Source of the DNA: Coprothermobacterota bacterium
GTDB taxonomy: Bacteria > Coprothermobacterota > HKB111
DNA length: 64,000 nucleotides
Assembly (NCBI GenBank): GCA_037440465.1
Contig: JBBIUB010000001.1
Span: 20,307 to 84,306, forward strand
Direction of reading: 5' to 3'
Shown: one piece after another, positions 1 to 64,000 of the stretch
Position numbering within the stretch: the stretch's first letter is position 1
Layout of the letters: each line of letters begins with the position of its first letter
Notes under the pieces: generated by a model
Databases searched by the model: none
What the model saw: only the letters and a program-made list of their open reading frames with translations
Told to the model about the DNA's origin: nothing
Program-made: the position numbers and the translations under genes

Positions 1-1
1 A

Positions 2-1564
2 GTAGAGAAAGAAGAGGACTTAAAACCCGAACATAAAAAACTGATGCTAAGCGTACTTGAGCATATCCTTGCCAGACCCATGATAGCTGTAGATGCTACC
101 CTCGGACCACCCAAAACAATAGCTGCTGTGCATTGCCGCTTATATTGCGATCCCCAGTTTCCTGATATAGCCTACCGATGGAAAAATCTTAACTTCCCAG
201 CATCGTCCAACGAAAGGCCACAGGTACTTCTTTTTTGTATACCACATTATTTGAACAATCCCAATATTACTGAAACTAACGAAATGCTAAAGGTATTACG
301 ATTTCCTAATCATGATTATACTTTAGTCACAGTCAGTTCTTACCAAGGTGAATGTAAAAAAGGTTTTCTTACACATTGGATAACTAATATTTATAATAAA
401 GGTGGAACTGGCGAACATGCTTCTTTAAAGGAGTTTACAATAAAAAAAATAGATGGGCAGAATAAAAGAGTTGTGATGGCAACATGGGGACTTACAGGTA
501 GTGGAAAATCAACCCATGGCCTTTATGTATTTAATATGAATAACATAGATTCCTATGTAAATAATTTTGGTATTAATCCCTCTGAATTTGTTTCTGAACA
601 GGTTCTTAAAAATGATGACATAATTGCAGTTTTTAAAGATCGTGTATATTGTTCCGAATCAGGTAGCTGGACTAAAACTGAAGATATTGACGAAAGACAA
701 ATTGGAATATACCGTGCTGCAATGAATCCAGAAGCTCTTCATGAAAATACTGAATGGGATAAGAATGGAAATGTTAGTTTTGAAGGTAAAATCCTGCAGT
801 ATCAAGGTAAACCTAACCAGAATGCTCGTACTGTTCTACGAATGGAGGATACTGGTTACTACGACAACATTCCTTACTCAAGTGAACCCCTGAATATGGC
901 AATCTTTATTAGTCCTGGTTATAATTCAGATTTCGCTTGGTTAAAAATTAACAACAGTGCCTTTGCTGCCAAAGTATTAGCTGACGGACGGACGACTGGC
1001 CATCCAGCTCAAAGTTTAAAGGGAGTTGGAGAAGAAAAATACGAAACTCGCTATTGTTTACCTTTTACCATGGGAGTGAGTAATGCAGCTCATGTCAACA
1101 GGTTCTTTAGCTTTCTTAAAGAAAGAGAGAAGACAGATAATCCCATAGAAGTTTATCAAATTAATACAACCGGTAGAGTTGGAACTAAATTTAACTGGGT
1201 TAATATTCAAATAAATGGTGAAAAATTAGAAATACCAAAAACAGTCTTTGTAGAAAAGAAAGGAAAAATAAAACCAATTGGGGGTACTGGTCCTTCTATA
1301 GAAGAGACTGAACTTTTTCTAATGCAGGCATCCAGGGGAGTTGTGAAATATGAACCACATCCTATTTGGGGGGAAAAAATTTTGGTTCCTGTGGAAGTAC
1401 CTGGTTTAACAAAAGAAAGGCTTCAAGAGTTAAACCCATATACTTACCATTCCTATTCCGATATTGAGAAGATGCTAAAAGCACAGATTGTTATGAGTAA
1501 ATATTATCTGTCTCAACAATGTCCAGGGCTTAATCCAGAAATCGAAAAAGTTATGGATTTTTAA
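2..1564 (+). CDS. Phosphoenolpyruvate carboxykinase (ATP)-like P-loop protein, 5'-partial. The reading frame is open to the window edge
   Basis: It has a P-loop-like TWGLTGSGKST that resembles the PckA kinase-1a motif GLSGTGKTT. Downstream segments (QIGIYRAAMNPEALHENT, NQNARTVL) align loosely with the E. coli PckA C-terminal half. The frame has no stop from position 2, so the N-terminus probably lies upstream of the window. Confidence 0.45.
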   Translation, partial: VEKEEDLKPEHKKLMLSVLEHILARPMIAVDATLGPPKTIAAVHCRLYCDPQFPDIAYRWKNLNFPASSNERPQVLLFCIPHYLNNPNITETNEMLKVLRFPNHDYTLVTVSSYQGECKKGFLTHWITNIYNKGGTGEHASLKEFTIKKIDGQNKRVVMATWGLTGSGKSTHGLYVFNMNNIDSYVNNFGINPSEFVSEQVLKNDDIIAVFKDRVYCSESGSWTKTEDIDERQIGIYRAAMNPEALHENTEWDKNGNVSFEGKILQYQGKPNQNARTVLRMEDTGYYDNIPYSSEPLNMAIFISPGYNSDFAWLKINNSAFAAKVLADGRTTGHPAQSLKGVGEEKYETRYCLPFTMGVSNAAHVNRFFSFLKEREKTDNPIEVYQINTTGRVGTKFNWVNIQINGEKLEIPKTVFVEKKGKIKPIGGTGPSIEETELFLMQASRGVVKYEPHPIWGEKILVPVEVPGLTKERLQELNPYTYHSYSDIEKMLKAQIVMSKYYLSQQCPGLNPEIEKVMDF

Positions 1565-1743
1565 GTTTTTAACTTCTAATAAAACATATTTAATTTATTT
1601 AAACCGATAATTTATTTTCCAAATAGTAATAATCCTTAACATTTGAAAATTATAACACCTATAGTAACATCAACTAATTGACAAATAGTTTTTTAACATT
1701 TATAATTAAAAAAATAACAAATAAATTTAAGGAGGAAAGGTTT

Positions 1744-3852
1744 ATGAAGAAATTGTTAGCACTCATTATTGTAGGCATGTTAGTTATTCCCTTGCTGGGA
1801 ATAAACGTCACAGCTTCAACACTTCCTAAAGGGTTCTTTAAGGACACAGTTGGACACCGTTATGAATTAGAAATCAGAAAATTTGCAGAACAGGATATCC
1901 TCAAGGGCTTTCCTGATGGAACTTTTAAGCCTGATGCTGAGGTAACCAGGGCTGAAACAGCAACTATACTTGCTCTGGCAAAAAAACTTACACCAACAAA
2001 ACCAGCTGTAAGCCCCTTCAAAGATGTACCCACCACCCACTGGGCTTATGGAAACATTGTAGCTGTTAGGAATGCAGGTATAATAAAAGGTTATCCTGAT
2101 GGCACTTTTAGACCTGGGGCTAACGTATCTCGAGCTGAATTAGCTGCCTTATTAGGTCAAATAAAAGGACTTGAGAAAGAAGCAGCTAAGATTACCACGC
2201 CTCCTATAGAAGCACCAGATATCAACAAAGTTCCTAAATGGGCATTAGGTTGGGTTTCTCTTGGTTATCTTGCAGAACACAATTATCTTACCGAGAGACA
2301 TCCAGGTGGAACAATATCTGCTGGGGCATCTGCCCACAGGGGAGAAGTTGCTTATGGTGCTTATGTTGCTATAAATCCACCACGCTTTGGGGGAACTTTA
2401 AAAGCATCTGTTATTGGTAACCCATCTGCTTTAGACGCTATGGTTACTACTGCGACCATAAACCTGTATATGGGCTGGCACATGTATGAGACCCTCTTCA
2501 CATATGACAGGTTGATGGCTCCTACTCCTATGCTCGTAGACACTTATACACTTAGTGCAGACGGACTAACCTATACTTTCAACTTGAGGAAGGGTGTTAA
2601 ATTCCACAATGGAAAAGAAATGACCGCCGATGATGTACAAGCTTCTATTGCTAGATGGGGTAGAATGACTACCTTAGGAAGAGATCTGTTTAGGTTTGTA
2701 AGATCATGGACAGCTAAAGATAAATACACTGCAGTTATGGTATTAACTTCTCCTGTTGCTATTACCCCGCTTTATCTTTGTGGTGCTCAATCAGTAATTT
2801 ACCCCAAGGAAATCATTGATGTAGTTGGAGATAAAGCTCTTAGAATGGTGCCTGAAGAATTAGTGGGTACTGGACCTTATAAATTTATAGAATTTATTCC
2901 AGATCGTCATGTTAAAATGGTACGCTTTGAAGAGTATACTGTCAGAAAGAATATTCCTAATGGTCAGGGTGGAAGAAAAACCGCATATGCTGATACGATA
3001 CTATTCATGCCCGTTCCAGATAGTGGAGTCAGGGTTATGGGAGCTATAACAGGTCTATACCATATGGCTGAATGGACCTTGCCAGATGAATACGAGCGTC
3101 TAAAATACCATACCAAGCTAAGGGCAGCTGTTATAAAACCATCAGGCTGGACAACTGCTGTATTCAATAAGAGGGAAGGTATCTTCACTTCTCTAAAAAT
3201 GCGACAGGCATTTCTCGCTGCTCTGGATATGGAACCTATTATGAAGGCAGCCTATGGGCACCCTGACTTCTGGCGTCTTGACTCCAGTATAGCTTTTAAA
3301 GAACAGGCGTACTATACAACTGCTGGAAGTCACTTGTACAACCAGAAAAATATAGAAAAAGCGAAAAAACTTCTTGCAGAAGCTGGATATAAAGGCGAAC
3401 CAATTAGATGGATAACAACAACTGAATACCCCGCCTACTATACAACTGCTGTAGTCTCAAAAGATCAACTTGAGAAAGCAGGCTTTAACATCACGCTACA
3501 AGTGGTTGACTGGGCTACCCTGGTAAGAATAAGAGCAGACTCTAAACTATGGGATATATTCAGTACAGCTTTTGGTATAACCTTTGACCCGGTACTTTAT
3601 CTGTGTCTCAGTCCTGCTTGGTTTGGATGGTATGAAAGTCCCAAAATGGTAGCATATCTGGATGAGATGAGAAGAGAGTCAGACTTTAATAAACGATATG
3701 CTACCTGGGAAAAAGCTATGGAGCTATTCTACGAAGAAGTCCCGGTTATTAAGTACGGAGATTATTTCTTACTTCATGTCCATCGGAAAGAGGTTCAAGG
3801 TTATCAAGCCATGTTTAATATTTTCTGGTGGAATGTCTGGATTGAGAAATAA
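1744..3852 (+). CDS. SLH-domain-anchored ABC transporter substrate-binding protein, family 5 (peptide/nickel, DppA/OppA-like)
   Basis: A strong RBS (AAGGAGGAAAGG) lies 6 nt upstream of ATG 1744, and the product has a signal peptide (MKKLLALIIVGMLVIPLLG). Two S-layer-homology repeats follow (FKDTVGHRYELEIRKFAEQDILKGFPDGTFKPDAEVTRAETATILA, then HWAYGNIVAVRNAGIIKGYPDGTFRPGANVSRAELAALL). The remainder is a roughly 520-aa SBP_bac_5-like domain. The ORF track's earlier start at 1678 has no RBS. Confidence 0.8.
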   Translation: MKKLLALIIVGMLVIPLLGINVTASTLPKGFFKDTVGHRYELEIRKFAEQDILKGFPDGTFKPDAEVTRAETATILALAKKLTPTKPAVSPFKDVPTTHWAYGNIVAVRNAGIIKGYPDGTFRPGANVSRAELAALLGQIKGLEKEAAKITTPPIEAPDINKVPKWALGWVSLGYLAEHNYLTERHPGGTISAGASAHRGEVAYGAYVAINPPRFGGTLKASVIGNPSALDAMVTTATINLYMGWHMYETLFTYDRLMAPTPMLVDTYTLSADGLTYTFNLRKGVKFHNGKEMTADDVQASIARWGRMTTLGRDLFRFVRSWTAKDKYTAVMVLTSPVAITPLYLCGAQSVIYPKEIIDVVGDKALRMVPEELVGTGPYKFIEFIPDRHVKMVRFEEYTVRKNIPNGQGGRKTAYADTILFMPVPDSGVRVMGAITGLYHMAEWTLPDEYERLKYHTKLRAAVIKPSGWTTAVFNKREGIFTSLKMRQAFLAALDMEPIMKAAYGHPDFWRLDSSIAFKEQAYYTTAGSHLYNQKNIEKAKKLLAEAGYKGEPIRWITTTEYPAYYTTAVVSKDQLEKAGFNITLQVVDWATLVRIRADSKLWDIFSTAFGITFDPVLYLCLSPAWFGWYESPKMVAYLDEMRRESDFNKRYATWEKAMELFYEEVPVIKYGDYFLLHVHRKEVQGYQAMFNIFWWNVWIEK

Positions 3853-3875
3853 AACTAAAAACTAATATTAACCAC

Positions 3876-3913
3876 GCCGGGGTTAACCCCATGTTAACCC
3901 CGGCTATTTTTAT
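3876..3913 (+). terminator. Rho-independent terminator or intra-operon attenuator between the SBP gene and the permease genes
   Basis: There is a perfect 12-bp inverted repeat, GCCGGGGTTAAC-cccat-GTTAACCCCGGC, followed by TATTTTTAT. It sits 24 nt after the SBP stop and 15 nt before the permease start. Confidence 0.6.
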
Positions 3914-3927
3914 AACAGGAGAAAATA

Positions 3928-4872
3928 ATGAGGGAATATATACTTAAAAGAATAGCTGCTTTGATACCTGTCTTGCTAATTGTAGGTTTAATAGGTTTTA
4001 CCCTCCTCAGTTTAATACCAGGTGACCCTGCGGCAGTTATGCTTGGACCCGAAGCTTCAATGGAGGATATAATTGCTTTACGGAGTGAAATGGGCTTAGA
4101 CCTCCCAGCGCCAGTCAGGCTTTTTCGCTGGTATGTAAGATTATTTCAAGGAGACCTTGGATACTCTATTTTTCTTTATAGACCCGTCTTGCAGGCTATT
4201 ATAGAGAGACTTGAACCAACCATGCTTTTAACTTTCATGGCTTTAATAATTGCTGGAGTACTTGGAATTACAATGGGTATAACTGCTGCAATAAAACGAG
4301 GGACTTTTATCGATCAGATGGTTATGAGTCTTTCTTTATTAGGACTCTCTATTCCAAGTTTTTGGTTGGCATTAATCCTTATCGTTTTTTTTGCACTCAC
4401 ATTAGGATTGTTTCCTGTAGCAGGTTACTCCCCTATAGAAGATGGTTGGTGGAAAACCTTGCACCATTTAACCCTGCCAGCATTTACTCTTGGCTTTATC
4501 CAGTCAGCTTTTATTGCAAGAATGACACGTTCAAGTATGCTTGAGGTATTAAACCAGGACTATATTCGTACAGCCAAGGCAAAGGGATTAGGTTTTTATA
4601 AAGTTATCGTTGTTCACGCTCTGAGAAACGCATTCATTCCTATCGTGACAGTTATGGGCTTATCTCTGGGAGGCTTGATGGCAGGGGCAATTGTTGTAGA
4701 AACAGTTTTTGCTTTACCAGGCATAGGACAACTTGTATTAGCTTCAATATCACGAAGGGACTATCCGATGGTACAGGGGATTCTTCTTTTTATTGCTTCA
4801 GTGTATGTTTTGGTTAACTTTCTGGTTGACGTCCTATATGTTATTCTTGACCCCAGAATTAAATATGTATAA
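3928..4872 (+). CDS. ABC transporter permease (DppB/OppB-like)
   Basis: A 314-aa polytopic membrane protein with an ABC-permease signature region (RTAKAKGL...ALRNAFIP) and an RBS (AGGAG) upstream. Confidence 0.85.
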   Translation: MREYILKRIAALIPVLLIVGLIGFTLLSLIPGDPAAVMLGPEASMEDIIALRSEMGLDLPAPVRLFRWYVRLFQGDLGYSIFLYRPVLQAIIERLEPTMLLTFMALIIAGVLGITMGITAAIKRGTFIDQMVMSLSLLGLSIPSFWLALILIVFFALTLGLFPVAGYSPIEDGWWKTLHHLTLPAFTLGFIQSAFIARMTRSSMLEVLNQDYIRTAKAKGLGFYKVIVVHALRNAFIPIVTVMGLSLGGLMAGAIVVETVFALPGIGQLVLASISRRDYPMVQGILLFIASVYVLVNFLVDVLYVILDPRIKYV

Positions 4873-4884
4873 AGGTGATAAGTC

Positions 4885-5754
4885 GTGATAACAAATAATC
4901 AAATTGATAGTGGTAAGGTAGTAAGAAAAAGAATCTTTAGCAGAATGTTAAGAAATCGCTCTATGACTATTGGGTTTAGCTTAGTCATGCTAATGGTTGT
5001 AATAGCAATTATTGCTCCTATTGTATCTCCATTTGGACCAATGGATATAGATCCAAATTTACGCCTGAAACCTCCAAATAAAACACATATATTCGGAACT
5101 GATAACATTGGGCAGGATGTTTTCAGCAGAGCACTATGGGGTTCAAGAATATCTCTACTTACAGGTTTTCTTATTGTGCTAACAGCTGGAAGTTTAGGAA
5201 TTGTCCTGGGATTAATTGCAGGGTATTCCAGAAGTTTTGATGCTATTACCATGAGAATACTTGATGGACTCATGGCTTTCCCAACAACCCTTCTCGCTAT
5301 AGCTCTGATGGCTGTATTAGGTGCAAGATTATCTAATGTTATCATCGCCCTGGCAATTGTTTATACCCCTTCAGTAACAAGGGTAGTTCGTAGTGTTGTT
5401 TTAGTCATTAAGGAAACTGAGTATATTGAAGCTGCTCGTTCTATAGGTAACTCTAATCTACGTATTATATTGAAGCACATACTACCTAACTGCATGGCTC
5501 CCATAATAGTTCAGGGAAGTTTTATTTTCGCTCAATCCATTCTGGCTGAAGCTGCTCTGAGTTTTCTGGGCGTAGGTGTACCACCCTGGATACCTAGCTG
5601 GGGTAGCATTATGACTGGCGGAAGATTATTTATCAATGTTGCTCCCTGGATAATTTTCTTTCCAGGATTGTTTGTTCTGGTGACTGTTCTCGGGCTGAAT
5701 CTTTTTGGAGATGGGTTACGAGATGTGCTTGACCCAAGACTTAGAGGTCTTTAG
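4885..5754 (+). CDS. ABC transporter permease (DppC/OppC-like)
   Basis: A 289-aa membrane protein with N-terminal OppC-type topology and the EAA-like loop IEAARSIGNSNLRIILKHILPN. It is 12 nt downstream of the previous permease. Confidence 0.85.
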   Translation: MITNNQIDSGKVVRKRIFSRMLRNRSMTIGFSLVMLMVVIAIIAPIVSPFGPMDIDPNLRLKPPNKTHIFGTDNIGQDVFSRALWGSRISLLTGFLIVLTAGSLGIVLGLIAGYSRSFDAITMRILDGLMAFPTTLLAIALMAVLGARLSNVIIALAIVYTPSVTRVVRSVVLVIKETEYIEAARSIGNSNLRIILKHILPNCMAPIIVQGSFIFAQSILAEAALSFLGVGVPPWIPSWGSIMTGGRLFINVAPWIIFFPGLFVLVTVLGLNLFGDGLRDVLDPRLRGL

Positions 5755-6829
5755 TCGAAATTACCTTAAGGAGAAAATCACGATTTAGCTCGGCCCTTTC
5801 CATCAGGGGAGGGAGAGCACTGGAAAGTTTATCTTTAACCGAAGAACTCTCCTCCATTATTCTGGAGATTTCATATATTAGATCAGCAGGGTTAACCTTA
5901 TCCATCGGTAGGATTATCCCCGTTCCTATTTCTTCAACAAGGTTAACCAGCTTAGGGTCATATGCCAATCCGATAAAAGGTACTCCAGTTACGACAGCAG
6001 ATATTAAAGGGTGAAGTCTTGATGCCATTACTAATTTTGCCCTCCCTATAATACCCAACATTACCCTTGGAGAACAATCATTCTCCAAATAATAAGCTCT
6101 CTCTTTTAATCTTTCCTTAATCAAGTTTAAGGCTTTTCGATCAAGACGAGGGTAAAAAGGTGCCACCAGAATCTCAAGACCAAACTCTTCTTTCAAGTAA
6201 AGAACACTCTGAATAAGCGCTTCAATAGAAACTGGTTTATCAACTGCCTTGGACGGAGATAGAAAAATGTAAGGCTTGCTTCTTATTCCCGTTGAATCTA
6301 ATATTTCATCTCCCGCATCGTAATCAGGTTTCAAAAGAAAAGCCAGATCAGCAGTTAGTTGTAAATAGTCTTTAAATCCAAGGCTTCTTATCAATTCTAA
6401 AGATACTTTATCACGAACACTCACAGCTTTTACTTTCTTAAGGACTTGCGACAGAAGTTTGAGACTTAAAGGTGAAATAAAAGGCCCTATTCCCTGAGCT
6501 AAAAGAATTGTAGGAACATTAAAAATCTGAGCTAAAAAAATTAGAGCAAGATAATAATAAAGACTCCTTCTGCTGGTCACATCCTGTAGTAAACCTCCTC
6601 CTCCACTTATGAAAAGGTCGGCTTTCCTTATCTCTGAGGCAATTACTGAAAAGTCATTGCGAGATATGGCTCTAATTTTAAACCTGGAAAAGGTATTAAT
6701 AGCCCGAGCAGATAGAACAACAATTTCTACTTCTGGGGAAATATCCCTCATAAGATTCACCAGAACCTCAAGAATAGCTTCATCCCCGACATTACCAAAT
6801 CCATAATATCCTGATACTACAATTCTCAA
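5741..6829 (-). CDS. csaB: Polysaccharide pyruvyl transferase CsaB
   Basis: The N-terminus MRIVVSGYYGFGNVGDEAIL is the hallmark of the CsaB/PS_pyruv_trans family. Its 3' end overlaps the convergent permease gene by 14 nt. Confidence 0.8.
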   Translation of the reverse strand: MRIVVSGYYGFGNVGDEAILEVLVNLMRDISPEVEIVVLSARAINTFSRFKIRAISRNDFSVIASEIRKADLFISGGGGLLQDVTSRRSLYYYLALIFLAQIFNVPTILLAQGIGPFISPLSLKLLSQVLKKVKAVSVRDKVSLELIRSLGFKDYLQLTADLAFLLKPDYDAGDEILDSTGIRSKPYIFLSPSKAVDKPVSIEALIQSVLYLKEEFGLEILVAPFYPRLDRKALNLIKERLKERAYYLENDCSPRVMLGIIGRAKLVMASRLHPLISAVVTGVPFIGLAYDPKLVNLVEEIGTGIILPMDKVNPADLIYEISRIMEESSSVKDKLSSALPPLMERAELNRDFLLKVISTKDL

Positions 6830-7533
6830 GGCAATCCTCGTTTTATAAATACTGTAATCAACCTAATAATGGTTAATAATAAACGTCGTAATCTTCGGGG
6901 TTCTTTAGTTGTTCGGTACAACCACTCCAATCCAAGACTTGTGAAAAAAAAGGGTGCTCTATGAGATTCACCACTCCAGACATCTATGGACCCCCCTACA
7001 CCGATAGTGGGTAAATTCAGCTCTTTCTTATTTGTATATATCCATATCTCTTGCTTGGGGGTACCCATCCCTACTATTAATAATGAAGAATCATTATCTT
7101 TAATATCTTTAATAATATTTTCATCGTTTTCAAAATAACCATCATGAAACCCTACTATATTAACACCATATTCTTGGCTTAGACTAAGATATGCTTTTTC
7201 TACAATAGAAGGTTTTGAACCAAGTAAATAAACTTTGGTATCAGGATAATGACTTAATATCTCTTCAGTCAGCTCTATTCCAGGAATAGCTTTCATTCGA
7301 ATGCCTTTGAACAACCTAACCAGAAAAGCCACCCATCTGCCATCTGAAACTACCAGAGAAGCTTCTTTAATAACTTTAGCTAAATTATCATCAATCAGGG
7401 CTAAACTCAATATCTCAAGGTTAAGTGTGACAACCTGGTAGAAGATTCCATCTTTTGTAGCAAGATGAATATTTTCAGCTGCCTTTTCAAGAGTTATGTT
7501 GTCTACCGGGATATCCCATAGGAAACATCTCAT
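6826..7533 (-). CDS. tagA: WecB/TagA/CpsF-family glycosyltransferase (probable N-acetylmannosaminyltransferase TagA)
   Basis: It is 235 aa, which is the TagA family size, and has a central LLGSKPSIVEKAYLSLSQEYGVNIVGFHDGYF block. It overlaps csaB by 4 nt. Confidence 0.8.
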   Translation of the reverse strand: MRCFLWDIPVDNITLEKAAENIHLATKDGIFYQVVTLNLEILSLALIDDNLAKVIKEASLVVSDGRWVAFLVRLFKGIRMKAIPGIELTEEILSHYPDTKVYLLGSKPSIVEKAYLSLSQEYGVNIVGFHDGYFENDENIIKDIKDNDSSLLIVGMGTPKQEIWIYTNKKELNLPTIGVGGSIDVWSGESHRAPFFFTSLGLEWLYRTTKEPRRLRRLLLTIIRLITVFIKRGLP

Positions 7534-8816
7534 AGTGAAAAGACAGTAAACCCTTCTTTTATAAGCTCATCTGCTATAAAAAGCCCTTTAAGGTCAACGA
7601 CTAATACGCTATCACCAACTATATGCTTGAGATAAGATGGTTTTAAAGTTAAATACTCCTGCTGAATGCCTGCTATAACTATTGCTTTAGCGTTATTTAG
7701 ACACTCTATCAGGTTTTCTGCTTCTTTACCAACTCCTGTCTTCACGAGAGGATCGTATGAATAAACATTAAAACCCGCTTTTATGAGAAGTTTTTTTAGT
7801 TTATATGCTGGACTAAGCCTAAAACTTGATGAAAAATCTTTCATAGCTTGACCAAGTAAGGCTATTTTTATTTGATCATAAGGAAGATTACTAAAGTATC
7901 CTTTTAAGATTGACACGATTTTCTCAGGAATTTGAGAGTTTAACTTCCTAGCTTTTGAGGAAAGTGAAAGTTTTCGTTCTTTAGAAGAAATGTGAGCAAG
8001 ATAGTAATAGGCATAAGGTATGCAATGTCCACCCACTCCTGGGCCTGGATTAAGGATATTAACCCTCTTATGAGTATTAGCGAGTCTGATCGCTTCCCTA
8101 CCCTTTATACCCTTAGAAGTAAGAAAATAAGCTACTTCATTAGCAAAAGCAATATTAACATCCCTTTGAAGATTTTCGAGCACTTTTGATGCTTCAACTT
8201 CCTTTAAAGAACTTACATGAAAAACACCCTTTGAAATGATCAATAAACACTGTTTTGCCCTTTCTATGCTTCCCTGGTTTATACCACCAAGAACAACATC
8301 CATATCTCTAAGCTCTTCAAAAGCTTTACCTTCCTGCATTCTCTCAGAAGCATATGCCAGGAAAAAATCATCTCCGCCTTTTAACCCACTTCTTTTCTCA
8401 AGGATAGGAAGAGCTATTTCTTCAGTAAAACCTGGATACACTGTACTTCTAATTAGAACCAGATCACCTTTTTTAAGGTTCTTACTTATTCCTTCAAGGC
8501 AACGCAATATAGCTGAAGAATCCAGTTTTTCTCCTTTTACCCCAATGCCTACTGTTACGATGATATCCTTTGGTCCTTCTAATTCTGCAGGTAAAAAAGT
8601 ATTAAGCTTTAATTTTCCACTTTCATTAGCCCATGATAGAATTTCTTTTATAGTACGACCTCTATCTTCTTCTTGAAAATTAACATTATTGCTCTTAAGG
8701 TTTTTTATGTGTTTTTCATTTATATCAATTCCAATAACAGAAAAATCATTTAGAACATATGTAAGAGCCAGGGGTAAGCCGACTGCACCTAAACCAAAGA
8801 CTATTATTTTATTCAT
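7530..8816 (-). CDS. UDP-N-acetyl-D-mannosamine (nucleotide-sugar) dehydrogenase
   Basis: The N-terminus MNKIIVFGLGAVGLPLA is a Rossmann GxGxxG fold, and the protein has UDP-glucose/GDP-mannose dehydrogenase family architecture. I took the start at the internal Met, which forms an ATGA overlap with the upstream gene's stop. Confidence 0.75.
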   Translation of the reverse strand: MNKIIVFGLGAVGLPLALTYVLNDFSVIGIDINEKHIKNLKSNNVNFQEEDRGRTIKEILSWANESGKLKLNTFLPAELEGPKDIIVTVGIGVKGEKLDSSAILRCLEGISKNLKKGDLVLIRSTVYPGFTEEIALPILEKRSGLKGGDDFFLAYASERMQEGKAFEELRDMDVVLGGINQGSIERAKQCLLIISKGVFHVSSLKEVEASKVLENLQRDVNIAFANEVAYFLTSKGIKGREAIRLANTHKRVNILNPGPGVGGHCIPYAYYYLAHISSKERKLSLSSKARKLNSQIPEKIVSILKGYFSNLPYDQIKIALLGQAMKDFSSSFRLSPAYKLKKLLIKAGFNVYSYDPLVKTGVGKEAENLIECLNNAKAIVIAGIQQEYLTLKPSYLKHIVGDSVLVVDLKGLFIADELIKEGFTVFSL

Positions 8817-9925
8817 GGAATTACTACTCCTTCCATTAGTTTTTGGTAAAGCCACTCTGTACGTTCCAGCATATGTTTTAAATTAAACCTGAGTAATACT
8901 TGCTTTCTGCCATTATTTCCCAGATTTTTTCTTAATTCTTCATCTTTAAGAAGAGTCACTACCTCCTTAGCAAGACATACTGTGTCTTTACGGGAGAAAA
9001 GAACTCCAGTTTTACCATGGGCGATAACTTCTTCTATTCCACCCACCTTTGAGGCTACCACTGGGACTCCGAGTCCCATGGTTTCAACAATAGCTAAACC
9101 CATTCCTTCCATAAGAGAGGGAAAAACCCCTACAGTAAAACAGGATATCTCACTATAGACATCTTTTACCCGACCAGTAAAAACTACGTATCTGTCAACG
9201 CCAAGTTCTTTAGCTTTCTGGTAAAGCCTGTCTTTAAGAGGCCCATCACCAATAAAACGAACTTCAACCTTTCCAAATTCTCTTAATATATAAGGGAGAG
9301 CCTCAAGAAGATAAATCTGCCCTTTTACCGTTACTAACCTTCCAACAGTACCTATAATTGGAGGATTACATGGAGTTAATAGATAGTTATTTAGAAGAGT
9401 TTCGTCAATACCATTATATACAACTTCAATATTAGAAAGCTTTAATCCTCTTCTTAAAAGATGTAAAAGAACAGCCCTGGAAACAGCTACATAAACATCT
9501 GTCATAGAACGGGTAATTGTATCAGCTATAGTAGCTGCTACTCCCCAAAGAGAGTTTGCGTAATCATATAAAGGTATACTATGAACTGTGGTTACTATCT
9601 TAGGAATTTCTCCCTTTCTCCGAGAAGCCCATCGTCCATAAAAATTTGCACGAACACCATGAGTATGCAGTATATGTAAATCTTCTTTTGCTAATACTGA
9701 AGGAAGGGTATTTAAAAAACTATAACCTAAAAAAGCTTTATATGGTAAAATTAGCGTAGGAATTCCAAGAGCTTCTGCTTCCTCCACGAGTGGTCCCTCT
9801 CCAAGGGCAATTATCATTGGTGAAAATAATTCCCGATTAATATGAGAAAGAAGGGTCAACAAATGTTGTTTTGCACCACCTGTATCACCTCCACCGATTA
9901 AATGAGCTACCTTGATTTTACTCAA
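8813..9925 (-). CDS. Glycosyltransferase family 4
   Basis: It has a GT4 N-terminal domain (KVAHLIGGGDTGGAKQHLL) and the C-terminal EGMGLAIVETMGLGVPVVASKVGG motif of GT1/GT4 enzymes. Confidence 0.8.
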   Translation of the reverse strand: MSKIKVAHLIGGGDTGGAKQHLLTLLSHINRELFSPMIIALGEGPLVEEAEALGIPTLILPYKAFLGYSFLNTLPSVLAKEDLHILHTHGVRANFYGRWASRRKGEIPKIVTTVHSIPLYDYANSLWGVAATIADTITRSMTDVYVAVSRAVLLHLLRRGLKLSNIEVVYNGIDETLLNNYLLTPCNPPIIGTVGRLVTVKGQIYLLEALPYILREFGKVEVRFIGDGPLKDRLYQKAKELGVDRYVVFTGRVKDVYSEISCFTVGVFPSLMEGMGLAIVETMGLGVPVVASKVGGIEEVIAHGKTGVLFSRKDTVCLAKEVVTLLKDEELRKNLGNNGRKQVLLRFNLKHMLERTEWLYQKLMEGVVIP

Positions 9926-9928
9926 GAT

Positions 9929-11125
9929 TTATCCTACTTTTATTAAGGACTGCAAGTGTTCGCTCAACCTAAAAGTTAATATTTCTCTATCAAAACAGTC
10001 TCTTCTGAAATCCTGGTTCACATCAACGTGCATAGAAGAATTATATATTTTTACAAGCTCCTTTAAAATCTCTTCTTTTTTGTTATTATAGATAATGATG
10101 CTATTTCTATAATCTTTTAGTACCCTGTCAATAAAACCACCGACTGGTGCTAATGCCAGGATAAATTTATTGAGAAATATATAATCAAATATCTTCGTTG
10201 TTGGTTCATATATATGCTCTCCAGCTATAACAAGTCCAACTTTACCACCCTTAATATACTGTAGAGCCTCGTGGTATGGCTTATAACCAACGAGATAACA
10301 ATATGACCCGAGTGAATAAGATTCAATCATATTTACTATTAATTCTTCAGGATGGCCAACCCAGACAAATTTCATGTCTTCTGGTGAGAGAGAATGATTC
10401 ATTATAAACTGTTTAAAAGCCTTAAAAAAAGGTTTAGGGTTTCTGAAACTATCAAACTTACCGGTATATACTATATCAAAATTAGAAAAACTAATCCCTT
10501 CTCCGGCAGCTTCCAGGTCTTCCCTATCAAAGCCATTAGGTATAGTTATAAATTTCTCTTTACTATAATTACCATACCTCTCCTGATACATATTTGTAGC
10601 TTCATCAGTAACATTTATTATCAAATCAGCATTCTTGATTAGTAGAGGTTCAAGAAGAGATTCAAGGATTCTTGCTCCTTGTGAAAAAAGTGTTTTTTTT
10701 GTCTTTCTATATGGATTTAAAGACCAAGGATCTCTGAAATCTAAAACATATGGTAGTTTATAAAATTTCTTAAGAAAATAGGCAGAAACCCAATGATAGA
10801 ATGGTCCACCATTAAAATAAACAACTTGTGGCTTGAAAGATTTTATCTCCTTCAAAAGATGTAGCCAGAGTATTGGTAGCCAGTATAAACCCTCTTCATA
10901 GACAGCGGGAATAAATCTTCTTAATCTTTTTGTTTTAACAATATCTAAATGTTCGACTTCTTTCAAAAGTGAATTATTCTTAAAATTCCTGAATTTATCT
11001 TCTACAGTCAGTACTTTGACAACCCAATTCAATCTCGAAAGGTACTTTGCAAACTTAGCTACTCTTATGGCTCCCACAACTCCATCTGGGGGAAAGTGAT
11101 ATGCTACAACTAATATTTTTCTCAC
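9929..11125 (-). CDS. Glycosyltransferase (GT4-like)
   Basis: The N-terminus MRKILVVAYHFPPDGVVGAIRVAKFAKYL is typical of GT4 N-terminal domains. The gene sits in the polysaccharide operon. Confidence 0.6.
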   Translation of the reverse strand: MRKILVVAYHFPPDGVVGAIRVAKFAKYLSRLNWVVKVLTVEDKFRNFKNNSLLKEVEHLDIVKTKRLRRFIPAVYEEGLYWLPILWLHLLKEIKSFKPQVVYFNGGPFYHWVSAYFLKKFYKLPYVLDFRDPWSLNPYRKTKKTLFSQGARILESLLEPLLIKNADLIINVTDEATNMYQERYGNYSKEKFITIPNGFDREDLEAAGEGISFSNFDIVYTGKFDSFRNPKPFFKAFKQFIMNHSLSPEDMKFVWVGHPEELIVNMIESYSLGSYCYLVGYKPYHEALQYIKGGKVGLVIAGEHIYEPTTKIFDYIFLNKFILALAPVGGFIDRVLKDYRNSIIIYNNKKEEILKELVKIYNSSMHVDVNQDFRRDCFDREILTFRLSEHLQSLIKVG

Positions 11126-12735
11126 ATTTCCTCACCAAGATATACGAGCGCTGCTGCTAACATGGAAAAATACACGACCATTCCCGGGGCATCCCAGAGA
11201 TTTTCAACGCCATTATGAAGGAAAAAGGCTATCATAGAAATTAAACCTCCAAGTGTTAGGAATCTTAGAGATAAGAGCTTATTTTTATCAAGAAGAACCC
11301 AAAGACCATACCGAAAGAGAATAAGAAATAAAAGTAAAAAGGATATCCCTCCAATTAAACCTACTTCCGCGAACATTTTTAGAAGATAACTATCTACAGA
11401 TATTCCCTGAAAAAATCCATGCTTTATAGCAGGTCCACCACCAAAAGTTCCAGGTCCACTACCCAACCAAAGATTTTCTTTTATATGATCTAGAGCCATT
11501 AACCAACGAGAAAGCCTCCCTCCTGCAGTAAGACTTTTACTTATATATTCGGGAGAAAAAAGAAATAAGATTCTATGAGCCAATGTAGGTGCAACTAAAT
11601 ATGATATTCCACTGCCAAAAAGAAAAATTATAAGAATAAGTGGACCAGATAAAACAGCCAGGAAAGCTACTGCTGCCCCCAAAGCTAAAAAAGCTCCCCT
11701 GGCAAAGGTTAGGGCTATAGATACAGAATTAATCAGAAGGACAAGTCCCCATAATACCCTTTTACTCCATTGTTTTGATGCCAGTAGCAAGCTAATTGAA
11801 GTACCAATACCGAATAAAAGATAACCAGCTAGAAAGTTAGGGCTTCCAATAATAGAGAAAGCCCTGGTTCTAATAATAAGCGCTTCATAATCAACATCTA
11901 CCCATCCGACGGGCATGTCAAATCCAAGAACATATTGAAAAATACCTATAACTCCCAAAAACAAGCAGCTAACAGCAATGAAAGAAAAGACTTTTTCTGG
12001 TTTTTTGTCGATTTTTAGGAAAATGTAAATTACAAAGAAAATTAAGGTAGGTAAAGTTATACTTCTTAACCCTTCTATATTGATAAATAGAGGGTAAGGA
12101 GATAAAAAGGCGCTTAAAATGATTAAATAGTAAAACAATAACAAATAAAAACCATAGGCTGGAAACTTTACCTTATACTTAATACCTAAAATAAAAGTGA
12201 GGGATAGGAAAATTAATAGAAATATTTCATCCCAGTATCCTCTTAATGAAGTAAAACGTCTAAAAAATAAGTCAAAGAAGGGAAAGAAAGCCCAAAAAGG
12301 TACAGCAATATTCCTCATTAATTCTGTCCACCAATTTTGAAGGGTATTAATAATAACACTGTTTTTTATAGGAGATAATTCATAAAAAATATATATTAAG
12401 AAGAAAAATAAAGAAATACCAAAAATCACAAAGAAAGTAGCAAGTGATACACCCCAGTACTTTAATATTATTATGTTGCCAATAATTAAAATAAACGCAA
12501 TTATTAATGATAAATCTCTAAAAGATAATTGTACGAAATACTCATATCCTTTTAAAACCAGGGAATATATTAAAGAAGATTCTAAATATCTATTAAGTTT
12601 TGAATAATAATATTTTGATGAAGAATTATCAATAATCTCAACGAAAGGGACCTTTGGTTTTTTTCTAAACCAGTTGAGGATAATACTTCCTTTAAAAAGT
12701 TGAATAAAAAAGCTATCTCCTGAAAATATACTCAT
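11122..12735 (-). CDS. O-antigen ligase / Wzy-like polysaccharide polymerase (polytopic membrane protein)
   Basis: A 537-aa protein with at least 10 predicted TM helices and a periplasmic loop with a WLGSGPGTFG-like motif, typical of the Wzy_C/O-antigen ligase family. Confidence 0.6.
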   Translation of the reverse strand: MSIFSGDSFFIQLFKGSIILNWFRKKPKVPFVEIIDNSSSKYYYSKLNRYLESSLIYSLVLKGYEYFVQLSFRDLSLIIAFILIIGNIIILKYWGVSLATFFVIFGISLFFFLIYIFYELSPIKNSVIINTLQNWWTELMRNIAVPFWAFFPFFDLFFRRFTSLRGYWDEIFLLIFLSLTFILGIKYKVKFPAYGFYLLLFYYLIILSAFLSPYPLFINIEGLRSITLPTLIFFVIYIFLKIDKKPEKVFSFIAVSCLFLGVIGIFQYVLGFDMPVGWVDVDYEALIIRTRAFSIIGSPNFLAGYLLFGIGTSISLLLASKQWSKRVLWGLVLLINSVSIALTFARGAFLALGAAVAFLAVLSGPLILIIFLFGSGISYLVAPTLAHRILFLFSPEYISKSLTAGGRLSRWLMALDHIKENLWLGSGPGTFGGGPAIKHGFFQGISVDSYLLKMFAEVGLIGGISFLLLFLILFRYGLWVLLDKNKLLSLRFLTLGGLISMIAFFLHNGVENLWDAPGMVVYFSMLAAALVYLGEEM

Positions 12736-13597
12736 TTTTTATCCTGATTAACTCTGATTCATCAAGAACCCAATAATCAAGACCGCCGATATTCTGACCT
12801 CTGCCAGGAATTGTTTTGAATACCACATCTTCTAAAGTAATACTTCTCAATGATAAAGCAAGAGGAATAAGGTTTTTATTAGGAAGGTCTGTACGAACAT
12901 AATTGTAAAATATTCCACTCAATTGTCGTATTTGAAGTAACCTCTCAGGTTTTAAGAATTCTTTAATAAACGCTTTAAAGAATTCCTGTTGAACTTTAAT
13001 TCTGTCAATATCACCCGTAGGGTAATGCCTGAAACGCAAAACACCCAGCGATTGCTCTCCAGTTAAATTATAAGTTCCAGCTGGTACATATATATGAGGT
13101 TCTGTCAGATTATCTCTAAGTTCCTGACTAACTGTAAAAGGTACTCCCCCTAACTCATCTACTAATAACTTAAAGGCTTCAAAGTTAATCTCAGCATAAT
13201 AATCAACCTCCACATCAAGAAGTTTTCCAATTGTTTCTCTAAGAAGTGAGATTCCCCCATAAACTCTCGCATGATTTACTTTCTGAAAACCATAATCAGG
13301 TATTTCTACTCTACTATCCCTTGGTATAGATATACCATAAGCTATATCTTCCTTTGTTTGAATGGAAACAAGAAGGATAATATCTGAGCGTGCTTTCTCT
13401 AAACCATTGTGACCATCTATGCCACTAACAAGAATGTTTAAAGCAGAAGGTATCCTGCCTTCCTCGCTAATAACTCCAAGAGATTTGAAGGATAAAGAAG
13501 AGAAAAATGAATAAAAACCCCAGGTTTCATAGATTAAAAGAGTCATGCTGCAAAAAAGAAGTACTATTATTATAAAACTACGATTTAATTTTATCAT
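12713..13597 (-). CDS. LytR-CpsA-Psr (LCP) family phosphotransferase
   Basis: It has an N-terminal TM anchor and an LCP core (SDIILLVSIQTKEDIAYGISIPRDSRVEIPDYGFQKVNHA). Confidence 0.8.
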   Translation of the reverse strand: MIKLNRSFIIIVLLFCSMTLLIYETWGFYSFFSSLSFKSLGVISEEGRIPSALNILVSGIDGHNGLEKARSDIILLVSIQTKEDIAYGISIPRDSRVEIPDYGFQKVNHARVYGGISLLRETIGKLLDVEVDYYAEINFEAFKLLVDELGGVPFTVSQELRDNLTEPHIYVPAGTYNLTGEQSLGVLRFRHYPTGDIDRIKVQQEFFKAFIKEFLKPERLLQIRQLSGIFYNYVRTDLPNKNLIPLALSLRSITLEDVVFKTIPGRGQNIGGLDYWVLDESELIRIKNEYIFRR

Positions 13598-15158
13598 TAG
13601 AAGATCTCCTGATTATATGAATATATTGCTTGAGAACATCAGATTTCAATAGATAATTAGCAAAAAGGTAAATTAATACTCCGACTACAATATTACCTGA
13701 TACTTCAATCAACCTAAGCCTTAAAGAAAAAGTTTCCAATTTAAAAGTAAGGTAAGGTGAAAGAAAGTATAATGATACTCCCATAAGTAAACTACTGAAT
13801 ACAGTTTTAAGTAGTTCTTCCACTCTAATGCTCATACCAAGCCCTTTAAGTCTTGGCCTTAAAAAAACAACAAGAAGAATAAGAAGAAAGAATGCTCCCA
13901 ATGATGAACCTAAAGCCAATCCAGATACTCCCCAGATTTTTGCAAAGAAATAATACATTATAGTCTGGACAAGTATGGTAATAACACCGAGAAAGGTTGG
14001 TATTTTTGGTTCCTGAAGGGAATAAAAAGCCCTAATAAAAATACTATTTACACCATGAGCCCAAACACCGAGACTATATACTTTTAATACAGAAGCTGTT
14101 ACCAGGGCTGCTTCTCTGGTAAATTCTCCCCATTCAAAAAGGAGTCTAACTATAGGGTAACTTAATAGGAAGATTCCCACAGCAGCGGGGAGTAGGAAAA
14201 ATGAAGTTGCAGAAACACCCCAGGAAAGGTTTTTTTTCAATGTTAAATAATCTTCCTCTGCTGCACTCTTTGAAAGTGTGGGTAAAAGAACTGTAGAGAT
14301 AGCCAAACCAAAGAGCGCATAAGGAAGTTGTATAATGCGAGAAGCTACTCCCACAATTGTTATGGCACCTTCACCAATAAGTGAAGCAATTGCTTTTTCA
14401 ATGATGGGATTAATTTGATATATTGCTAATCCAAGAAGAACTGGCATGCTCATTATAACAACTTTTTTTATGCCAGGATGCTTGAAGTTTATCCCACTTC
14501 TAAAATCGTGTCTAACTAAATGTAAGGTCCATCCCAGAATAAACCATGTTGTAAGACTTCCTATAACTAATCCCCAGGAAGTGCTAACTATCCCAATTAA
14601 AGAAGCTCCTATAAGTATTGTTAGTACTATACATCCATTAAATAACAACCCGGATAGTGAAGGTGCTCGGAAATCTCCTCTACAATGAAGAGTAGCCATA
14701 AAACCTCCAGCCCCTACTAAAGGGAGAATACCTATGGATGCTATCCTTAAAAGAGATATTGTCAACTCTTTTCCTTCAGCGGACATAAAGGGAGCAAGAA
14801 TTAAAGTTAAAGTAGGAGCAAAAACAATTGAAAGAAAGGCGAGAATTCCTCCTATAATGAGAAGGCCAAGAAAAAAAGTATTAGATAGAATTTCAAAAAT
14901 TTTTCCTTTTTCTCTTGATAGAACAGGTACAAAAGATGAGGTTACAATGCCTCCAGTAAGAAGAGCATAAAGGAGAAGGGGGAATGTAAGAGCTACCATA
15001 TATGCATCAGTAAAAATAGACTTGCCATAAAGACTGGTAACAAGTAAATCTCTGAAGTAACCCAAAACCCTACCAGCAATTATTCCAAGCATTAAGAAGG
15101 TACTATTTAATACCAGAGAATGGGAAATAACATCCATTTGTGGTGATTCTTGATTCAT
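13578..15158 (-). CDS. murJ: MurJ/MviN-family lipid-linked oligosaccharide flippase
   Basis: A 526-aa protein with 14 predicted TM helices. The N-terminal signature GIIAGRVLGYFRDLLVTSLYG matches the MurJ consensus (SR-LGF-RD). Confidence 0.75.
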   Translation of the reverse strand: MNQESPQMDVISHSLVLNSTFLMLGIIAGRVLGYFRDLLVTSLYGKSIFTDAYMVALTFPLLLYALLTGGIVTSSFVPVLSREKGKIFEILSNTFFLGLLIIGGILAFLSIVFAPTLTLILAPFMSAEGKELTISLLRIASIGILPLVGAGGFMATLHCRGDFRAPSLSGLLFNGCIVLTILIGASLIGIVSTSWGLVIGSLTTWFILGWTLHLVRHDFRSGINFKHPGIKKVVIMSMPVLLGLAIYQINPIIEKAIASLIGEGAITIVGVASRIIQLPYALFGLAISTVLLPTLSKSAAEEDYLTLKKNLSWGVSATSFFLLPAAVGIFLLSYPIVRLLFEWGEFTREAALVTASVLKVYSLGVWAHGVNSIFIRAFYSLQEPKIPTFLGVITILVQTIMYYFFAKIWGVSGLALGSSLGAFFLLILLVVFLRPRLKGLGMSIRVEELLKTVFSSLLMGVSLYFLSPYLTFKLETFSLRLRLIEVSGNIVVGVLIYLFANYLLKSDVLKQYIHIIRRSSNDKIKS

Positions 15159-15199
15159 TTATAACTGATTCCGGTAAGTTATTATCTTGTTTTTGGACA

Positions 15200-15655
15200 C
15201 TACTCGACTGGTTTTACAGATAATATAGTGACTTCTATTTTACCCTTATTGGTCTCTAAGGGTACTCTCGCCCCTGCTTTTATTGAATGGCGATTGTATA
15301 CTAAAACACCAGCTGGGATTGGAACAAGGATTTTTGATTTAAACCTGACGCTCTTCATTACAGGGTGTTTACTCCAGTGAATTTTTCCATCTGCTGCGAA
15401 GACAGTTAAGTAGCTATCTTCTAAAGATAGTTCTACGATCTCCATTACCGCCCTACCTGTAGAATCAATAATCTTGTCTCCAACATGAATACTTGAAGCT
15501 ACTTCCGGGTGAAGGTGAAGAGAAAGTGATTCAACTAAATAAGGTTGAAACTGTAAAAGAGAAGATTCTTTCTTCATAAATTTCCAAGCACCAAGAGAAA
15601 TAATTCCTATGATCACACAAATAATAATCAAGTCAAAAAGATTAAATTTCTTCAT
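15200..15655 (-). CDS. Hypothetical membrane-anchored protein
   Basis: A single N-terminal TM helix (MKKFNLFDLIIICVIIGIISLGAW) precedes a soluble domain. I took the start at the internal Met to avoid overlapping murA. It has no recognisable family. Confidence 0.4.
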   Translation of the reverse strand: MKKFNLFDLIIICVIIGIISLGAWKFMKKESSLLQFQPYLVESLSLHLHPEVASSIHVGDKIIDSTGRAVMEIVELSLEDSYLTVFAADGKIHWSKHPVMKSVRFKSKILVPIPAGVLVYNRHSIKAGARVPLETNKGKIEVTILSVKPVE

Positions 15656-16922
15656 TAGCCTTAACCTCCTCTTTTGAAGAAGAAATATCTGCACCAAGGT
15701 TTTTTAGTTTGCCTATCATGTTTTCATAACCTCTATGAATATGTTCAGTACCATATATTCGAGTTTCACCTTCAGCTGATAAACCAGCAAGAACAAGAGC
15801 GCTACCTGCTCTTATGTCAGTCGCTTCTACATCAGCACTGAATAATTTATCTACTCCCTGAATAACTGCTTGTCTTCCTTCAACAGCTATCTGCGCACCC
15901 ATCTTGTTTAATTCTCTAACATGTTGAAAACGACTCTCAAAAACTGTTTCTACAACTAACGAAGTTCCTTCGGAAACAGCAAGAAGAGTAGTCATCTGGG
16001 GTTGAAGGTCAGTCGGAAAACCAGGGAAAGGTAAGGTTTTAATATTTGTTGCCATGGGTTTCTCTTTGGCAATTGCTCTGATGTGAGTACCATTCTGTAT
16101 CATTACCTGTATTCCCATCTCCTTTAGCTTATATAGTAAAGGATTTAAAAATCTTGGGTCTACATCTTTGACAGTCACATCTCCTCTCGTTAAAACTCCA
16201 CCAATCAGAAAAGTCCCTGCTTCAAGTGGATCTGAAGGAAGGGGAAAGATAACAGGAGAAAGCTTTTCTACCCCTTTAATCCTTAAAGTATGACTACCCA
16301 AACCCCAAATTTTTACACCACAAGTTTTAAGGAAATTACCAAGATCTACAACCTGGGGTTCTTGTGCAGCATTATCTATGACAACTTCTTTTGGTAAAAG
16401 AGACGCAAAAAGCATCAGGTTTTCAGTAGCTCCTACACTCGGGTAATCAAGGTAAACCCGGTTAGCCTTTTTAGCCATCACTTTAGCATGGATTAAACCA
16501 GATGAAAGGTCAAATTTAACGCCCAGAGCTTCTAAGCCTTTAATATGAAGATCTATGGGGCGTTGTCCAATATTACATCCACCAGGATAAGGTAAAAAAA
16601 CCTCTCCTTCCCTTGCAAGCATCGCACCAAGAAGGAAAATGGAGCCTCTAATTGTAGAGAAAATAGGGTTAGATATCTCTTTCTTTAATCTTCCCGGAAC
16701 TTTTATTTTTATCTGATGTTTTTCTGGTAATGCTTTTATCTTACAACCAAGTTCTTCTTGTAGCTTAAGCATAATCTGGGCATCTCCAACGTTTGGAGAA
16801 TTGGTAAATACCCAGCTACCTTCAGACAATAGAGCTCCAGCTAATACTGGTAGAGCTGTATTTTTGGCCCCAGCTGGTTTCACAACTCCACTTAGCCTTG
16901 AACCTCCAATTATTTTAATCAT
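15642..16922 (-). CDS. murA: UDP-N-acetylglucosamine 1-carboxyvinyltransferase
   Basis: It begins MIKIIGGSRLSGVVKPAGAKNTALPVLAGALL and is full length. The active-site Cys region is present (GGCNIGQRPIDLH). Confidence 0.9.
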   Translation of the reverse strand: MIKIIGGSRLSGVVKPAGAKNTALPVLAGALLSEGSWVFTNSPNVGDAQIMLKLQEELGCKIKALPEKHQIKIKVPGRLKKEISNPIFSTIRGSIFLLGAMLAREGEVFLPYPGGCNIGQRPIDLHIKGLEALGVKFDLSSGLIHAKVMAKKANRVYLDYPSVGATENLMLFASLLPKEVVIDNAAQEPQVVDLGNFLKTCGVKIWGLGSHTLRIKGVEKLSPVIFPLPSDPLEAGTFLIGGVLTRGDVTVKDVDPRFLNPLLYKLKEMGIQVMIQNGTHIRAIAKEKPMATNIKTLPFPGFPTDLQPQMTTLLAVSEGTSLVVETVFESRFQHVRELNKMGAQIAVEGRQAVIQGVDKLFSADVEATDIRAGSALVLAGLSAEGETRIYGTEHIHRGYENMIGKLKNLGADISSSKEEVKANEEI

Positions 16923-18060
16923 TATTGCAACCTCCTTTTTTAAATTCATCCGGTTTATGTGGAGAAAGCCCTAAGAACCATTTTATACCTTGAATAACTC
17001 TTTGAGAAGCCATTCCATCACCAAAAGGATTATCCCCTATTCTTGCAAATTTATCAAAGGGAATATTCAAGATTTTGACTACATTATTATATACATCTTT
17101 TCTATTTAAGCCACTTATAAAAATAAAACCTGTTTCAACACCTTCTGGTCTCTCTGTAACCCTTCTCGTTAATACAAGGGGTTTTTTAAGATAGGTCACC
17201 TCCTCCTGAATTCCACCTGAATCTGTAATTATTAAGCGTGATTTTTGTATAAGTCGAACGAAATTCTCATAACTCTGTGGTGGTACCATCTTTACCTTGG
17301 AACAGTCACTAAAAATTTCTTCAGCCACTTTTTTAACCTTTGGGTTTGGGTGAACTGGAAAGATTACTTTTATATATGGGAAACTATCAAGGACATCTTT
17401 TATACCAAGAAGAATTTCCTTCATAGGAGAACCCCAACTTTCCCTACGGTGAACTTCCAGAAGAATAAAATCATCAAATATTTCTTCTTTATCAACTTTA
17501 TCTTTAGTATTCTCAAGAATCCACTTCAAGGCATCTATAACAGTATTACCAGTAACTAATATAGATTCACCAGAAATACCTTCAGATAAGAGGTTTCTTT
17601 TAGCAATTGAAGTTGGTGCAAAGTGTAAATTTGTAAGAATACCTGTTAAAATCCTGTTAGCTTCCTCTGGGAAGGGTTCTCTAATAGAACCACTCCGTAA
17701 ACCAGCTTCTATATGAGCTAAAGGAATGTTTCGATAAAATGATGTAAGAGCTCCTGCAAAGGCAGTTGTGGTATCTCCTTGCACTACAACCATAACTGGC
17801 TTTTCATTTACCATTATACTATTTAAACCTTTAAGAGATTCTACAGTAATATCCATTAAATCCTGATTTTCCTTCATGATGTTAAGGTCTTGATTTACTG
17901 AAATACTGAATGTAGATAGAACCTGGTCTAATAAATTCCGATGCTGTGCTGTTAGAACAACAACAGGTTCAAGGTCAGGATCTTTCTTCATTGCCATAAT
18001 CACTGGAGCAAGTTTTATTGCTTCTGGTCTTGTCCCAAACACAAATAACACTTTAACCAT
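16915..18060 (-). CDS. mnaA: UDP-N-acetylglucosamine 2-epimerase (non-hydrolysing)
   Basis: It begins MVKVLFVFGTRPEAIKLAPVI and has the HIEAGLRS motif of the WecB/MnaA family. Confidence 0.9.
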   Translation of the reverse strand: MVKVLFVFGTRPEAIKLAPVIMAMKKDPDLEPVVVLTAQHRNLLDQVLSTFSISVNQDLNIMKENQDLMDITVESLKGLNSIMVNEKPVMVVVQGDTTTAFAGALTSFYRNIPLAHIEAGLRSGSIREPFPEEANRILTGILTNLHFAPTSIAKRNLLSEGISGESILVTGNTVIDALKWILENTKDKVDKEEIFDDFILLEVHRRESWGSPMKEILLGIKDVLDSFPYIKVIFPVHPNPKVKKVAEEIFSDCSKVKMVPPQSYENFVRLIQKSRLIITDSGGIQEEVTYLKKPLVLTRRVTERPEGVETGFIFISGLNRKDVYNNVVKILNIPFDKFARIGDNPFGDGMASQRVIQGIKWFLGLSPHKPDEFKKGGCNND

Positions 18061-18062
18061 TT

Positions 18063-19010
18063 CTACCTAATACCTACATATACAGCCAGATAAGCCAGAG
18101 AAGCAGAAATAATATACAGAAATATAGTTACCTGTAATGGGCTAAATCCGAGAGAAAGTAAACGGTGATGAATATGTCCTTTATCAGCCTCAAAAACAGA
18201 AACTCCTTTTAATTTTCTTCTTATTATTGCATAAGCTACATCTAATATAGGAAGCGCAAGAATAATAAGAGATGCAGCTAATACTGTTATAGTAGTTCTT
18301 TTAAGGGCTCCAAGAATGCTGATAGCACTTAATAAATATCCAAGAGTCAAAGCACCACTATCCCCTAAGAATATACGTGCTTTGGGGAAATTATATATTA
18401 AAAAACCAAGCAGAGAACCTGCGATTATTATACTCAAATAAGCAACTTCCGTTATCCCTTTACTTCTGGCAATAGTATGAAAAGCAAAGCTCGAAATAAT
18501 TACAACACCAGATGAAAGACCATCAAGACCATCTATAAAATTTATAGCATTTGATACCCCTACTACCCACAGAATAGTTAGAGGGTATTTAATTCCATCA
18601 AAAGCTAAATAACCCCAGGGAGTATTGACACCACGGATAAACACTCCACAAGCTACAAGTACTACGGCTCCTGCTATCTGTCCAATAAATTTATGTCTCG
18701 CTCTTAGGTGATATTTATCATCCAAAACACCTGTGATCCAGAAAATCAATCCTCCAGTAATGATACCGACAATCTCTAAATCCCTGATACCAAAAATTAT
18801 TAGAGTAATTATGGAAATTAAGGGGTATAAAAATAGACCTCCTGAACGAGGTAATGGTTTATTGTGGACTCTCCTTGGTGACGGAAGATCCATAAAACCC
18901 CATCGTCGTCCAAAATAAATAAAAATGGGTGTTAGTAAGATAGAAGCTAACAGTGCAATACAAAAATAGATTGAATAATTATTTAGTACCAAATAATCTA
19001 TCTCCAGCAT
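18063..19010 (-). CDS. tagO: Undecaprenyl-phosphate GlcNAc-1-phosphate transferase (WecA/TagO, MraY superfamily)
   Basis: A 315-aa polytopic membrane protein with the PSPRRVHNKPLPRSGG motif of the WecA/MraY family. Confidence 0.85.
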   Translation of the reverse strand: MLEIDYLVLNNYSIYFCIALLASILLTPIFIYFGRRWGFMDLPSPRRVHNKPLPRSGGLFLYPLISIITLIIFGIRDLEIVGIITGGLIFWITGVLDDKYHLRARHKFIGQIAGAVVLVACGVFIRGVNTPWGYLAFDGIKYPLTILWVVGVSNAINFIDGLDGLSSGVVIISSFAFHTIARSKGITEVAYLSIIIAGSLLGFLIYNFPKARIFLGDSGALTLGYLLSAISILGALKRTTITVLAASLIILALPILDVAYAIIRRKLKGVSVFEADKGHIHHRLLSLGFSPLQVTIFLYIISASLAYLAVYVGIR

Positions 19011-19608
19011 CTCCTAAACCAGGAATAATATAACCCTTTTCGTTTAAACTATCATCAACTGCTGCAGTATAAATGTCCACTTGTGGATGGGTTTCTTGAA
19101 GATTTCTTATGCCCTCTGGAGCAGCGAGTATGCAAACAAAGCTGATCTTAGCAGCTCCCCTTTGCTTTAGTAGGTTTATGGTTTCGACTGCTGAACCCCC
19201 AGTAGCAAGCATTGGATCAACCACTATGACATAAGTATCTTTGTTTAAATTCGGAGTTTTTATATAATAAGTTACTGGTTTCAAGGTTTCATGATCACGA
19301 TATATACCAACATGACCTACCTTAGCAGTGGGGAGAAGTTTTAAAATTCCTTCAGCTAAAACGGTACCAGCCCTTAATATTGGTACTACAACAACCTCTT
19401 TGAAATTAACCTGGCTTCCTTTTGTTTTAGTAAGAGGTGTTTCTATGTCTATTTCCTGGGTTTTAAAGCCACGGCTAATCTCATAAGTAAGAAACTGAGC
19501 AATTTCTGAAGTCAGTTCCCTGAATTCTTTCGGACCTGTATTTTTATCTCTTAGAATCGTTAACTTATGCTGAATAACCGGATGGTTATTGATAAAAACC
19601 CTTTTCAT
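18979..19608 (-). CDS. upp: Uracil phosphoribosyltransferase
   Basis: The whole 209-aa protein matches Upp (HPVIQHKLTILRDKNT..., PILRAG, DPMLATGGS). Confidence 0.9.
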   Translation of the reverse strand: MKRVFINNHPVIQHKLTILRDKNTGPKEFRELTSEIAQFLTYEISRGFKTQEIDIETPLTKTKGSQVNFKEVVVVPILRAGTVLAEGILKLLPTAKVGHVGIYRDHETLKPVTYYIKTPNLNKDTYVIVVDPMLATGGSAVETINLLKQRGAAKISFVCILAAPEGIRNLQETHPQVDIYTAAVDDSLNEKGYIIPGLGDAGDRLFGTK

Positions 19609-20054
19609 TTAAAATTTTCCTCCTCAATCGTTTTAATTTTTGATAACCTAACTTCATGCCTACCTCCAGAATAAGAAGACTGTAACCATTCTCTTAAAGT
19701 AATAAGAGCCAGGTCTGGCCCAATAACCCCACCCCCAAAACAAATAATATTCGTATCATTATGCTCTTTAGATAGCCTGGCAGTAAAAGGTTCATAAGCT
19801 ACAAAAGCCCTTATGTTCTTAACTTTATTGGCAGTTATGCACATGCCAATGCCAGTCCAACAAATAAGAACTCCCCTATCTGCATCTCCATTTCCTACTG
19901 CTCGTGCTACAGTTAAAGCAAAATCTATATAATCAACAGTTTCGTCAGTATTGGTTCCATAATCTGTAACATCACAACCTTCACCCTCAAGAAAGGCTTT
20001 TATTCTCTCTTTAAGATAAACACCCCTGTGATCTGAACCTAAAGCAATCTTCAC
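19605..20054 (-). CDS. rpiB: Ribose-5-phosphate isomerase B
   Basis: MKIALGSDHRGVYLKERI and an active-site Cys region (LICWTGIGM) place it in the RpiB/LacAB family. It is 149 aa. Confidence 0.85.
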   Translation of the reverse strand: MKIALGSDHRGVYLKERIKAFLEGEGCDVTDYGTNTDETVDYIDFALTVARAVGNGDADRGVLICWTGIGMCITANKVKNIRAFVAYEPFTARLSKEHNDTNIICFGGGVIGPDLALITLREWLQSSYSGGRHEVRLSKIKTIEEENFK

Positions 20055-20058
20055 GAAA

Positions 20059-20901
20059 TCAAATTAAATAGGTAAACCCAACACCTACTGTGCCTGGACC
20101 AACATGAGTACCGACAACCGGTCCAACTTCCCAGATGGGAATTTCACTACTTAAACCAGATAACTTTTCTCTTATTTGATTCGCAACCTCAAATGCTTGA
20201 ACGTGGATCACAGCAAGACGAAACTTACCAGGTGCTTCTTTTATTCCTTTCTTTGTATCATCAACCAAACGATTTATGGCTTTTTCTTTTGTCCTTACCT
20301 TATCGTAAGTCTCTACAACTTTCTTGATTGAGAGGATAGGCTTAAGCTGCAACATAGAACCAATAAGAGCTTGAGCACCACCAATCCTTCCACCTTTGTG
20401 AAGATACTCCAGAGTATCAACCAAAAATAACAATTTTGTATTATCTCTCATATAATCAAGGTGGGCTATAACATCTTCAACAGATAGTCCTTCTTTCAAT
20501 AAATTGTAGGCTTCCTCAACCTGAAATCTGAGGCCACAGGATGTATACCAGGAATCAAAAACATCAATATTCTCACTTGCTAAAATGTTTTTAGCTAACA
20601 AAGCAGATTGAACCGTACCACTTATTCCTGCTGAAATATGAATAGAAAGAATCCTATCCACACCCTGAGATAAAAGTTCTTTGTAAGTAATTTCGAATTC
20701 TCCTGCTGAAGGCTGAGAAGTTGTTGGTAATATTTTGGTAGTCTTTAACGAGGCAAAATATTCTTTCCAGTCTAACTCATCCTCGTTCACACTCTTACCA
20801 TCCGGGAATATTATTTTTAAAGGGATAACTTTCAGATTTAACTCTTTAATCTCCTGGGGTGTAAAATAACTTGTACCATCTGTAACCAAGCCAACTTTCA
20901 T
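20059..20901 (-). CDS. DegV-family fatty-acid-binding protein
   Basis: The N-terminus MKVGLVTDGTSYFTPQEIKELNLKVIPL matches the DegV family. It is 280 aa. Confidence 0.85.
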   Translation of the reverse strand: MKVGLVTDGTSYFTPQEIKELNLKVIPLKIIFPDGKSVNEDELDWKEYFASLKTTKILPTTSQPSAGEFEITYKELLSQGVDRILSIHISAGISGTVQSALLAKNILASENIDVFDSWYTSCGLRFQVEEAYNLLKEGLSVEDVIAHLDYMRDNTKLLFLVDTLEYLHKGGRIGGAQALIGSMLQLKPILSIKKVVETYDKVRTKEKAINRLVDDTKKGIKEAPGKFRLAVIHVQAFEVANQIREKLSGLSSEIPIWEVGPVVGTHVGPGTVGVGFTYLI

Positions 20902-20924
20902 TATCCTACCTCCTATTTTGTTTT

Positions 20925-21000
20925 TGGTGCGCCCGAGAGGATTCGAACCTCCAGCCTACGGCTCCGGAGGCCGTCGCTCTATCCATTGAGCTACGAGCGC
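20925..21000 (-). tRNA. tRNA-Arg (anticodon CCG)
   Basis: The minus-strand sequence is GCGCTCGTAGCTCAATGGATAGAGCGACGGCCTCCGGAGCCGTAGGCTGGAGGTTCGAATCCTCTCGGGCGCACCA. It folds as a cloverleaf with a 7-bp acceptor stem, a TTCGAAT T-loop, anticodon loop CTCCGGA, and an encoded CCA. Confidence 0.85.
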
Positions 21001-21058
21001 TTTATCCATCTTTTAATTATACCCTACTCAGTTTCTTATTAAAAACCTTTTTTATTAT

Positions 21059-22528
21059 TTAAAGAATTTCAAGTGTATTAGACTCGGGTTTAAGCTGGGG
21101 GAATAATACTACATCTCTAATAGAAGATACTCCCAGAAGTATCATAGCCAAACGGTCAATACCAATTCCCAACCCTCCTGTAGGCGGCAGTCCATGTTCC
21201 AAAGCTATGAGATAATCTTCATCGACAACATGAGCCTCTTCATCCCCTCTTTCCTTCTTTTGAAGTTGGCCCTCAAATCGCTCTCTTTGAGTGAATGGAT
21301 CGTTAAGCTCACTAAAACCATTAGCAACTTCCATCCCTCTAATAAAAAGTTCAAAGCGGTCTGTGTACTCTGGATCATCTGCTCTTTCTTTAGCTAGTGG
21401 CGACAACAAAGCAGGGTAACCTGTTACAAATGTCGGCTCTATTAAAGTAGGTTCAATTATCTCTTTGAAAATCTCATCAACAACATTTTCCCAAAGAAGA
21501 GGTTTTTTCAGTTCTATGCCTTTCTTATTAAGATAATTTTTTGCAAATACTAAATCTTTTAACGCTTCCATTTCTATACCAACCTGGTTACTGAATAGTT
21601 CACGGTATTCAACTACTACGAAATCTTTTAGTAAGTTTATCTGTTTCCCTTCCCATTCAATTGATACATCAGGCAACAGACAAGGTATTATAAAATGAAT
21701 CATATCCTGGGTAAGTTTCATCATAGCTTCAAATCCCTGAAAAGCCCAATATACTTCCAACATAGTAAACTCTGGATTATGAATCCTGGAGATGCCTTCA
21801 TTACGAAAGTTCCTACTCACCTCAAACACCTTAAAGAAGCTTCCTACTACCAATCTTTTAAGGTATAGTTCAGGTGCTATTCTCAAAAATAGATCTGTTC
21901 CTAATGCTTGATGATGTGTAATAAATGGATTTGCAATTGCTCCGCCAGCAATAGATTGAAGTACTGGTGTCTCAACTTCCAGAAAACCTTTTTCATTTAG
22001 GAATTTTCTGATTAATTCTAATAGCTTACTTCTTTTTATAAAATCTTCTTTTACTTTAGGATTAACTAGAAGGTCGAGGTATCTAAATCTATAACGCTGT
22101 TCTATGTCTTTGAGACCATGCCATTTTTCAGGCAATGGCCTGAGGGCTTTTGTAAGAAAAAACCATTTACCAACTTCCAGAGTTATCTCCCCTCTTTTTG
22201 TTTTAAAAAGAGTCCCTTCTAATCCAAGAAAATCCCCTATATCAACAACATTTTTAAAGAGTTGAAAATTTTCACTACTAAGTTTAGCTTCTTGTAAATA
22301 AGCCTGAATTTTTCCTGTATCATCCATAATGTCTAAGAAAAGCGAACCTCCATGATCCCTGATACTCATAATTCTTCCTGCTATCTTCTGATAACTACCT
22401 TCAAAAGAAACGTAGTTTTCTTTTAAGAAGCAGATTTGAAAAGCATCAGGAAAGGGTTCTCCATATGGCTTTATCCCATTTTCTTTGAGATCAGTGAGTT
22501 TCTTAATTCTCTCCTCTCTTTCTCTCAA
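21059..22528 (-). CDS. lysS: Lysine--tRNA ligase (class II)
   Basis: A 489-aa protein with an N-terminal OB-fold anticodon-binding domain and class II motifs (FRNEG, GGLGIGIDRL). Confidence 0.95.
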   Translation of the reverse strand: MREREERIKKLTDLKENGIKPYGEPFPDAFQICFLKENYVSFEGSYQKIAGRIMSIRDHGGSLFLDIMDDTGKIQAYLQEAKLSSENFQLFKNVVDIGDFLGLEGTLFKTKRGEITLEVGKWFFLTKALRPLPEKWHGLKDIEQRYRFRYLDLLVNPKVKEDFIKRSKLLELIRKFLNEKGFLEVETPVLQSIAGGAIANPFITHHQALGTDLFLRIAPELYLKRLVVGSFFKVFEVSRNFRNEGISRIHNPEFTMLEVYWAFQGFEAMMKLTQDMIHFIIPCLLPDVSIEWEGKQINLLKDFVVVEYRELFSNQVGIEMEALKDLVFAKNYLNKKGIELKKPLLWENVVDEIFKEIIEPTLIEPTFVTGYPALLSPLAKERADDPEYTDRFELFIRGMEVANGFSELNDPFTQRERFEGQLQKKERGDEEAHVVDEDYLIALEHGLPPTGGLGIGIDRLAMILLGVSSIRDVVLFPQLKPESNTLEIL

Positions 22529-22530
22529 TG

Positions 22531-23013
22531 TTACCTCACAATCTCTTTTATTCTATAGGAAATACGACCAACAAGTGCATCTATGAAGAATTCCTCAAGT
22601 GCTCTTTTTCCAAGCACCGCATGGCCTAAGGGACTTTGAGCAGAAATGTAACATTTACGAGGATCCACTTCTTCGACATTACCAACAATAACATATTCTT
22701 CCTCTTCTCCAGCAGTGATGTTTTCTAACTTTACACGGCTTCCTATTGTCACTGTTTCTGAGGGTAAATCTCTCTCTTCAAGAACAGTAGCTATCCTGAG
22801 AATTTTCTCCAATTCGAGAATTCTACCCTCAACAAAAGCTTGTTCGTTTTTTGCATCCTCATACTCTGAATTATCGGTGATGTCACCATATTCTTTAGCT
22901 TGAACTATCCTTTCTGCTACTTCTTTGCGTCTTACTGTTCGGAGATATTCAAGTTCTTCCTCCAGCTTCTTTAATCCATCTTTACTGATATATAAACGAC
23001 CAGTTTCTGCCAT
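22531..23013 (-). CDS. greA: Transcription elongation factor GreA
   Basis: It is 160 aa with a coiled-coil N-terminus and a C-terminal GreA/GreB domain (ISAQSPLGHAVLGKRALEEFFIDALVGRISYRIKEI). Confidence 0.9.
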   Translation of the reverse strand: MAETGRLYISKDGLKKLEEELEYLRTVRRKEVAERIVQAKEYGDITDNSEYEDAKNEQAFVEGRILELEKILRIATVLEERDLPSETVTIGSRVKLENITAGEEEEYVIVGNVEEVDPRKCYISAQSPLGHAVLGKRALEEFFIDALVGRISYRIKEIVR

Positions 23014-23020
23014 TGTATCT

Positions 23021-24103
23021 TCACCTCCCTGAATGAAGAGCTTTTAATTTAATTCTTTCTATTTCTTCTGGTTTCAAGACTCTTTCAAAACTTCTAAAAC
23101 CTGCCAACTTAAAACCATGCTTCTTCGCTAACTCACTTATCTCTACTACTTTAGAAATATCTAATTCCTTGCCTAATGAAAAAGTATTATATTTTCGTTC
23201 TAATGTCAGAATCATTGTTTCAGACATACAAGCATATGCCAAGCCTGGAGGAAACCCAAAATTATAATTAAAAGATGGTGTTCCAGGAACTTTAATTACA
23301 CCACCTTCAATAACCAAAACATCTTCCCTATCTCGAGATACTCTTGTAGAAACATCTCTTGGTCTTGCTACATCACATACTACAGCTCCAGGTTTTAACA
23401 TCTCAGGCTCTATTACTTGATGAACTGCGCTGGAAACAGCTACAATAGCATCTGCCCTTTTAATCCCCTTTGATATTGAAGAAGTTGATTCTACACTCAA
23501 TCCTTCTTCCATTAAAGATCTACTAATTTCATTTAGTTTCTCTTCATTCCTTCCTATTAAAACTGTGCTCTTAAATCTTGGCGCCATTAAATAAGCAGCA
23601 GCTTTACCTATTGAGCCTGTAGCACCTACTATGGCTAGCTCAGCATCTTTTGAATCAACTTCCATAAGTTTCAAAGCCTCAAAAGTCCCTTCTATTGCTG
23701 ATGCTACCGTATAACTATTTCCAGTTGTAACAGCAATTTTAAGATTTTCTTTTATAGTAATTCCACCATCTCCAACCACTGAGGTAAAAGCCCCAAGCCC
23801 AACAATGCTTGCGCCCTGACTTTCCGCAAGCTTACCAGCTTCAATTATCTTTTCATAGACATATGGCAAGGGGAGGGTTACCATCTGTTCGGAAGTTAGA
23901 GGACAAGCAATGAAGAACCCTTCAATCTCCTCACCGTTATAATCAGACTTTATACCTTTTATATAAGAACTCACAAAAGCTTTTCGTTTTTTTAAAAGAT
24001 TTAGAACGAGTGAGGGTGGAAGAAATCTTGCCCAACTTAATTTCTTAACGATGTCATTATAATTTATAGGATGGAGAATAAAAGCAAATATTTCCATGTC
24101 CAA
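23021..24103 (-). CDS. NAD(P)-dependent oxidoreductase of the cyanobacterial acyl-ACP reductase (AAR)-like family
   Basis: Similarity to Synechococcus AAR runs across the whole length: GASIVGLGAFTSVV vs HGIDISALGGFTSII; VTTGNSYTVASAIE vs FTTGNTHTAYVICR; LAIVGATGSIGKAAAYL vs VAVVGATGDIGSAVCRW; VLVIEGGVIK vs IYVLNGGVVE; AYACMSETMILTLE vs FACFAEAMLLEFE. Confidence 0.6.
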   Translation of the reverse strand: MDMEIFAFILHPINYNDIVKKLSWARFLPPSLVLNLLKKRKAFVSSYIKGIKSDYNGEEIEGFFIACPLTSEQMVTLPLPYVYEKIIEAGKLAESQGASIVGLGAFTSVVGDGGITIKENLKIAVTTGNSYTVASAIEGTFEALKLMEVDSKDAELAIVGATGSIGKAAAYLMAPRFKSTVLIGRNEEKLNEISRSLMEEGLSVESTSSISKGIKRADAIVAVSSAVHQVIEPEMLKPGAVVCDVARPRDVSTRVSRDREDVLVIEGGVIKVPGTPSFNYNFGFPPGLAYACMSETMILTLERKYNTFSLGKELDISKVVEISELAKKHGFKLAGFRSFERVLKPEEIERIKLKALHSGR

Positions 24104-24106
24104 TTC

Positions 24107-25018
24107 TCAGGGATTAAGAAAATCTATCCTTGGTCTCAAGGAGATTCTTTCCAGGAATTTCTCAGCTTCTTCATTAGTAACCTCATCAGGTGGTTTATCC
24201 AGAAAGGAAACTAACAATCCTTCAATAACATTGGTTCCAAAGGAGCGCCCTTCCCATTCTGGCGTAGTAGTTACTAGAAGTTTAACCCCTCTTTCTTTTA
24301 GGAGTTCCCGATCTTCACTCGTTACAGTATTAGTTAATATTAACTTTCCTTTCAAATCCAAGGGTGAATATCTTCTTATGAAATGAAAATCACCTGCTAT
24401 AAGATCTGCCCAATCAAAATAATGAGTAAAACGAGGTTCACTTTCATCTTGTTTTTTACCAACAGGATAAAGAAAACTCATAGGGAGGTAAGTAAGAATG
24501 GGAAGTAGCAAAGAAGCAACAATATCTACTGATTTAAGTGTCCTTAAAGGAAAAGGAAGTCCAAGAGCAAAAAGGAAGTCTCCAAATATAAGAGGACACC
24601 CGATCTGGCTTAACGCTTCACTAATGCTGTATCTATCAACAGCACTTACTACCAGTGTTTTTGTCTTATTATTAATTATTCCTTGGTTAAATAAAGTAAA
24701 AACAACCTTATTTTCCCAATTATTTTTTATTAGGGCACCATCTACAACATATGATTTCTTTACTAAATTTTTTAGTTTTAAGGCATCCTTTATGATATAT
24801 CTCTTATTTTTTGCAAATAAATATAGGCTTATACCGCCAAGGCCTATAGCATTTACCTGGCCATCTTGTTCTTTTATAAGGTCAAACATCCTGGAGAAAT
24901 TGCCATCTGTCCCTATCCTTTCAAGGCTGACTTTCTCTCCCAGAATATCTAACTCTACTCTATGATTTCTCTTAGATGAACCTAAACTAATGCTAACAAT
25001 TTTTTTCATTGACACCAC
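24107..25018 (-). CDS. Conserved hypothetical protein, possibly AroM-like (Asp/Glu racemase-like fold)
   Basis: A 303-aa soluble protein with an N-terminal IVSISLGSS...IGLGGIS block and a C-terminal LILTNTVTSEDRELLKERGVKLLVTT block, loosely resembling E. coli AroM. It is immediately downstream of the AAR-like gene with a 3-nt gap. Confidence 0.3.
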   Translation of the reverse strand: MVSMKKIVSISLGSSKRNHRVELDILGEKVSLERIGTDGNFSRMFDLIKEQDGQVNAIGLGGISLYLFAKNKRYIIKDALKLKNLVKKSYVVDGALIKNNWENKVVFTLFNQGIINNKTKTLVVSAVDRYSISEALSQIGCPLIFGDFLFALGLPFPLRTLKSVDIVASLLLPILTYLPMSFLYPVGKKQDESEPRFTHYFDWADLIAGDFHFIRRYSPLDLKGKLILTNTVTSEDRELLKERGVKLLVTTTPEWEGRSFGTNVIEGLLVSFLDKPPDEVTNEEAEKFLERISLRPRIDFLNP

Positions 25019-25119
25019 CCATTTTCTTAAGCTTGAAAATTATATCACAATAAGGTATTAAAACAAAAAAACTCTACAGAGAACCTTTTTTCTTAATATG
25101 AAAGAGCATGAAAAAATTA

Positions 25120-25194
25120 TGGAGCCGGCAGAGGGAGTTGGACCCTCAACCTGCTGATTACGATTCAGCTGCTCTACCATTGAGCTACACCGGC
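25120..25194 (-). tRNA. tRNA-Thr (anticodon CGT)
   Basis: The minus-strand sequence is GCCGGTGTAGCTCAATGGTAGAGCAGCTGAATCGTAATCAGCAGGTTGAGGGTCCAACTCCCTCTGCCGGCTCCA. It has a 7-bp acceptor stem with two G-U pairs, anticodon loop ATCGTAA, and an encoded CCA. The T-loop TCCAACT is slightly atypical. Confidence 0.75.
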
Positions 25195-25288
25195 TCCGTA
25201 AATTTTAGCACATGATTCTTGACTTTTGACCCTTCGCCCGATTAATAGTTTCCAAAATCGGATAATCTCCAAATTAGTTGTCTACATT

Positions 25289-25471
25289 AAGGATTCAAAG
25301 AGTCAATGAATATAGGACCCAAGAGGTCCAGGATTCAAGGGTTCAAGTGAATTGCATATGAATAACAAAGGAATAAAGGGTTATAGAAGTTGATTTTTTT
25401 ATTTTCTCTCGAATCCTCGAATCCTTGAATCCTCTAACCCTTCTTAGTAAACACTCGAAACCTTGAATCCT
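25289..25471. repeat. Imperfect inverted-repeat element of about 180 bp built from GGATTCAAG / CTTGAATCC units, 95 bp from tRNA-Thr
   Basis: The left arm carries AGGATTCAAAGAGTC and AGGATTCAAGGGTTCAAG. The right arm carries CTCGAATCCTTGAATCCT and CTCGAAACCTTGAATCCT, which are reverse complements of the left units and include a tandem GAATCC run. An internal palindrome GGACCCAAGAGGTCC is also present. No ORF is associated. Confidence 0.5.
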
Positions 25472-25576
25472 ATTTAGATAACCCATATAAAATTAATATC
25501 AATTCAAGTCAGTAATAGAGTAAAATATATTTGGTTTTATTAAACATACATAACTGGAATTACGGGAGGTTATTTA

Positions 25577-26581
25577 ATGCAAAAGATAGGTGTAATCTCA
25601 TACGGGTTAGGTCCTATTGGAAAAGGAATTGCCAAGACTGCTCATCAGAGGAAGGAATTAATCTTAATTGGTGGAGTAGATATTAATCCACAATTACATG
25701 GTAAAGATTTTGGAGAAGTAATTAGCATTGGTCCACTTGGTGTAAAAATAAAAAGCAGTCTTAAAGAAATCCCTGTTGAACAAGCAAAGGTTGTCTTACA
25801 TTCTACTCAATCATCATTTCCAAAGGTTTTTGATCAGCTTGAAGAAATCGCTAAATTAGGACTTAATATTATCTCAACCACAGAAGAATTATCTTACCCT
25901 TTTATCAAATATCCAGTACTTTCTGAGAAACTTGACAAGATAGCTAAAGAAAATGGTATTACCATACTCGGGACAGGAGTAAACCCGGGTTTTTTAATGG
26001 ATTCTTTTCCTCTATTCATCACATCAGTATCTAATAAAGTTAAGAGAATCCATATACTACGTTTGATGGACGCATCCAAAAGAAGAGGACCATTCCAAGT
26101 TAAGATTGGTTCAGGACTTACTACCCATGAATTTCATAACCTGGTTAAAAATGGAAAACTGGGTCATGTCGGACTTGAAGAATCAATTCAGTTTATCACT
26201 ACCTCCTTAAAGGTAGAGTTAGGAGACTACAAAGAATCTATCAAACCTGTACTTGCTGAAGAAAATATTAAAACAGATTATTTAGAAGTTTCTGCTGGTA
26301 TGGTAAGAGGTATTGATCAGGTTGGCATTGGATTTGATAAAGAAGGTAATGAAATAGTACGATTAGAGTTCAAGGCTTATCTTGAAGCTAAGAATCCACA
26401 TGATTTAATTGAAATTGAGGGTGATCCTTCTTTAACAGTTGTTATCCCTGGTGGAGTTCCGGGTGACATTGCTACTTCTTCTATAGTAACAAATGCCATA
26501 CCAAGAGTACTAAATGCATCTCCAGGTCTTCTTACAATGAAAGATATCCCAATAACTCATAATTTTGGAAGTTTTAAGTAG
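25577..26581 (+). CDS. DapB-like NAD(P)H-dependent amine dehydrogenase family protein (2,4-diaminopentanoate dehydrogenase-like)
   Basis: It has an N-terminal Rossmann fold (MQKIGVISYGLGPIGKGIAKTA) and a C-terminal DapB_C-like region, and its 334-aa length matches the Ord/native-AmDH family. An RBS (GGGAGG) is upstream. Confidence 0.5.
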   Translation: MQKIGVISYGLGPIGKGIAKTAHQRKELILIGGVDINPQLHGKDFGEVISIGPLGVKIKSSLKEIPVEQAKVVLHSTQSSFPKVFDQLEEIAKLGLNIISTTEELSYPFIKYPVLSEKLDKIAKENGITILGTGVNPGFLMDSFPLFITSVSNKVKRIHILRLMDASKRRGPFQVKIGSGLTTHEFHNLVKNGKLGHVGLEESIQFITTSLKVELGDYKESIKPVLAEENIKTDYLEVSAGMVRGIDQVGIGFDKEGNEIVRLEFKAYLEAKNPHDLIEIEGDPSLTVVIPGGVPGDIATSSIVTNAIPRVLNASPGLLTMKDIPITHNFGSFK

Positions 26582-26595
26582 CGAGAGACTTAGAA

Positions 26596-27624
26596 ATGAA
26601 AGCAATTGTTAAGAAAACTTTAGAAAAGGGAGTCTCTCTTGAGGAGGTTGGAATACCCCAACCAAGAGAAGGAGAGGTACTTATTAAAGTAAAATATTCT
26701 TCTATTTGCGGCACAGATCTTCATATTTACCTCTCAGACAACTGGGCTACCAATAGGATTCATCCACCTCTCATAATTGGACACGAAATGGGTGGAGAGG
26801 TTGTAGAACTTGGACCCAAAGTATCCCATATCAAGTTAGGAGATAGAGTTGGTGTTGAAACTCACATAGTTAACTGGAAAACTCGAGAATCAAGAACAGG
26901 TAAAGCACATCTATGTTCCAGCACAAAAATCCTTGGTGTAGACATGGATGGATCTTTTGCTGAGTATGTGGTATTACCAGAAGTAAATGTAATACCCAAC
27001 CCAACATCAATACCAGATGAATTCTTATCGATTGAAGAACCACTTGGTAACGCTGTTCATGCAGCCACAACCGTTAGTGTTCCTGGTAAAAATGTACTCG
27101 TTGTGGGAAGTGGCCCAGTAGGGCTTCTACTTATTGCTGTTTTAAAATGTTTTGGCACAACGAGAGTATTTGTCTCTGAGATAAATCGTTATCGACTTGA
27201 TTTAGCTCAGAAGGTTGGTGCAGACAGAGCTATTAACCCTAAAGAGTTAGACCTTTTAGAAATCATCCGTGAGGAAACAGGAGGAGAAGGTTTAGATATT
27301 GCATTTGACATGTCTGGAAATAGCTCGGGAATAAACCAAGCTATTAAATCATTAAGACCGGGTGGAGATATGGTTTTCTTTGGTTTACCCAGGATGCCTG
27401 TGAATATAAATATCGCAGATGACATTATTTTTAGAGGATTAACTCTACATGGAATAATAGGACGAAAAATGTTTGACACCTGGTATGAGGTATTAGACCT
27501 CCTTGAGAACAAAAAGATAGATTTAGGACCTATCATTACCCACCGTTTCCCATATGAAGAGATAGACAAAGCCATGGATTTAATGGACAGAGGAGAATCC
27601 GGGAAAATTCTTCTCTTCCCTTAG
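26596..27624 (+). CDS. tdh: L-threonine 3-dehydrogenase (Zn-dependent MDR family)
   Basis: A catalytic zinc site (CGTDLH) and a structural zinc region are present, with a GSGPVGLL Rossmann fold. It is 342 aa and adjacent to kbl. Confidence 0.8.
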   Translation: MKAIVKKTLEKGVSLEEVGIPQPREGEVLIKVKYSSICGTDLHIYLSDNWATNRIHPPLIIGHEMGGEVVELGPKVSHIKLGDRVGVETHIVNWKTRESRTGKAHLCSSTKILGVDMDGSFAEYVVLPEVNVIPNPTSIPDEFLSIEEPLGNAVHAATTVSVPGKNVLVVGSGPVGLLLIAVLKCFGTTRVFVSEINRYRLDLAQKVGADRAINPKELDLLEIIREETGGEGLDIAFDMSGNSSGINQAIKSLRPGGDMVFFGLPRMPVNINIADDIIFRGLTLHGIIGRKMFDTWYEVLDLLENKKIDLGPIITHRFPYEEIDKAMDLMDRGESGKILLFP

Positions 27625-27628
27625 GAGG

Positions 27629-28828
27629 ATGAAAATGAAACCATTTATTGAAGAAATCCTTAGAAACAACTTGAAGAAGTTAGAAGATGAACACTTACTT
27701 ATCACTTTAAAAATTCTCTCATCTTCTCAAGGACCCTGGGTTGAGATGGGAGGAAGAAGGGTTTTAAATCTTTCTTCAAATAATTATCTTGGATTCAACT
27801 CACACCCATCACTTATAAAAGCTTCCATTGAAGCAACAGAAAAATGGGGAGTTGGTTCAGGTGCAGTTCGTACGATAGTAGGTACACAAGAAATTCATAT
27901 GGAGTTGGAACACGAGCTTGCTTCCTTCAAGAAGGTTGGTGCATGCCTGGTTTTTCAATCAGGTTATGCCACTAACCTTGGCGTTATTCAAGCACTCATG
28001 ACAGAGGGAGATGTAATTATCTCAGATGAACTGAACCACGCTTCTATAATTGATGGTGCCCGTCTTTCTAAAGCAAAGATTCATGTTTACCGCCATGTTG
28101 ATATGAATCACTTAGAAGAAAAACTAAAGGAAGCCAGAGATTTAAAACCTGGAAAAATCCTTTTAGTTACCGATGGTGTCTTCAGCATGGACGGGGACAT
28201 TGCTCCACTACCACAGATTACAGAGCTTGCTGAAAGATATGAAGCTATCTTGATGGTAGACGATGCTCACGCATCTGGAGTTCTTGGAAGAAATGGAAGA
28301 GGTACTGTTGACCATTTCAATCTTCACGGTAGAGTTGACATCCAAGTTGGTACACTTTCAAAAGCACTTGGTACCATGGGAGGTTATGTAGCAAGTAGTC
28401 AAACATTTGTAACATTCTTGATACAAAAAGGGCGTCCAATCCTCTTCTCTACTTCCCACCCTCCAGGAGTTGTAGCTGCTACTTTAGTTTCACTAAAAAT
28501 CATCAATTCACTTGAAGGAGAAGAATTGATTAAGAAACTCTGGGAGAACACAGGTTATTTCAAAGATAACCTTAAAAACGCCGGGTTTAATATTGGTGTT
28601 TCCCAGACTCCAATTACTCCTATAATGGTAGGAGATGCTGAAGTTGCCCAGAAATACAGTTCCCTGCTTTTAGAAGATGGTGTCCTTGCTCTGGGAATTG
28701 GTTATCCTACTGTAGCTCTCGGTAAAGCTCGGATTAGAACTATAGTCACATCTTCTCATACAAAAAAAGACCTGGACCTCGCCCTGAAAACTCTCTGTAA
28801 AATAGGGAGAAAAATAGGTATCATCTAA
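27629..28828 (+). CDS. kbl: 2-amino-3-ketobutyrate CoA ligase (glycine C-acetyltransferase)
   Basis: A 399-aa fold-type I aminotransferase of the 8-amino-7-oxononanoate synthase family (SNNYLGF, DDAHASGVLG, the TLSKALG PLP-Lys region). It is paired with tdh. Confidence 0.85.
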   Translation: MKMKPFIEEILRNNLKKLEDEHLLITLKILSSSQGPWVEMGGRRVLNLSSNNYLGFNSHPSLIKASIEATEKWGVGSGAVRTIVGTQEIHMELEHELASFKKVGACLVFQSGYATNLGVIQALMTEGDVIISDELNHASIIDGARLSKAKIHVYRHVDMNHLEEKLKEARDLKPGKILLVTDGVFSMDGDIAPLPQITELAERYEAILMVDDAHASGVLGRNGRGTVDHFNLHGRVDIQVGTLSKALGTMGGYVASSQTFVTFLIQKGRPILFSTSHPPGVVAATLVSLKIINSLEGEELIKKLWENTGYFKDNLKNAGFNIGVSQTPITPIMVGDAEVAQKYSSLLLEDGVLALGIGYPTVALGKARIRTIVTSSHTKKDLDLALKTLCKIGRKIGII

Positions 28829-28831
28829 TAA

Positions 28832-29722
28832 ATGCTGTATAATAGCAATTTGAACCCCTCAACCTTTTCCGGGGTGAGTAAGCTTTTATCTATATTGAAT
28901 ATAACTCCTAATAAAAGGAAAGGTCAAAATTTTCTAATAGATCAGAACCTGGCAAACAAAATCACTTCTACTTTGAACATGGAAACCCATGAAACAATAC
29001 TTGAAGTAGGAGGTGGACTTTTATCTCTTAGTATGCCTCTCATAAGAGAGGGTAAAAAGCTAATAACTGTTGAGGTAGACCCTTCTTTCGTCCCATGGTA
29101 TGTGAAAGTTAAAAAAGTATATACAAACTTTGATTACTTAATAGCTGATATAAGAGATGTACTTGATAATGTTGATAATTATTTTAAAGAGAATCCCCCA
29201 AGTCTTTTGCTTGGAAACCTTCCCTACTATTTAAGTACTCATTTATTATTTATTCTCTTTCCTTTAAGATGGTGGAAAGTAGCTGTTTTTACACTTCAAA
29301 AAGAAGTTGTAGAAAGGTTAATGGCAATACCTGGCTCAAAAAATAGGTCACCGCTGACATTAATGAGAGAAGAATATGCAGGAATTGAACCCATTTCAGA
29401 ATTACCCCCATCTGTATTCTATCCAAAACCCGGAGTTTCTTCCTTAGCTGTAAAATTTACCAAAACAGAACCAATGGTTTCTTCAGAAAAAGAAGAAGCA
29501 GTTTTAAGAAAGATTATTTTCTACAGCTTCACAAAAAAAAGAAAGACAATTCTTAACAGTCTAAGTATGTCCACCTTGAATTTAGGTAAAGAAAAGGTGT
29601 TTTATCTTCTGAAAGAAACGAATATTGACCCCCAATTAAGAGCGGAAGATTTAAGTTTTAATGACTTCCTCAACCTCACTCATACTTTTCTAAGACATGA
29701 CTTTTCCATCACTGACTCTTAA
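28832..29722 (+). CDS. rsmA: 16S rRNA (adenine1518/1519-N6)-dimethyltransferase
   Basis: The KsgA motifs GQNFLIDQNLANKI and LEVGGG are present, with an NLPY region. Confidence 0.9.
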   Translation: MLYNSNLNPSTFSGVSKLLSILNITPNKRKGQNFLIDQNLANKITSTLNMETHETILEVGGGLLSLSMPLIREGKKLITVEVDPSFVPWYVKVKKVYTNFDYLIADIRDVLDNVDNYFKENPPSLLLGNLPYYLSTHLLFILFPLRWWKVAVFTLQKEVVERLMAIPGSKNRSPLTLMREEYAGIEPISELPPSVFYPKPGVSSLAVKFTKTEPMVSSEKEEAVLRKIIFYSFTKKRKTILNSLSMSTLNLGKEKVFYLLKETNIDPQLRAEDLSFNDFLNLTHTFLRHDFSITDS

Positions 29723-30560
29723 ATCTCCTGCTAAGATAAACTTAACTCTTGATATAAAAGGACTCAGGAATGATGGGTTTCACAATATTGACTCCTTAAT
29801 AACATTATTGTCATTACATGACGAAATAATATTTACACCTGGTAAAAGAGGTGTCGAGTTTACCTTTTTATATGATTCTGGACAATGGGATCATTCATTA
29901 TCAACAGTTCACCAAGCACTAATACTTTTTAATGAATATTTCAAAATGACTAAAGATATTAAAATAAAGGTTATCAAAAGAATACCTCCTAAAAGTGGTC
30001 TTGGAGGAGGAAGCAGTAACGGTGCTACTGTTCTTAGGGGATTAAACATTTTACACAATAACCCTTTAAGTATAGATAATCTACATAAATTGGCTATGCA
30101 AATAGGTTCTGATGTTCCTCTCTTTGTTAGAAAAGGTGGTTGGATGAGGATTACTGGTAGAGGAGAAATAATTGAAGAGTTACCCCTTGATCTTTCACTT
30201 TTCCTTGTAATTGTTCTAACCAGAATAAATATATCTACTAAACAAGCATACAGTTTTTGGGATGAAAAAGTGAATGAATATACTTCCTACACTGAAAATT
30301 TTTTATCTTCGTTAACGATAAATGATTTGGGTAACTCCTTCTTCCCAATAGTTGAAAAAAGGTTTCCCGAAATTCAATCTCTAAAAGGAATTCTATTAAA
30401 TGAAGGTGCTCCTGCTATTGGATTGAGCGGAAGTGGTGGAACTCTTTTTGTTCCTTTCAGTAATATTATAGAAGCAAACTCGTTTTATAAAAAAATATAT
30501 CCATTAATGGGGAAAAAAGGAGTTAAGACATTATTTGAAACTGTTCCAAATTACTTATAA
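29697..30560 (+). CDS. ispE: 4-diphosphocytidyl-2-C-methyl-D-erythritol kinase
   Basis: PAKINLTLDIKG and the GHMP kinase motif PPKSGLGGGSSNGA are present. It overlaps rsmA by 26 nt. Confidence 0.9.
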   Translation: MTFPSLTLKSPAKINLTLDIKGLRNDGFHNIDSLITLLSLHDEIIFTPGKRGVEFTFLYDSGQWDHSLSTVHQALILFNEYFKMTKDIKIKVIKRIPPKSGLGGGSSNGATVLRGLNILHNNPLSIDNLHKLAMQIGSDVPLFVRKGGWMRITGRGEIIEELPLDLSLFLVIVLTRINISTKQAYSFWDEKVNEYTSYTENFLSSLTINDLGNSFFPIVEKRFPEIQSLKGILLNEGAPAIGLSGSGGTLFVPFSNIIEANSFYKKIYPLMGKKGVKTLFETVPNYL

Positions 30561-31428
30561 AAAAACTGGTTACCTGATGATCTTCTTAGCAGCATCAATA
30601 TGGGGTTCCCTGGGAGTCCTGGGTAAGATAGCTTATCAGGAGGGATTTGCTCCTTTAGAACTCATGATTTACAGAAGTATCCTGGCTTCACTAGTATTAG
30701 CCATTATTCTCTTGATTTACAAACCAGGGCTTTACATAATTGACATCAGAGATATACCCTTCTTTTTGGTCTATGGTACCCTGAGCGTGGGAATTTTTTA
30801 TCTCCTCTACTTCTCTTCCCTTCTCTACCTGAAGGTAGGAGTGGCCAGTGCTCTTCTTTACACGGCTCCATTTTTCGTGGTAATCATGTCAAGAATTATC
30901 TTTAAAGAACCAATTAGCTTTTTAAAAATATTTGCTCTAATAAGCACAATAACCGGGGTAATTCTACTGGGGAAAGTATTTCCTCTGGATAATCTAAACA
31001 TTCTTATGTTTAAAGGTTTAATGTATGGACTTGGCTCAGGATTTACCTATGCCCTGTACACCATTTTTGGCAAAAAGGCTCTGACTAAATATTCTCCTGC
31101 TACTCTTATATTTTACACCCTCATATCTGGGTCATTAACTTTAGTACTTTTTCTGATTCTTAAGAGAGAACCACTGAATTTCCTCCTTACTCCAAAAGCC
31201 ATCCTATCAGTAGTTCTGTTGAGCCTGATAACCACTCTTTTAGCCTATTATCTTTATGTAGAAGGTTTAAAGAGAGTGGAAGCAGGTAGGGCCTCTATCC
31301 TGTCCACAATAGAACCTGTGGTGGCCTGGGGATTGGGATTTATCTTTTTAGGAGAACAACTAACATTATTAGAAGGCTTTGGCCTTTTTATGATTTTAAT
31401 AGGGGCCAGCATAGTCGTATCAAACTAA
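30535..31428 (+). CDS. EamA/DMT-family transporter
   Basis: It has 10 predicted TM helices and two EamA repeats. The true start may be the internal ATG at 30577 (MIFLAASIWGS...), which would remove the overlap with ispE. Confidence 0.8.
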   Translation: MKLFQITYKKTGYLMIFLAASIWGSLGVLGKIAYQEGFAPLELMIYRSILASLVLAIILLIYKPGLYIIDIRDIPFFLVYGTLSVGIFYLLYFSSLLYLKVGVASALLYTAPFFVVIMSRIIFKEPISFLKIFALISTITGVILLGKVFPLDNLNILMFKGLMYGLGSGFTYALYTIFGKKALTKYSPATLIFYTLISGSLTLVLFLILKREPLNFLLTPKAILSVVLLSLITTLLAYYLYVEGLKRVEAGRASILSTIEPVVAWGLGFIFLGEQLTLLEGFGLFMILIGASIVVSN

Positions 31429-31470
31429 ATAAAAGGTATAATTTATAAAAATTTACTAACTCTGGAAAAT

Positions 31471-32910
31471 ATGATAAACAATAAAAAATTAGAATATTTG
31501 AAAATTAAATTAGCAAAGGCTATTAAGAAAGAAAGTGTCTCTCTTAATAAATTATATACTGCAAGATTAAAAAAAGACGGTGGAAATTCCTACCAGAAAA
31601 TTCCTGAAGAAGAGCTGTCAAAAGACACATCCAGGGTTATTGAAGCTCACATCGCAATCCTTGAGAGAAATGACTGGAGTATTATTGAAGAATTTTCTGA
31701 TTATATCACTGTTAAATTTGAAGAAGGATTTTCTTCCAAAGAAATATACCAGATATTCACAACAAGTGGAGTTGTTCTTAAAACCTTTATTAAAGACGGA
31801 TTCTACCCTGAAGAAGCCTGTGAACTAATATCTATATTATGGGAGCAGGTAGAAAAAATCTACGAATTTGCTGACAAAAAATTAGATGAACTTGCTTCAG
31901 AAAGATATCAGGAAAAAATGCTGCATTTAACAACTATTTATAAAACAAGCATTGCTTGTAGTTCCACCATTAGACTTGAAGAAATAGCTGCAACTGCTTT
32001 TAATAAGCTCAAGGAATTTTTACCGATGGAAAGTTTTTACCTGGCAATTTTCAAGGAAGATACTAATACTCTAAACTTTGACTATATTGTGGACCAGGGG
32101 AATGTACTACCAAGTTTTTCCAGAAAATTAGAAGAGGGAGTAGAAACAATCTCTACCTGGGTTTTAAAGAATAAAACGCCTTTACTAATAAGGGATTTGG
32201 AAAAAGAGACTTTACCAACAGGAATAGTTTTAGTGGGTACTCCACCAAACCCCCGTTCTATTCTCATTGTACCTCTTATACTTAAAAATAAACCTTTAGG
32301 AATTATTTCTCTTCAAGCATTCTCTCCCAATGCTTACGATGAGAAAATATTAGAACTTATAAAAATGATTGCTAATAATTTAGCTTTAGCTATTGATAAT
32401 GCTTTTTTATATGAAAATACTTATGAATCTTCTATTACTGATTATCTTACTGGATTATACAATAGACTTCATTTCACAAATATTTTAAACCTGGAAATAA
32501 ACCGCTCTAACAGGTATAAAACTAAATTTACCTTACTTATGGGTGATGTAGATGATTTTAAAATTTACAATGATAACCTTGGCTATTTAAAGGGAGATGA
32601 GATTCTAAAAGAAATTTCAAATGTCTTAAAAGAAAATGTTAGGTCATCCGATATCGTATTTCGCTTTGGTGGCGATGAATTCGTGATTCTTCTACCCTCT
32701 AATGAGAGAGAATCAGCTAGGCCATTAATCAAAAGAATAAAGGAGGGGCTTTCAAGAATGAGTCCACTAGTATCTATGACCTGGAGTGTACTCTGTTATC
32801 CTGAAGACGCTCCGGATAAGGATGTCTTGATCTCTATGGCTGACACCATTCTCAAAGAAGGGAAAAGGATGCGAAATCACAACTTATTGGAACCGCCTCC
32901 TTTAAAATAA
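31471..32910 (+). CDS. Diguanylate cyclase (GGDEF) with a GAF-like sensor and an uncharacterised N-terminal domain
   Basis: The C-terminal GGDEF domain has an intact active site (RFGGDEFVILLP). The central region is GAF-like (IRDLEKETLPTG...ISLQAF), and the first roughly 160 aa match no family. Confidence 0.85.
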   Translation: MINNKKLEYLKIKLAKAIKKESVSLNKLYTARLKKDGGNSYQKIPEEELSKDTSRVIEAHIAILERNDWSIIEEFSDYITVKFEEGFSSKEIYQIFTTSGVVLKTFIKDGFYPEEACELISILWEQVEKIYEFADKKLDELASERYQEKMLHLTTIYKTSIACSSTIRLEEIAATAFNKLKEFLPMESFYLAIFKEDTNTLNFDYIVDQGNVLPSFSRKLEEGVETISTWVLKNKTPLLIRDLEKETLPTGIVLVGTPPNPRSILIVPLILKNKPLGIISLQAFSPNAYDEKILELIKMIANNLALAIDNAFLYENTYESSITDYLTGLYNRLHFTNILNLEINRSNRYKTKFTLLMGDVDDFKIYNDNLGYLKGDEILKEISNVLKENVRSSDIVFRFGGDEFVILLPSNERESARPLIKRIKEGLSRMSPLVSMTWSVLCYPEDAPDKDVLISMADTILKEGKRMRNHNLLEPPPLK

Positions 32911-32923
32911 ATAAAATTAGCTT

Positions 32924-33139
32924 TTACTTATTTTCTTTTATATAATAACTATTACCTTCAATAAGAGCTCCAAAAAGCCCTACTTCATTTCCCCAATTAT
33001 CTAACACTTTAACCTTACCTTTTAGAGCTTGTTTATAAACCTCTTCACTATATGCAAGGAGGGCATGTCTAACCTCCATCTTAGTAAAAAGATGAATCTC
33101 CACGCCCTCCACATAAACTAAAATTGTTTCTTTTTCCAA
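32924..33139 (-). CDS. Small hypothetical protein (71 aa)
   Basis: Its start abuts the stop of the upstream nucleotidase gene, and its codon usage is consistent with neighbouring genes. No homology is recognised. Confidence 0.3.
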   Translation of the reverse strand: MEKETILVYVEGVEIHLFTKMEVRHALLAYSEEVYKQALKGKVKVLDNWGNEVGLFGALIEGNSYYIKENK

Positions 33140-35167
33140 CTATGGTTTAACTTTAATCCTTCCTTCTATGGTTGGGTTCAAGGTTTTTACTCTCTCAACA
33201 TATCTGATAAAGGCATCTCTCAGGTAATCACCAGTATGTATTAGAAGCTTTCCTTTTGCAAAGACAGTATAACCATCCCCACCAACAGCCAAGAAGTCAT
33301 TTGTAGCCACTTTGTAGGTCCTGGTTGAAACTATAGGCTTGTCACCAACAAAAATCTCTTCTACTCTGCTGTTTACAGGCTTCTTAGGGTCAAAGACAAA
33401 GGATATACCAGAAACCTGGAGAAAACCTCCTAATTCTGCAGGATATCTTGAAACAGATAATTCTAAAGCTTCTCTAATCTGAGCTCCTGTAAGTTCAATC
33501 ACAACAAGATAATTATCAAAGGGTAAAACAGTGAAAACATGGTCCACCTTGATAAGTCCAGCTGGGATAGAAGCCCTAATTCCACCGCCATTTTGTAAAG
33601 CTATTTCAGCTCCTGACTCTATCCTCATAACATCAGCTACTAAATTACCCAGATTGGTTTCTCTTGTTCTTACGAAAGCCCGTGTCCCATCTAAGAGAAC
33701 ATTAGCTGCTCCTATAACTCGATCCATCTGAGTTTTTACCGCATCACTATAAGGCTTGATTAGAGAAGTTACTTGTGGATCTACTAATACATCATTAGAA
33801 GTTGGAATAAGAGCACCTTTAACAAAAAGGTTCTCTTTTACTTTTGGAGTAGGGCTGTCTTTTTCGTAAATAATTTCTCCTTTTCTTACAGCAACTGAAA
33901 CACGACCAAGATTTCTGGTATGCTCGCCTGCCTGCACAATGAAAGTATTTCCAATTTTCTTAGGTTCTTCAACAACTGTATGTGAATGCCCCCCTATTAT
34001 TAAATGAATTCCCTCCACAGATTCAGCTAACTTAACATCCTCAGAAAAACCTATATGTGTAAGAGCAACTATAATCTGAGCTTTTTGCTCTCTCAAGACC
34101 TTCACCATTTTTTTAGCTGTTTCTACTGGATCAAGAATTTTCAAGCCTTTAACATTATCAGGGTGAGTAACATAAGGAAGCTCCGTAGCTATCAAACCAA
34201 AGAACCCTACTTTTTGTCCCATCACATCTACAATACGGTAAGGAACAGCAAAGTACTCTTCCCTATTTTCATAAACCACATTACTGAGGATGTATGGGAA
34301 TGTTGTCTCTAAAAACCTATCTTTTAAGGTACTTTGACCATAATTGAAATCATGATTGCCCAGAGTTGCTACATTAACCCCAATAAGATTCATAGCTTCT
34401 ATGGCAGGTTTTCCCTTAAACAGATTTACCAGATTAGTACCATGAATAGTATCTCCAAGGTCTGCAACTAAAGTCAAGGTAGGGTTTTTTGCTTTCTCAG
34501 TAGATATAAGTGTAGCAATCCTCCCAAAACCACCAATAGCAGGAAGTCCTGTGCCAGGAACAAACGGCTCAAGCCTACCATGGCTATCGTTTAAGTGTAG
34601 GAAGGTTATCGGTCCCCTTATTTTGTAAAGAAGTGCCCATATTTCAGCTTGGGTAAGCACAGAACGAGGTTTCAGTGATTTATCTGGATAACCTGTGATT
34701 ATCTTCTCTTTAACAGCTACAGCTATAGATTTAATGAATAAAGGATTTATCTGGTCATAATCTTTATAAGGAGAAAGAATGGTATCTGCTTCTTTTAGTG
34801 ACATTATTTTTGCCAATAGACGACGATTAGCTATTCTGATAATAATTGTTATAGCTTCTTCACGAGTGATGAAGTCTTCCGGTCTGAACGGTTCTCGGAG
34901 AATGAGATCAAGTTTTCTTCCCTGAGCTTCAAGCAACCATGTCTCTTCCTTCACTTCCACAGGATAAAGCTTTAAAGAAATCTTAAGAAACTCCTGATGT
35001 GTTACCCAATCGTAAGGTTTTAAAGGTTCTACAAAGTCCCCTGTTTCTGTAAAGAATTCTACAGCCTCTTTAATCCAAGCAGGTGTTATTTTTTCCTGGG
35101 AAAATAGAACTTGAGGAGAGAGAAAAATAGCCAATACAAGAGTTATTACCAGCAACTTTTTAAACAT
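33140..35167 (-). CDS. SLH-domain-anchored bifunctional metallophosphatase / 5'-nucleotidase
   Basis: A signal peptide is followed by SLH-like repeats in the first roughly 150 aa (...FRPEDFITREEAITIIIRIANRRLL). Then come a calcineurin-like phosphoesterase domain (HLNDSHGRLEP, GNHDFNYG, GGHSH) and a 5'-nucleotidase C-terminal domain. Confidence 0.8.
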   Translation of the reverse strand: MFKKLLVITLVLAIFLSPQVLFSQEKITPAWIKEAVEFFTETGDFVEPLKPYDWVTHQEFLKISLKLYPVEVKEETWLLEAQGRKLDLILREPFRPEDFITREEAITIIIRIANRRLLAKIMSLKEADTILSPYKDYDQINPLFIKSIAVAVKEKIITGYPDKSLKPRSVLTQAEIWALLYKIRGPITFLHLNDSHGRLEPFVPGTGLPAIGGFGRIATLISTEKAKNPTLTLVADLGDTIHGTNLVNLFKGKPAIEAMNLIGVNVATLGNHDFNYGQSTLKDRFLETTFPYILSNVVYENREEYFAVPYRIVDVMGQKVGFFGLIATELPYVTHPDNVKGLKILDPVETAKKMVKVLREQKAQIIVALTHIGFSEDVKLAESVEGIHLIIGGHSHTVVEEPKKIGNTFIVQAGEHTRNLGRVSVAVRKGEIIYEKDSPTPKVKENLFVKGALIPTSNDVLVDPQVTSLIKPYSDAVKTQMDRVIGAANVLLDGTRAFVRTRETNLGNLVADVMRIESGAEIALQNGGGIRASIPAGLIKVDHVFTVLPFDNYLVVIELTGAQIREALELSVSRYPAELGGFLQVSGISFVFDPKKPVNSRVEEIFVGDKPIVSTRTYKVATNDFLAVGGDGYTVFAKGKLLIHTGDYLRDAFIRYVERVKTLNPTIEGRIKVKP

Positions 35168-35293
35168 AAAAACCTCCTATTATATATATTCATAAATATT
35201 TTATCACGCTGGTAATTAAATATATTGTTAAGATTATTTAGATACACTTTTAAACAGATAGAGTTGATCTTTGGAAGGGTGCAATAAATTCTG

Positions 35294-35302
35294 TGGTATA
35301 AT
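35294..35302 (+). promoter_or_regulatory. Putative extended -10 promoter element (TGgTATAAT) for ahcY
   Basis: TGGTATAAT lies 26 nt upstream of the ahcY ATG, with a GAGGTAA RBS between them. No well-spaced -35 element is evident. Confidence 0.25.
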
Positions 35303-35327
35303 CAGAGAAAAATGAGGTAATAACAAG

Positions 35328-36554
35328 ATGGAACTCCAAAAAGAGGACAACGGTAAACTGAAAATTGAGTGGGTAAAAACCCGTATGCCAGTTTTAAAGA
35401 AGATCGAAGAAGGATTTCAGAAAGAAAAGCCTTTCTCGGGTATAAGAATTGGAATGACAATTCACCTGGAAGCAAAAACGGCCTATTTAGCTTTAGTTTT
35501 TAAATCTGGTGGGGCAGAAGTTGCTTTATCGGGAAGTAATCCCCTTTCTACTCAAGACGATGTAGCCGAAGCACTTAAGAAAAATAGTGTTCATATATAT
35601 GGACATTGGGGAGTTACCAATCAGGAATTCAAAGAAAACCTGAATCAGGTTCTAAACTATAAGCCTCAAATAATCATAGATGATGGTGGTGACCTAACTT
35701 TGTTATTACATAAAGAGCGTCGGGAACTACTACCTGGGGTGTTCGGATGTTGCGAAGAAACCACAACTGGTATCACCCGGATAAAAGCTTTAGAAAGAGA
35801 GGGAAAACTTTCATTCCCTGTTATTGGAGTTAATGATGCGCTATGCAAACATCTTTTTGATAATCGCTATGGAACTGGTCAATCTACCTGGGATGGGATA
35901 CTCAGGACGACTAACATAAATATAGCTGGGAAAATTGTTGTTATTGCAGGTTATGGCTGGGTAGGAAAAGGGGTAGCCTTAAGAGGAAAAGGTTTGGGAG
36001 CAAAGATAATAATCACTGAAGTAAATCCTGTAAAAGCCCTTGAAGCTCAAATGGAAGGATATGAAGTAATGACCATGAAAGAAGCTGCCAGAGTTGGAGA
36101 CATCTTCATAACTGCTACTGGAAATATCCGGGTAATAGACAGGAATCATATAGGTATTATGAAAGATGGTGCTATTTTATGTAATACCGGTCACTTTGAT
36201 GTTGAAATTGATATACCTGCTCTTAGAGAACTCAGTAAGGAGATAAAACCTGTAAGAAAAAATATCAACCAATATACCCTTAAAGATGGTCGAAGAATTT
36301 ACCTTCTTGGTGAGGGAAGATTGGTAAACTTAGCCTGTGCTGATGGACATCCTATTGAGATTATGGATCTTTCCTTTGGGCTACAGGCTTTATCTGCTCT
36401 TTATCTCCTAAAGTTTTACAGAACTCTTGAACCAAAGTTATACGGAGTACCTGAAGACATTGATAGAGAAATAGCAAATTTGTGCTTAAAAGCCCAAAAA
36501 ATAGAAATAGATAGCCTAACTACTGAGCAAAAAACTTACATAAATAAAATTTAG
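35328..36554 (+). CDS. ahcY: Adenosylhomocysteinase
   Basis: A 408-aa short-form SAH hydrolase with an NAD-binding motif (GYGWVGKG) and the catalytic region HFDVEID. Confidence 0.95.
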   Translation: MELQKEDNGKLKIEWVKTRMPVLKKIEEGFQKEKPFSGIRIGMTIHLEAKTAYLALVFKSGGAEVALSGSNPLSTQDDVAEALKKNSVHIYGHWGVTNQEFKENLNQVLNYKPQIIIDDGGDLTLLLHKERRELLPGVFGCCEETTTGITRIKALEREGKLSFPVIGVNDALCKHLFDNRYGTGQSTWDGILRTTNINIAGKIVVIAGYGWVGKGVALRGKGLGAKIIITEVNPVKALEAQMEGYEVMTMKEAARVGDIFITATGNIRVIDRNHIGIMKDGAILCNTGHFDVEIDIPALRELSKEIKPVRKNINQYTLKDGRRIYLLGEGRLVNLACADGHPIEIMDLSFGLQALSALYLLKFYRTLEPKLYGVPEDIDREIANLCLKAQKIEIDSLTTEQKTYINKI

Positions 36555-36650
36555 CTCTTAGGCAGTAAGGTGATAATTTCTCAATACAGATCAACTAATA
36601 TAAAACCATTTCTTGGAAAAACTAATTTTATATACTAATAGAGGTGATAA

Positions 36651-37241
36651 ATGATGATAGAAACCCTTAAACTTGGTCCTTATCAAACTAATTGCTATAT
36701 ATTATATGAGGAAGGTCAGGCCATAGTAATAGACCCGGGTGCGAGTGATGAAGTCCTGGATTTTCTTAACAGGAATAAGTTAAAACTTCTTTATATATTA
36801 AACACCCATAGTCATGGAGATCATACAGGGGGAAATTACGCTCTAAAAAACAATATTGGAGCTCAAATATTGATTCACGAGAAAGATAACTTGGTAGAAG
36901 CAGATGGTTTCCTAAAGGACAAAGATGTTATTAATATTCCTCTTAATAATGATGAAATGACATTTAAGGTCATTCACACTCCAGGACATACTCCGGGGAG
37001 CATAGCTTTTTTAAGTAAATTCGGATTATTTTCTGGAGATACCATATTTAAAAGAGCTATAGGAAGGTTTGACCTTCCTTTCGCTTCTGCGAAAGAACTT
37101 AAAACTTCTCTTGAAAAAATCCTGTCAATTGTACCGCTTGACACAATAATATACCCTGGTCATGGACCTTCTACAATATTAAGAGATGAGGAGGTTTTTC
37201 TCAGGAGAATCATTAAGGAGCTATCTTCATATGAAACTTAA
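36651..37241 (+). CDS. MBL-fold metallo-hydrolase (glyoxalase II-like)
   Basis: The HxHxDH motif LNTHSHGDHTGGN is present, with downstream His/Asp ligands (HTPGHTPGS, GDT). Confidence 0.8.
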   Translation: MMIETLKLGPYQTNCYILYEEGQAIVIDPGASDEVLDFLNRNKLKLLYILNTHSHGDHTGGNYALKNNIGAQILIHEKDNLVEADGFLKDKDVINIPLNNDEMTFKVIHTPGHTPGSIAFLSKFGLFSGDTIFKRAIGRFDLPFASAKELKTSLEKILSIVPLDTIIYPGHGPSTILRDEEVFLRRIIKELSSYET

Positions 37242-38529
37242 CCCTAATCTAAGGGAAGATGCTTCCTTTATAATTAGCTCTATTCTTAAATCAATAAATC
37301 CTGAAAAGCTCATTAGAGAAAGGTTGACTTTAGAACTTCTTCAGGAAATAAACGGTTACAAAAGAGTTCTGGTCTTTGGTGCTGGAAAAGCCAGTTCACT
37401 AATGGCTATAGCTTTAGAAAAAATGTTAGGTGAAAAAGTTGCAGGTGGAATCCTGGTAGTTCCTGATGGTTATAAGTTACCCACTGGAGTAATTTCCATA
37501 AAGGAAGCATCTCATCCAATTCCTGACAAAAGAGGTTTACAAGCAGCCCAGGAGATAAGAAAGGCTGTTATAGATTCCCAGGAAGATGACCTTCTCATTT
37601 TTTTATTTTCAGGTGGTGGATCAGCCCTTCTACCTCTACCCTTCCCTCCTCTTACTTTGAGAGATTTACAGGAAACAACTAAGGAACTTCTTAAAGCTGG
37701 AGCCAATATAAAGGAGATAAATACTGTAAGAAAGCACATCTCACTTCTTCAAGGTGGTAGACTTGCCCAGATGGTCCGTGGACATTCCCTAACCTTTCTG
37801 TTATCTGATGTAGTAGGAGACGACCCAGGCACCATAGCCTCAGGACCCACCATACCGGATCTCAGCACCTTCCAGCAGGCAGAAGAGGTTTTAAAAAAGT
37901 ACAATATCTTTGAAAAATTATCCAGCACTTTAAAGAACTTCTTAGAAGATGGCAAGAAAGGAACAATCCCAGAAACTCCTAAAGAGCTTCCTTCTACCCA
38001 TAAACACATCCTCATAGGGTCAAACATTATCCCTCTCCAGGAAGCCTCAAAAACTGCTTCTTCTCTTGGCTATAAAACTTTAATCCTATCAGGTTTACTT
38101 GAGGGAGAAGCAAGTCTCGTGGGAAAAATCCTGGTTATTATAGGTAAAGAGATAAAGAGGTCAGGCAACCCTTTAGAACCCCCTGCCTGTCTTCTTATAG
38201 CTGGAGAGACAACAGTTAACGTGAAGGGTAAAGGAAAGGGAGGACGGAACCAGGAGGTAGTTTTAGGCGCTGGGGCTGAACTTGCATCTGACTCGGGGAT
38301 TCTGATAGCCAGTTTTTCTACTGATGGGAAGGATGGTCCCACAAATTCTGCCGGTGCTATGGTGGATTCCGGTATAATGGAAAATGCTGCAAAGATAAAG
38401 CTGGATACCAGGAAACACCTTGAGGAAAATAACTCCTTTAACTTCTTCCTTAGAGCTGGCGGACTCCTTATAACGGGTCCAACATACACTAATGTAGGTG
38501 ACATCATGGTGATACTAGTAGGAGATTAA
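37231..38529 (+). CDS. Glycerate kinase (MOFRL family, glycerate 2-kinase)
   Basis: It has a DUF4147 N-terminal region (VLVFGAGKASSLMA) and a MOFRL C-terminal region (LIAGGETTVNVKGKGKGGRNQE). I took the start at ATG 37231, which overlaps the stop of the upstream gene. The ORF track's start at 37186 lies inside that gene. Confidence 0.8.
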   Translation: MKLNPNLREDASFIISSILKSINPEKLIRERLTLELLQEINGYKRVLVFGAGKASSLMAIALEKMLGEKVAGGILVVPDGYKLPTGVISIKEASHPIPDKRGLQAAQEIRKAVIDSQEDDLLIFLFSGGGSALLPLPFPPLTLRDLQETTKELLKAGANIKEINTVRKHISLLQGGRLAQMVRGHSLTFLLSDVVGDDPGTIASGPTIPDLSTFQQAEEVLKKYNIFEKLSSTLKNFLEDGKKGTIPETPKELPSTHKHILIGSNIIPLQEASKTASSLGYKTLILSGLLEGEASLVGKILVIIGKEIKRSGNPLEPPACLLIAGETTVNVKGKGKGGRNQEVVLGAGAELASDSGILIASFSTDGKDGPTNSAGAMVDSGIMENAAKIKLDTRKHLEENNSFNFFLRAGGLLITGPTYTNVGDIMVILVGD

Positions 38530-38531
38530 AA

Positions 38532-39362
38532 ATGGAAGTATTAGCTGTAGGCGGCGCTCTGTGGGATATACTTGTAGAACTTAAAATTCCTTTCAAAGGA
38601 GACGACTGCTACCCCTCAATTATGAGAACCATACCTGGAGGAACAACGCGAAACTTTTCAGAGGCTATGGCTCGCCTGGGAGTTGAAATAACTCTTATCT
38701 CCTCACTCGCCTTAGACGGACTGGAACAGACTGTTCCCCTACCAGGCAAAACAGTCTTTGTTGATAGAAATAGGTCAGCTCGCTTTATAGCTGTTCTAAA
38801 CCATAAAAAAAAGAGACTATTTTCATTTAACGACACCACTCCGCTGGATGAACTCACAATAGAAGAGATTATTCCACTCTTACCTTTAAAAGCCCCACCT
38901 TTTGTTTTTCTGGACACGAACATACCACTTGAAGTTATGAGTTTTCTCCTGTCATGGTGTAAAGAATTCAGGTCAACAACGATGGTAGATCCAATTGCTC
39001 CCTCAAAAGTAAATAAAATTACAACTATGCTTCCCCTTATAGACATCCTATCGCTATCTGAAAGAGAATATGAAGTACTTGATTCTAAGCCAGACTCCTG
39101 GGAAAGTATATTATTAGTTAAAAAAGGTGCTGATGGAATTGATTTAATAACCCCTAAAGATAAACTGAACTTTCCATCTCTTCATAGAGGACCAGTAATA
39201 AGCGATAACGGAGCAGGTGATTCCTTTAATGCCGGTTATCTTTTTGGTCACCTGAGAGGATATACCCTGGAGGAAAGAATTCTTCTGGGATTGAAGGCTG
39301 CTTCTCTTACCTTATCATCCCATTTGAATGTAAATCCACTAATTCAAAATATACTTAAATGA
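38532..39362 (+). CDS. PfkB-family carbohydrate/nucleoside kinase
   Basis: The C-terminal ribokinase-family anion hole/ATP motif DNGAGDSFNAGYLFG is present. It is 276 aa. Confidence 0.7.
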   Translation: MEVLAVGGALWDILVELKIPFKGDDCYPSIMRTIPGGTTRNFSEAMARLGVEITLISSLALDGLEQTVPLPGKTVFVDRNRSARFIAVLNHKKKRLFSFNDTTPLDELTIEEIIPLLPLKAPPFVFLDTNIPLEVMSFLLSWCKEFRSTTMVDPIAPSKVNKITTMLPLIDILSLSEREYEVLDSKPDSWESILLVKKGADGIDLITPKDKLNFPSLHRGPVISDNGAGDSFNAGYLFGHLRGYTLEERILLGLKAASLTLSSHLNVNPLIQNILK

Positions 39363-39380
39363 AATGAGGTATAGTAAGCC

Positions 39381-40178
39381 ATGAGTTTAACTATAAGAAT
39401 GCACCAATTATCTTTTTCTTCTGTTAAAAAAGATAATCTTAATAAATTGCTCAATTTAATGGATGAATCCGATGCCAATCTGGATATCTTTCCAGAATAT
39501 GCCATGGGTGTACCTTCTACAGGACTCAACAAGGAGTATGTTCATGAAAATGCTGAATCACTTGAAGGTGAATTTGTAAACAATATACTAAAAAAAACCT
39601 ATAAAAAGAACTCTGTTGTTGTTTTTACTACTTATCTAAAGGAAGAAGAAAAAATATTTAACGCAGCAATTCTTGCCGGAAGAGGAGAAGTAAAAGTAGT
39701 ATATAAAAAAATCCACTTATTTGATGCCTTTGGCTATAAAGAATCTGATCTTTTCACTGCAGGTAGTGAGTTAGCTATGACAGAGTTCAAAGGGTTTAAT
39801 ATTGGTTTAGCAGTATGTTTTGACCTTAGATTTCCTGAGTTGTTCCGGATTATGGCTTATAAAGGCGTTAATCTTTTCATCTTACCTTCAGCCTGGTATG
39901 CAGGAAAATATAAGTTAGAACAGTGGAAGTCTTTATTAATGGCAAGAGCCCATGAAAACACTTCTTATTTTATCGGAGTCAATCAAGTTAAACCAACTTT
40001 CGTAGGTCATAGTATCATAACATCCCCACTTTGTTATGTCATTAAGGAAATGGGAGAAGAAGAAAAGAGTACAACAGTGACGCTGGATTACAAAGAGATA
40101 GAAGAAGCAAGAAATATAGTACCTACAATAGAATTATCTAAACCAGAACTTTACGAAAAGTTCAAGAAAATTATCTGA
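39381..40178 (+). CDS. Carbon-nitrogen hydrolase family protein (nitrilase/omega-amidase-like)
   Basis: A catalytic E-K-C triad region with the Cys in GLAVCFDLRFPELFR. It is 265 aa. Confidence 0.8.
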   Translation: MSLTIRMHQLSFSSVKKDNLNKLLNLMDESDANLDIFPEYAMGVPSTGLNKEYVHENAESLEGEFVNNILKKTYKKNSVVVFTTYLKEEEKIFNAAILAGRGEVKVVYKKIHLFDAFGYKESDLFTAGSELAMTEFKGFNIGLAVCFDLRFPELFRIMAYKGVNLFILPSAWYAGKYKLEQWKSLLMARAHENTSYFIGVNQVKPTFVGHSIITSPLCYVIKEMGEEEKSTTVTLDYKEIEEARNIVPTIELSKPELYEKFKKII

Positions 40179-40215
40179 CAAAACTAAACCTGATAATTGT
40201 GGTTGTTACAACCGT

Positions 40216-41424
40216 TTATTGATGTTTTGTCCTCTCTAATTTGTAGAATAAGAGGTAAAAAAGACTTATTGAAGCTGAGTACAAAACAATAGCATAATAG
40301 AAAATATTACTATAACCATATGTTTCAATAATTGTTCCTCCTATCCTCATACTTATAGCTCTTGCAAGAGAATCTGTCATATTAGCTACACTGTTCACTA
40401 CAGGTCTTTCAACAGATGTGGTTATTTCCATTGCAAAGTTCTGATTCGCTGGTCCAGACATATTCATCAAAGCTTGCCTGATAAGAAAAGAAGGAATCAC
40501 CAGCATTAAGCTTCGACTTGAACCAAGAATATACATAAAAGGTAAGGAACAGAGTTCTGTAACAACTACTGTGCCCACAAGACCCAATTTCCTGACCAGA
40601 CGGGGTGTTGTAAGGATAGCTAAAAATGTACTGAATTGAGCAAGGGTGAAAAGGATACCGATATTATTAGACGACAATAAGTGAACAGATTTAAAATATA
40701 AATTTAAAAAAGGTACGAATAATCCTGCTCCTAATCCGATTAACAACCTCGGAAGAAGAAGACGAAGTATCAAGCTATACCTTACCTTGCCCCATAATTT
40801 CAAAAAACCTCCATCTATTTCAATCTTTTTAAATGGAAGTTTTGAAAGAAAAGGTATACATAATAATCCCACGCTCAATCCGATGAACATTGTCCATTGA
40901 TAACGTAGCCCCAGATTTATTCCTTGAGAAAACATCTGTGGTAAATAACCACCAGTAAGACTACCAATTGCGTGGGAAAGTAGGTGGGCTCCTGAAACAA
41001 GACTGAATATGTAGGGCCTTTCCTCTTTTTCAGAATTATCCATAAGATACGGAGGAGTTGCCACCACAAAAACCATTTCAGAAAAACCAATGATTAAAGA
41101 GAGACCAGCTAAAATTTCCTGCTTAGGAAAAATAACCATCGTAAGTTGTAGAAGAAAAGAAATCAAAAAAGAACCAGAAAAAGCAATCTTAGATGGAAGT
41201 CTATGGACCAAAGCTGCAGCAGGTATAGCAAAAATAACATTACCCATAGCTCTATAACTCAGTATTGAACCAATCGCCCTTTCTCCCAAGCCTGCTTCTT
41301 TTAGAAATAGGTTAAACACCAGTGAAAAATATGCCCCGCCCAACCCAAAAAAAAGAAGGGCAAACAGAAGTAGCTTTATCTCTCTTTTAAAATTCTTTAA
41401 TTGGTTGATATATTCAATAATCAA
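40216..41424 (-). CDS. MFS transporter
   Basis: It has 12 predicted TM helices and MFS-like loops. Confidence 0.8.
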   Translation of the reverse strand: MIIEYINQLKNFKREIKLLLFALLFFGLGGAYFSLVFNLFLKEAGLGERAIGSILSYRAMGNVIFAIPAAALVHRLPSKIAFSGSFLISFLLQLTMVIFPKQEILAGLSLIIGFSEMVFVVATPPYLMDNSEKEERPYIFSLVSGAHLLSHAIGSLTGGYLPQMFSQGINLGLRYQWTMFIGLSVGLLCIPFLSKLPFKKIEIDGGFLKLWGKVRYSLILRLLLPRLLIGLGAGLFVPFLNLYFKSVHLLSSNNIGILFTLAQFSTFLAILTTPRLVRKLGLVGTVVVTELCSLPFMYILGSSRSLMLVIPSFLIRQALMNMSGPANQNFAMEITTSVERPVVNSVANMTDSLARAISMRIGGTIIETYGYSNIFYYAIVLYSASISLFYLLFYKLERTKHQ

Positions 41425-41637
41425 TCTTCATCCTCGAATATTTCGTTAATATAAATAGATATTATAACTTATTAACGACCGTTATAATAACCAAATATTT
41501 TAAGAGCTTATAAAAGAAGGGAAACATTAACTTAAATACTTTTAGAAAATAAAATATATTAGTCATTTCTATTTTAGGCTTGATTAGTTTAAAATAATAT
41601 TAAATAATTATGATTCTATCATTACAGGAGTTGAAAA

Positions 41638-42038
41638 ATGAATATAGTAGCCTTCAATGGAAGTCTGATAGTTGAAGGAAATACCGAAATTCTTCTCAAA
41701 GAAACATTGAAACCTGTACAAAAAGGACTACACGAAATCATATTTTTCAAGTTAAATGAAATGAATATTAAGCCCTACCAGAACTGTGGTGGCTGCGAGA
41801 GAACAGCGCTCAAGCTAAAATTATGATAGATAGATGTCAGTGTTTATGGTGTGAAAAGTACCTTCTTTAAAAACCAGTTATAGCAGGTACTGATGGTAGA
41901 AAAGGCGAACACAAAACCTTGGGTTTCCTGGGAATTGATGCCAAGGGTGATATCTTAAACCACCCAACAGCGTTAATAGAGTCCTTTCAAGAGGGAGAAA
42001 AGCTGATAACTATTAGAACAAAATAAGGAGGAGTTTAT
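41638..42038 (+). pseudogene. Degraded iron-sulfur flavoprotein (Isf)/NADPH-dependent FMN reductase-like gene
   Basis: The 62-aa ORF MNIVAFNGSLIVEGNTEILLKETL... matches the Isf N-terminus (MKI-GISGSPRKGGNTE-LLKEAL, NIKPC-GC). Stops at 41824-41832 interrupt it, and the downstream frame carries flavodoxin-like remnants (KPVIAGTDGRKGEHKTLGFLGIDAKG) up to a stop at 42026. Confidence 0.5.
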
Positions 42039-43259
42039 ATGAAGATTGGGATATTAGCCTTAACTTCCGGAGAAGAATGGAAGAATGAAAAAAATGAACT
42101 TTTAAATCAACTAAAAGATGTTTTATTCAAACAAGGATTTGATTCAGATGAGGTAACAAATAACTTTCCTGAATTTGATTATGTATTAACCTTTGTGATA
42201 ACTGGTGGTACAGAAGGTAAGTTTAGAGAAAACTTAAGATTTCTGAAACCTCCATATATAATTGTTGCTCATCCTTACTACAATTCTCTTCCTGCATCCC
42301 TGGAAATAAAAGCCTTTTTAGGTAAAAAGGGGGGTATCTTTCTTTTTGAAAAAGAAAAAGTTGAAAATGAACTTACAAAGATGCTTAAGGTCATAAAAAT
42401 AAAAAAAACTCTTAATAGTAAAACTATTGCACTTATTGGAAACCCATCTTTCTGGCTCATAGCATCTTCTCCTCCCCTCCAACTTATAAAAGAAAGATTC
42501 GGTTTAGAAGTAAAACAAGTACCACTTGAAGAGCTAATTAGTGAGTATGAAAGGTTGAAAGAAGAAGATGTATTAGACGAAGCAGAAAGTATTCTCAAAA
42601 GAACTTCTGAGATAATAAAAATAGATATAAAAGATATAGTAAAAGCCCTAAAACTTAAAAAATCCATTGAGTCTATCAGGGAAAAAGAATATTTTGATTA
42701 CCTTTCTCTTGAATGTTTCAGCTTAATCAAGCCTCTTGATACAACAGGCTGCCTTGCCCTTTCCTTATTCAATGATATTGATCTCGTTTCAGGATGCGAA
42801 GGTGATTTACCTTCAACCTTGACTATGATAATTTTAAAGGAGATTAGTGGTTCTCCCAATTTCTTAGGTAACATAAGCTGGGTAAAACAGAAGGGAGATA
42901 TTTCTGAAGTTACTCTTACTCACTGCACAATAGCTACATCCATTTTATCTTACTTCCAACTTACTACTCACTTTGAGACAGGAAAAGGAGTCGGAATTAA
43001 GGGTTTCCTTCCTGAAAACATTGGAACTTTAGCAAGAATTGGAGGAGAAAGGCTGGAAAAGATTTTCTTCAGGAAGGCTCAAATCACTAATAACCTAAAC
43101 CAGGATAATCTTTGTAGAACACAATTATTGTTGGAAGTTGAAAACTCTAAACAATACTTTTTAAAAGAACCCCTCGGAAATCACCATATCTGGACCTCAG
43201 GAAACCTTCAAAATGAACTTAAAATATTCGCTGAGATATTCAATTTAGAAAAAATTTAA
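42039..43259 (+). CDS. Putative sugar isomerase, L-fucose/L-arabinose isomerase-like (COG2407-type); assignment uncertain
   Basis: It has an N-terminal flavodoxin-like fold (MKIGILALTSG), a central GCEGDLPSTLTM motif and a C-terminal NHHIWTSGNLQNELKIFAEIFNLE, which resemble the FucI/AraA catalytic-domain Glu and His metal ligands. A strong RBS (AAGGAGGAG) is upstream. Confidence 0.35.
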   Translation: MKIGILALTSGEEWKNEKNELLNQLKDVLFKQGFDSDEVTNNFPEFDYVLTFVITGGTEGKFRENLRFLKPPYIIVAHPYYNSLPASLEIKAFLGKKGGIFLFEKEKVENELTKMLKVIKIKKTLNSKTIALIGNPSFWLIASSPPLQLIKERFGLEVKQVPLEELISEYERLKEEDVLDEAESILKRTSEIIKIDIKDIVKALKLKKSIESIREKEYFDYLSLECFSLIKPLDTTGCLALSLFNDIDLVSGCEGDLPSTLTMIILKEISGSPNFLGNISWVKQKGDISEVTLTHCTIATSILSYFQLTTHFETGKGVGIKGFLPENIGTLARIGGERLEKIFFRKAQITNNLNQDNLCRTQLLLEVENSKQYFLKEPLGNHHIWTSGNLQNELKIFAEIFNLEKI

Positions 43260-43282
43260 TAAACTAAGCTAAGGGGATTAGA

Positions 43283-44608
43283 TTAATTTGAATGGTAATC
43301 TTGAAGCTTCTTACTACCCTTTAAACGATGAAGACGTCGATTTCTCTCGTCAACCTCTTTTTTTATTTCATCAAGATCAACCGATAATATCTTCCTGTTT
43401 TTCACTACCAACTCACCATTCACTATCACTGAATCTACATCCCCCTCCTGTATAGAGTAAAGGATATGTGCAAAGAGATGGTCTTCTGGAATAAGAGAAG
43501 GTGAGTTTTTCTTTATCAGAATAATATCAGCTTTGAATCCTTCCTGGATTTCTCCAAGGTCTGATAAACCCAACACATTAGCGCCTTTTACAGCCATAAG
43601 AGGTAAAACCTCTTCTATCTTTATTATTTCCGGGTTTCGGGCAACGACTTTACCCATTAAAGCTCCCATTCTTGCTGCCTCTATAATACTTAGAGAATTC
43701 CCAGAAGTAGTACCATCCGTACCCAAACCTACTTTTACTCCTCCCCTTATAGCTCTTTCCAGAAAGTTATTGGAATCGCCAAACTTCATATAGGTTTTAG
43801 GACAATGAGCGATACCTCCTCCCATGGTTTTTATCAGTTTAAAATCCTCATCTGTCGCATAAAGGGCGTGGGCAAGTATCGTTCCTTCTCTTAAAATACC
43901 CATTTCCCGTATAACCTCAACAGGTGTTTTTCCATTCCTGTTTAAACTTATTGCTACTTCCTTTTTTGTCTCTGAAACATGAATATGACTTTTAAGCCCT
44001 GTTTGTTTACTAATATCCGCAACTCTTCTTAAAAAATCTTCAGGACAGGTGTAAGGAGAGTGAGGACCGAGAGAAATATTAAGGCGGGTGTTCAAACCAA
44101 CATAACTCTCATTAAACTTCATGGCTTGTTTGAATTTACTTTCCCAGTTTTCACCCAGACCAAAAATGGCATAAGCCAGATCAGCCCTCATGCCTATCTC
44201 ATCGTAAGCCTGAAAAGCCTTCTCCATAAAGAAATAGTGGTCGGTAACTGTTGTTACGCCATTTAGCAACATCTCACATGCACCAAGAAGTGTTCCCCAG
44301 TAGACATCGTCAGGCTCAAGGTTAGCTTCTAATTTCCAGATTCCTTCATTAAACCAGACCTCCGGTGTCACATCCTCAACAGCTCCCCTTAGAAGAGTCA
44401 TAGCTACATGAGAGTGAGTATTAATCAATCCTGGTAGAGCATAGAATATACTTCCATCAATTACCTCCTCGTTTTCACGAGTTGGAGTAGAGGTTGTCCC
44501 TGCTGTTTCTACGATATTGGTAATTCTTCCATTTTCTATAATAATATCTTTATTATTAAAAACCTTAAGTTGAGAAAGGTTAATGATATCAATATTCTTA
44601 ATTAACAT
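43283..44608 (-). CDS. Amidohydrolase, 5-methylthioadenosine/S-adenosylhomocysteine deaminase-like (MtaD/TRZ-ATZ family)
   Basis: The metal-binding HxH motif is in GLINTHSHVAMTLLRG, with later HIHVSET and GLGTDG motifs. It is 441 aa. Confidence 0.8.
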   Translation of the reverse strand: MLIKNIDIINLSQLKVFNNKDIIIENGRITNIVETAGTTSTPTRENEEVIDGSIFYALPGLINTHSHVAMTLLRGAVEDVTPEVWFNEGIWKLEANLEPDDVYWGTLLGACEMLLNGVTTVTDHYFFMEKAFQAYDEIGMRADLAYAIFGLGENWESKFKQAMKFNESYVGLNTRLNISLGPHSPYTCPEDFLRRVADISKQTGLKSHIHVSETKKEVAISLNRNGKTPVEVIREMGILREGTILAHALYATDEDFKLIKTMGGGIAHCPKTYMKFGDSNNFLERAIRGGVKVGLGTDGTTSGNSLSIIEAARMGALMGKVVARNPEIIKIEEVLPLMAVKGANVLGLSDLGEIQEGFKADIILIKKNSPSLIPEDHLFAHILYSIQEGDVDSVIVNGELVVKNRKILSVDLDEIKKEVDERNRRLHRLKGSKKLQDYHSN

Positions 44609-45553
44609 TTACCCTCCTGATCTCTTATCAAGATTAGCAATTGCAAAGAAAACCATCTCCTTAAAATGTGGTAGATTCAAATCAAATGCCACATCCACGT
44701 TAGCTTTTTCTCCAGTGATACCATATACATCCACCACTGTTCTTCCTCTAGTAAACTCCCCCGATGTTTCAATCTTTACAGCTAACTTCCTTGTTTTAAC
44801 TATTCCCTCTTCAATGACTTCAGCCACTGCAAGAGCATCATGAAGTGGAGCACCATTAAAGGAGAAAACTTCTCTGTAAGTAGAAATGTAAAATGATAGG
44901 AGATCAGCCACCTTCTTAGAAACCATACCGTTCATCATTCTAAATTTTTCCACATCTTCATTAATAAAAACAGCTTTATGAGTGGCATCCAGGCTCACCA
45001 TGGTAATGGGAAGTCCCGACTCAAAAACAATCTTAGCTGCTTCCGGATCTACAAAAATATTGAATTCCGATGCAGGAGTAATGTTACTCTCAAAAACTGC
45101 TCCACCCATAAGAACTATTCGCTCAATTTTCTGTTTGATTTCTGGTTCTTTAACCAAGGCAATTGCTATATTGGTTAGAGGACCTGTGGGTATTAAAAAT
45201 ACTTTTTCTTCTGAAGATCTGCAGGTCTCAATTATTAAGTCCACTGCATGGATTGGTTGAGGTGTAATGTCCGGTTTAGGAAGATCTACTCCTTCAAGCC
45301 CAGAAACTCCATGAATCTCTGGAGCTGTTCTAAGTTCTCTGAGAATAGGTTTTGAAAATCCAGCTGCTACCTTAACTATCCTTTCATTTATAAGAGTCAA
45401 TATTCTTAAAGTATTATCAAGGGTTTTATTAAGGGTTTGGTTGCCTGCTACTACCGTAACACATTGAACATTCAATATATTAGAACCAAACGCCAACATT
45501 AGAGCGATGGCATCATCGTGACCTGGATCGCAATCAATAATAACCTTTTTCAT
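44609..45553 (-). CDS. iunH: Nucleoside hydrolase (inosine-uridine preferring type)
   Basis: The N-terminal Ca-binding DxDxxxDD motif is in MKKVIIDCDPGHDDAIAL. It is 314 aa. Confidence 0.9.
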   Translation of the reverse strand: MKKVIIDCDPGHDDAIALMLAFGSNILNVQCVTVVAGNQTLNKTLDNTLRILTLINERIVKVAAGFSKPILRELRTAPEIHGVSGLEGVDLPKPDITPQPIHAVDLIIETCRSSEEKVFLIPTGPLTNIAIALVKEPEIKQKIERIVLMGGAVFESNITPASEFNIFVDPEAAKIVFESGLPITMVSLDATHKAVFINEDVEKFRMMNGMVSKKVADLLSFYISTYREVFSFNGAPLHDALAVAEVIEEGIVKTRKLAVKIETSGEFTRGRTVVDVYGITGEKANVDVAFDLNLPHFKEMVFFAIANLDKRSGG

Positions 45554-46479
45554 TTATCCTCCTTGGTTCTAAGAGAATAAAACACCAGAAAAACTATAGT
45601 GGCTAAATAAGGAATCAGTTCTATGAACTCTGAAGGCACTCTTAATGACTTGAAGTAAATTGCCAGAGCATTAGTAAGACCGAAAAGTATAGAAGCTAAT
45701 AAGACACCTATGGGCTTATGTCCTCCTATTGTAGAAGCAGCGATGGCTATGAAACCTCTACCAGCAACCATGTCTCTACCAAACCAGGTAACATATCCCA
45801 TTGAAAGGTACAACCCACCAAGGGCACCAAAAAATCCACTCAAAGCTAAAGCTAACATCTTTGTCTTAAAAACACTAATACCTACTGAAGATGCAGCATT
45901 AGGGTTTTGACCCACTGCTCTAATCCTTAAGCCTATTGGAGTCTTGTAGATGAGAATATAAAAAATAATCACAGATAAGAAGGATAAGTAAGTAAGTAAA
46001 TTATGCCCACTAAGCGCTTTACCTATATATGGTAATTCTTTTATTAAAGGAATATGAACTACAGGAAAAGCTAAGCTGTTGAGAGAACTGGAAACTCCTT
46101 TATCACCCGATGCCAGATAGAGAAGAAAAACTGTCAAGCCTGAAGCAAGCATATTCAGGGCAATACCAGAAAGGATGATGTTAGCTTTAAGTTTCATACT
46201 AAAATAACCAAGGAGTAGGGCAAAAGAAATTCCTGCCAGACTACCAATCAGGAAAGAAATAATTAAATTTTTAGTAAGCGCACTAACCAGTACACCAATA
46301 AATGCGGAAAAAAGCATTATCCCTTCCAGGGCAATGTTAACTGTTCCACTCTGATTGGATATGGCTACTCCTATGCTGGCATATAATAAAGGTGTAGTGA
46401 CTCTTAATATAGTAAAAACAAATCCTATAGAGAAAATACTCTTAAGAACTGCTTCCATCTTTTGCTGCCTCCTTAACAA
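45550..46479 (-). CDS. ABC transporter permease (BMP/nucleoside-system, BPD_transp_2 family)
   Basis: A 309-aa polytopic membrane protein in an operon with the BMP substrate-binding protein and a dual-domain ATPase. Confidence 0.8.
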   Translation of the reverse strand: MLRRQQKMEAVLKSIFSIGFVFTILRVTTPLLYASIGVAISNQSGTVNIALEGIMLFSAFIGVLVSALTKNLIISFLIGSLAGISFALLLGYFSMKLKANIILSGIALNMLASGLTVFLLYLASGDKGVSSSLNSLAFPVVHIPLIKELPYIGKALSGHNLLTYLSFLSVIIFYILIYKTPIGLRIRAVGQNPNAASSVGISVFKTKMLALALSGFFGALGGLYLSMGYVTWFGRDMVAGRGFIAIAASTIGGHKPIGVLLASILFGLTNALAIYFKSLRVPSEFIELIPYLATIVFLVFYSLRTKEDK

Positions 46480-47506
46480 TCAAACGATGTCTCCAGAACT
46501 CAAGAAAAGCCTGAGAAGTCACTAGTAGAATAATAATTGCCTGGATTACTGTTACCATTTCTGCAGGGATATCAGTCACTAAATTAACAATTTGAGCACC
46601 AGTGATAAGATAAGAAATAAAAAGAGATGTCACGATTATTAAAAGTGGGTGGTTACCAGCAATAATGGCAGCCATAATTCCATTCCAACCATATCCAGGA
46701 GACGCTTGCCAGTTAAATCTCCCATGGATACCCATAACTTCTATCATTCCTCCCATTGCTGCTAAAGCACCACCAAGAACAATAGAATAAAGGATGACTC
46801 TTTTCACATTTATCCCGCCATACTTAGCAAAGCTTAAGTTCGCACCAACCATTCTTATCTCATATCCCCATTTAGTATGAAAAAGAAAGATGTAAACAAG
46901 AAAAGCAGCAATAAGAGCAAAGATTATACCAAGATGGATTCGTGTACGTGGGATAAATTGAGCCAACAGTACAGTTTTAGGAATAGCATTGGAAACGAGG
47001 TAGCCAGCAGCTTGATCCCTGAAGTGAAAATTAATAATATAAAGACCTGAATAATAGAGGATAAAATTAAACATCAAGCTTGTTACAAACTCATTTATCT
47101 TAAGACGGGTTTTCAGAAGAGCTGGTATTAAACCAACAAACATCCCTACGATAAACACAAATGCAAGAAGAAGAAAGTGATGTAAACCAGAAGGGAACCT
47201 TGTAAGAAGAGCAAAAGCAGTGCCAAGAGTACCACCAAAGTAAAGAGCGCCTTCAGCTCCAACCCAAAACTGTTTTGCTTGAAAAGGAATGGATGCAGCA
47301 AGACCGCAGAATATTAATGGTGTTGCTGTTTCAAATATAAAGCTTAACCTGCTTCTTGAAGCAAGAGGACCGATAAGCAGACTTCTTATCGAAAGAAGAG
47401 GGTTATCGCTGACCAGAAACATAATAATAAAAGCCAGCGTCAGTCCAATTGAAATTGAGAGAAGGACTCTTATTAAATCAAAATATTTTAGAATAAAACC
47501 TCTCAC
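46442..47506 (-). CDS. ABC transporter permease (BMP/nucleoside-system)
   Basis: A 354-aa polytopic membrane protein that overlaps its neighbours by a few nt. Confidence 0.8.
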   Translation of the reverse strand: MRGFILKYFDLIRVLLSISIGLTLAFIIMFLVSDNPLLSIRSLLIGPLASRSRLSFIFETATPLIFCGLAASIPFQAKQFWVGAEGALYFGGTLGTAFALLTRFPSGLHHFLLLAFVFIVGMFVGLIPALLKTRLKINEFVTSLMFNFILYYSGLYIINFHFRDQAAGYLVSNAIPKTVLLAQFIPRTRIHLGIIFALIAAFLVYIFLFHTKWGYEIRMVGANLSFAKYGGINVKRVILYSIVLGGALAAMGGMIEVMGIHGRFNWQASPGYGWNGIMAAIIAGNHPLLIIVTSLFISYLITGAQIVNLVTDIPAEMVTVIQAIIILLVTSQAFLEFWRHRLIVKEAAKDGSSS

Positions 47507-49032
47507 TACATAACCTCCTTCTTTTTAATACCCAACATATAAGGTCCCAGGTCTTTCCCATTCAAATCAGGCGTATTAACAAACTCACCTACGATTTCTC
47601 CTGAATAAATAACCAGGATTCTTGTAGATAACTTAAGAACTTCTTCAAGATCTGCAGAAATAAGCAAGATGGCAGCTCCTTTGTTACGAAATTCAATAAG
47701 AAGACGATGAACGGTATCGGTAGCAGAAACATCAATACCCATAGTAGGTTGATCAGCAATAATAAGTTCTGGGCTGGAAGATAACTCTCTGGCCACAACT
47801 ACTCTTTGAATGTTACCCCCAGAGAGTGAGCCTACCCGAGCATGAGCATTAGGGGTAGCTATAGAAAAACTTTTAATCAATTCCTTTGCATATTGATTAA
47901 TATTTTTCCAATTAAGAAACAGTATATTAGAGAAGGGTTTTTTCTGATACCTATCCACTATCAAATTTTCTTGAGTAGAGATATCAAGAGCAGCTCCGTG
48001 TTTCATCCTATCTTCAGGTATGTGGGCTACACCTTTCTCCCTTATTTTCCGTGGAAGATGACCAAGAATATTATCCCCCTTAAAGATAATTTCTCCGTAA
48101 CTACTGGTTCTCAAGCCAGTAATAATCTCAGCGAGCTCAGTTTGACCATTCCCTTCTATTCCAGCAATACCGAGAATCTCACCTTTTTTTAATTCAAAAT
48201 TAATCTTATTTAAAACAGGCCTTCTTTCTAAATTCATATATGAGAGATCCTTGACTATAAGAGATGATTCCCCCACTTTAAGAGATTGCTCCACTTTCTC
48301 AAAAGAAAGATCTCTCCCAACCATAAGATAGGCCATATCTTTCTCCGTTGTATTTTCAACCATTTGAGTGGCTACAACCTTTCCATCCCTCATGACAGTT
48401 ACAAGATCAGCTACTGCTTTAACTTCTTTTAGTTTATGAGAAATAAATACTATTGTTTTACCTATCTTCTTTAAGCCCTTAAGTGTTTCAAATAACACTT
48501 CAGTCTCTTGGGGAGTTAGGATAGAGGTTGGTTCATCAAGAATCAAAAGTTCTACTTCTCTAACCAAAGCCTTAAGGATTTCTACCCTTTGTTGAACACC
48601 AATGGGTAAATCCTTTATCTTTAAGCGGGAAGGCACTGAAAGACTGTAATATTTTGATGCATCTTCAGCAGATTTCAGAGTTTTTTTAATATCCAGGAAG
48701 ACTCCTTTTCTTGGTTCTATCCCGAGAAATAAGTTCTCAGCCACTGTTAAGTCAGGGGCTAACATAAGATGTTGATGAACCATGCCTATTCCCAGCTTAA
48801 TAGCTTCGTGGGAATCAAAAATTTTTACTTTCTTACCTTTAAAGTAAATCTCACCCTCGTCGGGTCTTTCAAGACCAAAAACAATTTTCATAAGGGTACT
48901 CTTCCCAGCACCATTTTCACCAACTAATGCATGAATAGTGCCAGGTTCAACCTTCAAGGAAACACCTCTGTTAGCTACAACACCATTTGGATATACTTTG
49001 ACTATGTCTTTTACTTCAAGAATTGGATTCAT
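47506..49032 (-). CDS. ABC transporter ATP-binding protein with two fused ABC domains
   Basis: Two Walker A motifs (GENGAGKST; GIAGIEGNGQT-like) and two signature motifs (LSGGNIQRV). Confidence 0.9.
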   Translation of the reverse strand: MNPILEVKDIVKVYPNGVVANRGVSLKVEPGTIHALVGENGAGKSTLMKIVFGLERPDEGEIYFKGKKVKIFDSHEAIKLGIGMVHQHLMLAPDLTVAENLFLGIEPRKGVFLDIKKTLKSAEDASKYYSLSVPSRLKIKDLPIGVQQRVEILKALVREVELLILDEPTSILTPQETEVLFETLKGLKKIGKTIVFISHKLKEVKAVADLVTVMRDGKVVATQMVENTTEKDMAYLMVGRDLSFEKVEQSLKVGESSLIVKDLSYMNLERRPVLNKINFELKKGEILGIAGIEGNGQTELAEIITGLRTSSYGEIIFKGDNILGHLPRKIREKGVAHIPEDRMKHGAALDISTQENLIVDRYQKKPFSNILFLNWKNINQYAKELIKSFSIATPNAHARVGSLSGGNIQRVVVARELSSSPELIIADQPTMGIDVSATDTVHRLLIEFRNKGAAILLISADLEEVLKLSTRILVIYSGEIVGEFVNTPDLNGKDLGPYMLGIKKKEVM

Positions 49033-49083
49033 CTATACTCCTGAAAGAATAGGGGGAGGTTGAGAACCTCCCCCCACCAGGTC

Positions 49084-50151
49084 TTAACCACTGACGAAAG
49101 CGGTATCGACCTTAATTTCACCGTCTAAAATTTTCTTCTCCAGTTCCTTTATAAAATCTATAAATTCCTGGGAAACCAATTTTCTATAAATTTCGTTATT
49201 GGCTACTCCAACGCCTTCCTCTTTAATACCCAGAGCTTCAGCTTGACCTAAAGGCATCTTATTTTCTTTATAAAGTCTAATTGCTCTATATAAAGACTTA
49301 TCAACATTTTTAAGCATGGAGGTTACAATAAGATTGGCTTTTGCAGGATCGCTTTCAGCGAAGAGAAGGGACTGGTCAGAGTCAACGCCAATGGCATATT
49401 TATTGGCTTCTTTAGCTGCATCCATTAAACCAAGACCTGTCATACCTGCCACATTAAAAATAATATCTGCTCCCTGAGCATACTGGGCAATACAGAGTTC
49501 CTTCCCCTTGGCAGGGTCAGCAAATGTGCCTGCATAAGATACAAGAACGTTTATGGTTGGATCAACTTGTTTGGCACCCTGAATATAACCTACTTTAAAG
49601 TCGTTTATTACAGGGATATCCATGCCACCGAGAAAGCCTATTGTCTTAGTAGCATTAGCAAGTGGCATTGTAGAAGTAGTAATTTTAGCTGCCAGTGCAC
49701 CCACCAAGAATGAGCCTTCATTCTGCTTGTAAAGGATGGAGTAAACATTACTGAGGTTACCTTTACTGTAATCTACTGTAGTATCAAAGATAATATATTT
49801 TTTATCTGGATACATCTGAGCAACCTTTTCCAGGTTCTCTTGCATCTGCCAGGTTCCTACAATAATAATATCCCAATCTTGCTCCGATAGTTGGACTAAA
49901 TCTGGTTCCCATTTGGCAGGGTCATAACCACCTTCAATGGTTTTTCCTTCCACATCAAGATCCTGGATAGCCATCTTTAAACCACGATCAGCGGAATCAA
50001 AGAATGACTTGTCGCCGAGAGTTCCATTAATATAGAGAACTACCTTTAACTTGTCCACTACTTCTGGTTCCTCTACCTTGGGTCTTGAAACATAATAAAC
50101 AACTCCGCCAATTACTACTATGGCTACTAAAATCCATACCCAATTTTTCAC
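49084..50151 (-). CDS. BMP-family (PnrA-like) nucleoside-binding ABC substrate-binding protein
   Basis: An N-terminal TM/signal anchor precedes a BMP/Med periplasmic-binding fold (KVVLYINGTLGDKSFFDS...). It heads the transporter operon. Confidence 0.85.
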   Translation of the reverse strand: MKNWVWILVAIVVIGGVVYYVSRPKVEEPEVVDKLKVVLYINGTLGDKSFFDSADRGLKMAIQDLDVEGKTIEGGYDPAKWEPDLVQLSEQDWDIIIVGTWQMQENLEKVAQMYPDKKYIIFDTTVDYSKGNLSNVYSILYKQNEGSFLVGALAAKITTSTMPLANATKTIGFLGGMDIPVINDFKVGYIQGAKQVDPTINVLVSYAGTFADPAKGKELCIAQYAQGADIIFNVAGMTGLGLMDAAKEANKYAIGVDSDQSLLFAESDPAKANLIVTSMLKNVDKSLYRAIRLYKENKMPLGQAEALGIKEEGVGVANNEIYRKLVSQEFIDFIKELEKKILDGEIKVDTAFVSG

Positions 50152-50316
50152 TTTCCTTTTCCTCCTTACAAGAATTACTTAGAAATTTTACTTTCTTTCT
50201 AAGTTTAACAAAAAACTATTCTTCGCACTGAATCTTTACTATAAAACAACCTCCTTTCTTTCTTAATTTTTCAACTATAAACTTTTTCTTTACAATCTCA
50301 CACATTACTATTTATT

Positions 50317-51234
50317 TTAACTAATTTTTTTACTCTTTAGACTTTTTTCAAGAATATTCCTGAATAAATCTCTATCAATCTCAGTTACAATCTCAAGTCT
50401 TTCTCCTTCCTTTAAAACACTCATTCCCCTCATCGTTGTGTAATTTAATTCCATCTCCAGACCAGCAATAATCTTACCCTTAATAACCTCAGGATACAAA
50501 TAAGCAGCCATAGCTATTGGGTCAGGAAGTGTCAACTTCTCTAAGCCATAGAATTTATGGACAAATCTAATTGGAGTAGCTGCTAATTCCAAAAAAAGAT
50601 TACCGAGTCTACCTTTTCCTGCAGCAATTTCATTTACTTCTTTTTTTGAAAAAGGTATTTTAACGATAGGATCCCAGGGAACAATTAGAAAGGGTATATC
50701 AAGGTTTAACAAGTATTGCGCTGATTCGGGATCTGCAAAGAAATTAAATTCTGCGAACTTTGTAACATTACCTCTTTCAATTGCTCCTCCCATAGCCACA
50801 ATGCTCTTGACCTTTTTCTTTACTTCAGGAAATAGATTAAATGTTATAGCAAGGTTAGTCAGTGGTCCAAGTGTTATAATATCTATATTATCTTCCTTGA
50901 TGAGTAAGTCTTTTAATCCCTGAGGAGCTGAAACACTTTCTTCCATCTTTGAACCCAGAGGAAGAGAAACGTTACCAAGACCATCTTCTCCATGAACTCC
51001 TTCAGCACGAATTAACTTCTGAATTAGGGGAGCAGAAGCACCTTTATAAACAGGAATCTCTTCTCTTCCCATGAAATGGAGAAGGCGAAGGACATTACGC
51101 GTTGCTTTCTCTATAGAAACATTACCGTTGACAGTTGATATACCTATTACTTTTATATCCTTAGTTTGAAGTGCCATAATAATAGCTATGGCATCGTCTA
51201 TGCCACAATCAGTATCAATAATAATCTTCTTCAT
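50317..51234 (-). CDS. Nucleoside hydrolase (second paralog)
   Basis: It begins MKKIIIDTDCGIDDAIAIIMAL and is 305 aa. Confidence 0.9.
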   Translation of the reverse strand: MKKIIIDTDCGIDDAIAIIMALQTKDIKVIGISTVNGNVSIEKATRNVLRLLHFMGREEIPVYKGASAPLIQKLIRAEGVHGEDGLGNVSLPLGSKMEESVSAPQGLKDLLIKEDNIDIITLGPLTNLAITFNLFPEVKKKVKSIVAMGGAIERGNVTKFAEFNFFADPESAQYLLNLDIPFLIVPWDPIVKIPFSKKEVNEIAAGKGRLGNLFLELAATPIRFVHKFYGLEKLTLPDPIAMAAYLYPEVIKGKIIAGLEMELNYTTMRGMSVLKEGERLEIVTEIDRDLFRNILEKSLKSKKIS

Positions 51235-52126
51235 TTCTCTCCTTTAGGAAATCTAATATTTCTTGTTTCTCTGGTGCAGACTGAGAAGCACCCGGCCGGG
51301 TTACTGAGATGGCAGCTGCTGCGCAGGCAAAGGTAATTGCTTTATTAAAACTATATCTCTCACTAAGAGCTACCGCTAATGTACCATTAAAGACGTCTCC
51401 AGCTGCAGTGGAATCAAGTGCATCAACCTTGAAAGCTGGAAAGTGGAAACTATTATTCTCATCAACATAGTAACAACCTTTATTACCTAATTTGACCAGA
51501 ATCTTTTTCGCTCCCATTTCTTTTAAGATTTCCACACCTTCTAAATAATGAGGAACATTTGTGAGTTGTTGCAGCTCTACCTTATTAGGAGTAATAAGAT
51601 CGGGGAGATTAACAAATTCTTTCATTGATGAAGAAAAGGGTGCTGGGTCAAATATAGAGAAGACTTTCTTTTCCCTTGCTACCTTCAAGGCTTCTACAGT
51701 GGTTTCTATGGGAATTTCTCCCTGTAAAAGGAGAATGTCACCGGGAGAAGAAAGATTGCTAAAGATTCCCACATCATCAACGGATACAAGCTGGTTAGTT
51801 CCTTTTATAATTACTATTTTGTTTTCCCCAGTTTCTGATACATTTATAAGTGCAGTGCCTGTAGATGTTCTTTCATCCTTTACAAATTGAAGATTAAGCT
51901 TCTTGCTCTTAAGTTCCTGAATCAAGACATCACCAAAAAAGTCTGCACCGACCCTTCCTATAAAGGTTACTTCTCCCCCAGCCAGCTTAGCAGCGACAGC
52001 CTGGTTCGCCCCTTTTCCTCCCTGGTTCATAATAAACCTGGTACCTACAATGGTTTCCCCAACCTCAGGAAACTTATCCGAGAAAACCACCAGATCCATA
52101 TTCACCGAACCCAAGACAAAAATCAC
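51215..52126 (-). CDS. rbsK: Ribokinase
   Basis: The PfkB-family N-terminus has GG (NQGGKGANQA), and the C-terminal motif is DSTAAGDVFNGTLAVAL. Confidence 0.85.
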   Translation of the reverse strand: MIFVLGSVNMDLVVFSDKFPEVGETIVGTRFIMNQGGKGANQAVAAKLAGGEVTFIGRVGADFFGDVLIQELKSKKLNLQFVKDERTSTGTALINVSETGENKIVIIKGTNQLVSVDDVGIFSNLSSPGDILLLQGEIPIETTVEALKVAREKKVFSIFDPAPFSSSMKEFVNLPDLITPNKVELQQLTNVPHYLEGVEILKEMGAKKILVKLGNKGCYYVDENNSFHFPAFKVDALDSTAAGDVFNGTLAVALSERYSFNKAITFACAAAAISVTRPGASQSAPEKQEILDFLKERNEEDYY

Positions 52127-52408
52127 ATCTGCCTTCTAAGAAAATACATAGTCATAATCTTACAATTATTCCAATACCTAAAAGATTCACCCTTTCCACT
52201 CTTAAAAACAACTTTTTTACTTTTTATAAACTTAACCTCTGCTATTCAAATGTATATATATTGTGTATATTCTATACCAAAAATTAACACAGTCAACTAT
52301 TTTGGGTGATTATTTTATACACTTATATTAAAATAGAGTATAAATAATTATATTTATAAAAATCTTAAACAGAGAAGAATTTATTGGGGAGGTATTCAAA
52401 AAAAGAGG

Positions 52409-53752
52409 ATGAAAGTCCAGGATTATATCAAAAGATTATTTTACGACTCCGAAATCGTAGAAAAGGATCCAGAGTGGGAAGTAATAAAATCTCAGGATAA
52501 TATCAGAACAACATACCTTACAATGCTCTGGAATAGTAGGGTTCCTTACTCCAATGCACCAGAATCTCTGGTAGCCAGTTCCATACAGTCTTTAGAAAAT
52601 CAAGGGTTTGATATGGCTAGAAGGGAAAAGCTGTTTAAAGAAGGGTTAAAAGCATTGGAAGAAAAGGATGTAAAAAAGCTGGAACTATTTACTCCTAAAA
52701 TATTTTCCACCAATTATTTAAGGAGAATAAAAAATCATCCTTACCTGAAATTTTCACGACCTTCAAGCTTTGAGGAAGTATCTAAGGATTTCCCTATTAT
52801 AAGTAAAGAAAAAATCAAATCCAGAGAAAGGGTCTATGGGGGCTTACTCGGAAGCATTATTGGTGGAGCTTATGGTACTCCCATAGAGGGTTATACATAC
52901 TGGCAACTGGAAAAAAGATATGATAAATTTGACTACTATTTAAGACCTGTGAACACAATCAATGATGATATATGCTTTCAAATAGTCTTTCTATTAAAAT
53001 ACCTTAAAAAGGGTGATAAAATAACCTCTCGAGATGTAGCATATGGCTGGTTAAAATATATACCTTTTGGATGGTCAGCGGAGTTAATAGCGCTGGAGAA
53101 TTTAAGAAGAGGCATCTTTCCACCTCAATCTGCAACACTCAATAATCCATTTGGCGAATGGATAGGTGCAGCCATGCGTGGAACTATGCCAGGTCTTATC
53201 TCCGCAGGTGACCCAAATAAAGCAGTTAGGTTGGCCTACACGGATGCTACTGTATCCCATTATCTTAATGGTGTATATGGAGAGATGTTTATATCAGCAC
53301 TGACTTCTCTAGCTTTTATCTGTAATAATATTGAGGAAATAATTAACACTGGTAAAAAATTTGTACCGCATAATACTGAGCTATACTCGGTTATTGATGA
53401 AATTTTAAGTGAAATAAATAGGGATAGGAATTTTTTCAGACTGAGAGATTACATATACAGAAGATTTCAGGATTACAACTGGATTCATCTTTATCCTAAT
53501 ATAGCAGTGGTTTTAGTATCTCTTTTATTGGGAAAAGAAGATTTTCAAAAAACCTTAGAAATGATTGGCAAGTCAGGTTTTGATGTAGATTGCAATGGTG
53601 GTATGGCATTGAGTATCCTGGGCGTTTTAAATCCAGAAAGTATTCCACAAGCTTTAATAAAACCAATTACCAACAAGATAAATACTTACCTGAGAGGTAT
53701 GGAAGAGATACAGGTAGATTACCTTGTAGATGAGATTATGAAAGCACAATAA
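52409..53752 (+). CDS. ADP-ribosylglycohydrolase (ARH/DraG) family protein with an approximately 130-aa N-terminal extension
   Basis: The ARH-domain onset is RERVYGGLLGSIIGGAYGTPIEG. Later Asp-rich metal-binding segments are present (GFDVDCNGG). Confidence 0.7.
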   Translation: MKVQDYIKRLFYDSEIVEKDPEWEVIKSQDNIRTTYLTMLWNSRVPYSNAPESLVASSIQSLENQGFDMARREKLFKEGLKALEEKDVKKLELFTPKIFSTNYLRRIKNHPYLKFSRPSSFEEVSKDFPIISKEKIKSRERVYGGLLGSIIGGAYGTPIEGYTYWQLEKRYDKFDYYLRPVNTINDDICFQIVFLLKYLKKGDKITSRDVAYGWLKYIPFGWSAELIALENLRRGIFPPQSATLNNPFGEWIGAAMRGTMPGLISAGDPNKAVRLAYTDATVSHYLNGVYGEMFISALTSLAFICNNIEEIINTGKKFVPHNTELYSVIDEILSEINRDRNFFRLRDYIYRRFQDYNWIHLYPNIAVVLVSLLLGKEDFQKTLEMIGKSGFDVDCNGGMALSILGVLNPESIPQALIKPITNKINTYLRGMEEIQVDYLVDEIMKAQ

Positions 53753-53764
53753 CATGAGTTACTT

Positions 53765-54424
53765 ATGACAGTTAGCGAAAACAGAAAAAACCTGATCTGG
53801 ATATATAATCAACTTTACCAATTCTTTGGTCCCCAGCACTGGTGGCCAGCAAGAACTCCTTTTGAAGTAATGATAGGTGCGATACTAACTCAGAACACTT
53901 CCTGGTTAAATGTTGAGAAGGCAATAAATAACCTTAAAAGGGATAACTTATTGGAGATAGAAAAGATAAAACATCTAAATACTGACAAACTGGCTTCAAT
54001 AATCAAACCTGCTGGTTATTATAATATTAAAGCCAGAAGAATTAAAAACCTTGTAAAATTATTATGTTCAATATACTCAAGTGATTTTGATAAGATGTCT
54101 GACCTAGACCTTTCAAAACTAAGGACAGAACTCCTTTCTATAAATGGGATAGGACCCGAAACGGCAGACTCAATACTTCTTTATGCTCTTAATAAACCTG
54201 TATTTGTGATTGATGCTTACACCAGAAGGGTATTAGCCCGACACAATATTTTAGATGAAGAAGCTACTTATGAATGTTTTCAAATCTATTTCATGAACAA
54301 CCTTCCTCATGACATAAGGCTCTTTAAAGAATTTCATGCCTTACTGGTTCAACTTGGAAAAAACATCTGCAGGAAGGTTCCTGCTTGTGATGTCTGTCCA
54401 CTTAAAACCCTGAAAAACATATGA
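53765..54424 (+). CDS. HhH-GPD (endonuclease III-like) DNA glycosylase family protein
   Basis: It has a helix-hairpin-helix region (LLSINGIGPETADSILLYAL) followed by a catalytic Asp, and a C-terminal Cys cluster C-x6-C-x2-C in which only 3 Cys are visible. Confidence 0.7.
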   Translation: MTVSENRKNLIWIYNQLYQFFGPQHWWPARTPFEVMIGAILTQNTSWLNVEKAINNLKRDNLLEIEKIKHLNTDKLASIIKPAGYYNIKARRIKNLVKLLCSIYSSDFDKMSDLDLSKLRTELLSINGIGPETADSILLYALNKPVFVIDAYTRRVLARHNILDEEATYECFQIYFMNNLPHDIRLFKEFHALLVQLGKNICRKVPACDVCPLKTLKNI

Positions 54425-54457
54425 TAGTGGTAAAATTCTAACTGGTAGGGATAGTCA

Positions 54458-55045
54458 ATGATCCATAATATGAAGAAAAACAGTAATAAGAAAATAAATA
54501 ACCTGTCGGTTTTTGATAAAAACTTTAAAGAAATACTAACTTCACAACTGGTTTCTATATCAGGTGGACTCATAGCAGGAATCGTTCTCGCTGTATACAC
54601 TGATAAGATTTTCCTTATACCAGGAATGCTTATTCTACTTCCAGGATTTCTGGAAATGCGTGGAAATATTAGTGGCTCTCTTGCCTCAAGAATAAGCTCC
54701 GGTTTATTCTTAGGGGTGATTAAAACAGACAAGATCAATACCCCACTGATTAGAGGTAATATCCTAGCTTCCTTCCTGCTGGCTGTACTGGTATCCTTTG
54801 CTCTCGGTACTGTAACTTTTCTGTTAAATTTTTTGGCCTTTCGAATATTCACTCCGGAAATCATAATCATAGCTATTATTGCTGGATGTCTCGCTAATCT
54901 TGTGGAAATCCCTCTTACCCTTTTAACCACTCTCTACATCTTCAAGAAAGGGTACGATCCTAATAACATAATGGGTCCTTTTGTAACATCTACAGGAGAT
55001 ATAATCAGCATACTATCTCTCCTGATTGCGTTGGTGATAGTATGA
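54458..55045 (+). CDS. MgtE-type transmembrane domain protein (half 1 of a split SLC41/MgtE-like divalent cation transporter)
   Basis: It has 5 predicted TM helices and the motif LLPGFLEMRGNISGSLASRIS, which is typical of MgtE TM domains. It lacks the MgtE_N and CBS domains. Confidence 0.5.
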   Translation: MIHNMKKNSNKKINNLSVFDKNFKEILTSQLVSISGGLIAGIVLAVYTDKIFLIPGMLILLPGFLEMRGNISGSLASRISSGLFLGVIKTDKINTPLIRGNILASFLLAVLVSFALGTVTFLLNFLAFRIFTPEIIIIAIIAGCLANLVEIPLTLLTTLYIFKKGYDPNNIMGPFVTSTGDIISILSLLIALVIV

Positions 55046-55737
55046 AAAAGGTTACTGAACACCTTGAAAAGCTGAAAGGAACACCAAGGAAAAAACATCA
55101 TTCTCTAATAGATGAGATTCATACTGAACATAGGATTTCCAAGAAGACCCTCTTTTATATAAAAGAATATGGACCAAAATCCAATGTTCCCAGAACCATC
55201 ATCAGGGAAAGCGTCCTTATACTTCTACTGGCTTCGGCGGTTAGTTCTCTGGGAGGCTTCGCACTGGAAAGAATAAAAGTCACTTTTATCTCCCTCATGC
55301 CTTTAGTAGTCTTGTTACCTGCCTTAAATGACATGATAGGAGATTACGGAGTAATAGTATCTTCCAGGGTTTCTACTATGCTACACCAGGGTAAAATGAG
55401 GAAAAACTGGTGGTTGGATAAAGAGTTAAGGAAATTATTTCTTCAGATTTTGATTATTGCACTAATTACTACTGTTTTAAGTGTTCTTGTGGCCTTTTTT
55501 GCTTCCAAGTTTTCAGGTTATTCCACCAGCATATACACTACACTTAAGATTTTCTTTATAGCAATCCTTGATGTCTTGATAATTGTAAACATTTTATTTT
55601 TCACAAGTCTTAAAGCTGGATGGTATTTATATAAAAAGGAAGAGGATCCTAATAACTTTCTTATTCCTATTACCACCTCTATAGCAGATTTTGGTAATAT
55701 GGTTCTTTTATGGGTTCTGGTAAGACTGCTTTTTTAA
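55042..55737 (+). CDS. MgtE-type transmembrane domain protein (half 2)
   Basis: Its start overlaps the previous stop by 4 nt. It carries the paralogous motif LLPALNDMIGDYGVIVSSRVS and has 5 TM helices. Confidence 0.5.
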   Translation: MKKVTEHLEKLKGTPRKKHHSLIDEIHTEHRISKKTLFYIKEYGPKSNVPRTIIRESVLILLLASAVSSLGGFALERIKVTFISLMPLVVLLPALNDMIGDYGVIVSSRVSTMLHQGKMRKNWWLDKELRKLFLQILIIALITTVLSVLVAFFASKFSGYSTSIYTTLKIFFIAILDVLIIVNILFFTSLKAGWYLYKKEEDPNNFLIPITTSIADFGNMVLLWVLVRLLF

Positions 55738-55771
55738 AAAAGAAGGCCCACTAACCTGTGCTTCAGAAAGC

Positions 55772-57055
55772 CTACCTTTTTATGAACTGGTCTCTTTCTG
55801 GTCCTACAGACACTGCTTTAATGGGTATATTTATAAGATTTTCTAAGTAATTTACATACTCCTTAGCTTCAAAAGGTAGGTCTTTAAAAGAGCGACAACT
55901 CACCAAGTTTCCTTCCCAACCAGGTAAGGTATCGTAAACAGGCAATAATCTTAAGAATTCGGTTATTGAAGCAGGAGGATGCTCTATCACTTTACCATCC
56001 AGGTTATAAGAGCTTGCTACCTTGATCTCTTTTAAACCACTTAAAACATCAAGCTTGGTTAGGATTATCTCCGTAGTCCCGCTTACAAAAGCAGTGTACC
56101 TTGCCAGAACACCATCAAACCACCCACATCTGCGAGGACGACCAGTAGTAGCCCCAAACTCCTTACCTTTCTGTCTTAGGTACTCTCCTGTTTCATTAAC
56201 CTGCTCGGTGGGCAAGGGACCACCACCTACACGACTGATATAGGTTTTATACACCCCTATTACTCTATTAATGGATTTTAATGGTAAGCCAGTGCCAACA
56301 AGAGCTCCTCCTGTCATTGTATGGGATGAGGTTACAAAGGGGTAAGTCCCAAAATCAAGATCCAAAAGAGCGCCCTGGGCACCTTCTAATAAAATTTTCT
56401 TCCCGGAAGTGAGAGCTTCCTGCCAGAATGCAATTGAGTCAACAATGAGATCTTTTACTTCAGCAGTTTCCAATATCAAGTTAGATATAATATCATCAGC
56501 ATTCAATAATGGTTTATTCAAAACCTGCAACAATAGATTAACCTCTTTTACTCTGTTAATAATGACATCTGCTAACTCATCTGGTTTCTTAAGAAGAGCG
56601 ATCACAACTCCATCTCTTCTTGCCTTATCTCCATAAGCAGGACCTATACCTCTTCTGGTAGTTCCAATTTTTTTAGTACGTATTTCTTCTTCAATGTCTT
56701 CCAAAACAGGGTGATATGGTAAAACTAAATGCGCACGCTCACTTATATAAAGTTGTGGTTGAAAACCCATTTTCTTAAGATTATTTAACTCTTTTATGAG
56801 TTGTCCAAGGTCAATAACAACACCATTTCCTATCAAACCAACCACACCTTCATGAAGTAGGCCAGAAGGTAAGAGGTGAAAAATATATGTTTTGTCTTTT
56901 ATTTTAACAGTGTGGCCAGCATTACTACCACCATTAAAACGAGCAACTATTTCATAATCTGCTGCAAGAAGGTCAATTATGCGACCCTTACCTTCATCTC
57001 CAAATTGCATACCTATTACTATATCAACCATTTTCTGATGCTCTTTTTCTTCCAT
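55772..57055 (-). CDS. purA: Adenylosuccinate synthetase
   Basis: The P-loop GMQFGDEGKGRIIDLL is present, with GHTV and TTGRGIGPAY motifs. The true start may be the Met at 57031 (MVDIVIG...). Confidence 0.95.
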   Translation of the reverse strand: MEEKEHQKMVDIVIGMQFGDEGKGRIIDLLAADYEIVARFNGGSNAGHTVKIKDKTYIFHLLPSGLLHEGVVGLIGNGVVIDLGQLIKELNNLKKMGFQPQLYISERAHLVLPYHPVLEDIEEEIRTKKIGTTRRGIGPAYGDKARRDGVVIALLKKPDELADVIINRVKEVNLLLQVLNKPLLNADDIISNLILETAEVKDLIVDSIAFWQEALTSGKKILLEGAQGALLDLDFGTYPFVTSSHTMTGGALVGTGLPLKSINRVIGVYKTYISRVGGGPLPTEQVNETGEYLRQKGKEFGATTGRPRRCGWFDGVLARYTAFVSGTTEIILTKLDVLSGLKEIKVASSYNLDGKVIEHPPASITEFLRLLPVYDTLPGWEGNLVSCRSFKDLPFEAKEYVNYLENLINIPIKAVSVGPERDQFIKR

Positions 57056-57064
57056 GAATAATAA

Positions 57065-58363
57065 TTACTCCTGACACCGTGCGAAAATATCTTCTACATT
57101 GGATAAATAAATATCAGGTTTACCAAGTTCATCCAGCTCTTGCCCACTTATAATAGAGACAAGATCGGGGTTATGTTTAATAGCATCTTTTAAATCAATT
57201 CCTTCATCCATAGCAGTATTAACCAAGCCCTGAACAATTTGATAAGCCTTACCTCTTCTAAGTCCTTTCTTTTGAAGAAGTACCAATAGCTCCTCTGAGT
57301 AAATATAACCATCAAGAAGTTTCAGGTTCTTCTCTATAAGGCTGGTATTTATCTCAAGGTTATTAACCACTTCAAAGAGAGTAAGATACATGTAATCAAG
57401 TAAAATAAATATTTCAGGAATAACAAATCTTTCAACCGAAGAATGGCTAATATCACGTTCATACCAAAGACTAACGTTTTCAAGTACCGGAGTAACTCTT
57501 GAGCGTATTAACCTGCTAATCCCGCATAATCGTTCGCACAAAATAGGATTTCTCTTGTGGGGCATAGCTGAAGAACCTTTTTGTCCTTTATAAAAAGGTT
57601 CGCTGGCTTCACCTACTTCAGTTTGTTGAAACAACCTAATCTGAAGAGCTATCCTCTCAATATTTGCAGTTGCCACAGCTGCTGTAGTTACAAGAAATGC
57701 TATCCTGTCCCGTGGAACTATCTGAGTTGATACAGGTTCAATTTCTAACCCTAATTCATCAAGAATTTCTTTTTCTAATGCAGGTGTTATGAAAGCATAA
57801 TTTCCAACGGCTCCTGAAATTTTTCCAAAAGAAACTCCTTTAAGCGCATAAGATAGACGCTCCCTATCCCTCTTTAGGGAACTGAACCAACCTAGAATTC
57901 TCACTCCCAAGCTCAATGGCTCAGCATGCACACCATGAGTTCTGCCAATAGCCAATTGCTTTTTATACTGAGTTGCCTTACTTCTTAATGCACCAGAAGC
58001 CTTATTAAGACTATCCAGAAGAAGCTCACCTGCCTGCTTGAATAACAAGCCAAGTGCTGAATCTTCTATATCGTAGGAAGTAAGACCAAGATGTAAGTAC
58101 TGTGATAAGTCTCCTATTTGTTCTTCAACACTTTGAACAAAGGCTAATAGGTCATGTCGTGAAGATTTTTCCAGCTCTTTGATTCGGTCAGTGTTGATGC
58201 TTGACAGGTTCCTTATTTTTTCAAAAACTCCTGTAGGAATCAGTTGGTGTCTTTCTCTAACCTTTAAGACAGCTAATTCTACCTCAAGCCAGCGATTTAA
58301 CTTTGACTCTTCGGTAAATAAATCAAGCATCTCTTTTCTACTGTATCTTTTTAAAGCGTTCAT
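57065..58363 (-). CDS. purB: Adenylosuccinate lyase
   Basis: A 432-aa fumarate-lyase superfamily protein with the signature GSSAMPHKRNP. An RBS (GGAGGA) is upstream. Confidence 0.95.
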   Translation of the reverse strand: MNALKRYSRKEMLDLFTEESKLNRWLEVELAVLKVRERHQLIPTGVFEKIRNLSSINTDRIKELEKSSRHDLLAFVQSVEEQIGDLSQYLHLGLTSYDIEDSALGLLFKQAGELLLDSLNKASGALRSKATQYKKQLAIGRTHGVHAEPLSLGVRILGWFSSLKRDRERLSYALKGVSFGKISGAVGNYAFITPALEKEILDELGLEIEPVSTQIVPRDRIAFLVTTAAVATANIERIALQIRLFQQTEVGEASEPFYKGQKGSSAMPHKRNPILCERLCGISRLIRSRVTPVLENVSLWYERDISHSSVERFVIPEIFILLDYMYLTLFEVVNNLEINTSLIEKNLKLLDGYIYSEELLVLLQKKGLRRGKAYQIVQGLVNTAMDEGIDLKDAIKHNPDLVSIISGQELDELGKPDIYLSNVEDIFARCQE

Positions 58364-58868
58364 GTATTATCCTCCGCTTATTATTCTACCAGATAAAGTA
58401 ATTTCCCCTGAATTCTTCAACCAAATAAGGCATTTGCTAAATAACTATAACTATAAGAGAGGTTAGCAAAGTTAATAAGATTATAACTATATATGAATTA
58501 TGCACTCTTTCTTGCTAATGAAAAGAAGTAATCTTCAATCAATTTATCAATTCTTCTTTGGTAATAGAGGAAGTGTCTTTTCCAGGTTCAGGGTAGTAAC
58601 TATATTTCTGGCAATAAGCTTCACTTCTCGTTTGCTCAATTGGTATTTTCCAGGCATAATCAGGAGTAAGAAAATATCCACAACAGAACCAACCAGAACA
58701 ATAAAGTTAAAAAAGAGCCACCGTAAAAGTAATTAAAGCCACAGTATAGAGATAGACTTTTGGAACGGTCCAGTTACTCAATTGTATCCTCCAAAATATT
58801 TCTATTTTTTGTTCTTTATTATTACTAAAAGAATGGTAATATTAACAATTGAAAGGAGAAAGCTCAAA

Positions 58869-59666
58869 ATGCTGGAAATATCTTCAGAGAGTATTGATAT
58901 CTTAAGATTTGTTAAAGACTATCATTTTTCTAAAATAACCCTGGATATAGAAACCCTTGACACAAGCAAACCAGCTATGTGGGATGAACCTATGGTTTCC
59001 TTTGCCATCTCTTTCATTCCGGATAATCTTATTCCTTTAGTAGTAGATATGCCTACTTTTGCATGGTGCATAGAAGATACTGAAGAAGAGGGGAAACTTT
59101 TATTAAGGTTAAAAGAAATATTTAATTATCTTAAAATAAGCACTCTCATAATCGGTCATAATGTAGCTTATGAACTTCAATGTAAGAAGTTAGAAGAATG
59201 GAATAATAAAACAGGATATGATATCCCTAAGATTATAAAAAGAGGAAAGGTTTGGGGACTTGACTTTAATTTTATAAAAGAATTCCCAACATATGATACT
59301 ATTGATGTAGCTTATTTCAAACTTAATCATATAGAACATGGAATATTTGGGAATTATGGTCTAAAAAAAATATTGAAAAGTGAAGAATTAGAATCGTTTT
59401 TTAAAATTAAACGACCTTCAGGCTTACCAAAATTAGGGCCTGCTGTTAGTGAATACTTTAAAGATGGAAGATACAAGGAGATAATTCTATATAACTGCTC
59501 TGATGTCATTGTCCAATCCCTTTTTTATCGTTTTATGGAACATAAATTAACTGTTTGTCCGGAAAAAAATGGATTGATTTCAATTAAAAAAAACTGTGAA
59601 CATATTCCCATTATTATTAAATTAGATGAAATTGAGACCTGGAAAAGTCTTATTAAGGAGGTTTAA
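58869..59666 (+). CDS. Predicted 3'-5' exonuclease of the DEDD/RNase H-like superfamily (related to the PolB exonuclease domain)
   Basis: Exo I is LDIETLD, Exo II is IGHNVAYEL and Exo III is YNCSDV. I took the start at ATG 58869 behind an AAAGGAGAAAG RBS. The upstream 29 codons of the ORF-track call are AT-rich read-through. Confidence 0.6.
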   Translation: MLEISSESIDILRFVKDYHFSKITLDIETLDTSKPAMWDEPMVSFAISFIPDNLIPLVVDMPTFAWCIEDTEEEGKLLLRLKEIFNYLKISTLIIGHNVAYELQCKKLEEWNNKTGYDIPKIIKRGKVWGLDFNFIKEFPTYDTIDVAYFKLNHIEHGIFGNYGLKKILKSEELESFFKIKRPSGLPKLGPAVSEYFKDGRYKEIILYNCSDVIVQSLFYRFMEHKLTVCPEKNGLISIKKNCEHIPIIIKLDEIETWKSLIKEV

Positions 59667-60410
59667 ATGAAGGCTATTATTGCTCTAAAACCTGAGGATA
59701 GTAAAAGACTTATCGCCAGAGGAGTGGTTTCTCTTCCTGAAGTTCATCAGGCTTTGGAAAAAGGTATTATCCACATTGCCCGTGGTACAACCTGTGCTTA
59801 CGTCTTTGAAGAACTTACAGGAAGAAAAATTGATATTAATAAATATGTTGCAGGTTATATCGGAAATGGTGGACTAAGAGTTCTGCCAGCAAATGAGAGG
59901 TTAAAACCTTTTACCTTGAAAAAGGGGGAAGTACTGGAGATTGAACCAAACGAAGTGCTATCTGAGATGGGTTATGGTGATGTTTTTATTAAAGGAGGTA
60001 ATGCTCTTGACTTTGAAGGAAGAGTTGGTGTTTTGTGTGCGAACAGAGAAGGTGGAACTATTGGAGGAGCAATAGGTACAATAACCGCTCGGGGTATCCA
60101 CCTTATTATGCCTATAAGCCTTAGAAAGCTGGTTCCCAACATACCTAAGGGTGCAAATCTTGGTGGTATTGATGAGTGTGACTACACTATGGGAGAAAAA
60201 GTAGCCTTATTCCCTGTTATCAATGGCAAAGTAATAACAGAGATTGATGCCTTCAAGCATCTATTTGACGTAGAAGCTACTCTTATAGCACAGGGTGGTC
60301 TGGGAGATATGGAAGGAGCTTTAATATTTGGATTAGTTGGAGAAAAAAATCAAGTCAACAGAGTCATTGAAAACCTTTGTCTTCCAAAAATCTATCATGG
60401 ACAAACTTAA
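59667..60410 (+). CDS. Conserved hypothetical protein (Gly-rich, 247 aa)
   Basis: Its ATG directly follows the exonuclease TAA. It is Gly-rich (YIGNGGLRV, REGGTIGGAIGTITARG, AQGGLGDMEG), and I recognise no family. Confidence 0.5.
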   Translation: MKAIIALKPEDSKRLIARGVVSLPEVHQALEKGIIHIARGTTCAYVFEELTGRKIDINKYVAGYIGNGGLRVLPANERLKPFTLKKGEVLEIEPNEVLSEMGYGDVFIKGGNALDFEGRVGVLCANREGGTIGGAIGTITARGIHLIMPISLRKLVPNIPKGANLGGIDECDYTMGEKVALFPVINGKVITEIDAFKHLFDVEATLIAQGGLGDMEGALIFGLVGEKNQVNRVIENLCLPKIYHGQT

Positions 60411-61173
60411 TCTTTCTGAAAAAGTAGTTGTTATAACGGGTGTTTCTTCAGGTCTTGGGAAAGAACTATTGCGTGTTTTTCTTGAGAACAAGACTAAAGT
60501 AGCAGGTATTGTAAGGAGAGAAGAAAGCTTAGCTATCCTATCAGAAGAATCCAGAGGGTACAAGATAAAACCTCTATTACTTCATGGTGACATTAGCAAT
60601 CCTGGGAAGATTAAAAATATGGTTGAGAAAGTGGTAGATTACTTTGGAGGTATTAATATCCTTATCAATAACTCAGCAATTAATTTTCCGAGTCCGGCTA
60701 TGAAATATACTATCCATGAATGGAAAGAGACATTGAATGTAAATCTCACTGCACCATTCTTACTTGCTCGCGAGTCATATGAATATATGAAAAAAAGAGG
60801 TGGTGGTTTAATTATTAATATTACCTCTGTAGAAGGAATTCTTCCTACAAATAATCCCCCTTCTATCGCTTATAGTGTTTCCAAAGCTGGATTAATTCAA
60901 CTTACTAGAGCTCTAGCAATAGAGTGGGGAAAAGATAATATAAGAGTTATTGCTGTAGCGCCAGGACCTTTCCCTTCTTTGATGACAGAAGAATTTTTCA
61001 ATGATGAACAATTTTCTCAACTAAAGGAAAATTGGCTTAAGAAAATACCTTTAGGAAGGACAACTACTACCTATGAGATAGCACAGTCTATTGTAGCCTT
61101 AGCCACTCCTGCCTTCAGTTATGCCACAGGAACAGTTTTCGTTCTTGATGGTGGATTAACGGCAGGATTGTAA
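60397..61173 (+). CDS. SDR-family oxidoreductase
   Basis: TGVSSGLGKEL is the TGxxxGxG motif, NNSAI is present, and the catalytic YSVSK is a YxxxK. I took the start at the internal ATG, which overlaps the upstream gene by 14 nt. Confidence 0.8.
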   Translation: MDKLNLSEKVVVITGVSSGLGKELLRVFLENKTKVAGIVRREESLAILSEESRGYKIKPLLLHGDISNPGKIKNMVEKVVDYFGGINILINNSAINFPSPAMKYTIHEWKETLNVNLTAPFLLARESYEYMKKRGGGLIINITSVEGILPTNNPPSIAYSVSKAGLIQLTRALAIEWGKDNIRVIAVAPGPFPSLMTEEFFNDEQFSQLKENWLKKIPLGRTTTTYEIAQSIVALATPAFSYATGTVFVLDGGLTAGL

Positions 61174-61176
61174 ATT

Positions 61177-62436
61177 CTATCTTTTTATCTTATCTATTCC
61201 CATATATTTTCTTAGCACTTCCGGAATGAGAATACTCCCATCAGATTGCTGGTAATTTTCCATTATAGCGATGAGGGTTCTTTCTATGGCAACAGCTGTA
61301 CCATTCAAGGTATGAACAAACTCAACTTTATTCTTTCCTTCTCTGTATCTAATATTAAGTCTTCTGGCTTGAAAATCTGTGCAGTTAGAAGTAGAATGAG
61401 TCTCACGATATCTCCCCTGACCTGGCAACCAGACTTCAATATCATACTTTTTCGCTACAGGAAAACCTAAGTCACCAGTACACATTAATACTACCCGATA
61501 AGGGATCTCCAAACTCTGCATAATCTTCTCTTCTAATGAGAGAAGAAATTCATGCTCATTTATAGACTCCTCCTTCTTACAAAAACTGAACATCTCAACT
61601 TTATCAAATTGATGAACTCGAAAAATACCCTTTACATCTTTTCCGTAAGAACCTGCCTCTCTCCTAAAACAGGTCGAAAATCCAGCATATCTCAAAGGAA
61701 GTGTATTTCCATCAAGAATCTCGTCTTTAAGCATTGGTCCTATAGTCTGTTCTGAAGTAGCTGCTAATCTTAGTTCGTCTGAAGGTACCTTATACATCTC
61801 CTGATCCATTTGAGGTAGATAACCCATACCTATAAAGATATCCTCCTTGGCTAGAACAGGGGGTATAAGTGGAATAAAACCTTCGCTTACAAGAATTTCC
61901 ATAGCATACATTATTAGAGCAAACTGAAGGAGAACAGACTCTCTTTTAAGATAATAAAAACGAGAACCAGAGATCCTGGAGGCCCTCTTAAGATCAATTA
62001 AATCCAGGCTTTCTCCAAGTTGAATATGGTCTTTGACTTGAAAACTAAAATCGAATAGTTCTCCCCATTTTCTAAGAACAATATTTCCATTTTCATCTTT
62101 CCCTTCTGGCACATCATCTTGAGGTAAGTTAGGAAGCTCCATAAGAAGTTTATTAAGAATTTCATCAACTTCTTTTAAGTCAACCTCAATCTTTCTTACA
62201 GTGTCAGAAAGCTCTCTTGCCTTTAATATGCTTTTTTCTTTATCTTCTCCCTTTAGAGTAGCGATTTCCTGAGATACTTTCTTCAGATCAGCTCTTAAAA
62301 TCTCCAGTTCTGCTACAATCTTTCTTCTATCTTTATCTTTATTAAGAATCATGTCTAAATCAATAAATAATTGCTTCTTCCTGATCCCTTCCTTTACTTT
62401 TCCTGCATTTTCTCTGATATATTTAAGGTCAAGCAT
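61177..62436 (-). CDS. serS: Serine--tRNA ligase
   Basis: It has an N-terminal coiled coil and a class II core (FRREAGS, GQGRYRE). It is 419 aa. Confidence 0.95.
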   Translation of the reverse strand: MLDLKYIRENAGKVKEGIRKKQLFIDLDMILNKDKDRRKIVAELEILRADLKKVSQEIATLKGEDKEKSILKARELSDTVRKIEVDLKEVDEILNKLLMELPNLPQDDVPEGKDENGNIVLRKWGELFDFSFQVKDHIQLGESLDLIDLKRASRISGSRFYYLKRESVLLQFALIMYAMEILVSEGFIPLIPPVLAKEDIFIGMGYLPQMDQEMYKVPSDELRLAATSEQTIGPMLKDEILDGNTLPLRYAGFSTCFRREAGSYGKDVKGIFRVHQFDKVEMFSFCKKEESINEHEFLLSLEEKIMQSLEIPYRVVLMCTGDLGFPVAKKYDIEVWLPGQGRYRETHSTSNCTDFQARRLNIRYREGKNKVEFVHTLNGTAVAIERTLIAIMENYQQSDGSILIPEVLRKYMGIDKIKR

Positions 62437-62661
62437 AAATCCTCCTTAATACTACACACTATTTTCATAATATCTACTTTTTATTTTATATCATCTATAG
62501 AGATAATGTTCAGATTTGACCAAGATATGATTTATAAAAGAGTAACACTAATAATAATAATAGAGTTATAATTATTAATGTCTTGACTGTACTCAAGCAG
62601 AAATCTAAAAAAAAAGTGTTTAACTAAAGCTACCTAAAAAAGTATTAAGGAGGTAAATATT

Positions 62662-63534
62662 ATGATTTTGATTGGAGAGAACATCCATATCCTGTCAAAG
62701 GCTGTATCAGATGCCATAAAAGAAAAGAATACCAAGTATTTGCAGGATTTGGCTGTTAAACAGGCAGAAGCAGGTGTAGATTACATTGACTTAAATATTG
62801 GGCCAGCTCGAAAAGATCCTGAAATAATGCTCTGGATTGTAGAATCTATTCAAGAGGTTGTAAACCTGCCATTATCCCTGGATACTACTAACCCTAAAGC
62901 CATGGAAGCAGGACTTTCAGTATGTAAAATTAAGCCATTGATTAACTCTGCTTCAGGTAAGGAAGAAAGTAAATTGGAAATGCTTCCTTTAGCCCAAAAG
63001 TACAACTGTGATGTTATAGTATCTGTATTGACAGATAGAGGAATACCCACTGATGCTACCTCCAGAGCTGAGGCTATTATGGAAACAGTAGCTTATGCTA
63101 ATGAGCTTGGTATTCCAAATGAAAACATCTGGGTAGACCCCATAATGATGCCTATCTCAGTAGACCAGCAGCAAGTAGTAGAACTAATAGAGTTCATGCA
63201 GATGTTACCTGAAATTGCACCTGGGATAAAATCTTCTATTGGTCTATCAAATCTATCTAATGGTACGCCACATCATTTAAGGGCAATCCTTAATAGGATT
63301 GAGCTTATAATTCTTCAGAGATACGGTCTCTACTCTTCTATCGTGGACAGTTTTGACCATGAGCTGGTTGATTTAATGAAAGGTAGGTTACCTAAAATAG
63401 TTGACATTATCTACAAAACTATGGATGACGAAATAGACCTTTCCAGTCTCAGTATAAATGAATTAAATATAGCAAAAACAGTCAATGTTCTGATGGGAAA
63501 GACTCTATATTCCCACTCCTGGCTGGAAATCTAA
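62662..63534 (+). CDS. acsE: Methyltetrahydrofolate:corrinoid/iron-sulfur protein methyltransferase (pterin-binding, MeTr)
   Basis: It is co-linear with Moorella AcsE: MILIGENIH vs MLIIGERIN; DLNIGPA vs DLNVGPA; SLDTTNPKAMEAGL vs CLDSTNIKAIEAGL; LINSASG vs MINSTNA; IGLSNLSNG vs LGLSNVSQN. A strong RBS (AAGGAGG) is upstream. Confidence 0.8.
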   Translation: MILIGENIHILSKAVSDAIKEKNTKYLQDLAVKQAEAGVDYIDLNIGPARKDPEIMLWIVESIQEVVNLPLSLDTTNPKAMEAGLSVCKIKPLINSASGKEESKLEMLPLAQKYNCDVIVSVLTDRGIPTDATSRAEAIMETVAYANELGIPNENIWVDPIMMPISVDQQQVVELIEFMQMLPEIAPGIKSSIGLSNLSNGTPHHLRAILNRIELIILQRYGLYSSIVDSFDHELVDLMKGRLPKIVDIIYKTMDDEIDLSSLSINELNIAKTVNVLMGKTLYSHSWLEI

Positions 63535-63555
63535 TCGAAAGGTAGGTATTAAAAA

Positions 63556-64000
63556 AGGTGAAAGAATTCTTAGAATCCTATAAAGGAGAAATAAAAGAAG
63601 TCGTCCTGGGGAAAGAAGGTAAATCACTGATTATAGGTGGAGAAAATACCCTTCCATTTCACACTTTTGAGGGTAAAATGCCCCATCTACCTGTCCTGGC
63701 TTTAGAAGTATGGGACAAAGAACCAGAAAATTGGCCAGAACATCTCTTGAGCAATTTCTCTGATGTAATTTCCTCACCCTTAAAATGGGCTAAAAAGTGT
63801 GTGGATGTATTCAAAGCCGATCTGGTATCCTTATACCTTGCTTCCACAGATTCAGATGAGTTCGACTCTACAAAGGTAGCATTAATGGTAAAAGAGATAG
63901 CTGAATCTCTTCCTGTACCTTTAACTGTTCAGGGTATCGGAGATAAAGATAAAGATGTTATTGTGCTAAAAGAAGTTGCCAAAGTGTGCGCTGGCGAAAG
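63556..64000 (+). CDS. acsD: Corrinoid iron-sulfur protein small subunit (AcsD/CdhD), 3'-partial at the window end
   Basis: It has a GTG start with an upstream AGGTAGG. It aligns with Moorella AcsD: VVLGKEGKSLIIGGENTLPFHTFEG vs VVLGATKDQ...IVVGGDAALPFHHFEG; WAKKCVDVFKADLV vs WAQKCVAEYGADLI; VPLTVQGIGD vs VPLVVVGCGD. The frame is open to the end of the window. Confidence 0.7.

Follow-up and report, generated by a model that had tools for sequence, protein, structure and literature searches.

A group G1 amine dehydrogenase gene adjoins tdh and kbl in a lineage-specific gene order of Ca. Lithacetigenota

The analysed window, a 64 kb stretch of genomic DNA, carries three genes that are arranged head to tail on the + strand and encode an amine dehydrogenase (ORF1), an L-threonine 3-dehydrogenase (Tdh) and a 2-amino-3-ketobutyrate CoA ligase (Kbl). 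The original prediction had described these three genes in the same orientation, including the 334-aa ORF1, and all of them were found to be real ORFs separated by gaps of at most 14 nt. The coordinates of the features are listed in Table 1. The gene caller chose the 397-aa form of Kbl; an alternative start is located at 27629, but the start at 27635 is probably the correct one, because an AGGAGG sequence lies 6 nt 5' of that ATG.

Table 1. Features identified around the ORF1-tdh-kbl block (positions in the window)
Feature	Coordinates	Strand	Remarks
tRNA-Thr (anticodon CGU)	25120..25194	-	ARAGORN and Rfam; divergent from ORF1
Repeat-rich leader: tandem 8-nt GAATCCT-type units and inverted copies	25289..25471		Repeat search
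Shine-Dalgarno sequence GGGAGG	25564..25569	+	7 nt 5' of the ORF1 ATG; sequence reading
ORF1, 334 aa, predicted amine dehydrogenase of orphan group G1 (native-AmDH/Ord family)	25577..26581	+	
tdh, L-threonine 3-dehydrogenase (Zn-MDR)	26596..27624	+	
kbl, 2-amino-3-ketobutyrate CoA ligase (glycine C-acetyltransferase)	27635..28828	+	Thermus AONS/KBL type; start probable
rsmA (ksgA), 16S rRNA dimethyltransferase	28832..29722	+	3 nt past kbl
ispE, CDP-ME kinase	29697..30560	+	26-nt overlap with rsmA
EamA-family transporter	30535..31428	+	Overlaps ispE
GAF-GGDEF protein	31471..32910	+	Co-directional string ends here

The co-directional string extends past kbl and reads ORF1-tdh-kbl-rsmA-ispE-EamA-GGDEF, with spacers of 14 nt between ORF1 and tdh, 4-10 nt between tdh and kbl, and 3 nt between kbl and rsmA. 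The promoter and terminator scan yielded counts at or below chance, which therefore cannot define transcription units, and it gave no terminator signal above chance within the ORF1-tdh-kbl block. Given the short spacers and the absence of such a signal, the three genes are probably co-transcribed, in agreement with the operon originally proposed. Upstream of ORF1, the inverted copies in the leader include 20-nt arms at 90% complementarity, as seen in the repeat search; this leader was not conserved in the related loci L083, L087 or L179. The gathering and permissive Rfam scans detected no riboswitch and no T-box in the leader, the tRNA being the sole match, and a tRNA occupies the same spot in the three other members of the lineage. 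Ten further genes of the window, located between 35328 and 46479, were assigned by Pfam to functions including SAH hydrolase, glycerate-kinase-like, PfkB, nitrilase-family and nucleoside hydrolase proteins and ABC components, and none of the ten pointed to the metabolism of threonine, glycine or ornithine.

The identity of the tdh-kbl pair as the canonical one was borne out by the family scores. Tdh passed the NCBIfam equivalog NF003808 (415 bits, cutoff 380) and scored 404 bits against TIGR00692, which is under the cutoff of 458. Its closest solved structures were the characterised L-threonine dehydrogenases 2dfv (330 bits), 3gfb and 2dq4, all within 309-330 bits, whereas sorbitol dehydrogenase scored 135 bits. 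Tdh has kept the motifs of the catalytic zinc, CGTDLH, GHE and EEPLGN. The structural-zinc lobe, which is non-catalytic, has lost three of its four cysteines and retains the last one (VNWKTRESRTGKAHLC), while the outgroups show the pattern C-x2-C-x2-C-x7-C. Kbl passed both TIGR01825 (546.5 bits, cutoff 535.4) and PRK06939 (499.9 bits, cutoff 460), and its closest structure was the Thermus AONS/KBL 7poa (430 bits). It also exceeded the cutoff of the bioF family TIGR00858 (435.7 bits, cutoff 426.45), therefore a dual role is possible. The tdh-kbl operon of Escherichia coli and Bacillus subtilis encodes these two enzymes in this order as well, likewise with a short spacer. Unlike that operon, the present locus has a G1 amine dehydrogenase gene before tdh, and rsmA and ispE straight after kbl; moreover, its Tdh lacks the three structural-zinc cysteines and its Kbl is of the Thermus AONS/KBL type. 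The combination of ORF1 with tdh-kbl had been called new, and it is indeed undescribed in the searchable literature; as genomic neighbours of G1 enzymes, tdh and kbl are unreported.

Conservation of the gene order was assessed within and beyond the lineage. Four members of a single lineage (Ca. Psychracetigena, candidate phylum Lithacetigenota) shared the ORF1-tdh-kbl order, with the same order and fully syntenic flanks seen in L083 (74%), L179 and L087-L092 (61%, Ca. Psychracetigena). There, ORF1 always directly preceded tdh, at a distance of 2-16 nt, and the string ran on into rsmA and ispE; the whole neighbourhood of ~17 kb was syntenic. Identities within the lineage were 74/61% for ORF1, 73/65% for tdh and 74/70% for kbl, which indicates the same rate for the three genes, while rsmA and ispE evolved faster. 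Outside the lineage, neither tdh nor kbl was found near G1 genes at any of 86 loci, many of which were short, nor near Ord genes at any of 77 loci. A scan of species-representative genomes with a single sequence returned mostly Clostridial Ord (group G2) loci, which served as the negative control for tdh/kbl linkage and as the positive control for Ord synteny. One Caldilineae MAG carried G1 and tdh-kbl on separate contigs, and the Bacillota tdh-kbl pair that was examined had no G1 gene alongside. The expected conservation of the gene order thus holds within one candidate-phylum lineage, where the surroundings are syntenic too, and fails outside it, at the G1 and Ord loci as well as at the tdh-kbl loci of other phyla. 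ORF1 beside tdh-kbl is therefore a lineage-specific gene order and is not general to G1 or to tdh-kbl pairs. The steady linkage and equal rates within the lineage mean that the pattern fits a functional module too; a functional link of ORF1 to tdh-kbl is weakly supported.

ORF1 has the two-domain architecture of the G1 enzymes (PMC11164908), such as UniProt E1QRK4 of Vulcanisaeta distributa. Its C-terminal domain was assigned to DAP_DH_C (PF19328; 126.6 bits, cutoff 23.3, 1.3e-36) and its N-terminal Rossmann domain to DapB_N (PF01113; 31.6 bits), and full-length matches were obtained with AmDH4 (6g1m) and 7xdu (E about 1e-55). In a neighbour-joining tree, ORF1 was placed in G1, apart from G2, in 100 of 100 bootstraps, with mean identities of 46.9% to G1 and 33.6% to G2. 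The original assignment to the Ord/native-AmDH family was upheld, but ORF1 is not a true Ord. Against individual G1 sequences the identity was 41-50%, and the pocket signature S-x-E-G-V-N-F-x-R-x-D-R-F-I-H-V-G...G-T is shared with them, together with Arg P12 and the absence of the P18/P19 loop; ORF1 differs from the usual G1 enzyme in having Thr at P2 (usually Cys or Ala) and Met at P10 (usually Gln, Val or Ile). The catalytic Glu103 (P3) aligned with Glu102 of AmDH4 and was invariant in 48 homologues. The cofactor motif reads D35 I36 N37 P38 Q39 L40, of which D35-I36-N37...L40 fits the published NADH rule. On these sequence features, ORF1 is assigned as an NAD(H)-type amine dehydrogenase of the native-AmDH/Ord family, in orphan group G1, the substrates of which were "still not known" in a 2024 family survey (PMC11164908).

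In databases, many homologues carry the name dihydrodipicolinate reductase, and NCBI labels the Psychracetigena orthologue, MBT9129831.1, '2,4-diaminopentanoate dehydrogenase'. The first of these names and the weak DapB_N match would favour a DapB or homoserine-dehydrogenase-like enzyme of the aspartate pathway. However, ORF1 reached only 28.8 bits against the dapB equivalog TIGR00036 (cutoff 122), over the N-terminal 94 residues (9-102); its C-terminal domain is DAP_DH_C, and the family survey treats the name as a legacy mis-annotation. A DapB identity, against which the original prediction had also decided, is already refuted by the family scores, and the probability left to an aspartate-pathway role is negligible. 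The second name, along with the unexpected 2,4-diaminopentanoate activity of two G1 enzymes, would suit a genuine 2,4-diaminopentanoate dehydrogenase of ornithine fermentation. The Ord/AmDH4 enzymes of G2 (PDB 6G1M, 6G1H, 7XDU) do share the fold with ORF1 (30-38% identity full-length), as well as the catalytic Glu, Arg P9 and an NADH-type cofactor motif. Nevertheless, ORF1 scored 260.4 bits against the Ord equivalog NF040740 (cutoff 400). Its P1-P21 signature is of the published G1 type and differs from G2 at P10, P12, P14, P18 and P19: the Asn P10, Phe/Tyr P12 and Gln P14 of the G2 pocket are replaced by Met, Arg and Ile, and the loop that bears His P18 and Gln P19 is deleted. Furthermore, ortB, oraS, oraE, Or-4 and orr, which accompany Ord at 6-7 of the 8 control loci, had no homologue in the 64 kb window, and most of the G1 enzymes tested were inactive on 2,4-diaminopentanoate. 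A role of ORF1 as Ord is, therefore, very doubtful.

The pocket of ORF1 comprises S79, T102, E103, G134, V135, N136, F139, L140, R162, M164, D165, R169, F173, I177, H197, V198, G199, G296 and T300, and thus contains the G1 hallmarks Arg162 (P9), Arg169 (P12; Phe or Tyr in G2) and His197 (P15). Residues R162, R169, R170, Q174, K176 and H197 were invariant across 48 G1 sequences, and the published model of the G1 enzyme E1QRK4 has the same E103/R162/R169 numbering and a positively charged area. The invariant cationic pocket (Arg162/Arg169/Arg170/Lys176) would imply an anionic, carboxylate-bearing substrate rather than aminoacetone or 1,2-diaminopropane, a reading that is based on residue conservation and the published homology model only. 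This argues against the substrate originally put forward, namely the aminoacetone that arises when the Tdh product decarboxylates spontaneously, which ORF1 would interconvert with 1,2-diaminopropane. ORF1 does adjoin tdh, and family members of G3 and G4 aminate small neutral ketones. ORF1, however, belongs to neither of these groups; it retains the carboxylate-binding Arg P9 that G3 and G4 are missing, in addition to the invariant Arg169, Arg170 and Lys176, and such a cationic pocket is unfavourable for a cationic substrate that has no carboxylate. Cyclohexanone, a neutral ketone, was not a substrate for the G1 enzymes tested, and the linkage to tdh is not conserved beyond the lineage. Conversion of aminoacetone by ORF1 is thus highly improbable.

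A rival reading joins ORF1 with Tdh and Kbl in one module. ORF1 would then deaminate 2,3-diaminobutyrate oxidatively to 2-amino-3-ketobutyrate, or catalyse the reverse, so that two dehydrogenases would converge on the intermediate that Kbl cleaves to glycine and acetyl-CoA. Such a three-enzyme module would mirror Ord and the OrtAB thiolase that comes after it, on a substrate one carbon shorter. In ornithine fermentation, an amine dehydrogenase of the same family likewise stands beside a PLP enzyme (2-amino-4-ketopentanoate thiolase), which cleaves an alpha-amino keto acid with CoA to acetyl-CoA and an amino acid; Ord-ortB adjacency is the rule in G2. Kbl, in contrast, is an alpha-oxoamine synthase unrelated to OrtB, and we draw the analogy by inference. 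The close linkage of the three genes in the lineage, and their equal evolutionary constraint there, would agree with the module, and its substrate would keep the alpha-amino acid head group that is the proposed ligand of the conserved Arg162 and His197; 2,3-diaminobutyrate and 2-amino-3-ketobutyrate were absent from the published G1 docking and assays. Against it, linkage was missing at 86 of 86 other G1 loci, and the genes were unlinked in a genome holding both. The ORF1 pocket is near-identical to the pockets of G1 enzymes whose gene neighbours differ greatly, therefore a lineage-specific substrate is unlikely. In addition, Arg P12 takes the place of the Ord methyl pocket, yet 2-amino-3-ketobutyrate has a methyl group at that position, and there is no known source of 2,3-diaminobutyrate in these streamlined organisms. 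The module appears unlikely. It is likewise distinctly unlikely that the intermediate shared by Tdh and Kbl is itself a substrate of the Ca. Lithacetigenota G1 enzyme, in the interconversion of 2-amino-3-ketobutyrate and 2,3-diaminobutyrate or of a close vicinal amino-ketone.

The best explanation, to which we give a probability of roughly 0.6, is that ORF1 is a G1 amine dehydrogenase for a carboxylated substrate which lies beside tdh-kbl by lineage-specific order, with no more than a possible link to threonine metabolism. By analogy with the family, Glu103 would position the amine or iminium that reacts beside the nicotinamide, and ORF1 would interconvert C-NH2 and C=O, releasing or taking up ammonia. 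The pocket residues Arg162, Arg169, Arg170, Lys176 and His197 would suit an anionic, carboxylate-bearing amino or keto acid. ORF1 opens the tightly packed string; Tdh and Kbl are predicted to interconvert threonine with glycine and acetyl-CoA. In this lineage, the tdh-kbl pair may plausibly feed or draw on a metabolism centred on glycine, as described for Ca. Lithacetigenota (PMC9751293), and ORF1 most likely shares the function of G1 enzymes elsewhere, many of which lie beside a HemL-like aminotransferase.

Within an enzyme family of value for biocatalysis, G1 forms a large and widespread subgroup, with ~1,400 modelled bacterial and archaeal members; docking, screening and a published synteny analysis have not revealed its natural substrate. 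A genomic association that is reproducible can therefore serve as a clue. The locus adds one lineage-specific clue, tdh-kbl, pointing to compounds never tested on G1, and the pair bears on the supply or consumption of glycine and threonine in the glycine-reducing Lithacetigenota. Were direct action on the Tdh/Kbl intermediate true, G1, with its roughly 1,400 members, would gain its first physiological substrate, and threonine/glycine metabolism would gain a new branch in a phylum that is deep-branching and reduces glycine. It is more likely that the association is simply inherited gene order, and the finding is then ordinary. The genes themselves are ordinary, their arrangement is lineage-specific, and the locus is a modest lead for assigning G1 function.

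Other neighbours of G1 genes were also observed. Soil G1 genes have HIBADH-like and MBL-fold genes as neighbours, which were not accepted as functional partners, because they are convergent, on the opposite strand, and their loci fall in one GC range (0.56-0.62), probably representing a single lineage. The 64 kb window contained no HemL-like aminotransferase gene. In other phyla, such a gene adjoined G1 genes at 11 loci, 10 of them within 100 bp. These loci displayed both gene orders, ranged in GC from 0.45 to 0.66 and were scattered over the G1 tree, and this recurrent partner may be a broader clue to G1 function than tdh-kbl.

All three genes named in the original prediction, namely the amine dehydrogenase gene ORF1, tdh and kbl, were present on the + strand, head-to-tail and in the same orientation, at the positions listed in the table. 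A spacer of 14 nt separates ORF1 from tdh, and only 3 nt lie between kbl and rsmA. An AGGAGG motif overlaps the tdh stop codon and ends 6 nt upstream of the second ATG of kbl, so that 27635 is the likelier start. A consensus scan of 24900-33200 gave no terminators or promoters above chance, and co-transcription of the three genes is probable. The + strand string continues past kbl with rsmA, an overlapping ispE, an overlapping EamA transporter gene and a GAF-GGDEF protein gene, so in this compact genome close spacing extends to genes that clearly have no pathway in common.

Features of the ORF1 neighbourhood (window positions)
Feature	Position	Strand	Product
ORF1	25577-26581	+	334 aa
tdh	26596-27624	+	342 aa
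AGGAGG motif	27623-27628		
kbl	27629/27635-28828	+	399 or 397 aa
tRNA-Thr(CGU)	25120-25194	-	
Repeat-rich leader	25289-25471		
Divergent gene pair	23021-25018	-	

Family assignment was performed with profile models, structural relatives and pocket residues. ORF1 matched PF19328 (DAP_DH_C) at 126.6 bits, together with DapB_N. An identity as DapB was rejected, as the dapB equivalog (cutoff 122 bits) reached 28.8 bits and covered the Rossmann domain only; a bona fide 2,4-diaminopentanoate dehydrogenase (Ord) was likewise rejected (NF040740, 260 bits; cutoff 400). The nearest solved relatives were 7xdu and the Petrotoga AmDH4 (6g1m/6g1h), both with full-length alignments at E ~1e-55, while the Cfus/Msme-type native amine dehydrogenases (AmDHs) reached only ~70 bits.

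The native-AmDH/Ord family has been divided by 21 pocket positions, P1 to P21 in AmDH4 numbering, into groups G1 to G5, of which G1 had no solved structure in the 2024 survey (PMC11164908). These positions were taken from an alignment of ORF1, 119 of its top homologues, 75 loci from species-representative genomes, AmDH4 and 7xdu. The ORF1 pocket reads S79, T102, E103, G134, V135, N136, F139, L140, R162, M164, D165, R169, F173, I177, H197, V198, G199, two gaps, G296 and T300. This is the published G1 pattern, with Arg at P12, Arg at P9, His at P15 and the loop carrying His P18 and Gln P19 missing; it differs from the pattern of Ord, group G2 (Asn P10, Phe P12, Gln P14, His P18, Gln P19). The G1-type pocket was found in all 119 top homologues aligned, and the G2-type in 72/72 aligned Clostridial-type loci. 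A neighbour-joining tree placed ORF1 within G1 and apart from G2 in 100/100 bootstraps, and mean identity was 46.9% to G1 and 33.6% to G2. The expected membership of the Ord/native-AmDH family, without DapB clustering, was thus borne out, although the enzyme groups with G1 and not with Ord itself. ORF1 is an additional member of a known but orphan subgroup, and the public annotation of its orthologue as '2,4-diaminopentanoate dehydrogenase' is probably wrong. The cofactor positions R1-R6 (D35, I36, N37, P38, Q39, L40) form a predicted NADH-type motif, as in AmDH4, by the rule of PMC11164908.

The order ORF1-tdh-kbl-rsmA-ispE, with ORF1 directly upstream, recurs in three further relatives (L083, L179 and L087-L092), the last being Ca. 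Psychracetigena formicireducens (NCBI label 'candidate division WS2', candidate phylum Lithacetigenota). However, the ~17 kb around the trio, from the UDP-GlcNAc epimerase gene to smpB, is fully syntenic in all lineage members, and the trio is therefore conserved no more than the background. Identities to L083/L087 were 74/61% for ORF1, 73/65% for tdh and 74/70% for kbl, while rsmA (59/54%) and ispE (50/47%) diverge faster; ORF1, tdh and kbl are thus all under real constraint. The window was identified as contig CAZLUH010000001.1 of MAG GCA_964562715.1 (source samples SRR11582151, SRR11582158 and SRR8371833). Ca. Psychracetigena formicireducens is also the nearest named relative of the organism of the window, and its phylum is reported to occur exclusively in serpentinite-hosted systems. 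With ORF1 at 61% identity and the neighbouring genes at 47-70%, the organism is clearly a separate member.

Outside the lineage the linkage disappears. No tdh or kbl homologue was found within 8 kb in any of 80 species-representative loci (77 G2 and 3 G1), nor near G1 genes in 80 metagenomic loci (tblastn E <=1e-5; 678 kb in total, with 31 loci of at least 8 kb). In Caldilineae, Latescibacteria and one further lineage, G1 genes stand among unrelated neighbours. Tdh identity falls from 64-73% inside the lineage to 50% or less outside, and the closest tdh-kbl pairs of other lineages, one from a Bacillota MAG and one from a Caldilineae MAG, lack a G1 gene. The most telling case is the Caldilineae assembly GCA_011176545.1, in which G1 lies on contig DUEN01000103 and tdh-kbl on DUEN01000073. 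True Ord loci served as the positive control for the linkage method: ortB, oraS, oraE, Or-4 and orr turned up in six or seven of the eight; the window holds no homologue of these genes. Conservation in relatives thus extends to three lineage members as part of background synteny and stops there; the locus is a version of the tdh-kbl operon peculiar to this lineage. As had been proposed, no description of this combination was found in the searchable literature.

Tdh and Kbl convert threonine to glycine and acetyl-CoA, and the pair is reversible. Both are ordinary enzymes. Tdh scores 415 bits with the NCBIfam equivalog NF003808, above its cutoff of 380. Among solved structures it comes closest to characterised threonine dehydrogenases from Pyrococcus, Thermococcus and Thermus (309-330 bits), followed by sorbitol dehydrogenase as the next structure class at 135 bits. 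Kbl scores above the cutoffs of TIGR01825 and of PRK06939, the equivalog for glycine C-acetyltransferase, with the Thermus bifunctional AONS/KBL 7poa (430 bits) and E. coli Kbl 1fc4 (323 bits) as nearest structures. Since it also exceeds the BioF equivalog cutoff (435.7 against 426.45 bits) and its best structural match is bifunctional, Kbl may double as 8-amino-7-oxononanoate synthase in this streamlined genome. Relatives of the organism have been described as streamlined and glycine-reducing, and tdh-kbl could therefore either supply glycine to glycine reductase or build threonine from glycine. At Tdh residues ~92-107, three of the four structural-zinc cysteines are gone (VNWKTRESRTGKAHLC). 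The 73%-identity relative shows the same state, two relatives at 65-66% (one of them Ca. Psychracetigena) keep 3/4 and the outgroups 4/4, so that the zinc lobe looks to have been lost stepwise within the lineage.

Going by the rest of the family, ORF1 would catalyse a reversible oxidative deamination in which Glu103 would hold the amine or iminium in position while hydride passes to or from NAD(H). E103, R162, R169, R170, Q174, K176 and H197 are invariant across 48 diverse G1 sequences, and a homology model of the G1 enzyme E1QRK4 describes a 'positively charged area R162-R169' (PMC11164908). Together these suggest a G1 substrate bearing at least one carboxylate or other anionic group. The proposed action on aminoacetone or 1,2-diaminopropane fits this invariant cationic pocket poorly, because both compounds are cationic and lack a carboxylate. 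ORF1 also keeps the P9 arginine, unlike G3 and G4, the groups that aminate neutral ketones (PMC11164908), and tested G1 enzymes had no activity with cyclohexanone.

Compared with G1 enzymes from very different gene neighbourhoods, the ORF1 pocket has no more than one or two substitutions among 19 positions (P10 Gln to Met; P2, usually Cys, to Thr). The simplest reading is therefore that ORF1 has the general G1 function and that its place beside tdh-kbl is inherited gene order, to which we assign a probability of about 0.6. In the best alternative, ORF1 would interconvert 2,3-diaminobutyrate and 2-amino-3-ketobutyrate, so that ORF1 and Tdh would both feed Kbl, by analogy with Ord followed by OrtAB. 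Its substrate would stay carboxylated, but ORF1-type genes are unlinked to tdh-kbl elsewhere and the P12 arginine fills what is the methyl pocket in Ord, which leaves it improbable. Neither of these compounds, nor aminoacetone, is among those docked or assayed for G1 in the published work (PMC11164908). The original prediction was thus accurate in its observation of the three genes and their arrangement, and only partly so in its interpretation. The locus is of modest interest: it generates hypotheses for an orphan enzyme group but does not amount to evidence of a new pathway.

A more general lead for the G1 enzymes than the tdh-kbl neighbourhood came from a class-III aminotransferase of the glutamate-1-semialdehyde aminomutase (HemL) family, found beside G1 in 11 of 86 non-lineage loci (L103, L105, L108, L116, L120, L135, L137, L140, L143, L160 and L168). 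These proteins scored ~264-274 bits against a family model cutoff of 398 and are GntE-like too. The gene is on the same strand as G1 in all 11 loci, upstream in four and downstream in seven, with a gap of 22-95 bp in ten and a position ~1.9 kb downstream in the eleventh. The loci range in GC from 0.45 to 0.66 and are scattered over the G1 tree, and they account for eight of the 20 nearest relatives that ORF1 has beyond the lineage. The pairing looks like an independent, recurrent partnership, echoing the aminomutase-then-dehydrogenase logic of the ornithine pathway, and the aminotransferase may be a real functional partner of G1. The window itself has no such gene.

Several further features surround these genes. 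In Latescibacteria (L094-L098, 9080-11861), three co-directional genes come after G1, namely those for an iron-type alcohol dehydrogenase, a 79-aa ORF and an aldo-keto reductase, another dehydrogenase-rich context. In Ca. Psychracetigena (L087-L092, 7749-7949; L090, 52-252), the ORF1 orthologue is preceded at a distance of 51 nt by a DUF6485 gene (66 aa) in the same orientation, which the window, L083 and L179 lack. The tRNA-Thr(CGU) gene lies directly upstream of the ORF1-led operon, which holds threonine dehydrogenase, and is divergent from it. A tRNA occupies the equivalent site in all three other lineage members, and the juxtaposition could be a coincidence. In the leader that separates this tRNA from ORF1, an 8-nt GAATCCT-type unit is repeated four times in tandem and also occurs in inverted copies, among them 20-nt arms of 90% complementarity, 102 nt apart. 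This repeat region has no Rfam match and is missing in the shorter leaders of the relatives; it may have been left by an insertion, or may be a structured or regulatory element. The divergent gene pair is kept across the lineage and followed by greA and lysS. Its 303-aa protein has no match in Pfam or NCBIfam, and its 360-aa Rossmann protein resembles the PigE N-terminal domain (205 bits) and cyanobacterial acyl-ACP reductase (98 bits).

Follow-up and report, generated by a model that had tools for sequence, protein, structure and literature searches.

An earlier note had described a nucleoside catabolic island in the window, by which we mean the whole stretch of 64,000 nucleotides analysed here (Coprothermobacterota bacterium, GCA_037440465.1 JBBIUB010000001.1:20307-84306). 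An ORF check placed the island ORFs exactly where that note had put them (Table 1). The transporter genes form an unbroken series on the minus strand, some of them overlapping. The AT-rich region that separates the ribokinase operon from the gene for an ADP-ribosylglycohydrolase (ARH)-family protein is presumed to be the site of both promoters, and no conserved operator was recognised within it.

Table 1. Features of the nucleoside gene region and of the sequence around it
Feature	Position	Strand	Basis and remarks
Ribokinase	51215-52126	-	First gene of minus-strand operon; TIGR02152
IU-type nucleoside hydrolase NH2, RihC/IunH-like	50317-51234	-	PF01156
BMP/PnrA-family substrate-binding protein	49084-50151	-	PF02608
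Fused double ABC ATPase	47506-49032	-	Two ABC_tran stretches
ABC permease 2, BPD_transp_2	46442-47506	-	PF02653
ABC permease 1, BPD_transp_2	45550-46479	-	PF02653
IU-type nucleoside hydrolase NH1, RihA-like	44609-45553	-	PF01156
Amidohydrolase, MtaD/TM0936-like nucleoside deaminase (predicted)	43283-44608	-	Last gene of minus-strand operon; Amidohydro_1
Intergenic region, AT-rich, divergent, between ribokinase operon and ARH gene	52127-52408	.	Sequence reading
Long-form ARH-family protein, 447 aa	52409-53752	+	PF03747
AraA/FucI-fold protein, 406 aa	42039-43259	+	AlphaFold model and Foldseek
Decayed FMN-reductase-like pseudogene	41638-42009	+	tblastn
SLH-anchored extracellular 5′-nucleotidase (predicted)	33140-35167	-	Pfam

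The description as a nucleoside island is supported by the Pfam and NCBIfam assignments, which hold for the binding protein, the two permeases, the fused ATPase, the two hydrolases, the MtaD-like protein and the ribokinase. The binding protein is Bmp/PnrA-like (Pfam, E = 1.8e-60), its nearest solved structures are the nucleoside-binding Lbp, TmpC/PnrA and BmpD, and its N-terminal sequence reads as a hydrophobic anchor. Permeases 1 and 2 match PF02653 with E-values of 2.4e-40 and 1.7e-32, respectively, and the ATPase, with two ABC_tran domains (Pfam, E = 1.6e-51), resembles the sugar ATPases of the RbsA/XylG type. The contiguous set of Bmp protein, fused double ATPase and two BPD_transp_2 permeases is complete for a BMP/PnrA importer. 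Both nucleoside hydrolases score well over the PF01156 cut-off of 34.2 bits (NH1, 334.9 bits, E = 7.5e-100; NH2, 262.8 bits, E = 6.4e-78) and carry the N-terminal DxDxxxDD calcium-binding motif at residue 7, as DCDPGHDD in NH1 and DTDCGIDD in NH2. Against the RihA model NH1 reaches 369.8 bits, under the cut-off of 433, and the top solved relative of NH2 is the Sulfolobus purine nucleosidase 3T8I. The kinase passes the ribokinase equivalog (309.5 bits; cut-off 299.65). A nucleoside uptake-and-breakdown cluster of this composition is of an already-known kind.

The amidohydrolase (Pfam Amidohydro_1, E = 8e-55) has the MTA/SAH deaminase 4F0R (1.5e-57) and TM0936 as its closest solved relatives, a kinship that holds at the family level only. 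It reached no NCBIfam equivalog cut-off, and its scores with the MtaD/DadD equivalogs were 215 bits against a required 779 (NF012037) and 251 against 522 (NF005557). These solved relatives, together with an AdoHcy hydrolase gene found by Pfam ∼7 kb upstream, would suit a salvage shunt for MTA, SAH or 5′-deoxyadenosine, in which the deaminase, the ARH protein and the isomerase-like protein act on 5′-modified nucleosides to give a deoxy-pentose for further metabolism. We regard such a shunt, which the earlier note had raised as a deoxy-pentose route, as very improbable. The Pfam scan covered window ORFs of 150 aa or more in 1–26.6 kb and the ORFs annotated from 26.6 kb onward, and none of these belonged to the MtnK/MtnA/MtnB or DrdK/DrdI/DrdA families (IF-2B, class II aldolase). 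The deaminase lies far under the MtaD and DadD cut-offs and the kinase fits the ribokinase model. Adenosine is also deaminated by TM0936-type enzymes, and this activity would fit plain nucleoside catabolism.

The ARH gene is transcribed divergently from the minus-strand operon and lies outside it. PF03747 (ADP_ribosyl_GH) covers residues 144–414 of the protein (E = 1.1e-37; 130.7 bits against a gathering threshold of 26.2). With the AF2 model (pLDDT 94), Foldseek matched DraG, MJ1187 and ARH3 at E-values of 4e-8 to 1e-6, the core alone being covered. The core is preceded by an all-helical N-terminal extension of ∼140 aa (residues 1 to ∼138, pLDDT mostly above 85) without a match to any Pfam family. 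This extension, previously described as novel, is real, but it is a trait of the family rather than of the locus, because hundreds of homologues align over 90–100% of the query. No signal peptide was found at the N-terminus. The acidic residues expected at the di-metal site, namely E160 (GxxxE motif), D186, D187, D392 and D394, do not vary among 40 homologues and line up with the corresponding motifs in MJ1187 and YegU. Where TDD and DxDT are usual, the protein has NDD and DxDC, with N185 and C395 in place of the flanking threonines. In the literature searched, no biochemical data were found for any long-form ARH protein.

The genomic surroundings of the ARH family were surveyed in 79 related metagenome loci, counting same-strand genes no more than five genes away from ARH. 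A gene for nucleoside uptake or catabolism was found in 69 of these loci and a BMP-ABC component in 58, in 40 of them directly adjacent to ARH. The identical test on the isomerase-like family, which served as a control, gave a BMP protein in 2 of 78 loci. A single operon of Anoxynatronum buryatiense (Bmp-ATPase-perm-perm-IUNH-IUNH-amidohydrolase-ARH-PfkB) contains the window's nine families, and Clostridium rectalis has Bmp-ATPase-perm-perm-IUNH-IUNH-ARH-LacI. Several metagenome loci, as well as a MAG of Pseudothermotoga, have only the shorter arrangement Bmp-ATPase-perm-perm-ARH, and one locus (L103) has the gene order of the window with ARH at the 3′ end. Other recurring neighbours are PNP_UDP phosphorylase, a LacI regulator, RbsD and PRTase. 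These data strongly support the ARH protein as an integral, conserved part of BMP-type nucleoside clusters in many anaerobic bacteria. Its place in the island, which had been noted as unexpected, is thus borne out by gene association; the hydrolysis of ribose conjugates once suggested for it is putative.

Extracellular nucleotides would probably be converted to nucleosides by the nearby 5′-nucleotidase, which combines SLH, Metallophos and 5_nucleotid_C domains (Pfam) and has an SLH-anchored counterpart in the sister contig (L001). The nucleosides would enter through the BMP/PnrA-type ABC transporter, the MtaD-like amidohydrolase would deaminate substrates of the adenosine type, the RihA-like and RihC/IunH-like hydrolases would cleave the N-glycosidic bonds and the ribokinase would phosphorylate the ribose. 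For the ARH protein we infer the role of a cytoplasmic di-metal ribosyl hydrolase whose substrate, a nucleoside or riboside taken up by the cell, would yield free ribose. Its aglycone pocket would be shaped by the N-terminal extension, which is rich in aromatic residues, and by the subfamily motifs WSAExIALxN and YNWIHxYPN. The substrate could be a class that the IU hydrolases handle poorly or, where ARH is the sole enzyme of the operon, nucleosides generally. The two IU hydrolases already handle canonical pyrimidine and purine nucleosides, a point against this role and the reason why we leave the substrate unspecified. The divergent transcription of ARH in the window and its NDD and DxDC motifs likewise weigh against the role.

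Characterized ARH enzymes cut alpha-linked ADP-ribosyl bonds, not beta-nucleosides, and to our knowledge every characterized member of the family acts on ADP-ribosyl conjugates. Together with the PF03747 membership and the structural matches to DraG and ARH3, this would be compatible with a regulator of the DraG/ARH3 type that de-ADP-ribosylates a target protein (the transporter, for example), or with an enzyme that degrades ADP-ribose or NAD-derived metabolites, in either case without hydrolysis of imported nucleosides. We consider this unlikely, since no ADP-ribosyltransferase partner was seen in the window or the related operons, ARH consistently lies next to genes for catabolism and transport, in the same direction, across many phyla, and some operons have ARH as the lone enzyme beside a nucleoside-type importer. 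BMP transporters, moreover, import unphosphorylated nucleosides (PMC7093131). The genomic context thus points to a nucleoside-like substrate instead of an ADP-ribosyl conjugate.

No Pfam family matches the 406-aa protein itself, although AraA_central is matched by 36 of 40 members of its family. Its AlphaFold model (pLDDT 93) resembles E. coli L-arabinose isomerase AraA (Foldseek E = 5.7e-23, TM 0.81) and L-fucose isomerase FucI (E = 1e-17). The structural similarity to sugar isomerases that had been anticipated is therefore found, and the model supports a three-domain AraA/FucI fold. Judged by alignment, the FucI/AraA-like catalytic motifs claimed for the protein are only partly canonical. 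The protein has the GCEGD motif (253–256) and HH (382–383), both without variation across 40 homologues, and hhalign aligns E254 with AraA E306 and FucI E337. In contrast, the second catalytic Mn-binding acid is missing, with Ala/Gly 277 at AraA E333 and an invariant N278 at FucI D361, a comparison in which the AraA alignment (83%) carries most of the weight, the FucI alignment being of low probability. Also invariant are all five cysteines and the histidines H295 and H382/H383, which lie at plausible positions for the AraA H350/H450 ligands, the profile alignments ending at about residue 299. With the equivalog for the sulfoquinovose isomerase SftI (NF048012; cut-off 700 bits) it gave a partial match of 60.1 bits over residues 104–301. 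The protein belongs to a separate, stand-alone family of anaerobes whose chemistry is probably non-canonical.

The 406-aa gene is convergently oriented relative to the nucleoside operon. The pseudogene upstream of it was resolved by tblastn with an intact 191-aa orthologue from the sister contig into two segments that do not share a frame and that contain deletions and an in-frame stop; a 62-aa remnant is called there in the public contig. Homologues were compared across 78 loci, comprising 77 species-representative genomes and the sister contig. A nucleoside hydrolase, ribokinase or ARH gene lies near the homologue (61% identity) in the sister contig only, and a weak PfkB-family hit at one locus (L077) is the only other kinase match. 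In about ten other lineages the homologues sit among unrelated housekeeping genes, in contexts that vary by clade (L19/signal peptidase/RNase HII; GrpE-DnaK; P-II; Obg/YhbY/ABC-F; GlgA/SufCD-like; aminotransferase/MacB). Because Bacteroides dominate the 80 genome loci, only ∼10 of these contexts are independent. In a second Caldisericum genome (L007) a paralogous BMP transporter lies immediately downstream of the homologue, a weak exception to what is otherwise an essentially complete separation of the homologues from nucleoside genes; the earlier note had itself named such a separation as grounds for refutation.

These contexts, with the convergent transcription, speak against the earlier assignment of the 406-aa protein to the island as a pentose isomerase acting on nucleoside-derived ribose, ribulose or a 5-deoxy-pentose. 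The AraA/FucI fold, the invariant first catalytic Glu and His residues, the adjacency kept in the sister contig and the BMP transporter in the second Caldisericum genome are in its favour. We nevertheless find it unlikely, as the second catalytic acid is replaced, the ribokinase route works without an isomerase and the scanned window ORFs include no ketopentose kinase or aldolase. We infer that the gene is probably a bystander and not part of the nucleoside pathway; the sister-genome adjacency and the BMP neighbour would be compatible with a lineage-specific link to nucleoside genes.

We think it fairly likely that the region 43283–53752 represents a widespread type of nucleoside-scavenging cassette in which the long-form ARH member serves as a ribosyl hydrolase, that the isomerase-like gene is its neighbour by chance, and that ARH, as an ancestral member of the cassette, has come in this lineage to lie across the promoter region in divergent orientation.

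Compared with AraA, FucI and SftI, the 406-aa protein shares the three-domain fold and matches the SftI model weakly and in part, but it is ∼90 to 180 residues shorter, departs from them at the second-acid position and in its five invariant cysteines, and its gene has no sugar-operon context. The ARH protein shares with ARH3, DraG and MJ1187 an all-helical core (Foldseek E = 4e-8, target TM ∼0.75) and conserved acidic metal-site motifs. Unlike these proteins, it has ∼140 N-terminal residues that solved structures do not cover (query TM at most 0.55), the NDD and DxDC variants and a context that is catabolic, not regulatory.

The E. coli yegTUV operon likewise combines an ARH-family protein, YegU, with a nucleoside-type transporter and the PfkB kinase YegV; YegU, too, has no assigned function (PMC10819704). 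YegU is only distantly related to the ARH protein of the window (hhalign E = 9e-8) and is a short form (334 aa, without the N-terminal extension) that retains TDD and DTDT, and the yegTUV transporter is of the MFS type, whereas that of the window is a BMP-ABC importer. In the ribose-scavenging loci of Bacteroidetes known as ribose utilisation systems (Rus), ARH-family genes have been noted beside ribokinases and nucleoside hydrolases (bioRxiv 10.1101/574913). The Rus loci are SusC/D-type PULs and their ARH enzymes are uncharacterized, with the long form not established, whereas the window has the long form partnered with a BMP-ABC importer of monoderm-like anaerobes.

The closest likeness in uptake is to BMP/PnrA importers of the T. 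pallidum PnrA/TmpC, Borrelia BmpD and B. subtilis NupNOPQ type, which have the same binding-protein family, fused double ATPase and two BPD_transp_2 permeases. In coupling its importer to IU hydrolases and a ribokinase, the window resembles pathways that use nucleosides as a ribose source. The cassette goes beyond the textbook BMP/PnrA systems, however, in its MtaD-like deaminase and its long-form ARH protein, both of which those systems lack.

The gene coordinates proposed in the earlier note were all recovered in our ORF list, and Pfam and NCBIfam scans agreed with the nucleoside-use families that it had expected in the island. Eight minus-strand genes, running from 52126 down to 43283, abut or overlap one another and look like a single operon. 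The closest solved structures to the binding protein are nucleoside binders, and the GC content is ∼36%. Judged by the names of its homologues, the organism belongs within or close to Caldisericota. The island represents a nucleoside-scavenging system of a known type, and its surroundings (∼25 kb, including genes for a 5′-nucleotidase, AdoHcy hydrolase, PurA and PurB) share the theme of purine and nucleoside salvage. The features are collected in the table, in which L001 is the sister contig.

Features of the nucleoside island and its purine-related surroundings
Feature	Coordinates	Strand	Remarks
S-layer-homology-anchored 5′-nucleotidase, 675 aa	33140-35167		Also kept in L001
AdoHcy hydrolase	35328-36554		Also kept in L001
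FMN-reductase/flavodoxin_2-like pseudogene	41638-42009	+	Directly 5′ of isomerase-like gene; frameshift, two deletions, in-frame stop
Isomerase-like protein, 406 aa	42039-43259	+	AraA/FucI fold
RihA-like IU-type nucleoside hydrolase	44609-45553		DxDxxxDD motif present
Bmp/PnrA-like binding protein	49084-50151	−	Pfam/NCBIfam
Two BPD_transp_2 permeases			Pfam/NCBIfam
ATPase with two ABC domains			Pfam/NCBIfam
RihC/IunH-like IU-type nucleoside hydrolase	50317-51234		DxDxxxDD motif present
Amidohydro_1 protein			Closest solved structures: MTA/SAH deaminases 4F0R and TM0936
Ribokinase			Passes equivalog model (309.5 vs 299.65 bits)
Long-form ARH, 447 aa	52409-53752	+	ADP-ribosylglycohydrolase family
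purA and purB	55772-58363

The possibility that the island feeds a deoxy-pentose shunt from MTA or 5′-deoxyadenosine, as the earlier note had suggested, found no support: Pfam detected no methylthioribose or 5-deoxyribose salvage families among the window ORFs of ≥150 aa within 1-26.6 kb or the annotated ORFs from 26.6 kb on. Upstream of the island, 37186-41424 encodes a glycerate kinase (DUF4147/MOFRL), a short PfkB-family kinase (276 aa), a CN-hydrolase and a divergent MFS transporter, in synteny with L001. On the 3′ side of the ARH gene, an endonuclease III-like gene is followed by a pair of consecutive short ORFs (54458-55737, plus strand; 195 and 231 aa), both with one MgtE transmembrane domain and without the usual N-terminal cytoplasmic domains. 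A long cell-envelope polysaccharide cluster on the minus strand (5741-19010) has no relation to the nucleoside island; it encodes a pyruvyl transferase, WecG-type and GT4 glycosyltransferases, a UDP-sugar dehydrogenase and a Wzy-like protein, together with LytR-CpsA-Psr, a MurJ-like flippase, a MurA-like protein, a UDP-GlcNAc 2-epimerase and a GT4 family (MraY/WecA-like) protein.

The isomerase-like protein has no Pfam match of its own; AraA_central is touched by 36 of 40 of its homologues. Sequence-only PDB searches with the single protein were uninformative and a profile was required. Its structural model (pLDDT 93) matched L-arabinose isomerase (E = 6e-23, TM 0.81) and L-fucose isomerase (∼1e-17) in Foldseek, which bears out the sugar-isomerase fold proposed from the sequence and removes the objection, anticipated at the time, that such similarity might be missing. 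In profile alignments, E254 of the GCEGD motif aligned with E306 of AraA and E337 of FucI. The second acid was unmatched, with AraA E333 falling on Ala/Gly 277 and FucI D361 on an invariant Asn 278 (in a weak FucI alignment). The predicted catalytic site is non-canonical. The protein's cysteines number exactly five (226, 238, 253, 296 and 359), are all invariant in 40 sequences of 32-61% identity, and could point to a metal site, an Fe-S site or thiol chemistry. The SftI equivalog model scored 60 bits (cut-off, 700), and the literature searched for SftI/fucose isomerase gave no biochemical characterization. The proteins form a separate, stand-alone family, with the five invariant cysteines and the missing second acid, seen in anaerobes only (Caldisericota, Halanaerobiales, Bacteroidales and Clostridia).

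The isomerase-like gene and the operon are transcribed towards each other, with 23 bp separating their stop codons. Its homologues were located in 80 species-representative genomes and extra contigs, and their neighbourhoods searched with the window's proteins; the contexts varied by clade. In several Caldisericota the gene follows those for L19, signal peptidase and RNase HII, and it is also found adjoining GrpE-DnaK-DnaJ or a P-II protein. Halanaerobiales have it between Obg/YhbY and an ABC-F protein, and Halanaerobium between glycogen synthase and SufC/SufBD-like genes, which follow it. In ∼50 Bacteroides, Phocaeicola and Prevotella genomes it is transcribed away from genes for an aminotransferase and a MacB-type permease. 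Only in L001 were an IU hydrolase, the deaminase and ARH nearby, and a BMP transporter was present only in L001 and in L007 (Caldisericum sp. CG2_30_36_11). The latter is the sole independent case: at 9998-16160 of L007, PFK and a DUF4388 protein are encoded ahead of the homologue and Bmp-ATPase-permease-permease genes come after it on the same strand, but these last are distant paralogues (binding protein E = 6e-41, compared with ≤1e-100 for true orthologues). Given these shifting contexts and the near-restriction of nucleoside genes to L001, the adjacency is lineage-specific and most likely fortuitous, and a real link to the nucleoside operon is improbable. A role for the isomerase-like protein as a nucleoside-pathway enzyme is unsupported, and adjacency alone gives no ground for annotating it as one.

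Directly 5′ of the isomerase-like gene, L001 carries an intact FMN-reductase gene (191 aa, 9411-9986) where the window has a pseudogene. FMN-reductase was rejected as a conserved partner since none was found at any other locus.

To place the ARH gene, 80 related metagenome loci were fetched and their ORFs searched with the window's own proteins, which located the gene in 79. A same-strand gene for nucleoside uptake or catabolism lies within five genes of ARH in 69 of the 79 loci, and the earlier note was right to flag the ARH gene; the ten loci without nucleoside genes are mostly short contigs. BMP-ABC components are present in 58 loci, directly adjoining ARH in 40, and IU hydrolase, ribokinase and deaminase genes occur in 22, 23 and 15, respectively. 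Genes for a PNP_UDP phosphorylase, LacI regulator, RbsD and PRTase also recur nearby. Among called genes in genome records, the Anoxynatronum buryatiense operon (Bmp-ATPase-permease-permease-IU hydrolase-IU hydrolase-amidohydrolase-ARH-PfkB) has exactly the window's nine families, that of Clostridium rectalis is the same minus the deaminase, and that of a Pseudothermotoga MAG comprises Bmp-ATPase-permease-permease-ARH only. Another metagenome locus (L103) keeps the gene order of the window with ARH at the 3′ end, while in the window and L001 (60% identical) ARH is divergent from ribokinase. From the metagenome loci and genome-record operons together, we conclude that ARH was ancestrally part of the cassette. 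The long-form ARH clade is large and belongs to the core of BMP-type nucleoside operons.

A search of the divergent rbsK/ARH intergenic region for a shared operator, using inverted repeats and alignment with L001, gave only AT-rich, low-information matches, and promoter and terminator scans were no better than shuffle level. Some nucleoside operons (L112 and L121) contain two ARH-family genes: a long-form gene stands at the 5′ end and a short-form one follows the permeases. The short form of L112 (16202-17221) has 339 aa and matches PF03747 with E = 1.6e-62; L121 is arranged alike. These operons also hold PNP, ribokinase, IU hydrolase and M20 peptidase genes.

Residues 144-414 of the long-form ARH match PF03747 (E = 1e-37). 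Foldseek matches of the AlphaFold model (pLDDT 94, pTM 0.94) to DraG, MJ1187 and ARH3 cover the core only (target TM ∼0.75, query TM ≤0.55), leaving a helical N-terminal extension of ∼140 residues that is in no solved structure. The existence of this extension stands, but not its supposed novelty to this locus, as hundreds of homologues from many phyla span 90-100% of the query, including proteins from Thermotoga, Pseudothermotoga, Clostridia, Erysipelotrichaceae, Treponema, Chloroflexota and Cloacimonadota. The N-terminal 138 residues gave no matches in a word-indexed homologue search. An exhaustive phmmer search placed the segment solely at the N-terminus of full-length proteins (∼450-540 aa) or in short fragments, and in no other domain architecture. 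The acids of the putative di-metal site (E160, D186, D187, D392 and D394) are invariant and align with the motifs of MJ1187 and E. coli YegU, with the usual flanking threonines replaced by invariant N185 and C395. No signal peptide was detected. The extension and the WSAE and YNWIHxYPN motifs are rich in invariant aromatic residues.

Since some of these operons have ARH as their sole enzyme, the simplest reading is that the long form would cleave the imported riboside. IU hydrolases bind the ribose diol through a metal, and the ARH core does likewise with two metals. The invariant aromatics would suit a base-binding pocket. We tentatively propose, at somewhat less than an even chance, that the long-form clade (∼450-470 aa, with its clade-specific helical extension) represents an unrecognized class of catabolic nucleoside/riboside hydrolases, convergent with the Ca-dependent IU hydrolases and serving as the dedicated, sometimes sole, cleavage enzyme of BMP-type nucleoside importers in Thermotogota, Bacillota, Spirochaetota, Chloroflexota, Caldisericota and others. 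Literature searches combining ARH with BMP, nucleoside hydrolase or YegU found no biochemical characterization or reported function for the long form; its membership of these operons allows a specific hypothesis about its biochemistry to be tested.

ARH-fold enzymes are known for erasing the ADP-ribosylation of proteins, DNA or polymers. If the clade does hydrolyse nucleosides or ribosides, it would constitute a new enzyme class in nucleoside catabolism, ARH-fold chemistry would reach from ADP-ribosyl conjugates to free nucleosides, and hundreds of genes labelled ‘ADP-ribosylglycohydrolase family protein’ could be better annotated. It might also hint at the function of E. coli YegU, which has the short form and is only distantly related. 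The yegTUV operon is described as having no clear function (PMC10819704), and Bacteroidetes ribose-utilization loci (Rus) often hold ADP-ribosylglycohydrolases (bioRxiv 10.1101/574913). Riboside cleavage would offer a concrete hypothesis for such orphan operons as yegTUV and for the ARH genes of the Bacteroides ribose-utilization loci.

Follow-up and report, generated by a model that had tools for sequence, protein, structure and literature searches.

A closely packed trio of exonuclease, Gly-rich protein and SDR genes in a Coprothermobacterota genome is probably a lineage-specific accretion of unrelated genes

Three plus-strand genes are packed head to tail between purA and purB on one side and serS on the other (all minus strand) in the 64,000-nt stretch of a Coprothermobacterota bacterium contig analysed here (JBBIUB010000001.1; hereafter, the window). 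They raise the question of whether an exonuclease, a Gly-rich protein and an SDR oxidoreductase work together as a system or have merely come to lie side by side. A sequence-only reading of the same DNA had described them as a translationally coupled operon, possibly related to nucleotide modification, repair or defence. The layout that it described was borne out, including the placement between purAB and serS. The boundaries of all three ORFs (Table 1) are identical in independent gene calls of the public assembly for the same contig, the exonuclease TAA at 59664-59666 touches the ATG of gene 2 in a 0-nt junction (...AAGGAGGTTTAAATG), and the SDR ORF overlaps the end of gene 2 by 14 nt. Direct reading of the sequence placed the Shine-Dalgarno (SD) sequence of gene 2 within the final exonuclease codons, while the stretch preceding the SDR ATG has no obvious SD of its own. 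No terminator-like site was found on the plus strand between the three genes. Because the junctions are 0 nt and -14 nt, the trio is probably co-transcribed and translationally coupled today.

Table 1 Features of the locus (window positions; L006 is the closest relative).
Feature	Position	Strand	Size	Remark
Pseudogene of ~126-aa membrane protein	58498-58781	-		Bulk of the 'leader'; two in-frame stops and a frameshift
Segment in the window only, versus L006	58802-59664	+	~860 bp	Holds just the exonuclease gene and its SD
Exonuclease SD (AAAGGAG)	58852-58858	+		
Exonuclease ORF (gene 1)	58869-59666	+	265 aa	
Gene 2 SD (AAGGAGG)	59655-59661	+		Within the final exonuclease codons
Gene 2 ORF	59667-60410	+	247 aa	
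SDR ORF (gene 3)	60397-61173	+	258 aa	

The product of gene 1 is predicted to be a stand-alone DEDDy-type, PolB-exonuclease-like 3'-5' exonuclease, and was found to share the RNase-H-like exonuclease fold. Homologues are few: a single-sequence search returned 10, and a profile search of a 5.8-billion-protein database returned 22 clusters. The protein itself had no match in Pfam, NCBIfam, PHROGs, PADLOC or PDB sequences. Specifically, PF13482 (RNase_H_2) was not matched at E <= 1, which leaves the protein short of the gathering threshold. Some more distant clusters (33-39% identity) do match PF13482, with 27.4 bits for cluster P0105 against a gathering threshold of 22, and since these distant homologues match the model and the gene 1 product does not, gene 1 belongs to PF13482 by transitive homology only. 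In the classification of Majorek et al. 2014 (PMC3985635), PF13482 is placed beside the PolB exonuclease clusters, with an activity that is merely presumed.

With regard to catalytic residues, intact Exo I, II and III motifs had been claimed for gene 1. All three strings are present (DIETLD at residues 26-31, GHNVAYE at 96-102 and YNCSD at 208-212), and the claim holds well for Exo I and Exo III. D26 and E28 of the Exo I DxE, which align with the DIET of PolB, are invariant (22/22 family members), as are Y208, N209 and D212 of Exo III in the 22-member family; the Yx3D form of Exo III makes the protein a member of the DEDDy type. For Exo II the claim needs revision. In this region N98 is invariant and H97 nearly so, but E102 of GHNVAYE, at the position of the Asp in the canonical Exo II pattern Nx2-3[FY]D, gives way to M, Q, K, S or R across the family, whereas D118 in the segment G-Y-D-[ILVF]-P-K-I (GYDIPKI here) is kept in 21/22 members. 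We infer that Exo II is split by an insertion of 13-18 residues and that D118 would be the likelier catalytic acid, because it is conserved and opens the long helix 118-128 of the exonuclease model while E102 is variable.

Gene 2 had been described as a Gly-rich unknown, and our searches agree with this description. Glycine makes up 13.4% of the protein, which had no match in Pfam, NCBIfam, PHROG or PADLOC and no significant match among PDB sequences. The family is nonetheless large, with 91 clusters by word-seeded search and, by exhaustive profile search, 1352 representatives of 50%-identity clusters at E <= 1e-3 (955 at E <= 1e-10). Homologues occur at at least 581 species-level genome loci in Bacillota, Chloroflexota, Actinomycetota, Lithacetigenota/WS2, Asgard archaea, Hadarchaeota, Hydrothermarchaeota and others, and the source names seen for the family are all 'hypothetical' or 'uncharacterized'. 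The gene 2 product was found to share the RpiA/eIF2B/CoA-transferase-like fold (the NagB/RpiA/CoA-transferase-like fold), in a superposition that covers just ~60% of the protein. At the sequence level, the family profile had no PDB match to RpiA/eIF2B-like families. RpiA itself was considered as the identity of gene 2 and rejected, as a comparison by hhalign between the family profile and E. coli RpiA (from NC_000913.3) gave a probability of 0.3%.

The family alignment contains 16 invariant positions (I16, G40, T42, E49, G63, G87, D105, N112, A113, G130, P149, K154, E192, A195, G211 and G225) and six nearly invariant ones (K13, R14, K109, G110, G129 and T131), with no invariant Cys among them. 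Several of the conserved Gly/Thr loops (G40-x-T42, K109-G-G-N-A and G129-G-T131) precede helices 41-51 or 130-142 or follow strand 106-108. Gly/Thr loops at helix N-termini are typical of sites that bind phosphate or some other anion, and the Gly-richness of the protein can be attributed to conserved loops of this kind. Fold and conserved loops together suggest, with low to moderate confidence, that gene 2 encodes an enzyme (isomerase) or a binding protein for a small anionic, probably phospho-sugar-like, ligand.

Gene 3, as had been proposed, encodes a classical SDR, judging from its family scores and motifs. Full-length matches were obtained to PF13561 (adh_short_C2; 171.6 bits, cut-off 27) and PF00106 (adh_short; 153.6 bits, cut-off 26.6), and the translation contains both the TGxxxGxG cofactor loop (TGVSSGLG) and the YxxxK catalytic motif (YSVSK). 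All 25 listed NCBIfam models fell below their curated cut-offs, including gluconate 5-dehydrogenase as the best (186.3 versus 279 bits) and FabG (166 versus 297.75). Since the protein scores below every specific NCBIfam cut-off, no substrate can be assigned. The enzyme is probably NADP(H)-dependent.

The region ahead of the exonuclease gene had been read as a 500-bp AT-rich leader. It is AT-rich as stated (505 bp, 31% GC) but is not a simple leader, since a membrane-protein pseudogene on the opposite strand takes up most of it. By tblastn with the intact gene of L006, the pseudogene shows 54% identity over 83 residues with 2 in-frame stops, and its C-terminus is recovered in a different frame. 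An intact orthologue of the membrane-protein gene adjoins gene 2 in a further relative, L095, as well. A riboswitch or other RNA in the leader was considered and rejected: Rfam at E <= 1 gave just a chance snoRNA-like match within purB. Counts of promoter-like and terminator-like sites in the leader were no higher than the shuffled expectation.

Comparisons of gene neighbourhoods argue against the idea that a nuclease, an unknown and an oxidoreductase form a functional module. When 80 genome loci were compared, with L005 and L006 added, the window and L006 alone had a gene 3-related SDR next to gene 2; in 3 further loci an unrelated-looking SDR lies 2-5 kb from gene 2. Neighbour clustering of the 80 loci revealed no family that is common beyond close lineages, and when the 69 neighbours that lie on the same strand and no more than 150 bp away were scanned with Pfam, no family turned up more than 3 times. 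The commonest (TrmD, Ku, FAD oxidase and sigma-70) were seen 3 times each, and adh_short was not recurrent. These two analyses found no conserved partner for gene 2, which across bacteria and archaea is normally a stand-alone gene. In Hadarchaeota, gene 2 is flanked by housekeeping-looking genes (identities judged by eye).

For the exonuclease, the neighbourhoods come from ~12 loci, many on short contigs (L002, L003/L004, L087, L088, L089, L090/L091 and L098-L101, as well as the weak viral-contig locus L096), and tblastn found a gene 2 or SDR homologue in 0/12 of them. The neighbours vary by locus: type II/III restriction-modification genes clustered with those for an integrase and a Tag glycosylase, NrdD, a PAS sensor protein that carries a response-regulator domain, or LarB/LarC/LarE-like genes. 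The assignable contexts are archaeal, as indicated by NAC, TFIIE-alpha, Trm56, aRF1, an archaeal CCA enzyme or the label 'Thermoplasmata archaeon'. The sequence-only reading had itself named two findings that would speak against a system, namely genes that are never together elsewhere and a middle protein from a common metabolic family. The trio was indeed not co-localised in the other loci examined; the middle protein has a fold that is common in metabolism, without belonging to a named family. We put a probability of roughly 75% on the reading that three genes with no functional relation to one another accumulated here in a single lineage and do not form a conserved system.

The relatives of the locus suggest how such an accretion may have been assembled. 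In L095 (gene 2 at 61% identity) the order is a 126-aa membrane gene (minus strand), gene 2 (plus) and serS (minus), with no SDR and no exonuclease. Candidatus Psychracetigena formicireducens (L007, Lithacetigenota; 59% identity) has Pribosyltran, cysE-like, cysK-like and Rrf2 (minus) genes followed by gene 2, serS (minus) and a cdhD-like gene. The closest relative, L006 (67% identity), is collinear with the window over ~13 kb and carries purA, purB, Pribosyltran, the membrane gene (minus), an AT-rich spacer, the gene 2-SDR pair and serS, and no exonuclease. Its spacer, of 212 bp and with an SD, precedes gene 2. Compared with L006, the window has lost Pribosyltran, its membrane gene has decayed to a pseudogene and its spacer has been replaced by the exonuclease segment. 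Specifically, blastn synteny stops at window position 58801 and restarts at 59665, and the spacer part at 7809-7998 of L006 (~190 bp) gives way to the segment of ~860 bp. A gene for an HhH-GPD glycosylase, 4.4 kb upstream, is likewise present in the window and absent from L006. The gene 2-SDR overlap is kept in L006, the sole close relative at hand, which fits a true two-gene unit.

In the simplest history, the ancestral layout was membrane-protein gene, gene 2 and serS. Gene 2 would be an old resident, convergent to serS in a Lithacetigenota-like lineage. A generic SDR would then have entered between gene 2 and serS before the window genome and L006 diverged, and in this sub-lineage SDR and gene 2 may form a two-gene metabolic pair. 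The rare stand-alone 3'-5' exonuclease would have been acquired afterwards by the window genome only, landing in the AT-rich promoter spacer just ahead of gene 2, beside what is now the membrane-protein pseudogene. The present coupling looks like a by-product of insertion into the gene 2 promoter spacer and of genome compaction, and not like evidence for a shared pathway. It is possible that the operon-like geometry (a perfect SD inside the upstream gene, an overlap and no terminator-like site) reflects a recently evolved functional link in the window lineage.

Gene 2 and the SDR could be a genuine two-gene metabolic module of the sub-lineage with the exonuclease as a hitch-hiker, a reading that agrees with the favoured one as far as the exonuclease is concerned. 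We regard this as a real possibility, if on balance an unlikely one. Gene 2 might, for example, isomerise or bind a phospho-sugar or sugar acid and feed an NADP(H)-dependent dehydrogenase, consistent with its phospho-sugar isomerase-like fold and with the gluconate 5-dehydrogenase, glucose dehydrogenase and FabG models that lie nearest to the SDR. The junction overlaps in both the window (14 nt) and L006 (20 nt), and an SDR start without its own SD implies coupling. A fusion of nitroreductase with gene 2 elsewhere hints at a redox partner; this fusion and one with Clp_N have one representative each among the 150 matches listed and are uninformative on partners. However, the pair occurs in just 2 of ~82 loci, adh_short is not a recurrent neighbour, the SDR is absent from the outgroups L007 and L095, and the overlap may be simply inherited, as the window and L006 are closely related. 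Also unlikely, in our view, is that gene 2 represents a new enzyme type on the RpiA/eIF2B scaffold (e.g., a non-orthologous phospho-sugar or phospho-metabolite isomerase of anaerobes) for which the SDR was perhaps recruited here, the exonuclease being separately a rare example of an archaeal stand-alone PolB-exo-like nuclease transferred to a bacterium.

The exonuclease probably arrived last at the locus, by horizontal transfer. Whether the gene was gained here or lost in L006 is judged from just two outgroups (L007 and L095) and from GC content: its GC of 0.301 is lower than that of any other window ORF of >= 200 aa (52 ORFs in all; mean 0.366, SD 0.025). A mobile-element signature was sought at the gene and rejected. 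The segment has no flanking repeats, direct or inverted, beyond chance, and no mobile-element genes or phage or plasmid relatives of the exonuclease were found. Its viral matches consist of one weak IMG/VR hit and otherwise of generic fold-level matches only. The lack of such scars and repeats would suit an exonuclease that was at the locus from the start and disappeared from L006, L007 and L095, as would an intact gene that retains every invariant residue of its family. We consider this improbable, since it requires at least two or three independent losses and has to accommodate the lowest GC in the window, relatives whose assignable contexts are archaeal and not Lithacetigenota, and an L006 that keeps an intact AT-rich spacer and SD at the corresponding site. 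Very improbable, finally, and largely refuted by the comparisons of neighbourhoods, is the nucleic-acid system that had been proposed, particular to this lineage and serving in defence, repair or nucleotide modification: the tight operon-like packing, the restriction-modification genes, integrase or Tag glycosylase beside some exonuclease homologues and the window-specific HhH-GPD gene upstream are in its favour, but the exonuclease family is never accompanied by gene 2 or the SDR in the other loci examined, PADLOC defence models matched none of the three genes, gene 2 is widespread and stand-alone with housekeeping-looking flanks in Hadarchaeota, and the exonuclease is probably a recent single-gene insertion.

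Under the favoured reading of unrelated genes brought together in one lineage, nothing at the locus is categorically new, and two families are left of interest, that of gene 2, which is large and unannotated, and that of the exonuclease, which is rare and mostly archaeal. A nuclease-oxidoreductase system, if true, would be a new candidate pathway of defence or of nucleotide modification; the evidence is against it, so the trio is not worth pursuing as such. The gene 2 family, in contrast, could reasonably be given a family entry of its own, being broadly distributed and well folded, with a fold that hints at phospho-sugar-like ligands and no Pfam or NCBIfam model. The exonuclease family is very rare and PolB-exo-like, with what appears to be an unusual split Exo II motif. 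The locus also exemplifies how an insertion into a promoter spacer can produce an apparent 'translationally coupled operon' out of unrelated genes.

Each of the three proteins can be set against known systems. The SDR has TGxxxGxG and YxxxK in common with the FabG, gluconate 5-dehydrogenase and glucose 1-dehydrogenase SDRs but scores below each specific cut-off. Isomerases of the eIF2B-like type use a catalytic Cys/Asp pair, and RpiA a catalytic Asp/Glu/Lys set; the gene 2 family is without an invariant Cys such as the catalytic one of the eIF2B-like isomerases, and its conserved charged residues include D105, K109, K154 and E192. Its likeness to these enzymes (ribose-1,5-bisphosphate isomerase, 3a11; MTR-1-P isomerase, 1t9k; RpiA, 1uj4) is one of fold only, with no sequence-level relationship. 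Compared with the exonuclease domain of archaeal and eukaryotic family-B DNA polymerases (PDB 5mdn, 4flt and 4m8o), the gene 1 product is a stand-alone protein of 265 aa without a polymerase domain, and identity is just 14-18%, with profile E-values against PDB sequences of 0.55-0.9 that are not significant. With the predicted 3'-5' exonucleases of PF13482/COG3359 it has in common the RNase-H-like DEDD fold, the Exo I DxE and the Exo III Yx3D, and neither family has an experimentally characterised member. What sets the gene 1 family apart from PF13482 is its insertion of 13-18 residues that would separate the HN part of Exo II from its YD part, a C-terminal extension of ~50 residues and a very small membership (22 clusters) with mostly archaeal contexts.

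The region in front of the exonuclease gene, read from sequence only as a ~500-bp AT-rich leader, is present, and most of its span is occupied by a decayed membrane-protein gene that is intact both in L006, the closest syntenic relative, and in the outgroup locus L095. Next to this pseudogene, the window also lacks a phosphoribosyltransferase gene (PF00156), which adjoins purB in L006 and is likewise found on the contig of the outgroup locus L007 (Candidatus Psychracetigena formicireducens). A tblastn search recovered no remnant of it.

Features in the window and in related loci (L001, the window's own region; L090 and L091, loci of exonuclease homologues)
Feature	Position	Strand	Remarks
Nucleoside-salvage cluster: Bmp lipoprotein and ABC transporter, IU_nuc_hydro, PfkB kinase	window about 50.3-52.1 kb (L001 1449-3258)		
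HhH-GPD DNA-glycosylase gene	window 53765-54424	+	no counterpart in L006, elsewhere collinear
Pair of adjacent short membrane genes, each with an MgtE domain (PF01769)	window 54458-55045 and 55042-55737	+	4-nt overlap
PF00156 phosphoribosyltransferase gene, absent	window about 58364-58497		counterparts L006 6876-7397, L007 543-1076
Membrane-protein pseudogene	window 58498-58781	minus	~126 aa originally; two in-frame stops and a frameshift
CdhD/pterin-binding-like gene pair, then Hel308-like helicase	window 62662-63534 and next gene (L001 13794-15577)		
Exonuclease homologue, then two overlapping small genes	L090 2235-3211 / L091 1459-2435		Thermoplasmata MAG

The comparison with L006 also showed that 178 bp of that locus take the place of window 53659-54510, the stretch that holds the glycosylase gene. 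The glycosylase gene is thereby a second gene of DNA-repair type peculiar to this genome, and lies 4.4 kb from the exonuclease gene. A Tag glycosylase gene also adjoins the exonuclease homologue in locus L002; the proximity of glycosylase and exonuclease genes in these two settings may be coincidence. In the Thermoplasmata MAG, the second of the small genes following the exonuclease homologue showed weak similarity to HNH endonucleases (E = 0.002); this may point to a mobile or nuclease setting at that locus.

The MgtE-domain genes, which look as if they were a split Mg transporter, keep their arrangement in L006, and the synteny of the CdhD/pterin-binding-like pair with the Hel308-like helicase (which has an archaeal-type domain 4) is kept in L006 and partly in L007.

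The nucleoside-salvage cluster is located upstream of the trio, ~6.7 kb from the exonuclease gene and ~7.5 kb from the middle gene, and a PfkB and IU_nuc_hydro pair lies 2 kb from the middle-gene homologue of Alkalicella caledoniensis (L005 10934-12735). Across the 80 loci surveyed, PfkB/IU_nuc_hydro did not recur beside the middle gene, and the association of the middle gene with nucleoside salvage is weak. In both L005 and L093 the homologue is flanked by EamA transporter genes, and L093 also has a nitroreductase gene 1.5 kb downstream of it. Rare fusions place a nitroreductase domain N-terminal to the middle-gene domain (P0238, 486 aa) or join Clp_N repeats to it (P0235, 405 aa). In six Hadarchaeota loci (L051, L058, L071, L072, L076, and L081) the homologue sits amid housekeeping-like genes, with neighbours that by eye appear to be ribosomal protein S8e-like, Gar1-like, and TFB-like.
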